From an uncultured Candidatus Saccharibacteria bacterium (lineage in GTDB: Bacteria > Patescibacteriota > Minisyncoccia > UBA6257 > Colwellbacteraceae): DNA of 39,880 bases. Under the pieces are notes generated by a model. The model was not told where the DNA came from. It worked only from the letters and a program-made list of their open reading frames with translations, and did not search any database. Numbering within the stretch: position 1 is the stretch's first letter; every line of letters starts with the position of its first letter. Shown in pieces: positions 1-39,880 of this stretch. Made by a program: the position numbers and the translations under genes. Where the stretch lies: the NCBI GenBank assembly GCA_964633405.1, contig CAZWFV010000001.1, positions 1 to 39,880 on the forward strand, in the 5' to 3' direction.

Positions 1-1
1 G

Positions 2-322
2 GTGAAGAAAGGGCCGTTCAAGCTGGAGTTGGAAAGGGTGGCGCGCATTTACAATCGCGGCAGCGTCATCGAGTCCAGATTGGTTGGCTGGCTTGAAGAT
101 GCATTCCGCGTTTACGGAGAGAATCTTACAAAGGTGTCCGGCACGGTGACTGCGACCGGAGAGGGCGAATGGACCATTAAGACTGGTCGTAAGCGGCACG
201 TTCCGCTGCCGGTAATAGAGGATGCATTCAGGTTCAGAGTGAACTCAAGGAATAAGCCGAGCTATCTGGGCCGTATTCTCTCTGCCCTGCGTAACCGTTT
301 CGGCGGCCATTCTATATCGTAG
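2..322 (+). CDS. 6-phosphogluconate dehydrogenase (short decarboxylating Gnd/YqeC-like type), C-terminal fragment; the 5' end lies outside the window
   Basis: The ORF is open to the window edge. C-terminal motifs GEGEWT, VPLPVIEDA, RF-S and LSALRNRFGGH resemble the 6PGDH C-terminal domain. The leading M in the ORF track is an artefact of the truncated frame. Confidence 0.65.
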   Translation: MKKGPFKLELERVARIYNRGSVIESRLVGWLEDAFRVYGENLTKVSGTVTATGEGEWTIKTGRKRHVPLPVIEDAFRFRVNSRNKPSYLGRILSALRNRFGGHSIS

Positions 323-401
323 GAATCGGGATGCAATGCGGTGATGATAGGCTATACTTGATTTGGTCGCCGCTATGGGTTAAAACTCGTGGAGAATAAA
401 C

Positions 402-488
402 GGCGAGGTGGCTGAGAGGCCGAAGGCGCCGCACTCGAAATGCGGTATACTCGAAAGGGTATCGTGAGTTCGAATCTCACCCTCGCCG
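402..488 (+). tRNA. tRNA-Ser (anticodon CGA), class II with a long variable arm
   Basis: Hand-folded cloverleaf: acceptor GGCGAGG/CCTCGCC with G73; anticodon stem CCGCA/TGCGG with loop CTCGAAA; long variable arm TATACTCGAAAGGGTATC; T arm GTGAG-TTCGAAT-CTCAC. No CCA is encoded. Confidence 0.9.
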
Positions 489-544
489 CTAGATAAGATA
501 AGCAATCCTATCTAGCCCGATTCATTTATGGGTTCGGTTGCTGT

Positions 545-1105
545 ATGACAATGGAGACCGACGAGCAGCTTGTAATAAGATATTTGAAAGGCGAAGAAGA
601 GGCGCTGCAGCTGCTTATTAAGCGTTATCTCAAGCCCGTATATAACTTTGTGTATAGATATACGGCGCGTGCCGACAGCGCCGAGGAAATAACCCAAGAT
701 GTCTTTCTGAGCGTCTGGCGCAATATAAAGAGCTTTGACCTTAGTAGAAAATTTAAGACCTGGCTATTTGCTATCGCCAAGAACACATCTTTGAACTGGC
801 TTAAGAAGAAGAGACCGCTTAATTTCTCGCAGTTCGACGGCGAAGACGGGGACAACCTCTTTTCGGAATCAATTGCCGATTCGTCGCCCCTCCCAGATGA
901 GTTGTTCGCGCGGGCCGACCTGGCCGACAGGTTAACCGAGGCTATGAGTAAATTGTCGCCGGACTACAGGACCGTGCTCTTGCTCCATTATCACAGCGGC
1001 CTGACCTTCCAAGAGATAGCGGAATCGCTCGACGAGTCAATCAATACCATCAAAAGCAGGCACCGCAGGGCCCTGGTTAGGTTAAGGGAGCTGCTAGTAT
1101 TATGA
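545..1105 (+). CDS. ECF-family (sigma-70 group IV) RNA polymerase sigma factor
   Basis: Region 2 motifs (YLKPVYNFVYRYT, EEITQDVFLSVWRNIKSFD, FKTWLFAIAKN) and a region 4 helix-turn-helix (LTFQEIAESLDESINTIKSRHRRAL). An in-frame ATG at 551 is an alternative start. Confidence 0.9.
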   Translation: MTMETDEQLVIRYLKGEEEALQLLIKRYLKPVYNFVYRYTARADSAEEITQDVFLSVWRNIKSFDLSRKFKTWLFAIAKNTSLNWLKKKRPLNFSQFDGEDGDNLFSESIADSSPLPDELFARADLADRLTEAMSKLSPDYRTVLLLHYHSGLTFQEIAESLDESINTIKSRHRRALVRLRELLVL

Positions 1106-1153
1106 GACCTGATGCACCAAATTGAAGCCCAAAACTGTATAAGTTGAGAAGCC

Positions 1154-1579
1154 ATGAAGGATAGTTACGATAAACTTTTTAAGCGCCTGGAATACCTTGA
1201 GCCGCCCGCCGGCCTGTCGGAGAGAATCATGCGTTCAATCTCCGAGAGAAGTGTAGCCCGTGCGATTTGGATGAAGACCATATTGTCCGGCGTCTTGTCG
1301 ACGGTAGCGACCATAGCACTGGTATGGTCATGGTTCATAACTCAATCGGAAGTCGCCCAATCTGGATTCTCTCAATTCTTCTCGCTGCTTGTCTCCGACA
1401 CCAATATGGTGACAGTGTTGTGGAGACAATTTTCCATGTCCATTATCGAATCTTTCCCGGTTATCGGTGCAATTGCAATATCGGGCAGTTTGCTGGTGCT
1501 GCTTGTCTCGGTCAGATCGTTCATGCGCGACATTGCCGCCATAAAGATAACCTATCGCCCTAAACTCAACGGTAGCTAA
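1154..1579 (+). CDS. Multi-pass membrane protein, possible cognate anti-sigma factor
   Basis: It lies immediately downstream of the ECF sigma gene. A short cytoplasmic N-terminus (LEPPAGLSERIMRSI) is followed by about 3 hydrophobic segments. No zinc-finger motif is present, so the anti-sigma role rests on position only. Confidence 0.4.
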   Translation: MKDSYDKLFKRLEYLEPPAGLSERIMRSISERSVARAIWMKTILSGVLSTVATIALVWSWFITQSEVAQSGFSQFFSLLVSDTNMVTVLWRQFSMSIIESFPVIGAIAISGSLLVLLVSVRSFMRDIAAIKITYRPKLNGS

Positions 1580-1584
1580 ATAAA

Positions 1585-2091
1585 ATGGAAGAGGAAAAAG
1601 AAACCAGACCCGTAGAAGGAAGACAGCTGTCATTCCTCCATTCAAGGTCGTTCATAATTATTCTCTGGGGCATAGCAATTGTATTATTGCTGCTAGTGAC
1701 ATTCAAGGCGGGGGAATTGATCGAATCACAGCGGGCCGACTTCGCTTATCAGTGGGGCCAGAATTATTACCACAATTTCTTTGGAAGGCCTTCCGGAGTG
1801 GACCTGGATGGAAATCGTTTTATGACTTCCTATGGAGCCTTCGGCCCGATTATTAGTATCGCTGCCCCCGACTTTGTGATTCAGGACCAAAACAACAATG
1901 TTGAGAAAAATATCCTTACTTCGACCAATACCATAATACGGGAGATGAATGGCAACATATCCTTCGGTGATCTGGGGGTTAGCGAACGGGTCATAGTGAT
2001 CGGCCAGCCGAATAACTCAGGGGAGATTGAAGCGAGGTTAGTCAGAGTGGTGCCTGTGCCCACCACCAGTCTGCAGATACAGCCACAATAA
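1585..2091 (+). CDS. Membrane-anchored protein with a C-terminal small beta domain (DUF5666-like by eye); paralogue of the 5908-6354 product
   Basis: N-terminal TM segment FIIILWGIAIVLLLLV. The C-terminal stretch ISFGDLGVSERVIVIGQPNNSGEIEARLVRVVP aligns with GSISDLSVGQNVVISGTTNPDGSLTAEDVRVRP of the later ORF. Its stop overlaps the next start (TAATG). Confidence 0.6.
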   Translation: MEEEKETRPVEGRQLSFLHSRSFIIILWGIAIVLLLLVTFKAGELIESQRADFAYQWGQNYYHNFFGRPSGVDLDGNRFMTSYGAFGPIISIAAPDFVIQDQNNNVEKNILTSTNTIIREMNGNISFGDLGVSERVIVIGQPNNSGEIEARLVRVVPVPTTSLQIQPQ

Positions 2092-3929
2092 TGGACAGTA
2101 AGATAATTCTAAGGATAAAGAGTGAGCTTGAGGGCCTGTTAAAGATAATCCTGGCCCATAAGGTTATCTCCGTTGTGGCGGCCGCGGTAATACTGAGCGT
2201 ATTTTATTATGCGTACAATAATGCAGTAGCAGTTTCAAATTCGGCGCCGAGATACGTCTTAACTGCGGTCCAACAGGGTACGTTTATAGCCTCCATAGCT
2301 GGGACGGGGCAGGTGTCTGCTTCCATCCAGCTCAATATACAGCCACAGGTCTCGGGGACCATTACCTCCATAGATGTTACCCAGGGGCAAAAGGCATCGG
2401 CCGGGGATGTGCTGGTCAGATTGGATCCGACCACCGCTGAGAAAACCGTCCGCAATGCCCAGATTTCCCTGCAGAGCGCCAAACTATCATTGCAGCAACT
2501 CGAAGAGGCGCCAACCCAGCTTTCGATCACCCAGGATCAGAACGCCATAACCCAAGCCGAGGCCTCTCAACAGACAGCGCAGGCCAACCTAAGCGAGGAT
2601 TATGAGAACGCCTTCAATAATATCTCCGGTGCCTTCGTGAACATGCCTGGGATCATAAGCGGGCTTAACAACATATTATTCGGGATGAGCGTTAATCCGA
2701 GCCAGACAAATGCCGACGCTTACAATTCACTGATTGCCCCGGACGCACCGGATTCCATTCAGTTCGAACGTACGGCGGTAGATAGCTACTATAGGGCCGT
2801 AGCGGCATATAATCAGAACTTGCAGGACTATAACGATACGGACAGGAATTCTTCCACCACCACGATTAGCAGCCTGCTTAATGAGACATACGTCACGTCT
2901 CAGACTGTTGCTGCGGCGGTTAAGGACGCTAAAGACTTCCTAGATCTGGTCGTTAATACTGAGAACACCTACAATCTCAAGCCGCCGAGCGTACTTACGG
3001 CCAACGAGAATAGTTTACAGACCTACACCTCAACCATAGATACGGATATAAATAACCTACTTGGTCAACAAAATACCCTCCAGAACGACGCATCCACTCT
3101 GAATATAGACACTCTTAGTATAAGCGTGGCACAACAGACCTTACAGAAGTTGCTAGCAGGCCCGGATCCCTTATCTGTTCAAGCCCAACAGCTCAGCATA
3201 CAGAATGCTCAGAATAACCTGACCGACGCCGAACAGCAATTGGCGTATTATACGGTTCGCGCCCCGTTCGACGGCGTAGTTGCCAGCCTGCCGTTGATTG
3301 TCGGTGATCAGGCATCGGCCGGTACCACTGTCGCTACGATGATCACCGCCAAGTCTCTGGCTGTAGTTCAACTGAACGAAGTAGATGCCGCGAAGTTGAA
3401 GCTGGGCGATGAAGCTACTATGACTTTTCCCGCCATACCCAACCTGACCATAGCCGGCACCGTTTCCGAGATAGACACCATCGGTACCGTGTCTCAAGGG
3501 GTGGTTACCTATAACGTCCAAGTTGCCTTCGATGCTCAAAATACGAACATTAAACCTGGCATGAGCGTATCAGCGGCAATAGTTACCAACGTTGAGTCCA
3601 ATGTCCTGCTTGTGCCTAATTCAGCTATTCAGTCTCAGGGCACAAGTAAGTATGTTCAGGTCCTAAACCTGCCTCAAGGGTCCTCAACGGCTGTAGCCAA
3701 TGCCCAGGGCGTGGCTTCGGCGACTCCGCCAACTTTGCAGACCGTGCAGGTAGGCGATTCCAACAATACTGAGACCGTCATAACCAGTGGCCTCAAAGTG
3801 GGAGATATGATTGTAAGCCGCACGATATCGGGCGGCAGCTCTACTGTCTCTACCCAGACAAACGCTTCTGGTGGCGGCCAGACCGTCAGAGGAGGGTTCG
3901 GCGGCGGCGTGCGTGTCCTGGGGTTCTAA
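2091..3929 (+). CDS. HlyD/MacA-family membrane-fusion (periplasmic adaptor) protein with an expanded helical hairpin
   Basis: N-terminal TM segment. Lipoyl-like half motifs QPQVSGTITSIDVTQGQKASAGDVLVRLD and YYTVRAPFDGVVASLPLIVGDQASAG, followed by beta-barrel segments. At 612 aa it is far longer than the roughly 370-400 aa typical of the family. Confidence 0.85.
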   Translation: MDSKIILRIKSELEGLLKIILAHKVISVVAAAVILSVFYYAYNNAVAVSNSAPRYVLTAVQQGTFIASIAGTGQVSASIQLNIQPQVSGTITSIDVTQGQKASAGDVLVRLDPTTAEKTVRNAQISLQSAKLSLQQLEEAPTQLSITQDQNAITQAEASQQTAQANLSEDYENAFNNISGAFVNMPGIISGLNNILFGMSVNPSQTNADAYNSLIAPDAPDSIQFERTAVDSYYRAVAAYNQNLQDYNDTDRNSSTTTISSLLNETYVTSQTVAAAVKDAKDFLDLVVNTENTYNLKPPSVLTANENSLQTYTSTIDTDINNLLGQQNTLQNDASTLNIDTLSISVAQQTLQKLLAGPDPLSVQAQQLSIQNAQNNLTDAEQQLAYYTVRAPFDGVVASLPLIVGDQASAGTTVATMITAKSLAVVQLNEVDAAKLKLGDEATMTFPAIPNLTIAGTVSEIDTIGTVSQGVVTYNVQVAFDAQNTNIKPGMSVSAAIVTNVESNVLLVPNSAIQSQGTSKYVQVLNLPQGSSTAVANAQGVASATPPTLQTVQVGDSNNTETVITSGLKVGDMIVSRTISGGSSTVSTQTNASGGGQTVRGGFGGGVRVLGF

Positions 3930-3937
3930 ACTCATAA

Positions 3938-4639
3938 ATGATTGAGTGCAAGGATATTGTTAAGGTCTATAAGAACGACGACGTTGAGACACCCGTGCTT
4001 AAGGGGATCTCATTCGAGGTGAACGATGGCGAATTTATAGCTATAACCGGCCCGTCCGGCTCCGGCAAGTCTACCCTGATGCATATAATCGGTGCGTTGG
4101 ACAGTCCGACGTCAGGCTTGTACAGACTTGATGGTCATGATGTATCCAAATTGTCCGACGACGAGCTGGCCGATATACGCAGGAATAAGATCGGATTCGT
4201 GTTTCAATCCTTCAGCTTGTTGTCGCGGGCAACGGTCATAAGGAACGTTATGCTCCCTCTGATATACGCCGGCGTCCCAAAAGAAGAGCGTGAGGCCAAG
4301 GTAGAAAGTGCGCTCATCTCGTCTGGCCTGCCCAAGGATCGTTGGGATCATTTATCCAACCAACTCTCGGGAGGGCAGATGCAACGCGTGGCCATCGCTC
4401 GGTCTCTGGTGAACAATCCGTCGATAATCCTTGCCGATGAGCCTACCGGCAACCTTGACAGCAAGACCGGCGAAGTCGTATTAGGCACATTCCAGGAGCT
4501 CAACGATAAACACAACCACACGATAATATTGATTACCCACGAAAGATATGTCGCCGAGCATGCCGATCGCATAATCCACATTCAGGACGGCCAGATCCTC
4601 GAGGACACAAAGAATCACAGGAAAAGAGTGACAAGGTGA
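3938..4639 (+). CDS. ABC transporter ATP-binding protein, MacB/LolD-type
   Basis: Walker [11 protein letters not shown]-loop, signature [13 protein letters not shown], Walker [13 protein letters not shown]-loop ITHE. Confidence 0.95.
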
Positions 4640-4645
4640 ACCGCA

Positions 4646-5866
4646 ATGGTATTAGCCGATTTATTGGAAGAAACATACTTCTCACTTACCGTTAACAAGG
4701 TCAGGACCGGATTAACGATGTTGGGCATCGTTATCGGTATCGGCTCGGTTATAGCCATGATCTCCATAGGCCAAGGGGCTCAGGGATCGATAGAAGCGAA
4801 CATAGCCGCGATAGGGTCAAATTTGCTTTTGGTCGAGCCTGGGGCATTGAGTGGGCCGGGTACCATTATCAGCAAGGGCAGGGGTTCGGCTGAGACGCTT
4901 ACCGTAAGCGATGCTGAGGCTATAGCCCAACAGACCACGGCTTTGGCAGTTGCTCCCGACGTTACTAGCAGATACCAGGTTACCGCCGCCGGTACCAACA
5001 CGAGAACCGAAGTCATCGGTACGGTCTCCGCCTACGCCCAGGTCAGGAACGTGCAGGTAGAGGAAGGGTCTTTCATAACCGACCAGAACAACTCCTCCCT
5101 GGATAAGGTGGCCGTTATCGGGCCCACCGCAGCCAGCGACCTTTTTGCATCCAGCACCGACCCCGTCGGTCAGACTATAACCATAAACCATATTCCCTTC
5201 ACGGTCATAGGGCTAACCGTCTCTAAGGGCAGCGCCGGTTTCTCGAACCAGGACGACGTAATCTACATACCCCTATCTACGGCGCAACGCTATCTGGAGG
5301 GCGCGGACTATGTGACGACGATAAGCGTTGAAGCTCCCGACCAGAGTTCCATGACCGATCTCCAGAACCAGATTACTACGCTGCTGTTGCAGCAACATAA
5401 CATATCCGATCCGACCCAAGCTGACTTCAGCGTGCTTAACCAGGCGCAAATAGTAGCTACGGCTTCGTCGGTGACGAACACCCTTACCCTGCTTCTGGCT
5501 GCAGTCGCCGGTATATCCCTTGTCGTCGGAGGTATAGGGATAATGAATATGATGCTGACCACCGTTACCGAACGGACACGGGAGATAGGGTTACGCAAGG
5601 CGATAGGCGCCAAAAAACAGGACATCAGTATGCAATTCCTAAGCGAATCCGTGACTCTGACTTTCATCGGCGGAGTAATCGGCGTTATTTTTGGCTGGCT
5701 TGCCTCTGCGCTTATAACGCGTTTCTCGTCGATCGCCACTTCTATGTCCTGGGTATCTGTGGCTCTGGCTTTCGGCGTGTCGGCGGTAATCGGCATAGTA
5801 TTCGGATACTATCCGGCAAGAAGGGCCGCATCCCTAAATCCAATAGAGGCGCTTAGATATGAATAA
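4646..5866 (+). CDS. ABC transporter permease, MacB/FtsX family (4 TM with a large extracytoplasmic domain)
   Basis: TM1, then an extracytoplasmic domain of about 230 aa, then the FtsX-type C-terminal three-TM bundle (GGIGIMNMMLTTVTERTREIGLRKAIGA, YYPARRAASLNPIEALRYE). Confidence 0.9.
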   Translation: MVLADLLEETYFSLTVNKVRTGLTMLGIVIGIGSVIAMISIGQGAQGSIEANIAAIGSNLLLVEPGALSGPGTIISKGRGSAETLTVSDAEAIAQQTTALAVAPDVTSRYQVTAAGTNTRTEVIGTVSAYAQVRNVQVEEGSFITDQNNSSLDKVAVIGPTAASDLFASSTDPVGQTITINHIPFTVIGLTVSKGSAGFSNQDDVIYIPLSTAQRYLEGADYVTTISVEAPDQSSMTDLQNQITTLLLQQHNISDPTQADFSVLNQAQIVATASSVTNTLTLLLAAVAGISLVVGGIGIMNMMLTTVTERTREIGLRKAIGAKKQDISMQFLSESVTLTFIGGVIGVIFGWLASALITRFSSIATSMSWVSVALAFGVSAVIGIVFGYYPARRAASLNPIEALRYE

Positions 5867-5907
5867 TAGAATCGTTGGTCGACGATTCGCAGAATAAAAC
5901 CAAATCA

Positions 5908-6354
5908 ATGAGAAGATTAATATTGCTAGTCGTTATCGCCGTGGTTATAGCCGGTGGTCTAGGGTTCTATGTAGGCACGCGTTATCCGGCGGGGACTGTC
6001 TCCGGTACCTATCTGTACGGCGGCACCGGTTCGTCCGTCAGATCCAATCATGGGAACAGCGGCGGGGTGGGAGCGGTCACCGGCAGCATAGTTTCCGAGG
6101 ATGCCCAGGGCGTGATTATTAAGCTGCCAAACGGCAATACCCAGATAGTGTTTGTGTCCACGACGACCCCGGTGTTGAAATCGGTACAGGGTTCGATAAG
6201 CGATCTTTCGGTTGGTCAGAACGTAGTCATATCCGGGACCACTAATCCTGACGGCAGTCTGACTGCCGAGGATGTACGGGTAAGGCCGGCTGGAACCAGC
6301 ACCCCATTTGTCAGGTATCAGCAATCCCAGTCCAGGTCATCCCAATCGCAGTAA
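5908..6354 (+). CDS. Membrane-anchored or secreted protein with a small beta domain (DUF5666-like by eye); paralogue of the 1585-2091 product
   Basis: The ATG at 5908 gives MRRLILLVVIAVVIAGGLGF (signal/anchor). The ORF track starts at an in-frame TTG at 5875. The C-terminal domain aligns with ORF 1585-2091, and the tail is Q/S-rich. Confidence 0.6.
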   Translation: MRRLILLVVIAVVIAGGLGFYVGTRYPAGTVSGTYLYGGTGSSVRSNHGNSGGVGAVTGSIVSEDAQGVIIKLPNGNTQIVFVSTTTPVLKSVQGSISDLSVGQNVVISGTTNPDGSLTAEDVRVRPAGTSTPFVRYQQSQSRSSQSQ

Positions 6355-6364
6355 CAATTACATG

Positions 6365-6396
6365 GAAAAGGCCGCCGCAAGAACGGCAGTCTTTTC
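6365..6396 (+). terminator. Possible weak intrinsic terminator after the exporter operon
   Basis: GAAAAG-GCCG-loop-CGGC-(AGT bulge)-CTTTTC hairpin with an A-tract and T-tract. The GC core is only 4 bp. Confidence 0.3.
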
Positions 6397-6451
6397 GAAC
6401 TTTACTTTATGGTTCCGCAGGACCTAGTATGGGCTGGAATATGCTATCCAT

Positions 6452-7126
6452 ATGGAAACGATGGACTCGATGAATAATAAAGAGGAGCAGCGGCCCAGGC
6501 GCAGATCCACGACGTTCATTTATGGTGGCATCACGGTTATAGTTGTCGTACTGGTCCTTGCTCTATACATATCAGTCAGTAGATCCAAGGTCTCGGCCGA
6601 TTATATCGATAAGTTTGATGCCGTCGCCGAACTGTATCAGAAGATAAGTACCGACTCCCAATCGGCCGCTGAGCAGCTGGCCAGCAGCACGGTCTCTTTG
6701 TCAGACAAGGAGCGGGTTAAGGACTATAACGGCGCAGCTCAGGTTGTAAGCCAGAGCGTTACAAATATAAGTAATCTGATTGATGAGGTTAACAGCATGA
6801 ATGCCAGAATAGATGATTTCAGTACTACGGCCGAACGAGTTGGAGACGTCAAGATACGTACGGATAGTATCGGGGTAGTGTCATTATGGCGACAAGGGAA
6901 CGCGTATTTCCTTAAGCTGCTGGATTATGAGAACCAGGTGCTTCTGCCGACAGAGCAATATTACAAAGATCTGGCCGCCGGCCGCGAGGCTACGGCGCTG
7001 ACTGTCGTCCAGGATCAGGTCATTTCCCAAAACATCAAGAGCGAGACCGATAATATGTCCAGCTTGGGGCCGGACATCCAGGCGGCCTATTCAAAATTAT
7101 CCGCCGATATAGGTGTCCAACTCTAA
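6452..7126 (+). CDS. Hypothetical single-pass membrane protein with a helical extracytoplasmic region
   Basis: The ORF has an N-terminal TM segment (FIYGGITVIVVVLVLALYISV). I recognise no motif in it. Confidence 0.5.
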   Translation: METMDSMNNKEEQRPRRRSTTFIYGGITVIVVVLVLALYISVSRSKVSADYIDKFDAVAELYQKISTDSQSAAEQLASSTVSLSDKERVKDYNGAAQVVSQSVTNISNLIDEVNSMNARIDDFSTTAERVGDVKIRTDSIGVVSLWRQGNAYFLKLLDYENQVLLPTEQYYKDLAAGREATALTVVQDQVISQNIKSETDNMSSLGPDIQAAYSKLSADIGVQL

Positions 7127-7151
7127 CTCCTTAACGGCTGGCGGCGGAGGG

Positions 7152-7179
7152 TTAGCTTAATGCGAATCTCTGCTATAAT
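7152..7179 (+). promoter_or_regulatory. Sigma-70-type promoter with an extended -10 box, positioned for a leaderless transcript of the giant pilin
   Basis: TTAGCT (7152-7157), 16 nt spacer, TGcTATAAT (7171-7179). The ATG at 7188 lies 8 nt after the -10 box, and no SD site is present. Confidence 0.55.
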
Positions 7180-7187
7180 TTATAGCA

Positions 7188-9161
7188 ATGGCATACAGGA
7201 CTAAAAATCCTCCTTCAAGGAGGGGATTCACCCTCATCGAGATGCTCCTCTATATAGCTATCTTTGCTATTACGGCGGGGATGATCACCAGCATCATGGT
7301 TAACGCTCTGCGCGTTCAGAGCGGCGAGAACAGCTCCACCGAGGTAAGTTCTCAGCTTAACCACGTCCTGACAACGGTCCAGCGCCTGGTCCAGCAATCC
7401 AGCGAAGTGGAATACACCTATGAAGGCACAAGCACGTCAACGCCTTGTACACAGTACTGTACCCTGGAATTGCGCATGGTTCCGGATACCACAATAGACC
7501 CTACCTGCATCAGTTCCGATGCAACGGGGGTATATATACAACAGGGCGGCGGTGACACCCACGGTGGCCTATGCAACGGTTCCAAAACCCTACTAACCAA
7601 TTCTCAGATAAAGGTGAATAATCTGATCTTTACCGTGTATAACATCGCTGGCGGAAACAGCACTGTCCAAGTCAATGCTTCTTTCTCGTACAACACCAAT
7701 AATCCGGAATTGGCGGTTACCAAGACCTTGGAATCGGCTATTGGCAGAGTCTCTGCCGCCACCTTCGATTCATCTCTCCTGCCGACCTCGGACAATTCTT
7801 TGAGCATAGGTCAGTCCGGTTCTCCGGCTCTAAGGTGGCAGAATGTTTATCTGTCTGGAGAATTGGGCCTGGGCACCTCGCCCACCGATATTGGTAGCCC
7901 GGTTCCACCACAGGGTACACTTTATTACAACACCGCTTCCTCTTTAGTCAGGCTATACAACGGAACGAGCTGGATGAACCTTGATCCGTTTATTTCAACC
8001 ACCTCCTCGGCATACTATCTAGGCGGGAATCTCGGCATTGGTACCGCAACGCCCGCTACAACTCTTGATGTGAATGGTACGACAACTATACGATTAGGAC
8101 TCATCCTGCCATTTGTTGCCGCCAACTCTTTTCTTGGTACAAATGCTAGCGGGGCGGTAATAGCTACAACTACTTCGGGAGGATCAGGCGGCAACCCCCT
8201 TACGACTGGAGGTACACCTACGATAACCGTGACAACTCCTTCAAGCACAACGTTAAATGCAGCTGGAAGTATACAATCGTGGACGGTTCCAACAGGAGTT
8301 ACCTCGTTAACGGTGAATGTGCAGGGAGCTTCAACACCTAACGCTTATGGTGGAAGTAGTACGGGTACGGTAGCGGTAACGCCTGGAACGACATATTACT
8401 TCTGCGTAGGGACCCAAGCCTCTGGATCGTCTGGCGGATATTGTGGTGGAGGTAGTGCTGCCTCTGGAGGAGGTGGTGGTAGTGGATACTCCGGTATGTT
8501 CACAAGTAATACTCCGAGTCAGGCAGCTGCACTACTGATTGCGGGTGGCGCTGGCGGCAACGGACAAGTAACAGTCTCTCAATATGGCGGTCCGGGCGGT
8601 GGCACGGCTGGTGATAATGGCTCGGGTTGCGGCCCCGGTGTTGGTGGTACCCAATCTGCTGGAGGAGGTGGCGGATTATGTATCACTGCGGGAACAAGCG
8701 GTAGCGCTTTACAAGGAGGCAATGGCAGTGGAGGAAGTACGGATCCAGGAGGAGGCGGAGGCGGCGGGTATTACGGTGGGGGTGGCGGCGGTTCCGGGAC
8801 AAGCAATGACGGTGGCGGTGGCGGTGGATCGGGATACGCGTCATCTACAGTTACGAGTACCACTACTGCGGTCGGTCTGAACAATGGAGCCGGAATAGCA
8901 ACTATCTCGTACGGCCTGCCGATTGGTACGGTTACAGGTGATAATTATGCGGGAAGGGTAAATGTATCTAACTCCTTTACTTCTATAACAATTGCTTTCA
9001 ACAGTCCATCATTCGTGAACGGAGAGTCGTGCAGTGTGGAGCCGAACAACGCAACAAATACTTACTTCGTTTCATATAACGCTACGACCTCTTTCTCAAC
9101 AACCTTCCAGAACGCCCTAACCGCTGGGCAGAGCTTTAATTATTGGTGCCTAGGTTACTAA
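7188..9161 (+). CDS. Giant chimeric type IV pilin: prepilin N-terminus, tail-fibre-like motifs, glycine-rich (Gly_rich/PGII-type) domain, and a C-terminal beta module
   Basis: Prepilin signal MAYRTKNPPSRRG|FTLIEMLLYIAIFAI with E at +5. Fibre-like motifs include LRWQNVYLSG, LYYNTASSLVRLYNGTSW and NLGIGTATPATTLDVNG. Glycine-rich part: SWTVPTGVTSLTVNVQGA...PGTTYYFCVG...poly-G runs. Confidence 0.8.
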   Translation: MAYRTKNPPSRRGFTLIEMLLYIAIFAITAGMITSIMVNALRVQSGENSSTEVSSQLNHVLTTVQRLVQQSSEVEYTYEGTSTSTPCTQYCTLELRMVPDTTIDPTCISSDATGVYIQQGGGDTHGGLCNGSKTLLTNSQIKVNNLIFTVYNIAGGNSTVQVNASFSYNTNNPELAVTKTLESAIGRVSAATFDSSLLPTSDNSLSIGQSGSPALRWQNVYLSGELGLGTSPTDIGSPVPPQGTLYYNTASSLVRLYNGTSWMNLDPFISTTSSAYYLGGNLGIGTATPATTLDVNGTTTIRLGLILPFVAANSFLGTNASGAVIATTTSGGSGGNPLTTGGTPTITVTTPSSTTLNAAGSIQSWTVPTGVTSLTVNVQGASTPNAYGGSSTGTVAVTPGTTYYFCVGTQASGSSGGYCGGGSAASGGGGGSGYSGMFTSNTPSQAAALLIAGGAGGNGQVTVSQYGGPGGGTAGDNGSGCGPGVGGTQSAGGGGGLCITAGTSGSALQGGNGSGGSTDPGGGGGGGYYGGGGGGSGTSNDGGGGGGSGYASSTVTSTTTAVGLNNGAGIATISYGLPIGTVTGDNYAGRVNVSNSFTSITIAFNSPSFVNGESCSVEPNNATNTYFVSYNATTSFSTTFQNALTAGQSFNYWCLGY

Positions 9162-9213
9162 AGATAGTTAGAGTAACAGTAAAATTAATTTTCACGGCCC
9201 AGGCCATCGGCTG

Positions 9214-9222
9214 TGTTATAAT
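9214..9222 (+). promoter_or_regulatory. Extended -10 promoter element for pilM, leaderless geometry
   Basis: TGtTATAAT at 9214-9222, with the ATG at 9231 lying 8 nt downstream. No SD site and no convincing -35 element. Confidence 0.5.
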
Positions 9223-9230
9223 CAACATAA

Positions 9231-10304
9231 ATGTTCAATCCATTAGGTTCTTGGAGACGCAGAAGTTATTTGGGCGTTGATGTGGGCACCACCTCTATAA
9301 AGATAGTTGAGCTTTCCTCGTCTAATAAACACCCCGTATTGAAAAACTACGGTATTCTGGAGAGTTACGGTCATCTGGAGAGACTAAATAATGCTATTCA
9401 GACCTCGACTCTGAAGATGCTTGACCGCGAGACTGCAGATCTATTGATAATGCTGGTCAAGCAGCTGGATCTTAAAACAGTCGATGCCGTCGCCTCGCTG
9501 CCATCGTTCACCGCCTTCATGGCTCCTCTGGAAATGCCAACTATGTCATCACAGGAAACTGTGCGGGCTATGCAATACCAAGCTAGGCAGTTCGTTCCAT
9601 TGCCTATCTCGGAAGTGGCTCTGGACTGGATCCAGGTTGGTGAGTACACGAACGATAAAGGAAACAGGATGCAGCGCTTTTTCCTTATTTCCGTTCCCAA
9701 TGAACAGATTAGGAAATACCAGCGTATCTTCAAGGCGGCTGGCCTGAATCTGATAGCTCTGGAAGTGGAGGATCTCAGTCTAGCCCGCATATTGACCAGC
9801 GGCGATCCGACCCTCACCTTAGTAATTGACATCGGAGCCCGTTCCACCGCCATCATGGTTGCCAAGAATGGTGTCCTGAAGGGAAGCGGGCAGACTGACT
9901 TTGCCGGCGGTTCGCTGACCCAGGCCGTGTCTGGAGGGTTGAATATCAACATCCGCAGGGCGGAGGAGCTAAAAAAACAGAGAGGGCTATTGGGCAGCGG
10001 AGGGGAATACGAACTTTCCACTTTAATGCTGCCATTCCTGGATGTTATACTAAGTGAGGTGAAAAGGGTGCGGGAAGACTACGAGAAGACGTACAACGAG
10101 AAGGTTGAGCGCATCATAATTTCCGGTGGGGGAGCCAACCTGCTGGGGATAGAGAAGTATATCAGTGACGCATTCAACCTACCTGCCACAAAAGCAGACC
10201 CGTTCTCAAAGATCGTCTACCCTCCCCAGGCCGCTCCGCTAGTTAGCGAGCTTGGACCGCCGTTTTCCGTAGCCCTGGGATTAGGCATCAGGCAGTTTCT
10301 ATAA
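9231..10304 (+). CDS. pilM: Type IV pilus assembly protein PilM (actin-like ATPase fold)
   Basis: N-terminal LGVDVGTTSIKIVEL phosphate-1 motif, later DIGARST and ISGGGANL motifs. It is followed by PilN/O-like genes. Confidence 0.85.
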   Translation: MFNPLGSWRRRSYLGVDVGTTSIKIVELSSSNKHPVLKNYGILESYGHLERLNNAIQTSTLKMLDRETADLLIMLVKQLDLKTVDAVASLPSFTAFMAPLEMPTMSSQETVRAMQYQARQFVPLPISEVALDWIQVGEYTNDKGNRMQRFFLISVPNEQIRKYQRIFKAAGLNLIALEVEDLSLARILTSGDPTLTLVIDIGARSTAIMVAKNGVLKGSGQTDFAGGSLTQAVSGGLNINIRRAEELKKQRGLLGSGGEYELSTLMLPFLDVILSEVKRVREDYEKTYNEKVERIIISGGGANLLGIEKYISDAFNLPATKADPFSKIVYPPQAAPLVSELGPPFSVALGLGIRQFL

Positions 10305-10316
10305 ATACGGGCACAA

Positions 10317-10862
10317 ATGGCATACATAAAGGATACAAACGACCAGTTCCTACAGCACAATCTGCCGATAGGATGGCCTTGGCGCCTGCTTTTATCCATG
10401 GGCATCGTGCTAATAGTTGTCTTATTAGTCTACTTCGGTCTTGCTTTCGGGTACGAAGGTTTCTTGAACAATTCAATCAGTACGCTCAATACCAACCTAA
10501 ATTCGCTTAGCTTGGAGGTATCGCCCACGGACAGAGCCAACTTCGTAAGTTTCTACTCCCAGATTACGAATCTGCAAAACCTATTGGCATCCCACGTCGT
10601 ATCTTCGGGCGTGTTTCCGGTCTTTGAGAATATGACCGACCAGAGCGTTACCTACAGTTCGTTCGGTTTGTCGGTAAAGGATAAGACGGTTACGATCGAC
10701 GGCGTTGCCAAGGATTATAAGACTTTGGCTGATCAGCTGGCGTTATATAAACAGTCGCCGGACGTGAGCGATGTTGTTCTGGAGGGTTCGTCCTTCTCGA
10801 ATAACCAGGTCAGGTTTACGGTCAAACTTACACTAAACGACAATGCGGGCCTCAACCTATAG
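10317..10862 (+). CDS. PilN-like bitopic pilus alignment protein
   Basis: Short cytoplasmic N-terminus, one TM segment, and an extracytoplasmic domain of about 120 aa. It sits directly after pilM. The sequence is divergent, so the call rests on position and topology. Confidence 0.5.
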   Translation: MAYIKDTNDQFLQHNLPIGWPWRLLLSMGIVLIVVLLVYFGLAFGYEGFLNNSISTLNTNLNSLSLEVSPTDRANFVSFYSQITNLQNLLASHVVSSGVFPVFENMTDQSVTYSSFGLSVKDKTVTIDGVAKDYKTLADQLALYKQSPDVSDVVLEGSSFSNNQVRFTVKLTLNDNAGLNL

Positions 10863-11409
10863 ATTGCTTTCAATACTGGGGAGTCTGGTGCTACTGATCA
10901 TAGCGATCGTTAGTTACACGAACCTGGTTGTGCCTGCGTATAACAAGGTCCAGGATCTGCGCAGTGAGCAGCAGGGCATACAGGCGACAACATCTCAGGA
11001 TCAGCAGGCGATTAGCACGGTAAAGAATCTACTTGGACAGTACAACCAGAATTTCTCCCAACTGCACGACAACCTGTCTCAGATATTGCCCGCAGAAGCC
11101 GATGTGCCGGGGATCGTCTACCAGTTGCAAGCTCTGGCGAGCGCAAGGCAGGTGACCATCCAGTCCCTGGGCATACAATATTTGCCGATACAAGCCAAGG
11201 TTACGGACTCGATCACCAGCCCTGTGGGGACGTTGCAGATATCGCTCAATCTAAGCGGCCCGTACGCCTCATTTAAAGCGCTATTGGGCGACATTGAGAC
11301 GAATATCCGCTTGATGGATGTACAATCAATCCAAATAGGAGGCGGTAATCTACCCGGGAAGAATGACTTAAGTTACGCATTGGTCATAGATACTTATTAT
11401 CAGCAATAA
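10843..11409 (+). CDS. PilO-like bitopic pilus alignment protein
   Basis: One TM segment, a coiled-coil segment, then LSQILPAEADVPGIVYQLQALA, a stretch typical of PilO. It overlaps the previous gene by 20 nt. Confidence 0.55.
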   Translation: MRASTYRLLSILGSLVLLIIAIVSYTNLVVPAYNKVQDLRSEQQGIQATTSQDQQAISTVKNLLGQYNQNFSQLHDNLSQILPAEADVPGIVYQLQALASARQVTIQSLGIQYLPIQAKVTDSITSPVGTLQISLNLSGPYASFKALLGDIETNIRLMDVQSIQIGGGNLPGKNDLSYALVIDTYYQQ

Positions 11410-11410
11410 A

Positions 11411-11710
11411 ATGGCTATAGTTGTTGAAAGCGAGAAAAAAAAGAGTCCTACGGTCGCAATAGCGATTGCGATTATTGTGATTGTTATACTGGTTGCTGGT
11501 ACCTACTACCTGTTTTTTAGCCCCGCCCCGGCGATCCAAAACATTATTGTTCCGCGCGACTTACAATCTATTTCCCAGGTGTCTAAGCTCGATGTAAACG
11601 GCGCGGTTCAAAGTCTAACCTCATCCGCAAACTACAACAGTCTTAAGAACACCCTGCCGCCGCAGCAGGTGAATGGTTACGGTCGTTCCGATCCCTTCCA
11701 GCCCTACTAA
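11411..11710 (+). CDS. Small single-pass membrane protein in the PilP position
   Basis: 99 aa with one TM segment and a C-terminal GRSDPFQP motif that recalls the DPF motif of PilP-type proteins. Its stop overlaps the pilB start (TAATG). Confidence 0.4.
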   Translation: MAIVVESEKKKSPTVAIAIAIIVIVILVAGTYYLFFSPAPAIQNIIVPRDLQSISQVSKLDVNGAVQSLTSSANYNSLKNTLPPQQVNGYGRSDPFQPY

Positions 11711-13449
11711 TGGACGACAAGAAATTAATCGAGGCTCTTATAAAGAAATCTCTGCTGCTATCCGATACTGGGCAAAAACTGCTAGCTGAAGCGGCGCAAG
11801 TCAAACGGCCCGTGGAGAACCTTATATATAGTGGCCGCCTTGTCGACGAGGCCAGCGTCGCCAAAGTTAAGAGCGAACTGTTGGGCATACCTTATAAGAC
11901 TGTAGAGTTCGATAAGATACCAGACGATATCCTGAAGCTGATCCCCGAGGAGACGGCCCAGACCTATCGCGTCATACCATTGTCGCGGGACGACAAGATG
12001 TTGGTCGTGGGTATGTTGAACCCCTCGGATGTCAGGGCCCAGGAGGCGCTACGATTCATTGCCAAGCAGAACCGGATGAGCCTCGGCGTATATGTGATCA
12101 CCCCTTCGGACCTGGAGCTGGTGTTGCAACGCTACCGACCGTATCAGTCTGAAATCCAGTCGGCCCTCCAATCGCTGAACATAAAGCCTGGCAGCGGGCT
12201 CAGCGACTTGCAGCGTATAGTACAGATAGAGGAAGGTAAGTCTATATCCGAAGACGCCCCGATTATAAAGATAGTCGCATCGACCCTGGGGTCTGCCGTT
12301 GAGGAGAACTCTTCGGACATACATATCGAACCCCAACGTTCTAGACTGCGCATCCGCTTCAGGACGGACGGCGTGCTTAAAGAGGTGACTTCGTTGCCGC
12401 TTGAGCTTGCCCAACCGGTCATTTCCCGGGTGAAGATATTGGCCAGTCTCAAGATAGACGAGAATCGGATACCGCAGGACGGCAGATTCCGCACGGTCGT
12501 ATTCGGTCGGGACATAGATTTCCGCGTCTCAACCTTCCCGACCCCCGTTGGAGAAAAGGTGGCTATACGCGTTCTCGATCCGACTGTGGGACTGAAGGGG
12601 GTTGATAATCTCGGATTGGTCGGACATAACTCTCAGCTGGTTGACTCCTCCATAAAGCGCCCATACGGGATGATACTTGTTACCGGTCCGACCGGATCGG
12701 GCAAGACGACGACTCTTTATGCCTTGCTGCAGGTCCTGAACACCGAATCGGTTAACATATTAAGCTTGGAGGATCCTGTTGAGTATTTCGTCGACGGTCT
12801 TAACCAGTCACAGGTTAGACCGGATATAGGGTATGATTTCGCCTCCGGGCTGAGACAGATAGTGAGACAGGACCCGGACGTGATCATGGTGGGGGAGATA
12901 CGGGATAGGGAGACGGCTAAGCTGGCCATCGAGGCCGCTCTCACCGGGCAGATCGTCCTTTCTACTCTGCACACTAATAATGCCGCCGGCGTCATACCCA
13001 GGCTTATCGATATGGGAGCAGAGCCATTCCTTCTACCCACAGCGCTGAACCTCATGATCTCCCAACGTCTGGTGCGCCGTCTGTGCGACTCATGTAAGAA
13101 GGAAGAGGAAGCGTCGGCCGATATTCAGGAGATTATAAGAACTGAACTGCGTAAACTTCCCGAGGAGGCCAGAAAAGCAGTTAAGTACGCCGAGCCGTAC
13201 AAGGTCTACCACGCCCCGGGCTGCAAGGTCTGTAAAGGCAAAGGGGCGATAGGACGTATAGCTATATTCGAAGTTATGGCTATGACCAGGGAACTCGAAT
13301 CGATAATATCCTCGGGAGTCGAGGAAGGTAAGCTGATCGACGAGGGCAAACGGCAGGGAATGATCACTATGCGTCAGGATGGGATACTGAAGGCGCTGGA
13401 AGGGACGGTCGCAATAGAGGAAGTTCTCCGGGAGAGCACGGAATCGTGA
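11710..13449 (+). CDS. pilB: Type IV pilus extension ATPase PilB (GspE family)
   Basis: N-terminal T2SSE_N-like domain, Walker A GPTGSGKTTT, Asp/His boxes, and the tetracysteine motif CDSC...CKVCKGKG. Confidence 0.9.
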   Translation: MDDKKLIEALIKKSLLLSDTGQKLLAEAAQVKRPVENLIYSGRLVDEASVAKVKSELLGIPYKTVEFDKIPDDILKLIPEETAQTYRVIPLSRDDKMLVVGMLNPSDVRAQEALRFIAKQNRMSLGVYVITPSDLELVLQRYRPYQSEIQSALQSLNIKPGSGLSDLQRIVQIEEGKSISEDAPIIKIVASTLGSAVEENSSDIHIEPQRSRLRIRFRTDGVLKEVTSLPLELAQPVISRVKILASLKIDENRIPQDGRFRTVVFGRDIDFRVSTFPTPVGEKVAIRVLDPTVGLKGVDNLGLVGHNSQLVDSSIKRPYGMILVTGPTGSGKTTTLYALLQVLNTESVNILSLEDPVEYFVDGLNQSQVRPDIGYDFASGLRQIVRQDPDVIMVGEIRDRETAKLAIEAALTGQIVLSTLHTNNAAGVIPRLIDMGAEPFLLPTALNLMISQRLVRRLCDSCKKEEEASADIQEIIRTELRKLPEEARKAVKYAEPYKVYHAPGCKVCKGKGAIGRIAIFEVMAMTRELESIISSGVEEGKLIDEGKRQGMITMRQDGILKALEGTVAIEEVLRESTES

Positions 13450-13455
13450 TACAAT
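13447..13455 (+). promoter_or_regulatory. Putative internal extended -10 promoter for pilT, leaderless geometry
   Basis: TGaTACAAT at 13447-13455. The TGA is the pilB stop codon. The ATG at 13462 lies 6 nt after the box. Confidence 0.4.
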
Positions 13456-13461
13456 ACGAAT

Positions 13462-14532
13462 ATGGATTACAAACAGAAACTAAACGGCCTATTACTTACT
13501 ACGGCGCGGCAGAATGCCTCGGATTTGCACCTGGCCGTGGGGCGTAAGCCGACTATGAGAGTTGATGGAGTTCTCGTCGGTTTGCAGAAAGAGGACGTTC
13601 TCACCCCCGAAGACACCCAGGGACTGGTCATGACAATGCTTACCGATGAACAGAAACCGAGATTCCTAAAATATGGCGACCTAGACTTCTCCTATACCTT
13701 CGAGGACAAGGCCCGCTTCCGGGTCAACGTCTTCTTCCAAAGGGGATTTATGGCGGCGGCAATGAGACTGATTCCGGCGGAGGTACATACCGTCGAAGAA
13801 TTACATCTCCCGCCGATACTTCATGAGTTCACCAAGATAAACCAGGGTTTCGTCCTGGTGGTGGGGCCGGCCGGTCAAGGAAAATCTACGACCCTGGCCG
13901 CGCTGCTGGACGAGGTTAACCACAAACGTACGGATCACATTATCACCATCGAGGACCCAATCGAATATCTGTTCGTGCAAGACCGTTCCATCGTTTCCCA
14001 ACGCGAGATAATGACCGACAGCCCGTCGTTCCACCGCTCGCTTAGATCCCTCTTAAGGCAGGATCCGGACGTGGTGATGATCGGCGAGATGCGTGACCCG
14101 GAAACTATGTCCACCGCAATGACCGCAGCCGAGACTGGTCACCTGGTATTCTCGACCCTGCATACCAATTCGGCTGCCCAGACAATAGACCGCATCATCG
14201 ACTCTTTCCCTGCAGAGCAGCAGGGGCAGGTTATGTCCCAACTCGCCGCCACTCTCGTCGGTATAGTGTCGCAGCGGCTGATCCCCCGTATAGATGGCGG
14301 GCGTACGCCGGCTTGCGAAGTGATGTTCACCAACTCGGCTATCCGTAACCTGATACGTGAGCGTAAGGTCTATCAGATTGATCTGGTCATAGAAACCAGC
14401 CTGCAGGAGGGGATGACCAGCCTGAACCGCTCACTGGCCGAACTTATCAAACGCAAGGAGATATCACTGGAGAACGGCGAGATGTATTCGCTCAATCCAT
14501 CGGAGCTGAGGATACTGCTTGAGCGCATCTGA
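13462..14532 (+). CDS. pilT: Type IV pilus retraction ATPase PilT
   Basis: Walker A GPAGQGKSTT and the PilT signature AIRNLIRE. The size (356 aa) fits the family. Confidence 0.9.
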   Translation: MDYKQKLNGLLLTTARQNASDLHLAVGRKPTMRVDGVLVGLQKEDVLTPEDTQGLVMTMLTDEQKPRFLKYGDLDFSYTFEDKARFRVNVFFQRGFMAAAMRLIPAEVHTVEELHLPPILHEFTKINQGFVLVVGPAGQGKSTTLAALLDEVNHKRTDHIITIEDPIEYLFVQDRSIVSQREIMTDSPSFHRSLRSLLRQDPDVVMIGEMRDPETMSTAMTAAETGHLVFSTLHTNSAAQTIDRIIDSFPAEQQGQVMSQLAATLVGIVSQRLIPRIDGGRTPACEVMFTNSAIRNLIRERKVYQIDLVIETSLQEGMTSLNRSLAELIKRKEISLENGEMYSLNPSELRILLERI

Positions 14533-14574
14533 TCACTTTCCCGGCTTGGTAAATACGGGCAAATAGATTTACAA

Positions 14575-15783
14575 ATGAAGCTGAACTATAAGGCTCGAAG
14601 CAAAGAAGGGGAGCTGCAAGTCGGCTCCATAGAAGCGGCCTCAAGGGAGGCGGCGGTGAACATACTTTCGGGTCACGACCTCTTTATCCTTTCACTGGAG
14701 GAGGAGAAGAGCAGTCGCTGGTATGATCAAATCCTCGCTTTCCTGAACAGAGTGAAGGCCAAGGATATGATGGTCTTTACCCGGCAGTTTTCCACGCTGT
14801 TAGCTGCACAGGTGCCGTTGGGCGAGGCCTTGCGCACCCTGGAGAAGCAGACCACTAACACAGTCTTAAAAGAAACCATATTCGAGGTTATTTCGGATAT
14901 AGATGCGGGTCTATCTCTCTCCCAATCTCTCGAGAAATACGGCGATGTCTTTTCGTCCTTCTACGTCAATATGATACGTTCGGCCGAGGTCACGGGCCGC
15001 ATGGAACAGACCGTCGACTTTCTGGCAGACTATATAGAGAAGCAGGTCGCCATAACTTCTAAGATATACAATGCGTTGATTTACCCGGTGATTATGATTG
15101 TGCTTTTCATAATCGTCGCGGCGATAATGGCCATTGTCGTTTTGCCGCAGATTCAGCCGATATTCAATCAGGCTGGGGTGGCAACCCCGCTGTTTACGCA
15201 GATAATACTTGATACGGGCAACATACTGGCCAATTGGTGGTACATCGTCGTAATCGCGGTGGTCGCCCTGGCTGCTTTCATAGGCGATTACATGAGGACG
15301 GAAGAAGGTAGGGCAGTGACTGACGAGATATTGCTGCGCACGCCGGTAGTTAGCAGTTTGCTTAAGCGGTTATACGTCTCTCGCTTCGCCGAATCGGTGA
15401 GCGTGCTTACCCGCGGTGGCATTCCTATAGCCCAAAGCCTGGAAATTGCCGGGCAGACTATAGGCAGTTTGATCTATCGCGACGCCCTTCACCAGACCGC
15501 CGAGGATATAAGGCGCGGTGAGCTATTATCCCAGTCACTGGTCAAGAACGTGGAGTATTTCCCCCCGCTGGTATCGCAAATGGTCGCTGTCGGCGAGTCA
15601 ACAGGACGCCTGGATGACCTATTGGAGAAGGTAGCTACGTTTTACACACGTGAGGTTGATGATGCCGTAGCCAATTTAGTAGAATTAATACAGCCGGTAT
15701 TAATGGTTGTGATTGGCCTGTTGGTCGCTGCGCTATTCGCTTCCATCCTTATACCGATATATAACCTATTGCACACGTTTTAA
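14575..15783 (+). CDS. pilC: Type IV pilus platform protein PilC (GspF family)
   Basis: Two T2SSF repeats and three TM segments, 402 aa. Confidence 0.9.
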   Translation: MKLNYKARSKEGELQVGSIEAASREAAVNILSGHDLFILSLEEEKSSRWYDQILAFLNRVKAKDMMVFTRQFSTLLAAQVPLGEALRTLEKQTTNTVLKETIFEVISDIDAGLSLSQSLEKYGDVFSSFYVNMIRSAEVTGRMEQTVDFLADYIEKQVAITSKIYNALIYPVIMIVLFIIVAAIMAIVVLPQIQPIFNQAGVATPLFTQIILDTGNILANWWYIVVIAVVALAAFIGDYMRTEEGRAVTDEILLRTPVVSSLLKRLYVSRFAESVSVLTRGGIPIAQSLEIAGQTIGSLIYRDALHQTAEDIRRGELLSQSLVKNVEYFPPLVSQMVAVGESTGRLDDLLEKVATFYTREVDDAVANLVELIQPVLMVVIGLLVAALFASILIPIYNLLHTF

Positions 15784-15796
15784 AAAATAAACAAAA

Positions 15797-16309
15797 ATGA
15801 AATCACATAGAGGTTTTACCCTTATCGAAATGTTGATCGTTATTGCGATCATCGCCATATTGGCAGGTATAGTTCTGTCTAGCGTGAGTAGTTTCCAGGC
15901 TAGGGCTAGAGACACCCTAAGAATAGGCGACCTTAGAAACATTCAGAACTACCTGGAATTGTTCTTCAATAAGTGTGGATATTACCCGGGCAACGTCGAT
16001 GCTAGTGGTAATTGCACTCTAGGCAATACTCCTACTACATGGCAGGACTTGCAGACTTTGATGACCAAGACTGCGGCTGTAACCACGCAATTCCCAGCGG
16101 ACCCCATACCTTCGCACAGTTTCTGTTATCAGTCCACCAATAACGGTCTTGGTTATGTTGTCGGTGCCATATTGGAACAGAGCAACAGTGTCATAAATAA
16201 CAGTGTCACTACAAACGGGTCAATGAATATCCCCGGCAGTGACGGCGCGGGGGGCGTCTGTCAGTGTGGACCTGGTAGCGCTAACAACAGTTATTGCGTA
16301 AGTTCCTAG
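15797..16309 (+). CDS. Major type IV pilin (PilA/ComGC-like)
   Basis: MKSHRG|FTLIEMLIVIAIIAILAGI prepilin motif followed by ARDTLRIGDLRNIQNYLELF. The C-terminal half is Cys-rich. Confidence 0.85.
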   Translation: MKSHRGFTLIEMLIVIAIIAILAGIVLSSVSSFQARARDTLRIGDLRNIQNYLELFFNKCGYYPGNVDASGNCTLGNTPTTWQDLQTLMTKTAAVTTQFPADPIPSHSFCYQSTNNGLGYVVGAILEQSNSVINNSVTTNGSMNIPGSDGAGGVCQCGPGSANNSYCVSS

Positions 16310-16330
16310 GCCGATAATAGAAAGTATCCA

Positions 16331-17206
16331 TTGACGACTGTATTCTACATACTGCTATTTGTTTTTGGTCTGGCTGTAGGCAGCTTCTTAAACGTAGTTT
16401 CCCTCCGCTATGAAGATGGTAAGGGTATATTTGCCAACATTTACGGCAGGTCGCACTGTCCGCATTGCGGCAACACCCTGCGTTGGTACGAACTGCTGCC
16501 GGTCATGTCTTTTATCATACAGGGCGGTCGTTGCCGTTCGTGCCATCAGCGCATCTCCTGGCAATATCCGATAGTGGAATTGCTGTCAGGCTTGATTTTC
16601 GTCCTCGTACCATATCGCTTGATAATCTTTTACGGCCGTTTCTATCAACCGTACCTACCGATATTCATATGGGTGATAGCTTTTCTGACCCTACTTTTGG
16701 TGTCGATCATAGATTTCCGGCAGCAGATTATCCCGGACAGTCTTAGTATATTCATGGGTCTGTTAGGTGTAGCTATGTTCTTCATTCACGTGAGCTTGGG
16801 GGACTTCGGCTTGGCCAACGGAATCATCGGCGGCAGCTTTCTGGGCAGTTATTCTCTGCTTCTCTTCTACGGGAATTCCCTGCTTATAAACACTCTTCTA
16901 GGTTTGGCTTTCGGTTTGGTCTTCATTGGGCTAATTTATGCCGTTTCATTGGGCAGAGGGATAGGTTTGGGAGACGTCAAACTTGCCGCCGCCGCCGGAT
17001 TGCTCATGGGCTGGCCCGATATAGCTCTCGCGCTCATCGTCGCTTTCATTATCGGGGCTATAATCGGTGGCGGGCTGATGCTCTTCCGCGGCAGGTCCAG
17101 ACGGGACGCCGTCCCGTTCGGCCCGTTTATAGTTGTAGGTATTACCTTAGTCTTCTTTTTGGGGTACGATATTCTTAATGCGTACTTCCACCTGTTTAAG
17201 ATCTAA
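16331..17206 (+). CDS. pilD: Prepilin peptidase / N-methyltransferase PilD (A24 family)
   Basis: TTG start. Zinc-binding CPHCG...CRSCHQ motif and the catalytic Asp motifs IIPDS and GLGDVKL. Confidence 0.9.
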   Translation: MTTVFYILLFVFGLAVGSFLNVVSLRYEDGKGIFANIYGRSHCPHCGNTLRWYELLPVMSFIIQGGRCRSCHQRISWQYPIVELLSGLIFVLVPYRLIIFYGRFYQPYLPIFIWVIAFLTLLLVSIIDFRQQIIPDSLSIFMGLLGVAMFFIHVSLGDFGLANGIIGGSFLGSYSLLLFYGNSLLINTLLGLAFGLVFIGLIYAVSLGRGIGLGDVKLAAAAGLLMGWPDIALALIVAFIIGAIIGGGLMLFRGRSRRDAVPFGPFIVVGITLVFFLGYDILNAYFHLFKI

Positions 17207-17792
17207 ATTGCAAGTTTCGGATTGTTCTGCTGCGGGATTTACCCTGATTGAGATGCTGGTTACGCTGGGAATCCTGGCTATATTGTCGTCGATAATGATC
17301 GGGTATGCCTCCGAAAGCGGACGGCAGACATTCCTGCTGGTTACCAGAGAGAGTGTTGTCCAGCTGTTGAATAGAGCTAAAGCCGATGCTCTAGCTCAGT
17401 ACTCTACGACCGTGTCGGGAGGCAATTCCTCTAGTTTGAGTACCTGCGGTTTTGGCGTGCACGTCGACCGCGCCGCCTATACGCTGACGATATTCGAGAG
17501 CGAATCCACAGACTGCGACCATAGGAGCAATTACAGTTTCTCTTCGAGCACGGATATCCTTCTGACCGGATCGCTCGATTCATATGTGATTGACTCGGGT
17601 AGACTCCAATTTATACAGGATCCCGATGGCGATCTGACCGACGTTGTCTTTACCTCGCCCAACTCCCAGACATACATCAACGGCGCTACCTCAAACACCG
17701 TGACCCAGGCAGGCGTGGATCTGCAGATGACCAACGCCGCCTCAGAGAACATCAAGGTTACTATAAACAATGCCGGCCAGATCAGTTGGTAA
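17178..17792 (+). CDS. Minor pilin / pseudopilin
   Basis: AAG|FTLIEMLVTLGILAILSS prepilin motif. The ATG at 17178 overlaps pilD by 29 nt; an in-frame TTG at 17208 is an alternative start. Confidence 0.75.
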   Translation: MRTSTCLRSKLQVSDCSAAGFTLIEMLVTLGILAILSSIMIGYASESGRQTFLLVTRESVVQLLNRAKADALAQYSTTVSGGNSSSLSTCGFGVHVDRAAYTLTIFESESTDCDHRSNYSFSSSTDILLTGSLDSYVIDSGRLQFIQDPDGDLTDVVFTSPNSQTYINGATSNTVTQAGVDLQMTNAASENIKVTINNAGQISW

Positions 17793-18285
17793 CAACAGGG
17801 GACAGATGCTCATCGAGGCCATGGTGGCCATGGGGGTGATATCCATAAGTCTGCTGGGCGTATTCGCCTTGCTGTCGCAGTCCTTGGAATTGAGTAGGAC
17901 CACGTCAAATCAATATGTGGGGACTTACCTGGCGGCGGAGGGGATAGAGGTAGTTAAGAATATCGTGGATACGAATACCTATAAGGGCGGGGCAGCATGG
18001 AATGCAGGGCTGATTCAAAGCGGTCAGAGCAGTTACACCTTCACCGTCCAGTATGACAGCACCGCTCCAGAGTCATTCTCGGTGGACACGCCTTTATTGT
18101 TCGATCCGAGCACCGGCACGTACAACTATCAGACCGGCAACTACACCACCTTCACCAGGGCCGTAACCGTGACTAGTCTGCTGTCCGGCAATGAACTGCA
18201 GGTCGACTCCGTCGTCGGTTGGGTCAACAGCGGCGGCATAAAGGACTCGGTCAAACTGGAAGATGATTTATATAACTGGCGTTAA
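17770..18285 (+). CDS. Minor pilin (PilV-like)
   Basis: NNRG|QMLIEAMVAMGVISI, a degenerate prepilin motif with E at +5. It overlaps the previous gene by 23 nt. Confidence 0.65.
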   Translation: MPARSVGNNRGQMLIEAMVAMGVISISLLGVFALLSQSLELSRTTSNQYVGTYLAAEGIEVVKNIVDTNTYKGGAAWNAGLIQSGQSSYTFTVQYDSTAPESFSVDTPLLFDPSTGTYNYQTGNYTTFTRAVTVTSLLSGNELQVDSVVGWVNSGGIKDSVKLEDDLYNWR

Positions 18286-18286
18286 A

Positions 18287-18826
18287 ATGGATCACGGACC
18301 CGGTAAGGCAAATAGCAGCAGTGGATTCACGCTCATAGAGCTGATGGTCGCAATGGCCGTCTTCCTAATTCTTGTTTCTCTATCAACCTCCGTGTTCATC
18401 CAGACCCTTCGTACGCAGCGCACTATCGACAGCGTAACGGCTGATAATGAGAGCGCCTCCGAAGCGTTAGAACAAATGGCCAGGGATATCCGTACGGGTT
18501 ACAATTTTACGGCTCCCGACGTCAACAGCCAGGGGATCGCCCATGACCTAGTATTCAGCAGTGCACAGGAGAATGCGACCGTCGGCTTCAAGCTGTCCAA
18601 TCAGTCCGTCGCTCGTTGCATAGATACCTGTCAGACGGATTCGGATTACAAGCCGGTAACGCCGCCCGGGGTTAATATAAGCGACCTGAGCTTTATACCG
18701 GTAAATCTTACCTCCGGCGTTCCGCGGATAACGATCCTTATGACCGTAAGCACCAGTACGTCGGGCGGGACCAGTTCCAATATAAATACCTATCTTGAGA
18801 CGACCGTAAGTGCCAGAAATTTCTAA
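18287..18826 (+). CDS. Minor pilin (PilW-like)
   Basis: SSSG|FTLIELMVAMAVFLILVS prepilin motif. The ATG at 18287 follows the upstream stop by 1 nt; the ORF track starts at 18263. Confidence 0.7.
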   Translation: MDHGPGKANSSSGFTLIELMVAMAVFLILVSLSTSVFIQTLRTQRTIDSVTADNESASEALEQMARDIRTGYNFTAPDVNSQGIAHDLVFSSAQENATVGFKLSNQSVARCIDTCQTDSDYKPVTPPGVNISDLSFIPVNLTSGVPRITILMTVSTSTSGGTSSNINTYLETTVSARNF

Positions 18827-18828
18827 TC

Positions 18829-19185
18829 ATGTTAACCAGACGCAACAAGGGACAAGTCATACTGCTCACGGCGATAATAGTAGCGGGCGTGGTCATGGCC
18901 GCGACTTCGCTAGCCGGGCTACTTACCCTATATGAGCTGCGGCAGGTCACGGACGTCAAGAACTCCAGCGCGGCAATCTTTGCTGCTGACGCCGGAACGG
19001 AATGTCTTTCATATCAATGGACCAAGGATTCAAGCCTCGACTGCAGCAACGGCACTTTAACCAATGGCGCCAGATTCACAACCACCAGCACACCCTCCGG
19101 TACCGGCTTCATATCGATCGGCACCTCCGGACGTTCCAATCGCGCCTTCGAGATAGACTTCAGCCAATTTGCCACATCAACATGA
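18829..19185 (+). CDS. PilX-like minor pilus component (hydrophobic N-terminus, no E+5)
   Basis: MLTRRNKGQVILLTAIIVAGVVMAA N-terminus. It is the last gene of the minor-pilin block. Its stop overlaps the ligA start (ATGA). Confidence 0.5.
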   Translation: MLTRRNKGQVILLTAIIVAGVVMAATSLAGLLTLYELRQVTDVKNSSAAIFAADAGTECLSYQWTKDSSLDCSNGTLTNGARFTTTSTPSGTGFISIGTSGRSNRAFEIDFSQFATST

Positions 19186-21209
19186 CCGCGAAGGAGGCCA
19201 AGGAACGGATAGATCACCTTAAGAAGCTTATCAACAAATACCGCTATTCGCGGCTTGTTCTTAACAAGGAGCTTATCTCGCCGGAAGCGGAGGACGCGCT
19301 TAAGAAAGAGCTATTCGACACAGAGCAGCAGTTCCCAAAACTGGTCACGCCTGATTCGCCAACCCAGCGTGTAGCCGGCAAACCGCTGGCGGAATTCAAG
19401 AAAGTGCGCCACGAACAGGCTATGCTGTCATTCAATGATGCCTTCTCGCCGCAGGACATACATGACTGGTTCGAGCGTTTGGAGACCTATCTTGGGCACA
19501 GGATTAAGCAAGATTTCTACGTGGAATTGAAAATAGACGGCCTGGCCATCGAACTCGAATATGAGGATGGTCTGTTTATCAGAGGGTCGACCAGGGGGGA
19601 TGGGCAGATCGGCGAGGACGTAACCCAGAATTTGCGCACAGTTGAGGCAATACCGCTTAGGCTTGAACCGGCCGCCGGAGCGGAAGTGCCAAGGCGACTG
19701 GTGGTAAGGGGGGAGATTTTCGTGACCAAGAGGGAATTTGAGAGGATAAACAGGGAACAGGGAAAGAACGGTGGCAAGTTATACGCCAATCCTAGGAACA
19801 TCGCCGCCGGATCGATTCGCCAGCTTAATCCTAAGATCGCAGAATCAAGGAGGATGGACTCATTTGAATACGCGGTTATAACCGACATAAGGCAGAAACA
19901 TCACGAAGAGGAGCACGCCTATCTGAGAAAAATCGGGTTCAAGACCAACCCAAACAATAAACTGGTCCATTCGTTGCAGGAGATATTTGATCTTCAGGAA
20001 TACTGGGGCAAACACCGCGATCACTTGCAATATGAGATCGACGGCCTGGTGATAATAGTCAACGATAATAAGGTATTCGGCGATGCGGGAGTCATTGGTA
20101 AATCACCTAGGGCGGCCATAGCCTATAAGTTCTCGCCGCGCGAGGCGACTACGGTGGTTGAGGAGATAAGGGTTCAGGTTGGAAGAACCGGAGCCCTTAC
20201 GCCGGTGGCGGTGATGCGCCCCGTGAATGTTGGCGGTGTTACGATCACTCATGCCACCCTGCACAATTCCGATGAGATCGAGCGTCTGGGCCTCAAGATA
20301 GGGGATACGGTTATCGTAAGCAGAGCTGGGGACGTAATCCCGCAGGTAACCAAAGTCCTCAAAGAATTGCGCACCGGCCGCGAGAAGAGTTTCAGGATGC
20401 CGGAGAAATGCCCGATAGACGGTTCCAAGGTAGTAAGAGAGGGCGCGATCCACCGTTGTTCCAACCGGCTGTGCGGGGCCAGGCTGCGCGAGTCCCTGCG
20501 CCACTTTGTATCGCGGTCCGCTCTGGACATACAGGGACTGGGTCCAAAGGTAATAGACCGCTTCTTGGACGAAGGCTTGGTAAACAATGCGGTCGACTTC
20601 TTCTCATTGAACGAGGGCGATATAGCTGCGCTGGAAAGGTTCGGCGATAAATCGGCCAAGAATCTGATAGCGGAAATAGACGGCAAGAAGAAAGTTACCC
20701 TACCCAGATTCATCTACGCCATAGGGATCCTTCACGTCGGCGAGGAGACCGCACGGGCCCTGGCTGCCTTTGTCTCCAGAAGATCGGCGCTAAAGGTCCC
20801 TAACGATTTATATAAAATTTTCAACTCGTTATCGGTCGAGGATCTGCAAGACATACCCGATATAGGTCCTAAGGTAGCTTCAAGTATAGTCGAGTGGTTC
20901 AAGGCTAAAGGTAACGGAACCCTACTGAACGGATTTACCAAGGCTGGCATAAAATTGACCAAGGAAGCTACAGCCAGGGGTGCTAAATTGAGCGGGCTGA
21001 CTTTCGTCCTTACCGGTACGCTCAATTCCATGACTCGCGAACAGGCCAAGGACAGGATTAGGTCGTTGGGGGGCGATACCGCCGAGTCCGTCAGCAAGAA
21101 CACCGATTATGTCGTGGCTGGAACTGAACCCGGATCTAAATTTAATAAGGCCAAGGGACTGGGAGTTAAGATTATCGACGAAAAGGAATTTTTGGGTATG
21201 ATTAAGTAG
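19182..21209 (+). CDS. ligA: NAD-dependent DNA ligase LigA
   Basis: The start at 19182 gives MTAKEAKERIDHLKKLINKYRY. Adenylation motif KIDGLA, OB fold, Zn finger CPIDGS...CSNRLC, HhH repeats and a C-terminal BRCT domain (FVLTGTL...). Confidence 0.95.
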   Translation: MTAKEAKERIDHLKKLINKYRYSRLVLNKELISPEAEDALKKELFDTEQQFPKLVTPDSPTQRVAGKPLAEFKKVRHEQAMLSFNDAFSPQDIHDWFERLETYLGHRIKQDFYVELKIDGLAIELEYEDGLFIRGSTRGDGQIGEDVTQNLRTVEAIPLRLEPAAGAEVPRRLVVRGEIFVTKREFERINREQGKNGGKLYANPRNIAAGSIRQLNPKIAESRRMDSFEYAVITDIRQKHHEEEHAYLRKIGFKTNPNNKLVHSLQEIFDLQEYWGKHRDHLQYEIDGLVIIVNDNKVFGDAGVIGKSPRAAIAYKFSPREATTVVEEIRVQVGRTGALTPVAVMRPVNVGGVTITHATLHNSDEIERLGLKIGDTVIVSRAGDVIPQVTKVLKELRTGREKSFRMPEKCPIDGSKVVREGAIHRCSNRLCGARLRESLRHFVSRSALDIQGLGPKVIDRFLDEGLVNNAVDFFSLNEGDIAALERFGDKSAKNLIAEIDGKKKVTLPRFIYAIGILHVGEETARALAAFVSRRSALKVPNDLYKIFNSLSVEDLQDIPDIGPKVASSIVEWFKAKGNGTLLNGFTKAGIKLTKEATARGAKLSGLTFVLTGTLNSMTREQAKDRIRSLGGDTAESVSKNTDYVVAGTEPGSKFNKAKGLGVKIIDEKEFLGMIK

Positions 21210-21211
21210 TT

Positions 21212-21490
21212 ATGGAATTCGACGTCGAGTATTATGCGCGCTTGGCGCGGATAAAGCTGACTGAGGAAGAGAAAACCAGATTCGCTAAGGAGCTGAGGGA
21301 TGTCTTGGCGTACGTAGAGGAACTAAAGGAGGTCGACACGAAAGACATCGCTCCTATGACCGGCGGAACGGATCTGCGCAATGCATACCGTGAAGACAAA
21401 CCCGGCGAATTCTCCGATTGCGGTAAGGGGGCAGCCAGCTTCCCGGACGAGAAGGACGGGTTCTTGAGAGTACCTAAAATATTTGATTGA
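21212..21490 (+). CDS. gatC: Asp/Glu-tRNA amidotransferase subunit C
   Basis: 92 aa, with LARIKLTEEEKTRFAKELRDVLAYVEEL. It sits directly upstream of gatA and overlaps it by 4 nt. Confidence 0.9.
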   Translation: MEFDVEYYARLARIKLTEEEKTRFAKELRDVLAYVEELKEVDTKDIAPMTGGTDLRNAYREDKPGEFSDCGKGAASFPDEKDGFLRVPKIFD

Positions 21491-22923
21491 TGATTAAACC
21501 GGAGGAGTTGACTATAAAGAGTTTCCGGGAGGGGTTGGGTAACAAGCAGTTTAGCGCTCAGGAGGTTGTTAAGTCTCTATTCGACCATATTGATGTACGT
21601 GATAAGGAGATCGACGCTTATCTTTCCTTGAATAAGAAGGGGGCTATGGACGCGGCAAATAAGGTAGATAAGGCGCTGGCCGCAGGGGACAGATTGCCGC
21701 AGCTGGCCGGCCTACCCATGGCCATAAAGGACATAATACTAATTGAGGGTATGCCCGCCACCGCCGCTTCGAAGATATTGGAACATTACATAGCCGTTTA
21801 TGATGCTGGAGTGATAAGGAGACTGAAGTCGGCCGGCGCCATATTCCTAGGCAAAACGAATATGGATGAGTTTGCTATGGGCAGTTCTACTGAGCAGTCA
21901 GCCTTCAAAGTCACGAAGAATCCTCACGACCTGTCGCGGGTTCCCGGCGGTTCTTCTGGCGGATCAGCCGCAGCTGTGGCCGCAAACATGGCCATTGCCG
22001 CCCTAGGAACCGATACGGGTGGTTCTATACGGCAGCCAGCGGCTTTCTGCGGAGTAGTGGGCATGAAGCCGACCTACGGAGCCGTTTCGCGTTACGGGGT
22101 GATAGCTATGGCCTCGAGTTTGGACCAGGTTGGTACGTTCTGTAAAACGGTTGAAGATACGGCTATTCTGTTCAGGGAAATAGCTGGTTATGATGCTAAT
22201 GATGCTACTAGCGTGCACAGCAAGTACGGCAATGAGCTGCTAAGTCCAGATTTCGATAAATTACGCGAACTGAAGGTTGGCGTCCCGGAGGAGTATTTCA
22301 TTGAGGGTATGGACGCCGACGTCAGTTCTGCTATTCAGGAGACAATAAAGAGATTCGAGTCTCTTAAGATTAGAGTCAAGAAGATACACTTGCCTCATAC
22401 CAAGTATGCCCTGTCGGTCTATTACATAATCATGCCTGCGGAGGTAAGCACGAACTTGGCACGTTATGACGGCATACGCTACGGTGACCGTGCTAATACG
22501 GGCAATCTTCTTAATCTTTATTACCAGGATCGCGGAAGCGGCTTTGGTCCAGAATCAAAGCGCCGCTCTATATTGGGAACATTCGTTCTCTCCGCTGGTT
22601 ATTATGACGCTTACTATGCCAAGGCCCAGAAGGTGAGGTCGCTCATAAGACAAGATTTTGATAAGGCGTTTAAGGATGTGGACGTTATCCTCACTCCCGT
22701 TACACCATCGCTGCCATTTAAAATTGGCGAGAAGACATCCGACCCCCTGCAGATGTATTTGTCGGATATATTTACCATACCGCCTAACCTAGCTGGACTG
22801 CCTGGAATATCGATACCGGTTAAGGGCAGGGAGAGTAAATTGCCGGTGGGGTTCCAACTCATCGGTAAGTCGTGGCACGAAGCCGATATTCTAGGGTTGG
22901 GTCAGTACTATGAACGAAATTGA
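21487..22923 (+). CDS. gatA: Asp/Glu-tRNA amidotransferase subunit A (amidase signature family)
   Basis: Amidase signature GGSSGGSAAAVAA...GTDTGGSIRQPA. Confidence 0.95.
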   Translation: MMIKPEELTIKSFREGLGNKQFSAQEVVKSLFDHIDVRDKEIDAYLSLNKKGAMDAANKVDKALAAGDRLPQLAGLPMAIKDIILIEGMPATAASKILEHYIAVYDAGVIRRLKSAGAIFLGKTNMDEFAMGSSTEQSAFKVTKNPHDLSRVPGGSSGGSAAAVAANMAIAALGTDTGGSIRQPAAFCGVVGMKPTYGAVSRYGVIAMASSLDQVGTFCKTVEDTAILFREIAGYDANDATSVHSKYGNELLSPDFDKLRELKVGVPEEYFIEGMDADVSSAIQETIKRFESLKIRVKKIHLPHTKYALSVYYIIMPAEVSTNLARYDGIRYGDRANTGNLLNLYYQDRGSGFGPESKRRSILGTFVLSAGYYDAYYAKAQKVRSLIRQDFDKAFKDVDVILTPVTPSLPFKIGEKTSDPLQMYLSDIFTIPPNLAGLPGISIPVKGRESKLPVGFQLIGKSWHEADILGLGQYYERN

Positions 22924-22925
22924 TT

Positions 22926-22951
22926 AAAACCGCCCGATTGGGCGGTTTTAT
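22926..22951. terminator. Bidirectional intrinsic terminator (serves gatA on + and tRNA-Asp on -)
   Basis: AAAACCGCCC-GATT-GGGCGGTTTT hairpin with A/T tracts on both sides. Confidence 0.8.
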
Positions 22952-22953
22952 AT

Positions 22954-23031
22954 TGGCGCAGCCGGCCGGATTTGAACCGGTGATCTTCTCCGTGACAGGG
23001 AGACGTGTTAACCAGGCTACACTACGGCTGC
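22954..23031 (-). tRNA. tRNA-Asp (anticodon GTC), CCA encoded
   Basis: The reverse complement folds as GCAGCCG-TA-GTGT..CACG-T-CTCCC-TGTCACG-GAGA..-ACCGG-TTCAAAT-CCGGC-CGGCTGC-G-CCA. The anticodon loop is CTGTCAC. Confidence 0.9.
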
Positions 23032-23037
23032 ATCTTT

Positions 23038-24279
23038 TTACTTTGTGTAAGTATAATGGTGAGCAAGTCTTTTTACAATTCCGTTGAATTTCTCGCCCCG
23101 TTCCTGATAGTCGCGGAACATGTCGAAGCTGGTCGCGCCCGGAGAGAATACGATATTGTCAGCGATTTTGGCTGCAGTCAGAGCCGCCTTCAGCGCTTTT
23201 TCTAGATTGCCGTCCACTATTTTAATCGGCCTAGTCCCTCTTATGGAGTTGGCTATCTTTCGGCGGCATTCCCCATATACGATTACCGACTCAACGCTTG
23301 ATCGGTGAAGCGCTTTCCTTACAGGACCGAAGTCCAAATTCTTGTCTCTCCCGCCCATTATAATTACCGCCGGTTCACTGAAGGCATCGATTGCGGCGAC
23401 AGTGGTTAGGGAATTGGTCGAAGCCGAATCGTTATAGATCCTTCTCTCGCCGATCTTCCCTATATACTGCAAGCGGAGGGGAAGTCCCCGATAACTTACG
23501 ATCGTTTTCCGTATCACTTCTTCTGGAACATGCATTTCCCCGCCGACCGCGGCGGCCACGGATACGTTTAGGAAATTATGATGACCCCGTATCTTCAGTT
23601 CGCTCGGGTTTATTGTCGAAGACCCATCGGCGTCTACCCTCACTTTCCGGCCGCGGCTGGCCTTGGCTATTCGTTCCGCGTATCCGTTGCCTGCAGCATA
23701 AACGACGGTATCTCTTTTAGTCTGGAACTTAGTTATCCTAACTTTGGCCTCGAAATACTCGCGCAAATTCTTATGTAAGTCCATGTGATCTGGAAATATG
23801 CTCAATACTACGGCTATGTCGGGCGAGAAGCGCAGATCCTGAAGCTGGAAACTCGATAATTCGAGTACGGTTACGGAGTCGTTCCTGAGACGGTTGAGTA
23901 TGGTTATAGCCGGTCTGCCGATATTACCGGCGAGATAAGCATCACGCCCATCGTTTTTGAGGATCTTATAAATCAGGGCTGAAGTTGTTCCCTTGCCCTT
24001 GGTGCCGGTTACGCCGATTATCTTTCCCTTAGCTTTCTCAAAAAATAATTCGGTTGCGCTGGATAACCTTACTCCCTTCTTGATGACCCGTTGTATCTCT
24101 GGTAGGTTATACGGTATTCCTGGAGAACGGTATATCACATCGAATTGATCCAACTTATCGAGATAGTTCGGATCGAACTTACGGTCGAGCACCGTAATAT
24201 TCTGCCTGGATTTATGCCTGCTTAAGTATCTGTACAATGACCGACCCTCTCTCCCGAATCCTAAGATAGCAATTTTCAT
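23038..24279 (-). CDS. murD: UDP-N-acetylmuramoyl-L-alanine--D-glutamate ligase MurD
   Basis: Mur ligase P-loop GVTGTKGKGTT, an N-terminal Rossmann-like MKIAILGFGREG, and a C-terminal Mur ligase domain. Confidence 0.9.
   Translation of the reverse strand: MKIAILGFGREGRSLYRYLSRHKSRQNITVLDRKFDPNYLDKLDQFDVIYRSPGIPYNLPEIQRVIKKGVRLSSATELFFEKAKGKIIGVTGTKGKGTTSALIYKILKNDGRDAYLAGNIGRPAITILNRLRNDSVTVLELSSFQLQDLRFSPDIAVVLSIFPDHMDLHKNLREYFEAKVRITKFQTKRDTVVYAAGNGYAERIAKASRGRKVRVDADGSSTINPSELKIRGHHNFLNVSVAAAVGGEMHVPEEVIRKTIVSYRGLPLRLQYIGKIGERRIYNDSASTNSLTTVAAIDAFSEPAVIIMGGRDKNLDFGPVRKALHRSSVESVIVYGECRRKIANSIRGTRPIKIVDGNLEKALKAALTAAKIADNIVFSPGATSFDMFRDYQERGEKFNGIVKRLAHHYTYTK
23050..23078 (-). promoter_or_regulatory. 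Putative promoter for tRNA-Asp embedded in the 3' end of murD
   Basis: On the minus strand: TTGTAA (complement of 23073-23078), 17 nt spacer, TATACT (complement of 23050-23055). This sits about 19 nt upstream of the tRNA 5' end. Confidence 0.45.
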
Positions 24280-24286
24280 CAGCTAC

Positions 24287-24295
24287 AATTTATCA
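24287..24295 (-). promoter_or_regulatory. Extended -10 element for murD, leaderless geometry
   Basis: The minus strand reads TGaTAAATT followed by 7 nt and then the ATG (24279). No SD site. Confidence 0.45.
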
Positions 24296-24360
24296 CATGT
24301 GCGCCATACTTGCATTGGGAGCAGGAGATAGAGCAAAATTGAACTGCTTAAATATAGTTT

Positions 24361-24431
24361 GCCGGTGTAGCTTAATGGTAAAGCAGAGCCCTCATAAAGC
24401 TCGGAAGGAGGTCCGATTCCTCCCATCGGCA
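24361..24431 (+). tRNA. tRNA with CAT anticodon, elongator-type (Met or lysidine-modified Ile2)
   Basis: GCCGGTG-TA-GCTT-AATGGTA-AAGC-A-GAGCC-CTCATAA-AGCTC-GGAA-GGAGG-TCCGATT-CCTCC-CATCGGC-A. It has G1:C72 and C11:G24 (not initiator-like), a C31-A39 mismatch, and C at position 55. Confidence 0.75.
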
Positions 24432-24442
24432 CAGTAACAAAA

Positions 24443-24472
24443 ATAAGGGCGAGCCCCGCCCTTATTTTGTTT
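24443..24472. terminator. Bidirectional intrinsic terminator between tRNA-CAT (+) and the NYN gene (-)
   Basis: 9-bp stem ATAAGGGCG/CGCCCTTAT with a 5-nt loop, flanked by an A-tract upstream and TTTTGTTTGTTTT downstream. Confidence 0.8.
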
Positions 24473-24475
24473 GTT

Positions 24476-24988
24476 TTATACGCCATCGACGTTATTGTGG
24501 AGAATACTTATTTTAAGTTTCCACTCCGACAAGTTATAAAACTTGTCGGCTACACGCCACAATCCCTGAGATATACTACTTTCCCAGCTGACCACCTCGA
24601 CTTTTTTACCAAGTCTCTGAAGTTCCCTGACCAGTGGCACAAAATCCTCGTCACCGCTTACCAAGACCACCGTATCAACTCTTCCGGCATCACGCATAGC
24701 CTCCACTGTTATATCGACATCACAATCACCCTTCTTCTTACCATCGCCGAAGATCTTCAGATTCTTCGTTTTTAGCTCGATCCCAATTTTTTGCAGGGCT
24801 TTGAAGAATTTATCTGAATTATGTGTCCCGTCATCCACGACGAAGGCAACTATCCTGAACAGGCTTCTGTCGCTTACTAGGAAGTCCTTCAATTTACGGT
24901 AATCCAGGAGTCTGTCAGGTATCTCTTTGCTGCATGGGTAGTATAAATTCTGGTTGTCTATCAGCACCAAAACCTTATCTCTCGACAT
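24476..24988 (-). CDS. NYN-domain (LabA/DUF88-like) protein, putative ribonuclease
   Basis: VLVLIDNQNLYY, then the acidic cluster GDCDVDITVEAM and VVLVSGDEDFVPLVRELQRLGKKVEVV, as in PF01936-type proteins. The ATG at 24988 is preferred; the ORF track starts at a TTG at 25024. Confidence 0.75.
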   Translation of the reverse strand: MSRDKVLVLIDNQNLYYPCSKEIPDRLLDYRKLKDFLVSDRSLFRIVAFVVDDGTHNSDKFFKALQKIGIELKTKNLKIFGDGKKKGDCDVDITVEAMRDAGRVDTVVLVSGDEDFVPLVRELQRLGKKVEVVSWESSISQGLWRVADKFYNLSEWKLKISILHNNVDGV

Positions 24989-24994
24989 AGATTT

Positions 24995-25020
24995 TAAAAG
25001 AACCGACTTGATGTCGGTCC
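24995..25020 (-). promoter_or_regulatory. Strand-specific hairpin plus U-tract immediately upstream of the NYN ATG (terminator/attenuator-like)
   Basis: The minus-strand RNA reads GGACCGAC-AUCAA-GUCGGUUC-UUUU. The second pair is G-U on the minus strand but A-C on the plus strand, so the fold favours the minus strand. The hairpin ends 11 nt before the ATG at 24988. Confidence 0.45.
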
Positions 25021-25058
25021 TCAATTTAGTTAATTAGACCGCCATCGACCTTACCGAT

Positions 25059-25087
25059 TAGATACGATAAATAAGAGCATTTGTCAA
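25059..25087 (-). promoter_or_regulatory. Putative sigma-70 promoter for the NYN gene
   Basis: Minus strand: TTGACA (complement of 25082-25087), 17 nt spacer, TATCTA (complement of 25059-25064). Confidence 0.45.
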
Positions 25088-25155
25088 ACAGGTGCCGGTA
25101 GAGGCTAAAACCGTCCCGTGTGGGCCAATAGCCACCAATATTTAGTTTGAATTTG

Positions 25156-25226
25156 TTGCGGGGGCGGGAGTCGAACCCACTCCTGAAGCTTATGAGGCTT
25201 CCGAGGTACCGTTCCTCTACCCCGCG
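25156..25226 (-). tRNA. Initiator tRNA-fMet (anticodon CAT)
   Basis: CGCGGGG-TA-GAGG-AACGGTA-CCTC-G-GAAGC-CTCATAA-GCTTC-AGGA-GTGGG-TTCGACT-CCCGC-CCCCGCA-A. The C1-A72 mismatch and the A11:U24 pair are bacterial initiator identity marks. Confidence 0.85.
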
Positions 25227-25252
25227 ACCGATAATCTCTTGCGAGCGACTAA

Positions 25253-25303
25253 ATTCTAGTGCCGCAAATATGCGTTGTCAAAGATTTGCGTATCTTCTAG
25301 AAT
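25253..25303. promoter_or_regulatory. Symmetric bidirectional promoter: tRNA-fMet (-) and pheST (+) share one -35 region
   Basis: Plus strand: TTGTCA (25275-25280), 17 nt, TAGAAT (25298-25303). Minus strand: TTGACA (complement of 25276-25281), 17 nt, TAGAAT (complement of 25253-25258). Confidence 0.6.
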
Positions 25304-25315
25304 ATTGTTATTACC

Positions 25316-26317
25316 ATGGATTCTAAGTTGCCCGAACAGATAAAGAAAATCCGCCAGCAAGCTCTCGATGAGATGCAGGGAATAAAAAACGGGGATGGAC
25401 TGGAGCGTTTCAGGATAAAATATCTTGGTCGCGGTGACGGCATAAACGCAATATTGAGGTCGCTCAAAGACATATCGGTGGATGAGCGGCGTGTCATCGG
25501 ACCGGAAGCTCAACTCCTAAAAAAAGAGCTAGAGGATATGATTTCGTTCAAATCGCGTGAGTTTTCAGAAGAATCTGCCGAACTGGACATCGACGTGACG
25601 CGACCAGGCAAACGACCGCCAATAGGACACCTCCATCCGCTGACGCTAATCGAGAACGAGATGCGTGACATATTTACCTCCATGAACTTTTCCGTAGTTG
25701 ATGGCCCAGAAGTGGAGACTGAGTATTACAACTTCGATGCCCTTAATATCCCGCCCAATCATCCGGCTAGGGAGATGTGGGACACCTTCTGGATAAAGGG
25801 GAAGAAAGGCGAACGAAGGTCTCGCTTACTCTTAAGGACCCACACCAGTCCAGTGCAGATCCGCTATATGGAGACGCACCAGCCCCCATTTCAGATAATC
25901 GTCCCTGGACGCGTTTTTAGGTATGAGGCCACTGATACTTCGCATGAGATAAATTTCTACCAACTGGAAGGCCTTATGGTCGGTAAGGATATAAGCTTAG
26001 CCAATTTCAAGTACGTTATAGAAGAATTCTTCCACAGGTTCTTCAAGGAACGGGTCCAGTGTCGTCTGCGTCCGAGTTATTTCCCGTTCGTGGAGCCAGG
26101 GGTTGAAGTTGATATAAAATCTAGAGGTAAGTGGTTGGAGATATTGGGCGCGGGGATGGTACACCCCAAAGTTTTCGAAGCCGCCCACCTTAACCCAAGA
26201 GGTTTGCAGGGATTCGCTTTTGGGATGAGTATCGAGAGGCCAGCGATGATTAAGTACAACATCCCTGATATACGCATGTTCTACTCTAATGACATAAGAT
26301 TCCTTAGACAGTTCTGA
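25316..26317 (+). CDS. pheS: Phenylalanine--tRNA ligase alpha subunit
   Basis: Class II aaRS motifs (HPLT, FRYE..D.SH...FHQLEG, GMVHP..., GFAFGMSIERPAM). Confidence 0.95.
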   Translation: MDSKLPEQIKKIRQQALDEMQGIKNGDGLERFRIKYLGRGDGINAILRSLKDISVDERRVIGPEAQLLKKELEDMISFKSREFSEESAELDIDVTRPGKRPPIGHLHPLTLIENEMRDIFTSMNFSVVDGPEVETEYYNFDALNIPPNHPAREMWDTFWIKGKKGERRSRLLLRTHTSPVQIRYMETHQPPFQIIVPGRVFRYEATDTSHEINFYQLEGLMVGKDISLANFKYVIEEFFHRFFKERVQCRLRPSYFPFVEPGVEVDIKSRGKWLEILGAGMVHPKVFEAAHLNPRGLQGFAFGMSIERPAMIKYNIPDIRMFYSNDIRFLRQF

Positions 26318-26321
26318 TGGC

Positions 26322-28238
26322 ATGAAATTCTCCTATTCTCTACTGAAAAAATTTGTGCCTGCGCTTCCTCCGAAGAACAAGCTTGTTGATGAGTTTAGCA
26401 TGAAAGCATTCGAAGCCGAGGAAGTAAAGGGGGACACGATTGAGATCAAGGTCCTAAATCGCTACTCGGACGCCGCCTCTCATTGGGGAATAGCGCGAGA
26501 AGCATCGGCCATATTTAATATAGGCAAGAAGATACCGGAAAAGAAACTGGTAAATATCCCCCAAAACATAGGGGCAATCAAAGTTAGAGTCAGTGATCCG
26601 GAAGGTTGTCCACGCTATATGGCTCGGTACTTCGAGTTGAGGAAAATCGGGCCATCCCCAGCGTGGATTAAGAAAGCTATTGTTTCCTGCGGACTAAGAC
26701 CGATAAATGCAGTGGTCGACATCATGAATTACGTGATGCTTGAAACTGGCCAGCCGTTGCACGCTTTCGACGCCGATAAGTTTGGTCGTGAGATAATCGT
26801 CCGTAAGGCCAGTAAAGGAGAGAAGATAACCACGCTCGACAACGTGACTTATTCCCTGGATCCGAGCACTTTGGTCATAGCCAATAATAAAGAACCGCTG
26901 GCCATAGCGGGCATAAAAGGCGGGAAGACGGCCGAAGTTGATAGATATTCCAGGTTTATAATCGTGGAAGCGGCTACATTCAGCGGCAGTATGGTATATG
27001 TTACGTCTCGCAAGCTGGGCCTGGCAACTGATGCCTCGCTTCGTTTCGCCCACGAGTTATCTCCGTATCTGGCTGAGGTTGGAATGGACAGGGCCAGCGT
27101 GCTCCTGGCAGAAATATTGGACGCAAGGATGATGGATTCCAAGGATGTCCATAAGAAGCTGCCCAGCAGGGAAATGATTGAGTTCGACGTGGCTAAGCAC
27201 AACAGCATAATAGGCTCGGATTTGTCGGTCAAGACCGTAATCGGTTACCTGAAGCGTCTCGGTTTCGGTATAACCATGAATAAAAAGTCCACCGACAGGT
27301 TCATTGTTGAGGTGCCGGTATTGAGGGATGACATAACCATCTTTGAGGATTTGGTTGAAGAGGTTTCCCGGCTGCACGGCTATGACAAGCTTGCCCCGCG
27401 TAGGCCGCTTGTCGGACTGGCTCCTTCGGAGACGGACGATGTCATCCCAGTAAAGGACGAGATACGGATTATTCTCTCCTCCCTAGGGTTCTTTGAGACA
27501 TATAATTACACCTTCATAGGCAAACGGGCCGCTGCTTCTGATTTCCTGCCAGTCAGAAATTCGGATGCGTTGGAAGTGGAGAACCCCATCTCCAACGATA
27601 TGAGGCTCCTGCGCTCCGAATTGATAACTGGACTGTCTGGCAATGTGGATAGCAACGAGGTATTGCAGGACAATCTGCGTTTCTTCGAGATAGGTAATGT
27701 CTGGGTTCCGAAAGAGGAGTTGCATCTGGGACTGGCGGTTCACTTGCAAAGCGGCGAATCACTGTTGGAGATTAAGGGAGTCATCCAGACGATGTTGGAA
27801 CGGATAGGGATCATCGATTTTATATTTACTCCACATAGGAACTCCTTGCTTGTTGAATCTGGCAAGGCGGTTTTGGGTTTCATCTCCGCTTACAATCGTA
27901 AACGGTCCTACGCAGAACTGAATTTGGGGGCGTTGCTCAAGTTGGCAAGCAGCGAGAACGAATTCAAGCCGCTACCCAAATATCCAGCGGTTGCTAGGGA
28001 TCTCTCGCTTGTCGTCTCCGATAAGGTCAAGGTGGGGGACATAATCGACGCCATAGGCATAGCCGGAGTCGGTGACATTGAGAACATAGATCTTATCGAT
28101 TATCTCGACCCGACACACTTCACCTTTAGGATAGTTTTCAGGTCTGCGAATCGTACTTTGACCAACGACGAGGCGAACAACAAGCTGACCCAAATAATCA
28201 AGTATTTAAGCGGCCGATTTAACCTGAAGGTTAGATAA
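26322..28238 (+). CDS. pheT: Phenylalanine--tRNA ligase beta subunit, short form lacking the N-terminal OB (tRNA_bind) domain
   Basis: The MKFSYSLLKKFVP B1 start runs directly into the TIEIKVLNRYSDAASHWGIAREA segment. B3/4 (CPRYMARY, NAVVDIMNYVMLETGQPLHAFD), B5 and the C-terminal FDX-ACB-like domain are present. Length is 638 aa. Confidence 0.9.
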   Translation: MKFSYSLLKKFVPALPPKNKLVDEFSMKAFEAEEVKGDTIEIKVLNRYSDAASHWGIAREASAIFNIGKKIPEKKLVNIPQNIGAIKVRVSDPEGCPRYMARYFELRKIGPSPAWIKKAIVSCGLRPINAVVDIMNYVMLETGQPLHAFDADKFGREIIVRKASKGEKITTLDNVTYSLDPSTLVIANNKEPLAIAGIKGGKTAEVDRYSRFIIVEAATFSGSMVYVTSRKLGLATDASLRFAHELSPYLAEVGMDRASVLLAEILDARMMDSKDVHKKLPSREMIEFDVAKHNSIIGSDLSVKTVIGYLKRLGFGITMNKKSTDRFIVEVPVLRDDITIFEDLVEEVSRLHGYDKLAPRRPLVGLAPSETDDVIPVKDEIRIILSSLGFFETYNYTFIGKRAAASDFLPVRNSDALEVENPISNDMRLLRSELITGLSGNVDSNEVLQDNLRFFEIGNVWVPKEELHLGLAVHLQSGESLLEIKGVIQTMLERIGIIDFIFTPHRNSLLVESGKAVLGFISAYNRKRSYAELNLGALLKLASSENEFKPLPKYPAVARDLSLVVSDKVKVGDIIDAIGIAGVGDIENIDLIDYLDPTHFTFRIVFRSANRTLTNDEANNKLTQIIKYLSGRFNLKVR

Positions 28239-28245
28239 AAGCGGC

Positions 28246-28274
28246 TTGTTCTAAGCCCTCTAAAGGGGTATAAT
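28246..28274 (+). promoter_or_regulatory. Putative sigma-70 promoter for gyrB
   Basis: TTGTTC (28246-28251), 17 nt spacer, TATAAT (28269-28274). The ATG at 28303 lies 28 nt after the -10 box. Confidence 0.5.
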
Positions 28275-28302
28275 TACAACGCCTTGAAAGAAGGCTTTTT
28301 AT

Positions 28303-30213
28303 ATGGCTAAAGACTCCTATACAGCTAAAGATATTGAGGTTCTAGAGGGCCTGCAGCCGGTCAGAAAGCGCCCCGGTATGTATATAGGTTCTACGGGACC
28401 GGACGGTCTACACCACCTCATTTGGGAGGTGGTCAACAACTCCATTGATGAAGCGATGGCCGGATTTGCCAAGAAAGTGGATGTTGCCCTGTTACCTGAC
28501 GGCAAGAGCGTCCAGGTCAAGGACGACGGTCGCGGTATCCCGGTCGACATACACCCGCACACCAAGAAATCCGCCCTCGAGACCGTCTTGACCACACTGC
28601 ATGCCGGCGGGAAATTTAGTAACGCGTCATACAAGGTTTCTGGGGGACTGCACGGCGTAGGCGTATCAGTGGTTAATGCCCTTTCTATTGAAACTAAGGT
28701 AGAGGTATGTCGTGAAGGAAAGCGCTACGTTCAGGAATATGCTCGAGGCATACCAAAATATAAAGTTAAGGAGGAGGGTAAATGCAATCAGAACGGTACC
28801 GTCGTTACTTTCTCACCAGACCCCGAGATTTTTAAAGAGATATCCTTCGATCGTAAACGGGTATTGGAATATCTGAGACAGCAAGCCTTTCTCACCAAAG
28901 GCATAAAAATAGACTTTGCCGACCTGCGGTCAGAGACGCCATTCTATTACGGATTCTGCTTCGAGGGGGGTATAAGGTCCTTTCTGGACTATATGGATTC
29001 AGACGGCGATAAGCCTATCCAGAATCACGTCTTCTATACGGAAAGAGAGAGCGACGGAATAGCCGTCGAGATAGCCCTCTGTTATACAGATGGCATTGAA
29101 ATAAATGAACTGGCCTTCGCCAACAATATCCAGAATCCGGAGGGCGGCATGCACCTAACCGGTTTCAAGTCCGCCTTAACTAGGACACTAAACGATTATG
29201 CCAGGAGCAACAACTACATAAAGGAGAAAGATGAGAACCTCACCGGCGAGGATGTACGGGAGGGGTTGACGGCGATAGTCTCCATAAAACTGGCCAATCC
29301 TCAGTTCGAGGGCCAGACAAAAGCCAAACTCGGCAATCCCGAGGCGCGCACAGCGGTGGAGACGGTGATGAACACCAGCTTCAGGGAGTTTCTGGATAAG
29401 TACAAGAGCGACGCCGAACATATAATGGCTAAATGTCTGTTGGCGGCAAAGGCTCGCAAGGCGGCCAAGGTTGCCAAGGAGACTATATTGCGTAAAGGAG
29501 TCTTAGATGGACTAACCCTTCCCGGAAAGTTAGCCGATTGCCAGTCCCGTAAGGCCGAAGATTCGGAACTGTTTATAGTCGAAGGAGACTCTGCTGGCGG
29601 CAGCGCCAAAATGGCCAGAGATCGACGGACCCAGGCTATCCTGCCTCTCCGCGGCAAGATACTTAACGTGGAGAAAGCCCGCTTGGACAAGATGCTGGTC
29701 AACAAGGAGATCACCGCCCTTATTGTCGCCTTAGGTACGGCTATAGCTGAGGATTTCGACATAAGCAAACTTAGATACCACAAGATAATACTCATGACCG
29801 ATGCCGACGTGGACGGCGCCCATATTAGGACCCTGTTACTGAGCCTGTTCTACAGACACTTCCCGCAGATAATAGAGGGCGGATACCTTTATATTGCTCA
29901 ACCGCCCCTGTACCGGATACAGTCCGGGAAGACCGTACAATACGCCTGGAGTGACGAGGAAAAGAACAAGCTGGCCAAGGAAAGCAAAGCCGCGAACCCG
30001 AACGTACAACGTTATAAGGGCCTGGGCGAGATGAACCCGGATCAGCTGTCGGAGACCACCATGCACCCCGCACACAGAACCCTTCTTAGAGTTACGGTAG
30101 ATGATGCCAGGGAAGCGGATCACATGTTCGACATCCTGATGGGCACCGATGTAATGCCTAGAAAGCATTTCATAATGACCCAGGGTCATCTTGTGTCGAA
30201 TCTTGATTTATAG
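28303..30213 (+). CDS. gyrB: DNA gyrase subunit B
   Basis: GHKL ATPase motifs (LEGLQPVRKRPGMYIG, HHLIWEVVNNSIDE, GGLHGVG), Toprim EGDSAGG and PLRGKILNVE, and DADVDGAHI. Confidence 0.95.
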   Translation: MAKDSYTAKDIEVLEGLQPVRKRPGMYIGSTGPDGLHHLIWEVVNNSIDEAMAGFAKKVDVALLPDGKSVQVKDDGRGIPVDIHPHTKKSALETVLTTLHAGGKFSNASYKVSGGLHGVGVSVVNALSIETKVEVCREGKRYVQEYARGIPKYKVKEEGKCNQNGTVVTFSPDPEIFKEISFDRKRVLEYLRQQAFLTKGIKIDFADLRSETPFYYGFCFEGGIRSFLDYMDSDGDKPIQNHVFYTERESDGIAVEIALCYTDGIEINELAFANNIQNPEGGMHLTGFKSALTRTLNDYARSNNYIKEKDENLTGEDVREGLTAIVSIKLANPQFEGQTKAKLGNPEARTAVETVMNTSFREFLDKYKSDAEHIMAKCLLAAKARKAAKVAKETILRKGVLDGLTLPGKLADCQSRKAEDSELFIVEGDSAGGSAKMARDRRTQAILPLRGKILNVEKARLDKMLVNKEITALIVALGTAIAEDFDISKLRYHKIILMTDADVDGAHIRTLLLSLFYRHFPQIIEGGYLYIAQPPLYRIQSGKTVQYAWSDEEKNKLAKESKAANPNVQRYKGLGEMNPDQLSETTMHPAHRTLLRVTVDDAREADHMFDILMGTDVMPRKHFIMTQGHLVSNLDL

Positions 30214-30248
30214 GGCATATTTGAGATACTGTTGTAAAGCTTTTATAT

Positions 30249-30437
30249 ATGTTTCAGCGACTAAACTCGTTTTTAAGGGAATCTCGGCAGGAGCTTCAGC
30301 ATGTTAACTGGCCGACGAGGAAGGAGACCATCAGGATGGTTATTATTGTTATCACTATCTCTGCCGCCACGGCCATCTTCTTGGGTGCCATGGACTATAT
30401 CTTCCTTACTTCGTTGGGTCACCTGATCGGACAATAA
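30249..30437 (+). CDS. secE: Preprotein translocase subunit SecE
   Basis: 62 aa, ELQHVNWPTRKE followed by a single TM segment. It sits directly upstream of nusG. Confidence 0.85.
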   Translation: MFQRLNSFLRESRQELQHVNWPTRKETIRMVIIVITISAATAIFLGAMDYIFLTSLGHLIGQ

Positions 30438-30445
30438 ATATAAAC

Positions 30446-31015
30446 ATGGCCGTTAAGAAAAAGGTCTTGGAGGAGTCTAATAAGCAGGGATTGAAGCAAT
30501 GGTACGCCGTGCATACCTATGCCGGATACGAGGACGCCGTCGCCCGCTATTTAAAGCAGCGTATTGAATCTCTGGGCGTAGAGGACAAGATCTTCAAGGT
30601 TATAGTCCCTAAGGAAAAGAAGATAAAGATAAAGAACGGTAAGCGCCTTACCATCGAAGAGAAAATATACCCAGGCTACGTTCTTGTTGAAATGATCCTA
30701 GATGAGGGTTCTTGGTATGTCGTCCGCAATACGCCGAGGGTCACGGGTTTCGTCGGCGCAGACCCCACCAAACCCACACCTCTTTCCTATGAGGAAGTCG
30801 AATCGCTAATGAACAGGATGAGCGGCGGCGAGCTTAAGTTCAGGGTTGATCTACGCGTTGGGGACCTGGTCAGGGTAACCGACGGGCCGTTTAAGGACTA
30901 TGACGGCAGAGTTTCGGAGGTCGACGAGGAACGCGGTCGGGTCAAGGTTATGGTTCCTGTCTTCGGTCGCGATACCGCGGTAGAACTCGATTCTCTACAG
31001 ATAAAGAAGGTGTAG
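30446..31015 (+). CDS. nusG: Transcription termination/antitermination factor NusG
   Basis: NGN domain (WYAVHTYAGYEDAV) and KOW motif (GDLVRVTDGPFKDYDGRVSEVD). Confidence 0.95.
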   Translation: MAVKKKVLEESNKQGLKQWYAVHTYAGYEDAVARYLKQRIESLGVEDKIFKVIVPKEKKIKIKNGKRLTIEEKIYPGYVLVEMILDEGSWYVVRNTPRVTGFVGADPTKPTPLSYEEVESLMNRMSGGELKFRVDLRVGDLVRVTDGPFKDYDGRVSEVDEERGRVKVMVPVFGRDTAVELDSLQIKKV

Positions 31016-31068
31016 GATTTTGCAATTTAGACGGATCTATTCTAAGCTTGATAAGTTAAATTTGGAAA

Positions 31069-31494
31069 ATGGCTGCAAAGAAAGTAAAAACAGTACTAAA
31101 ACTACAAATTGCCGCTGGTAAAGCTAATCCCGCACCACCGATAGGCCCGGCTTTGGGTCAGCACGGCGTCAATATTCAAGAGTTCTGCATTAAGTTCAAC
31201 GAAGCGACGAAAGATATGGGAGGCGATATCGTGCCGGCTGAAATAACGATCTATGAGGACAGGACATTCACCTTCAAGCTCAAAACGCCCCCGGCTTCCG
31301 ATCTGCTCAGAAAAGCCGCTGGGATCGACAAAGGATCGGCTGTGCCAAACAAACAGAAGGTGGGCAAGATAACTAAAACGGATCTGCGTAAGATAGCAGA
31401 GAGGAAGATGAGCGATTTGAACGCCAATGACGTTAATGCGGCGGAGAAGATTATAGCCGGAACCGCCCGTTCTATGGGAATAGATATAGTGTAA
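31069..31494 (+). CDS. rplK: 50S ribosomal protein L11
   Basis: [26 protein letters not shown], the canonical L11 N-terminal domain. Confidence 0.95.
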
Positions 31495-31514
31495 GCGATA
31501 CGGATCGCAACTAG

Positions 31515-31541
31515 ATGGCCTGAGTTAGCTCAGGCCATTTT
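31515..31541 (+). terminator. Intrinsic terminator after rplK
   Basis: ATGGCCTGAG-TTAG-CTCAGGCCAT, a 10-bp stem followed by TTTTA. Confidence 0.75.
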
Positions 31542-31563
31542 AATGCCCTATAATCTAGTCAGC

Positions 31564-32247
31564 ATGGCTAAGGGCAAATTCATTGTGATTGAGGGGACGG
31601 ACGGTTCGGGCAAGGGAGAACAAACCGCACTTCTGGTCAGACGACTTAAGGATGAGGGGCATGACGTTGCTTCGTTCGACTTCCCCAGATACAGCGAACC
31701 CTCTTGCTGGTTCGTCAGCGAATATCTAAGAGGCGGGTTCGGAAAACTCGAAGAAGTCGGGCCGAAGACGGCCTCTTTATTCTATGCCCTGGATCGTTAT
31801 GCGGCCGCTCCGCAGATTCGCGCGGCAGTCGAGTCAGGCAGGATGGTCGTCTCTAATCGTTATGTGGCTTCCAACCTTGGTCATCAGGGATCAAAATTCT
31901 CCGATAAGGGAGAGCGTGAGAAGTACTTTCAATGGAATTATGAATTGGAATACGCCATAAATCGGATTCCGAAACCGGATCTTAACATCATTCTTCATGT
32001 GCCAGCGGAGGTCGCTCAAAAGCTAGTGGATAAGAAAGCTGAGCGTAAGTATATAGGGGGAAGAAAGAGGGATTTGCACGAATCGGATATAGGCCACCTT
32101 AGGCGTACGGAGGAGGTTTACCGGGAGCTGTCCATATTGTTCCCCAAGGACTTTACGGTTATCGAATGTTTCGATAACGGCCGTCTGTTAACCATCGACG
32201 AAGTGCATGATAAAGTTTGGAAAATAGTGGGAGGAATGATTAAATAG
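31564..32247 (+). CDS. tmk: dTMP (thymidylate) kinase
   Basis: KFIVIEGTDGSGKGEQ P-loop and DRY motif. The ATG at 31564 is preferred because TATAAT (31549-31554) lies 9 nt upstream and inside the alternative 31543-start extension. Confidence 0.85.
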   Translation: MAKGKFIVIEGTDGSGKGEQTALLVRRLKDEGHDVASFDFPRYSEPSCWFVSEYLRGGFGKLEEVGPKTASLFYALDRYAAAPQIRAAVESGRMVVSNRYVASNLGHQGSKFSDKGEREKYFQWNYELEYAINRIPKPDLNIILHVPAEVAQKLVDKKAERKYIGGRKRDLHESDIGHLRRTEEVYRELSILFPKDFTVIECFDNGRLLTIDEVHDKVWKIVGGMIK

Positions 32248-32251
32248 TCTT

Positions 32252-33718
32252 ATGTCTGACTTCTCACCTACCATAGGCCTAGAAATCCATGCCGAGCTTA
32301 AAACGCGCACCAAGATGTTTTGCGATTGCCTAAACGACCCCGATGAGCATCGTCCTAATATAAATATATGTCCGGTTTGTCTGGGTCATCCTGGCGCGTT
32401 GCCGACAATCAATAGAGAAGCGGTTAGGAAACTCATATCGGTGGGACTAGCTTTGGGCGGAAAGATCCCACACTTGTCTAAATTCGACCGCAAGAGCTAT
32501 TTCTATCCGGATTTGCCCAAGGGCTATCAGATCAGCCAGTACGATGAACCTTTAGTGGTCGGAGGTTCGCTGAAAGGAGTCCGCCTGACGCGCATACACC
32601 TTGAAGAGGATACGGGTAGGTTGTCGCATCAGTTGCCGGGAACCAATATCAAGGATCAGAACCACAGTTATGTTGATTTCAACCGCTCCAGCGTGCCGCT
32701 GATGGAACTTGTGACCGAGCCGGACATAAAGTCGGCCGAACAAGCTCTGGAATTCGCTAAAGAGCTTCAGTCGATACTACGCTACCTAGGGGCATCCGAC
32801 GCTGACATGGAGAAAGGGCAAATGAGGGTTGAGGCCAACTTGTCCGTGGCGAAACCGGGGGCGGAGTTGGGAACCAAGGTAGAAATAAAGAATCTTAACT
32901 CTTTCAGGTCCGTCCGTGATGTCATCACTTACGAGATAAAGAGACAAACCGAAGTGCTTGAGAAGGGGGGTAAGGTTATTCAGGAGACGCGCGGCTGGGA
33001 CGAGAAGGGACTTACCTTTTCCCAGCGCCTCAAAGAGCAAGCTCATGATTATAGGTACATGCCTGAACCGGATCTGCCGCCGCTATTGATAGACAGCGAG
33101 GAGGTAGCCGAGCTTGAAGCCAACCTACCTGAATTGCCTGAGGCCAAGCGCAGTCGATTTATGCAGGAGTATGGCTTAAGCGTGGAACAAGCCGGGTTGG
33201 TCACAGAAAATCTGGATATAGCTCAGTATTTTGAGGAAGCAACCTCAGAGCTCTTAACCGCCGATGAGTCTAGCGGCAATGCATCGAGCCAAGCGATCCA
33301 GCTTTTGGTGAACTATATCCTTACTGACTTGAAGGGCCTTATACAGAAGAATCAGACGGACATTACGGTTATCAGAGAAAAAATTTCTCCGGCAAACTTC
33401 GCCCATCTAGCGTCACTAATTAGCAGCGGTAAATTGTCCAGCCGGACAGCCAAAGATATGCTACCCAAAATGCTGGAGAGAGGTCTCGATCCACATGAGA
33501 TGCTCGCCAGTGACGACCTCGGCCAAATACATAGTGAGAATGAGCTTCTCAAGACGGTGGATAAGGTCATAGCCTCGACCCCGAAGACGGTCAGCGATTA
33601 TAAGAGCGGTAAGACAGCCGCCATAGAAGCTCTTGTTGGGAGGGCGATGGGCGAGCTTAAGGGAAGAGGAAATCCCGCAGTTTTGCGTAGGCTTTTCGAG
33701 GATCGTCTATCCAAATAA
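32252..33718 (+). CDS. gatB: Asp/Glu-tRNA amidotransferase subunit B
   Basis: IGLEIHAELKTRTKMFC, CPVCLGHPGALP, HLEEDTGR, and a C-terminal GatB_Yqey domain. Confidence 0.95.
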   Translation: MSDFSPTIGLEIHAELKTRTKMFCDCLNDPDEHRPNINICPVCLGHPGALPTINREAVRKLISVGLALGGKIPHLSKFDRKSYFYPDLPKGYQISQYDEPLVVGGSLKGVRLTRIHLEEDTGRLSHQLPGTNIKDQNHSYVDFNRSSVPLMELVTEPDIKSAEQALEFAKELQSILRYLGASDADMEKGQMRVEANLSVAKPGAELGTKVEIKNLNSFRSVRDVITYEIKRQTEVLEKGGKVIQETRGWDEKGLTFSQRLKEQAHDYRYMPEPDLPPLLIDSEEVAELEANLPELPEAKRSRFMQEYGLSVEQAGLVTENLDIAQYFEEATSELLTADESSGNASSQAIQLLVNYILTDLKGLIQKNQTDITVIREKISPANFAHLASLISSGKLSSRTAKDMLPKMLERGLDPHEMLASDDLGQIHSENELLKTVDKVIASTPKTVSDYKSGKTAAIEALVGRAMGELKGRGNPAVLRRLFEDRLSK

Positions 33719-34586
33719 TATTTTTGTCCTTCCTGAACCAAGTCGTCTGGCGCCTGGCGTAATGCCAGATCTCCTTCTGCATATTCAGTCTCATCTCTTC
33801 GTGCGACACGAGTCCCCGCAGGTATCTCGAGGCATACCTGCACTCTAAGCCCAGATTATCCAAACGTTCCCAGCTTACTCCGTGTTTGTGTAGTTTGATT
33901 ATTTCTTCAACCAAGCCGGCTCGCAACCTCTTGTCTAGTCTTAGGTTGATCCGCTTCTTCAATCTAATCGGCGATAAGTCTATGCCTATCTTAATGACAT
34001 CATACTTAGTGATCTTTTGAATATCGGGAAGGGGTCTGCCCGTAGTCAGTACTATTTCTAACGACCTTATAAGTCGCCGTCGGTTGTATCTGTCTATATT
34101 GGCGGCTCTTCGCGGATCTAATCTCCTTAGCTTCTCGAATAGTTTATACGTGCTCAATCTGTCCAGCTTATCGCGTAAGTCACGCTGGGGCGGAACTGCC
34201 GGGAGCTGGAGATTATTGATTAGCGTATCGATATAGAAGCCCGTGCCGCCGCATATTATCGGTATTTTTCGTTTGGCCAGTATATCCCTTATTATCTTAT
34301 CGGACATTTTCTGATATTGGGCGGCGGTAAAAATCTTCCGTGCCGATGTTATTCCTAGTATATGATGTGGAACAGCTCGCATTTCTTTTCTGGTTATCTT
34401 CCCGCTGGTTATGTCCAGTCCGCGGTATATTTGTCGCGAATCAGCCGAGATAATCTCGGCTCCCCGTATGCCCGATTTATGCCGCCAGCTCTCCGAAGCG
34501 ATTTTTGTTGCCAAGGCGACCGCCAGACCTGATTTACCGCTTGAGGTCGGCCCCACTACGACCACAACCTTATTCTTGTTTTTCAT
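33657..34586 (-). CDS. miaA: tRNA dimethylallyltransferase MiaA
   Basis: P-loop VVVVGPTSSGKSGLA, DSRQIYRGLDI, and GGTGFY. Its last roughly 20 codons overlap the 3' end of gatB on the opposite strand. Confidence 0.9.
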   Translation of the reverse strand: MKNKNKVVVVVGPTSSGKSGLAVALATKIASESWRHKSGIRGAEIISADSRQIYRGLDITSGKITRKEMRAVPHHILGITSARKIFTAAQYQKMSDKIIRDILAKRKIPIICGGTGFYIDTLINNLQLPAVPPQRDLRDKLDRLSTYKLFEKLRRLDPRRAANIDRYNRRRLIRSLEIVLTTGRPLPDIQKITKYDVIKIGIDLSPIRLKKRINLRLDKRLRAGLVEEIIKLHKHGVSWERLDNLGLECRYASRYLRGLVSHEEMRLNMQKEIWHYARRQTTWFRKDKNIIWIDDPRKAYAKLRDFLFP

Positions 34587-34592
34587 TTGACA

Positions 34593-34601
34593 ATACTATC
34601 A
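34593..34601 (-). promoter_or_regulatory. Extended -10 element for miaA, leaderless geometry
   Basis: The minus strand reads TGaTAGTAT followed by 6 nt and then the ATG (34586). No SD site. Confidence 0.45.
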
Positions 34602-34670
34602 TATTATTGTTCCATAGATTTGGTACATTCCCAAGGGAAGTCAATCTATGGCAGAAGGAGGTGAATCCAC

Positions 34671-34802
34671 ATGCCATACTGGCTTATCGCAGTGGTCCTG
34701 GTCGTTGCTCTTTTGGGCCTTGTCGCCGTCATCCGACGGCGGAAGAAAAGTACCGGGCCAATTACGCTGGGCTTGGACAACAGCAAGAGTCCAAAAAACT
34801 GA
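34671..34802 (+). CDS. Small (43 aa) single-TM membrane peptide, below the ORF-track length cutoff
   Basis: Hand translation gives MPYWLIAVVLVVALLGLVAVIRRRKKSTGPITLGLDNSKSPKN. A perfect SD site AAGGAGGTGA (34655-34664) lies 6 nt before the ATG. An extended -10 box TGgTACATT lies at 34621-34629, and a strong terminator follows. Confidence 0.5.
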   Translation: MPYWLIAVVLVVALLGLVAVIRRRKKSTGPITLGLDNSKSPKN

Positions 34803-34835
34803 CTTCGCGTCGGCTTTACCGAGCCGACCGCCACC

Positions 34836-34881
34836 GTGGGTTCTATTCGTCCCGTTGCGTCGAGTAGAACCCACTTTTATT
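34836..34881 (+). terminator. Intrinsic terminator (14-bp stem) after the small ORF, abutting the thrS stop
   Basis: GTGGGTTCTATTCG-loop-CGAGTAGAACCCAC followed by TTTTATTT. Confidence 0.7.
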
Positions 34882-36642
34882 TCAATAAGTTTTTTCCCCT
34901 ATCTCACGTTTCAACCGGTCAATAAATTCATCCAGTTTCATCACTACCTGCTCCTTGTCTTTTCTGCTACGTACGGAAACGGTACCTTCTTTATCCTCCT
35001 TCTCGCCTACGACGACGATATACGGCACCTTCATCAGTTCCGCCTCTCGAATGCGTTTACCCAACGACTCTGTGGGCTCGCTCCATTCCGCGCGGATACC
35101 GTGGGCGGTTAATTTGTCATACACCTCCCCACCGTATTTTGAGAACTTCTCGCCCACGGCGAGTACGGTTGCCTGTACTGGCGCAAGCCAGAGGGGGAAT
35201 ACACCGGCGAAGTGCTCTATAAGTATGCCCATAAACCGTTCTATCGATCCGAGTATGGCAACATGCAATACGGCTGGTCTAGTTTTCTTGCCGCTCTCAT
35301 CAGTATAGCTCATATCAAAGTTCTCCGGTTGGTTGAAGTCTAGCTGCACCGTGGTCAGTTGCCACGTCCTACCCAGGGAGTCCTTAGTCATTATGTCTAT
35401 CTTCGGTCCATAGAATGCGGCTTCACCTTCTTCTACCGTGTACGGGCGTCCCCATCCCTTTACCGCCTTGAGCAGGATATTCTCCGATTTACTCCACAGG
35501 TCGCTGTCCCCGAAATATTTCTCGGGGTGTTTCTGATCGCGGACCGATATCTGCACCTTGTAATCGGAGAAGCCGAAGGTCTGATATACTTTATCCATCA
35601 GGCTCAGAATCATCTCTATTTCTGGCTCGATTTGGCTGTGACGGACCATATGATGGGTATCATCCTGTGTCAGGGACCTTACGCGGGTAAGTCCAGACAG
35701 CTCTCCGCTTTTCTCGTTGCGATAGACCGTGGTGTTCTCGGCTATGCGAAAAGGCAGATCTTTGTAGCTGTGTGGCCTGGAGTTGTATAGCTCGAAATGA
35801 TGCGGGCAGTTCATCGGTTTTAATACGTATTCATCCCCGTCGTCCGTATGCATGATCGGCATCATCGCGTCATATTTACCAAAGTGACCGCTCTTGCGGT
35901 ATAAATCGGCTTTGGCTATATGGGGTATCCAGACAAAGCTATAACCCCGTTTCTCCTTCTCCTCGCGTATAAACTTCTCCAATTCGCTGCGTATGATCAT
36001 TCCTTTCGGCAGAAACAGCGGCAGCCCCGGTCCGACCAGCGGACTGAACGTAAACAAGTCAAGTTGGGAGCCAAGTTTTTTATGGTCGCGCTTCTCGGCT
36101 TCTTCGCGTAGCTTAAGGTATTCCTCCAGTTCCCCCTTGGAGGCGAAAGCCAGTCCGTAGATGCGCTGCAGCATCGGATTTTTCTCGTCGCCGCGCCAGT
36201 ATGCTCCGGCTATTTTATCCAACTTGAACCCGTCCAATGGTATTTCTTTGGTATTATCAACGTGGCCGCCGCGGCACAGATCCATAAACACGTCGCCGGT
36301 ATTATAGACGGTAAGCTTCATCGCCTCGGCTGAAAGATCTTTTATTAGGTCGAGCTTGAACGGTTGGTCGGAGAATAACTTATTGGCCTCCGCCAAGGAC
36401 ACCTCTTTCCCGGAGAAGGGGAGGTTCTTCTTGACCAAGTTCTTCATTGTCTTTTCGAATTCCCTGAGATCCTCCGGCGTCAGACTTCGGGAGAGCAGGA
36501 AATCATAGTAGAAACCATTGTCTATGGTCGGCCCTATGGCTAACTTTGCATCGGGGAATTTCTTCAGTACGGCGGCAGCAAGAAGATGGGCCAGAGAATG
36601 TCTTATGTTTTCTATAGATTGAGACCTGCCGCTTCCTGACAT
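34882..36642 (-). CDS. thrS: Threonine--tRNA ligase, short form lacking the N-terminal TGS domain
   Basis: It begins at the second-additional-domain motif IRHSLAHLLAAAV..GPTIDNGFYYDF. Class II core (KPMNCPHH, FRNE.SG.L.GL.RVR.FTQDD.H) and a C-terminal anticodon-binding domain are present. Its start overlaps the dnaE 3' end by 31 nt. Confidence 0.9.
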   Translation of the reverse strand: MSGSGRSQSIENIRHSLAHLLAAAVLKKFPDAKLAIGPTIDNGFYYDFLLSRSLTPEDLREFEKTMKNLVKKNLPFSGKEVSLAEANKLFSDQPFKLDLIKDLSAEAMKLTVYNTGDVFMDLCRGGHVDNTKEIPLDGFKLDKIAGAYWRGDEKNPMLQRIYGLAFASKGELEEYLKLREEAEKRDHKKLGSQLDLFTFSPLVGPGLPLFLPKGMIIRSELEKFIREEKEKRGYSFVWIPHIAKADLYRKSGHFGKYDAMMPIMHTDDGDEYVLKPMNCPHHFELYNSRPHSYKDLPFRIAENTTVYRNEKSGELSGLTRVRSLTQDDTHHMVRHSQIEPEIEMILSLMDKVYQTFGFSDYKVQISVRDQKHPEKYFGDSDLWSKSENILLKAVKGWGRPYTVEEGEAAFYGPKIDIMTKDSLGRTWQLTTVQLDFNQPENFDMSYTDESGKKTRPAVLHVAILGSIERFMGILIEHFAGVFPLWLAPVQATVLAVGEKFSKYGGEVYDKLTAHGIRAEWSEPTESLGKRIREAELMKVPYIVVVGEKEDKEGTVSVRSRKDKEQVVMKLDEFIDRLKREIGEKTY

Positions 36643-39600
36643 ATCAATTTTGTATCACCATTCCGCTTTGAGATGTGTCCGGTCAGAGCTATAGTATTTC
36701 CCTCAGTCCAGATAGCCGGTTTCTTCTTCAACGTGTCGGAGAACACCAATACTTCTATAGTATCGCTCAAATCTTCGATCTTAGCAAAGAGCATCGTATC
36801 CCCATTCCCAGTGACGACCCTATTTATCTTTGTTATCAGTCCGTATGTTTTAAGCAATTTCTTCTCATTTTGTTCCTCGGCTATATCTTGTATCGGACTG
36901 TAACCCTTGGAAGCGAGCACGCCAGCATACTTTTTCAATGGATGGTCGGTTATATAAAGTCCGAGGAGTTCCTTCTCCCAAGCTAAGCGTTGTGTCCGCG
37001 TGGCCGGAGCCACCTCAGCCATTTTTATCTTGACAGTCGGCTTCTCAGCCCCGAACAACCCTATTTGCGAACTGCCATTGGCCCTCTTTAGACTGTTGGA
37101 TATTTTCGATATTTCGTCGAGGCTGGCCAAGGCTGCGGCTCTCTCTATGCCGAGGGAGTCCATCGCCCCGGATTTTATTAGAGCTTCCATGGCCTTGCGG
37201 TTAAGATCGCGATGATTGATCCTTGAAGTAAGATCGGCTATGTCCTTATACGGTCCACCCTTGAAACGTTCCTCCACAATCGATTCAGTCACATTCGCCC
37301 CGAGATTCTTTATGGCCAACAACCCGAAACGGATGCCGTTACCTTCAGGAACAAATTTGCTTGTGCTCCTGTTTACATCCGGCGGTAATACCTCTATGCC
37401 CATTCGCTTTGCCTCATTGACCAGGAACGAGACGCGTTCCACGTCGCCGGAATCGTTGTTGAGCAGCGCTGTCATCAGTTCGACCGGATAATTAGCCTTT
37501 AAATAGGCTGTTTGATAGCCGATGAGGGCATAACAGACGGCGTGCGATCGGTTGAACCCATAGCGGGCAAATGGCGGGAACAACTCCCATATCTCCTTGG
37601 CGACCTTCGGCTGTATGCCATTCTTAATCATGCCTTGGGTCAATTTGTCTTGTTGTACATCCAAGAGAGATTTTATCTTCTTGCCGATGGCCTTACGCAG
37701 GGTATCGGCTTCCGGCAGGGTAAAGCCGGCCAAATCAGTCGCTATCCTCATCATCTGTTCCTGATATACTCCCACCCCGTAGGTCTTGTTAAGGATTGGT
37801 TCCAGTCGGGGATGAATGTAGGTAACCTTTTCCTGACCGAACTTGCGACGGATGAATGAGGGTATAAGTTCGATCGGTCCTGGACGGTATAGTGCCACCA
37901 GTGCGATTAAGTCCTCCAGCTCAGTCGGCTTCAAGTCTTTTATATAGCGCCGCATACCCTGCGACTCGAACTGGAACACACCGGTCGTTTCTCCGCTGCG
38001 TAGGAGCTCATACGTTTTTTTATCGTCCAACGGTAATTTGGCCATATCCAATTCCCGGCCCTTCTCTCGCACCAGCTTAACCGTCTCTTCAATGATGGTC
38101 AGGTTCTTAAGTCCCAGGAAGTCGATCTTTAGAAAGCCTAGATCCTCGACCGAATGCATATCGTACTGGGTTATTATCCGTGCATCGTCCTGAGGGGCGC
38201 GCTGCAGCGGTATGTTCCCTGTAAGTGGCTCGTTTGATATGACGACGCCGCATGCATGTACGGATGCATGCCTTACCACTCCCTCCAATTTGACGGCGGC
38301 ATCCAATAGTCTCTTGGCGTCCGCATCGTTGTCATAGCGCGCTTTAAGTTCAGGCATGTCCTTGAGGTACTTACCGAGGAATGTATCTGACTTATCTAGA
38401 TTGGGCTGAAAGGGAATGAGCTTGGCTATTTCGTCGCAGAAACCATATGGGAACCCCAAAGCTCTGCCGGCATCCCTGACCGAAGCCCTTGCCGCCATAG
38501 TTCCGAAGGTGATAATTTGGGCAACGTGATCCTCACCATACCTGTCCTTTACGTAGCCCAGCACCTCATCGCGTCGGTGGTCGGCGAAGTCTATGTCTAT
38601 ATCTGGCATGGATATACGCTCCGGATTCAAAAAACGCTCGAAGAGGAGGTCATAGGCTAGCGGATCCACATCGGTTATATTGAGAATGTAGGAGACAATG
38701 CTTCCGGCCGCGGAACCGCGCCCTGGGCCGACCGCGATGCCGTGTTCCTTTGACCAGTTGACGAAGTCCTGAACTATGAGGAAATAGTCGGCAAAACCTG
38801 TCTTTTCTATGACGCCAAGCTCGTATTCTATCCTTTCCCTGACCTCTTTGGTGGCTTTCGGGTAGCGTGAGGTTAATCTCTGCCCGACCAACTTTCTGAG
38901 GTACGCCTTACTAGAAGGCTCTCCTTCGGGTAATTTATATGCTGGCAGGCGGATCTTGCCCAACTCCAATTCGAAATTGCACTTATCAGCTATCTTGACT
39001 GTGTTCTCCACTGCTTCGGGAATGTCTTTGAATAGTTCGGTCATTCTTTCTGGAGAAGTGAGTGAACAATCAAAATCGTGGAAACTGAAACGGTCGTCGG
39101 ACTCGAGACTGCGTCCGGTCTGAATGGCGAGCAGGACCTCGTGTATGGGTTTATCCTCGGGTTTTAGATAGTGCGAGTCTTGGGTAGCTACTAGGGGCAA
39201 GTTGAGTTTGCTGGCGATTTGTATGAGGTGCGGCTTTAGATCAGGAGAGTGCTGCTGTATCTCAATGTAATAATCTTCACCGAACAGATTTTTGTAGTAG
39301 GTCGCTATTTCCTCCGCCTCGGCGAGTTTGCCGTCTCTGATCGCCCTGGACAACTCGCCCGAGAAACAGCCCGAGAGACAGATAAGACCCTCGTGGTGCA
39401 TCTCCAGAAGTTCATGATCTATGCGCGGCTTGTAATAAAAACCCTCCAGATGGGCCTTGGTGATCAATTCGACCAGATTTCTATAACCTTCCTTGTCCTT
39501 AGCGAGCAGAGTCAGGTGGTAACGCGTCCCGTCTATCCTTGCGTCGCGCGAAGCGCGCGAACCTTTTGCCATATACACCTCCGCTCCCAGGATTGGTTTG

Positions 39601-39776
39601 ATGCCGGCACGTTTCGCCTTCTCATAGAGCTCAACCGCGCCGTACATATTGCCATGATCGGTTAAAGCCAAGGCGTCCATGCCTAGCTCCTTGGCCCGTT
39701 TTACCAACCCATCTATTTTTGATAGGCCGTCGAGGAGGGAATAGTGGGAATGCGTATGTAGATGGACAAATTTCAT
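36612..39776 (-). CDS. dnaE: DNA polymerase III alpha subunit
   Basis: PHP domain FVHLHTHSHYSLLDG, the polymerase core (GPGRGSAAGS, PDIDIDF), HhH and OB regions. Length is 1054 aa. Confidence 0.95.
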   Translation of the reverse strand: MKFVHLHTHSHYSLLDGLSKIDGLVKRAKELGMDALALTDHGNMYGAVELYEKAKRAGIKPILGAEVYMAKGSRASRDARIDGTRYHLTLLAKDKEGYRNLVELITKAHLEGFYYKPRIDHELLEMHHEGLICLSGCFSGELSRAIRDGKLAEAEEIATYYKNLFGEDYYIEIQQHSPDLKPHLIQIASKLNLPLVATQDSHYLKPEDKPIHEVLLAIQTGRSLESDDRFSFHDFDCSLTSPERMTELFKDIPEAVENTVKIADKCNFELELGKIRLPAYKLPEGEPSSKAYLRKLVGQRLTSRYPKATKEVRERIEYELGVIEKTGFADYFLIVQDFVNWSKEHGIAVGPGRGSAAGSIVSYILNITDVDPLAYDLLFERFLNPERISMPDIDIDFADHRRDEVLGYVKDRYGEDHVAQIITFGTMAARASVRDAGRALGFPYGFCDEIAKLIPFQPNLDKSDTFLGKYLKDMPELKARYDNDADAKRLLDAAVKLEGVVRHASVHACGVVISNEPLTGNIPLQRAPQDDARIITQYDMHSVEDLGFLKIDFLGLKNLTIIEETVKLVREKGRELDMAKLPLDDKKTYELLRSGETTGVFQFESQGMRRYIKDLKPTELEDLIALVALYRPGPIELIPSFIRRKFGQEKVTYIHPRLEPILNKTYGVGVYQEQMMRIATDLAGFTLPEADTLRKAIGKKIKSLLDVQQDKLTQGMIKNGIQPKVAKEIWELFPPFARYGFNRSHAVCYALIGYQTAYLKANYPVELMTALLNNDSGDVERVSFLVNEAKRMGIEVLPPDVNRSTSKFVPEGNGIRFGLLAIKNLGANVTESIVEERFKGGPYKDIADLTSRINHRDLNRKAMEALIKSGAMDSLGIERAAALASLDEISKISNSLKRANGSSQIGLFGAEKPTVKIKMAEVAPATRTQRLAWEKELLGLYITDHPLKKYAGVLASKGYSPIQDIAEEQNEKKLLKTYGLITKINRVVTGNGDTMLFAKIEDLSDTIEVLVFSDTLKKKPAIWTEGNTIALTGHISKRNGDTKLICQEAAGLNL

Positions 39777-39811
39777 AAATATGCGGGTCGAATATATGCT
39801 TATCTGGTTGG

Positions 39812-39840
39812 ATTATAAGTTCTCGCAACCCAATTGACAA
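39812..39840 (-). promoter_or_regulatory. Putative sigma-70 promoter for dnaE
   Basis: Minus strand: TTGTCA (complement of 39835-39840), 17 nt spacer, TATAAT (complement of 39812-39817). The leader before the ATG is about 35 nt. Confidence 0.55.
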
Positions 39841-39880
39841 AGGTTAATAAGAGATACGACGATCCACTTTCCCACATACA

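What the first reader, a model, noticed from the sequence alone, without database searches (positions are those of the whole stretch)
7188..9161. 657-aa chimeric pilin fusing a prepilin stem to tail-fibre-like and poly-glycine (ALK/LTK-type Gly_rich) modules
**Seen in the sequence**
- A canonical class III signal, RRG|FTLIEMLLYIAIFAI, with E at +5.
- A Cys-containing pilin-like head of about 180 aa.
- At about aa 200-300: SLSIGQSGSPALRWQNVYLSG, GTLYYNTASSLVRLYNGTSWMNL and YYLGGNLGIGTATPATTLDVNG. I recognise these motifs from phage tail-fibre and tailspike-like proteins.
- At about aa 355-575: SWTVPTGVTSLTVNVQGA, VAVTPGTTYYFCVG, then repeated GGGGG(S)GY runs and LLIAGGAGG. This is the layout of the glycine-rich domain family, whose poly-Gly type II helices are also found in ALK/LTK ectodomains and in many fibre proteins.
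- A final N/S/T-rich module of about 80 aa.
- The mature protein is about four times the size of the major pilin at 15797.
- The gene has its own extended -10 promoter with leaderless geometry and sits between the exporter module and pilM.

**Inference**
- This is a pilus-displayed receptor-binding adhesin built by grafting a virus-like fibre module onto a pilin stem.
- In an episymbiotic ultra-small bacterium it would be a prime candidate for host recognition or attachment.
Basis: partly seen in the sequence, partly recalled or inferred. Interest (0 to 1): 0.8.

Follow-up and report, generated by a model that had tools for sequence, protein, structure and literature searches.

The report
Pilin fused to phage-fibre-like knob
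In an ultra-small Patescibacteria bacterium, one pilus-subunit gene ends in a glycine-rich knob that is otherwise found on fibre proteins, some encoded among phage head genes, so it is probably a swappable attachment hook, though pilins with grafted modules are already a known design.

Summary
ORF 7188-9161 encodes a 657-aa protein with a real prepilin signal (RRG|FTLIE, E5). It lies directly upstream of pilMNO-pilBTC-pilA-pilD and four minor pilin genes.

It has four parts:
- a pilin domain (aa 14-190);
- a low-confidence stalk (aa 191-346);
- an ALK/LTK-type TNF-like/poly-Gly domain (aa 347-575), supported by profile and predicted fold but below the Pfam cutoff;
- a rare two-Cys beta-sandwich (aa 576-657).

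aa 8-298 are 67% identical to the pilin of a close relative (PilB 85% identical). That pilin ends instead in a Phage_phiTE_241_C module. aa 330-657 are 52-56% identical to non-pilin fibre proteins. Two of five such proteins examined lie in phage head/portal gene blocks.

The gene is therefore a mosaic "modular pilin" carrying a phage-type distal cassette. Pilus display and adhesion are inferred, not shown.

Modular pilins are already described, and pilin-PF12810 fusions are already catalogued (Raynaud 2021). Large accessory-domain minor pilins in Saccharibacteria already have genetic support as host-binding factors. What is new is the kinship with phage-block fibres and the cassette replacement between near relatives. 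Assembly chimerism cannot be excluded without reads, but it is unlikely.

The parts
7171..7179 (+). Extended -10-like element TGCTATAAT, 8 nt upstream of the ATG. No Shine-Dalgarno sequence, so the geometry is leaderless or near-leaderless.
   Evidence: Read. The same element and spacing occur before pilM (9214-9222). The count in the window is not above chance (2 against 1.39 expected). Activity was not tested.
7188..9161 (+). Whole ORF: a 657-aa modular type IV (minor) pilin.
7188..7226 (+). Class III leader peptide (aa 1-13, MAYRTKNPPSRRG). The predicted PilD cleavage site follows G13.
   Evidence: Sequence. N_methyl and TIGR02532 score above their cutoffs. A PilD gene lies at 16331.
7227..7757 (+). 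Pilin module (aa 14-190): alpha-1 helix with E5, then a beta-sheet head with 4 Cys.
   Evidence: AF2 predicts a helix at 16-70 and strands at 71-186, mostly pLDDT 84-97 with a dip to 74 at aa 121-130. The best-probability PDB matches are pilins TTHA1219 and S. sanguinis PilB, but with weak E-values. aa 8-298 are 67% identical to P0003.
7758..8225 (+). Stalk (aa 191-346). It holds the family motifs SAATFDS..LP..DNS.S.G....RW.N.Y, YYNT...R.YNG..W, GNLGIGTATPATTLDVNG and NSFLGTNASGAVIATTT. The mosaic junction lies at about aa 280-300.
   Evidence: - Conserved across the pilin family (A3).
- Monomer model is poor for aa 190-230 (pLDDT about 50) and moderate for aa 240-300 (71-85).
- Similarity to pilin P0003 ends at aa 298.
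- Similarity to non-pilin fibres starts at aa 280-296.
- PHROG hits of the query here are to families of unknown function.
8226..8912 (+). ALK/LTK-type TNF-like/poly-glycine domain (aa 347-575).
   Evidence: - AF2 pLDDT is mostly above 95.
- The top 20 Foldseek PDB hits are all ALK/LTK GRD or TG domains, E 1e-6 to 1e-3.
- BFVD best hit E 1e-16, TM 0.53/0.60.
- Profile against ALK/LTK chains E 1.7e-6.
- phrog_7388 E 4e-12.
- Pfam on the single sequence is sub-threshold.
8913..9158 (+). Terminal beta-sandwich (aa 576-657), N/S/T-rich, with an invariant Cys pair (C615, C654). Candidate specificity tip.
   Evidence: - AF2 predicts strands with pLDDT 76-91.
- Only 17 of 1.84 billion cluster representatives carry it. 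In all 12 full-length or nearly full-length hits it is the C-terminal domain.
- None of the 13 other carriers whose sequences were read is a pilin.
- 41-64% identical among relatives, and both Cys are invariant (A4).
9231..15783 (+). Type IV pilus machinery immediately downstream: pilM, pilN, pilO, pilB, pilT, pilC.
   Evidence: Pfam PilM_2, PilN, PilO, T2SSE (twice) and T2SSF.
15797..17206 (+). Major pilin (170 aa) and prepilin peptidase PilD.
   Evidence: N_methyl; A24_N_bact plus Peptidase_A24.
17178..19185 (+). Four small minor-pilin genes (204, 171, 187 and 118 aa). The last lacks E5.
   Evidence: N_methyl, with weak GspH-, PilV- and GspJ-like hits. Sequences. The 118-aa ORF is masked by an over-long LigA ORF call.

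Best explanation
The gene encodes a mosaic, modular type IV minor pilin of a Patescibacterium.

**Proposed mechanism**
1. PilD removes the 13-residue leader after G13.
2. The hydrophobic alpha-1 helix, with E5, is taken up by the PilMNO/PilB/PilC machinery encoded next to it. It is built into the pilus, probably at or near the tip together with the four small minor pilins.
3. The rest of the protein projects outward. It consists of a roughly 155-residue fibre-like stalk, an ALK/LTK-type TNF-like/poly-glycine domain, and a small disulfide-bonded beta-sandwich.
4. This distal cassette is the ligand-binding end and lets the cell grab a partner cell or surface. PilT-driven retraction could then pull the cells together.

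**Origin**
The cassette was acquired by recombination at a fibre motif (GxxGIGTxxPxxxLxVxG) that pilins of this family share with non-pilin fibres, some of which are encoded in phage structural blocks. Different lineages therefore mount different phage-type tips on one pilin scaffold.

**Shown and inferred**
- Shown: the domain identities, the mosaic relationships, the genomic context, and the different distal module in the orthologue of a close relative.
- Inferred: cleavage, incorporation into pili, position in the filament, binding activity and the target.
For: **Pilin identity**
- Pilin signal and domain.
- PilD and a full type IV pilus gene set lie in the same co-directional gene cluster.

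**Mosaic structure**
- aa 8-298 are 67% identical to pilin P0003 of a genome whose PilB and PilM are 85% and 86% identical. P0003 ends in Phage_phiTE_241_C and also sits upstream of pilMNOBT.
- aa 330-657 are 56% and 52% identical to the C-termini of non-pilin P0010 and P0011.
- P0010 follows SU10_portal, a major head protein (phrog_1357, E 2e-26) and SU10_adaptor.
- P0019 lies in a co-directional block with a weak head-protein hit and a gene matching minor-tail PHROGs.

**Glycine-rich domain**
- Fold and profile match ALK/LTK and many phage virion proteins.

**Family-level evidence**
- 6 or fewer of the 43 family members scanned hit any one tail-fibre PHROG, and several such PHROGs are hit.
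- Distal modules of 63 members fall into 17 BLAST clusters. The query's module is a singleton.
- The closest relatives (8 loci) all have pilM downstream.

**Codon usage**
- GC3 drops from 0.56 in the N-part (genome 0.59) to 0.36-0.40 in the linker and Gly-rich domain.

**Precedents**
- Modular pilins as adhesins (PMC8179133).
- TM7x PilX2, a large accessory-domain minor pilin needed for efficient host binding (PMC11623550).
Against: - There are no expression, processing or localisation data.
- This exact fusion is seen once only. P0001 is on one contig. None of the 80 GTDB family loci carries this cassette. None of the 13 other terminal-domain proteins whose sequences were read is a pilin.
- The stalk is poorly predicted as a monomer, so its geometry is unknown.
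- E5 is present, so the protein need not be the top-most subunit. Tip or shaft position is open.
- The ALK_LTK_GRD Pfam score is below the cutoff.
- The ligand of any bacterial or phage domain of this type is unknown to me.
- The cassette's non-pilin relatives start with Sec-signal-like N-termini, which is odd for virion fibres. 'Phage receptor-binding protein' for them is context-based only.
Confidence: 0.6

Rival explanations
1. Assembly chimera. The contig wrongly joins a pilin gene to a fibre gene of a phage or another genome at the shared fibre motif, so no such protein exists.
For: - The fusion is unique to this contig.
- GC3 breaks sharply near aa 300.
- The junction lies in a motif shared by both protein families, which is the kind of place where assemblers can cross over.
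- No reads are available.
Against: - The cassette is flanked on both sides by chromosomal DNA on a 39.9-kb contig. The stop codon is followed by a 69-nt spacer and pilM, which is 86% identical to the relative's pilM. A chimera would need two crossovers.
- The frame is open for 1,974 nt.
- No DNA repeat in the window touches the gene.
- The same GC3 dip is seen for P0010 relative to its own neighbours, so it is a property of the cassette.
- Pilin plus fibre plus Gly-rich architectures recur independently. P0009 is an 8-member cluster from several sources, and P0012, P0014, P0015, P0016 and P0020 show the same design.
Confidence: 0.07
2. It is a real protein but not a subunit of the retractile pilus. 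The prepilin-type N-terminus would serve only as a membrane anchor or short pseudopilus stem that displays a surface fibre on the cell body.
For: - The weak N-terminal hits are to T2SS pseudopilins and ComG minor pilins.
- Most distant family members are not next to pilus machinery genes.
- The non-pilin relatives of the cassette use a plain hydrophobic N-terminus, which suggests that cell-surface display is sufficient for them.
Against: - The position directly upstream of pilMNOBT is conserved in all the closest relatives.
- E5 and a full-length alpha-1 helix are kept.
- Only one pilus system is visible in the window.
Confidence: 0.12
3. The cassette binds the Patescibacterium's own surface, the same receptor as the related phage fibre. 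The protein would then mediate kin aggregation, or mask or decoy a phage receptor, rather than recognise a host cell.
For: - The nearest cassette relative sits in a phage block whose GC (0.504) and GC3 (0.60) match this genome (0.502 and 0.59). This is compatible with a phage of a related Patescibacterium.
- The terminal domains are 62% identical.
Against: - The phage's host is not established.
- 56% identity does not imply the same ligand.
- The scaffold family carries many different tips at a conserved pilus locus, which fits adhesion in general.
- No defence genes were identified among the window genes that were scanned.
Confidence: 0.1
4. The distal module has a non-adhesive role, such as DNA capture for uptake or a purely structural spacer.
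For: - Type IV pili of Patescibacteria have been proposed to take up DNA (discussion in PMC11623550).
- The function of bacterial domains of this type is untested.
Against: - The exposed part is almost uncharged. K+R+D+E is 1% of the Gly-rich domain and 5% of the terminal domain, which is unfavourable for DNA binding.
- The relatives are fibre-end domains.
Confidence: 0.05

Closest known systems
Modular type IV pilins: Streptococcus sanguinis PilB (vWA module) and PilC (lectin module); concept and catalogue in Raynaud et al. 2021, PMC8179133
   Same: - An N-terminal class III signal and small pilin module with a bulky functional module grafted at the C-terminus.
- Predicted to be tip-exposed and adhesive.
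- The paper's Dataset S1 already lists IPR012902-PF12810 (2 proteins), IPR012902 with three PF12810 copies (1 protein), and IPR012902-IPR030392 (29 proteins).
   Different: - The module here is a three-part phage-type fibre end (stalk, Gly-rich domain, beta-sandwich) joined by a roughly 155-residue stalk rather than a short loop.
- The cassette is shared at 52-56% identity with proteins encoded in phage blocks.
- The orthologue in a close relative carries a different distal module.
- No experimental data exist for this protein.
Nanosynbacter lyticus TM7x minor pilins PilX1 (beta-jelly-roll) and PilX2 (beta-propeller), Grossman et al., PMC11623550
   Same: - Patescibacterial minor pilins with large C-terminal accessory domains, proposed as tip adhesins.
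- Loss of PilX2 lowers host binding.
   Different: - Different accessory folds.
- No phage-related cassette is described there.
- Different class of Patescibacteria. The relatives here carry Colwellbacteria, Harrisonbacteria, Wolfebacteria and Jorgensenbacteria labels, plus generic 'uncultured Saccharibacteria' labels.
ALK/LTK extracellular TNF-like/glycine-rich (TG/GRD) domain, Pfam PF12810; PDB 7mzy, 7nx1, 7n00, 7lrz
   Same: - Same predicted fold: the top 20 PDB hits, probability 1.0.
- Profile-level sequence match, E 1.7e-6.
- Same order of sequence motifs.
   Different: - TM-scores are only 0.3-0.42.
- The Pfam score of the protein alone is below the cutoff.
- A prokaryotic pilin context, with no kinase and no ALKAL-type ligand known.
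Phage proteins with a glycine-rich domain: cyanophage and Caulobacter-phage 'virion structural protein' or 'glycine-rich domain-containing protein' models in BFVD; PHROGs 7388 and 1589
   Same: - Best structural matches overall: E down to 1e-16, TM 0.53/0.60.
- phrog_7388 E 4e-12.
   Different: - Those are virion or unannotated phage proteins without a pilin stem.
- Their function is not experimentally defined as far as I could find. A search for PF12810 gave one unrelated paper.
CofB and TcpB, trimeric tip minor pilins of type IVb pili (as summarised in PMC8179133)
   Same: - Pilin module plus beta-repeat plus beta-sandwich.
- They form a homotrimer at the pilus tip. This shows how a three-fold fibre-like end could sit on a pilus.
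   Different: - No sequence or fold match was found here.
- Trimerisation of the present stalk is untested.
- This is a type IVa-like machinery with PilMNO and PilT.
PilY1/PilC tip adhesins
   Same: An exchangeable effector module presented at the pilus tip next to the core minor pilins (PMC8179133 discussion).
   Different: PilY1 is not a pilin and is defined by a C-terminal beta-propeller. No such domain is present here.
T-even phage gp38 adhesins with a polyglycine-II sandwich (from my own recollection, not tested here)
   Same: A monomeric Gly-rich receptor-binding knob at the end of a fibre.
   Different: Not among the top 50 PDB fold matches. A different Gly-rich architecture. An analogy only.

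Membership tests
Type IV pilin (class III signal peptide; Pfam PF07963, TIGR02532) | Short basic leader ending in Gly, then a roughly 20-residue hydrophobic stretch with Glu at +5 | tested here: met
   RRG|FTLIEMLLYIAIFAITAGMI. N_methyl 29.4 bits against 21.2. TIGR02532 20.8 against 16.3.
Type IV pilin (class III signal peptide; Pfam PF07963, TIGR02532) | Long N-terminal alpha-helix packed on an antiparallel beta-sheet ('lollipop' fold) | tested here: met
   AF2 predicts a helix at 16-70 and strands at 71-186, mostly pLDDT 84-97 with a dip to 74 at aa 121-130. Foldseek matches to pilins have high probability (0.99, 0.87) but weak E-values (0.08-0.15).
Type IV pilin (class III signal peptide; Pfam PF07963, TIGR02532) | Prepilin peptidase and assembly machinery encoded in the genome or locus | tested here: met
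   PilD at 16331 and PilM, N, O, B, T and C at 9231-15783.
Type IV pilin (class III signal peptide; Pfam PF07963, TIGR02532) | Cleavage and N-methylation by PilD, and incorporation into filaments | not testable with these tools
   Needs proteomics of sheared pili or a processing assay.
Modular pilin (sensu Raynaud et al. 2021) | A pilin module followed by at least one extra domain that is not specific to pilus biology | tested here: met
   An ALK/LTK-type domain and a terminal beta-sandwich follow the pilin module. The definition is in PMC8179133.
Modular pilin (sensu Raynaud et al. 2021) | The extra module has a direct role in a pilus-mediated function such as adhesion | not testable with these tools
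   Inference only.
ALK_LTK_GRD (Pfam PF12810) | Score at or above the Pfam gathering threshold | tested here: not met
   19.1 bits against 24.5, aa 383-555. Most homologues found with E of about 1e-8 or better carry PF12810 in the precomputed annotation.
ALK_LTK_GRD (Pfam PF12810) | Profile-level sequence homology to solved ALK/LTK GRD chains | tested here: met
   The A2 profile against PDB sequences finds 8 ALK/LTK sequences at E 1.7e-6 to 5.5e-5.
ALK_LTK_GRD (Pfam PF12810) | TNF-like beta-sandwich combined with a poly-glycine helix array (TG fold) | tested here: met
   AF2 pLDDT is above 95 over the domain. The top 20 Foldseek PDB hits are all ALK/LTK, probability 1.0, E 1e-6 to 1e-3, but TM is only 0.3-0.42. 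The poly-Gly helices were not inspected individually.
Phage tail fibre or receptor-binding protein | Homology of the distal part to proteins encoded in phage structural modules | tested here: met
   - 56% identity over 328 aa to P0010, which lies after the portal, major head and adaptor genes.
- P0019 lies in a second phage-like block.
- 78 BFVD matches at E<=1e-3.
- Other relatives (P0025, P0038) are in cellular contexts.
   - tblastn against 50,697 phage records gave no match.
- The query's PHROG hits (8309, 9563) are to families of unknown function.
- Family members carry PF26696 PTL_trimer and tail-fibre PHROGs, mostly in their own distal parts.
Phage tail fibre or receptor-binding protein | Trimeric fibre assembly | not testable with these tools
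   No multimer prediction is available. The monomer model of the stalk has low confidence.
PilY1/PilC tip adhesin | C-terminal PilY1-type beta-propeller (IPR008707) | tested here: not met
   No such Pfam or NCBIfam hit. The fold of the C-terminal part is ALK/LTK-type plus a beta-sandwich.

The most novel reading that the evidence does not exclude
Patescibacteria and their phages draw on one shared pool of receptor-binding cassettes. These cassettes would be exchanged by recombination at a conserved fibre motif, so that a pilus tip is in effect a phage tail-fibre end mounted on a pilin. In that case a lineage could re-target its pilus by cassette swapping, as phages re-target their fibres. Pilus and phage might even compete for, or cooperate on, the same surface receptor. 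The stalk may trimerise, so that three pilin subunits present a three-fold fibre at the tip.
Probability: 0.25. Interest if true: 0.8.

Novelty: new variant of a known kind. Interest (0 to 1): 0.58.

Why it matters
How ultra-small episymbiotic bacteria choose and hold their partner cells is largely unknown. Only one pilus adhesin candidate, TM7x PilX2, has genetic support. This locus offers three things:
- a concrete, testable adhesin candidate with a well-predicted soluble distal part (aa 347-657);
- a family of at least 100 related pilins whose distal ends differ between near relatives;
- a sequence link to fibres encoded among phage head genes.

If the link is functional, host range of episymbionts and of their phages would be governed by the same exchangeable modules. 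Specificity could then be predicted, and perhaps re-engineered, from cassette identity. It would also give the widespread but uncharacterised prokaryotic and phage version of the ALK/LTK glycine-rich domain its first functional setting.

Tried and rejected
**Searches that found nothing**
- Single-sequence search against PDB sequences gave only a weak geopilin N-terminal hit and Gly-linker noise.
- tblastn of aa 330-657 and of aa 189-335 against GenBank phages gave no match. The low-complexity filter may have hidden the first.
- Pattern scans for the cassette or the terminal domain in IMG/VR, GTDB representative genomes and JGI metagenome contigs confirmed no relatives. The cassette is therefore rare, or the patterns were too strict.
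- The third word-indexed homologue search, with aa 562-657, returned nothing. The exhaustive HMMER search then found 17 representatives.
- Exact look-up of the protein's own contig was not on record, so the organism name and sample were not recovered.

**Tests that were uninformative or negative**
- Foldseek of the N-terminal model gave no hit at E<=1e-3 and no tail-fibre match for the stalk.
- The consensus promoter scan does not report the extended -10 element because there is no -35 match. TGnTATAAT is not enriched in the window.
- I considered a diversity-generating retroelement or a prophage in the window. The genes scanned are housekeeping or pilus genes, and nothing of that kind was seen.
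- A repeat-mediated misassembly signal was not found.
- The cyanophage Pam3 fibre match is marginal (E 0.03, TM 0.22-0.32) and was not pursued.
Full report

Yes. ORF 7188-9161 on the + strand is uninterrupted and begins at the first start codon after a stop.
- The N-terminus MAYRTKNPPSRRG|FTLIEMLLYIAIFAI has a basic 13-residue leader, Gly at -1, Phe at +1 and Glu at +5.
- It scores above the curated cutoffs of Pfam N_methyl (29.4 against 21.2 bits) and TIGR02532 (20.8 against 16.3).
- aa 347-575 are 32% Gly with five runs of at least five Gly. aa 576-657 are 40% N+S+T. The mature protein is 3.9 times the mature major pilin.
- TGCTATAAT lies 8 nt upstream of the ATG with no Shine-Dalgarno sequence. 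The same element and spacing precede pilM. No canonical GGAGG-type Shine-Dalgarno motif is evident upstream of any of the 29 gene starts I listed. The leaderless-looking geometry is therefore a habit of this genome and does not mark this gene out. Two occurrences of the 9-mer are not above chance.

**2. Context**

The window is chromosomal DNA, with tRNA synthetases, GyrB, NusG, LigA, GatA/B and DnaE.
- Upstream of the gene lie HlyD, ABC and MacB/FtsX exporter genes, a DUF5666 protein and a small membrane protein.
- Immediately downstream lie pilM, pilN, pilO, pilB, pilT, pilC, a 170-aa major pilin, pilD and three minor pilins.
- A fourth small pilin-like ORF (18829-19185, 118 aa, G|QVILLT, no E5) is hidden by an over-long LigA ORF call. 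The real LigA start is the ATG at 19182. A canonical set of four small minor pilins is therefore present, and the 657-aa protein is an additional pilin.
- The nearest relatives are all from Patescibacteria metagenome-assembled genomes.

**3. Anatomy**

An AlphaFold2 model of aa 1-335, built with 43 family sequences, gives:
- a 55-residue alpha-1 helix followed by a beta-sheet (aa 16-186, mostly pLDDT 84-97 with a dip to 74 at aa 121-130);
- a poorly defined stretch (aa 190-230, pLDDT about 50);
- short strands of moderate confidence (aa 240-300).

The only structural neighbours of high probability are pilins (T. thermophilus TTHA1219 and S. sanguinis PilB), with weak E-values.

A model of aa 300-657, built with 49 sequences, has mean pLDDT 87 and pTM 0.81. 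It has a disordered linker to about aa 345, a domain with pLDDT above 95 to about aa 575, and a terminal beta-sandwich with pLDDT 76-91.

- **Glycine-rich domain.** The 20 best PDB matches are all ALK or LTK glycine-rich/TNF-like domains (E 1e-6 to 1e-3, probability 1.0, TM 0.3-0.42). A profile of the family matches ALK/LTK chain sequences at E 1.7e-6. Among predicted viral structures, 78 match at E<=1e-3, the best at E 1e-16 with TM 0.53/0.60. Many are cyanophage or Caulobacter-phage virion or glycine-rich proteins.
- **Terminal domain.** It is rare. An exhaustive HMMER pass over 1.84 billion cluster representatives finds 17 proteins. In all 12 full-length or nearly full-length hits it is the C-terminal domain. 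Both Cys are invariant in the 11 aligned sequences. None of the 13 other carriers whose sequences were read is a pilin.

**4. The gene is a mosaic**

- aa 8-298 are 67% identical to pilin P0003. P0003's genome is a close relative, with PilB 85% and PilM 86% identical.
- P0003 and its kin (P0002, P0004, P0005, P0007) are 386-443 aa. Most are annotated with, and all cluster with, a Phage_phiTE_241_C module of about 100 residues at the C-terminus.
- In three P0003 loci the pilin is followed by a 1,674-aa Laminin_G_3/DUF2341 protein and then pilMNO-pilBT. In the P0005 locus it is followed by a 1,415-aa protein of the same kind, with no pilus genes in the 8 kb downstream.
- aa 330-657 of the query are 56% and 52% identical to the C-termini of P0010 and P0011, which are not pilins.
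- Similarity to the pilin family stops at aa 298. Similarity to the non-pilin family starts at aa 280-296. The junction therefore falls in or just after GNLGIGTATPATTLDVNG, a motif that both families possess (sequences). The following NSFLGTNASGAVIATTT element is also found in the non-pilin fibres, for example P0155 NSFLATDGSGNVIATTT.
- Third-position GC falls from 0.56 in the pilin part (genome 0.59) to 0.36-0.40 in the linker and Gly-rich domain, even with Gly or G/S/T/A codons excluded. The P0010 gene shows a similar dip relative to its neighbours (0.47 against 0.60).

**5. Where the cassette's relatives live**

- P0010 lies three genes after a major head protein (phrog_1357, E 2e-26), and after SU10-type portal and adaptor genes. 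Its start overlaps the preceding gene.
- P0019 lies inside a long co-directional block of unknown genes with a weak head-protein hit and a gene matching minor-tail-protein PHROGs.
- P0025 and P0038 lie among sugar-metabolism and housekeeping genes.

The cassette therefore occurs on fibres in both phage-like and cellular settings. The P0010 contig has the same GC and GC3 as this window, which is compatible with a phage of a related Patescibacterium.

One feature is unexplained. All the non-pilin relatives begin with a Sec-signal-like hydrophobic segment, which is unusual for virion proteins.

**6. The scaffold family**

A scan of GTDB species representatives found 101 relatives of the pilin stem. 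Almost all are in Patescibacteria, with Colwellbacteria, Harrisonbacteria, Wolfebacteria, Jorgensenbacteria and Brennerbacteria among the named lineages.
- ORFs range from 233 to 1,184 aa, with the invariant SAATFD motif at residue 160-220.
- Of 103 family proteins, 63 have a distal module of more than 60 residues. These fall into 17 BLAST clusters, and the query's module is a singleton.
- No family ORF in the 80 loci matches a profile of the query's cassette.
- Scanned individually against PHROGs, up to 6 of the 43 members hit any one family annotated as tail fibre, tail assembly or virion structural protein. Several such families are hit, with E down to 1e-18 for tail-fibre families and 1e-36 for tail fibre assembly.
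- Only the closest relatives (8 of 64 loci with enough downstream sequence) sit directly upstream of pilMNO(BT).

The scaffold is therefore a pilin that repeatedly carries phage-type fibre ends. Between near relatives the end is replaced wholesale.

**7. Mechanism proposed**

- Shown: pilin identity, the mosaic structure, the fold of the distal domains, and linkage to a complete pilus system that includes PilD and PilT.
- Inferred: cleavage after G13; insertion of alpha-1 into the filament; presentation of the stalk, Gly-rich domain and beta-sandwich away from the filament; ligand binding by the distal cassette; and retraction-driven approach to the bound cell.
- Position in the filament is open. 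E5 is retained, so the protein need not be the apical subunit. The 155-residue stalk could allow incorporation along the shaft, a possibility Raynaud et al. allow for flexible linkers.
- A trimeric tip, as in CofB and TcpB, is conceivable because homologues carry a domain named PTL_trimer. It could not be tested.

**8. Rivals**

- Assembly chimera. I consider this unlikely (about 0.07). It would need two crossovers. The 3' flank continues into a conserved pilM. No repeats touch the gene. The GC3 dip travels with the cassette. Analogous pilin-fibre-Gly-rich proteins recur in independent assemblies. Only reads can settle it.
- Other rivals are a membrane-anchored surface fibre that is not in the pilus, self-binding or phage-decoy functions, and non-adhesive roles. 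They are listed with their evidence in the Rival explanations section.

**9. Relation to what is known**

- Modular pilins are an established class. Raynaud et al. 2021 describe more than 1,200 proteins in 264 architectures, many of them in candidate phyla, and predict that they are tip-exposed. Their Dataset S1 already lists pilin-PF12810 fusions and 29 pilin-IPR030392 fusions.
- In Saccharibacteria, large accessory-domain minor pilins are adhesin candidates, and deleting pilX2 reduces host binding.
- I found no paper linking Patescibacteria or CPR pilins to phage tail fibres, and none on the function of PF12810 in prokaryotes.
- The protein itself is a new member of the modular-pilin class. 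The cassette shared with fibres in phage blocks, the junction at a shared motif, and the replacement of the tip between genomes with 85% identical PilB together amount to a new variant of that theme.

**10. Verdict**

The functional part is plausible but untested. Interest is moderate to high (0.58) rather than 0.8. The design principle and the adhesin idea are already in the literature, and this exact fusion rests on a single contig.

Noticed in passing
window 18829-19185 (+): A 118-aa ORF with a pilin-like N-terminus lacking Glu5 (MLTRRNKG|QVILLTAIIVAGVV) follows the three minor pilins. It is masked by an over-long LigA ORF (19002). The real LigA start is the ATG at 19182, which overlaps this ORF's stop. 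It is probably the fourth core minor pilin, in the GspK/PilX position.
   Followed up: partly
window 9214-9222, and gene starts throughout the window: pilM has the same TGnTATAAT element 8 nt before its ATG as the target gene. No canonical GGAGG-type Shine-Dalgarno motif is evident upstream of any of the 29 gene starts inspected, and several have TAnAAT-like hexamers 6-10 nt upstream. This suggests widespread leaderless or Shine-Dalgarno-independent initiation in this genome.
   Followed up: partly
L001 11206-16239; L006 3477-7724: In close relatives a giant (1,415-1,677 aa) Laminin_G_3/DUF2341 repeat protein with a signal-anchor N-terminus follows the orthologous pilin. In the P0003 loci it sits between the pilin and pilM. 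It is absent from this window, so the region downstream of this pilin is a variable hot spot for surface proteins.
   Followed up: partly
window 8087-8912; L005 8001-9892: The linker and Gly-rich cassette has GC3 of 0.36-0.40 against 0.59 for the genome. The related P0010 gene shows a similar dip (0.47) against its phage neighbours (0.60). The atypical codon usage travels with the cassette.
   Followed up: yes
L005 8001-9892 (P0010); L007 10001-11899 (P0019); P0011, P0013, P0017, P0153-P0164: All non-pilin carriers of the cassette start with a Sec-signal-like hydrophobic N-terminus, including the two encoded inside phage structural blocks. This is unexpected for virion fibres and remains unexplained.
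   Followed up: no
L036, L040, L041, L043, L051 and about 35 other loci: Many family members are short (233-300 aa). They end soon after the SAATFD..LP..D...G....W motif and are not next to pilus machinery genes within 6 kb. They look like the bare scaffold without a distal cassette. Their role is unknown.
   Followed up: no
window 2091-7126 (+): A HlyD / ABC / MacB-FtsX exporter, a DUF5666 protein (5875) and a 224-aa single-pass membrane protein with no family match (6452) lie in the same orientation directly upstream of the pilin. Whether they relate to the pilus is not known.
   Followed up: no
window 24361-25226: Two tRNA-Met(CAT) genes on opposite strands flank a region of about 700 nt. 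The 1-kb bin 24001-25000, which covers most of that region, has the lowest GC in the window (0.44).
   Followed up: no
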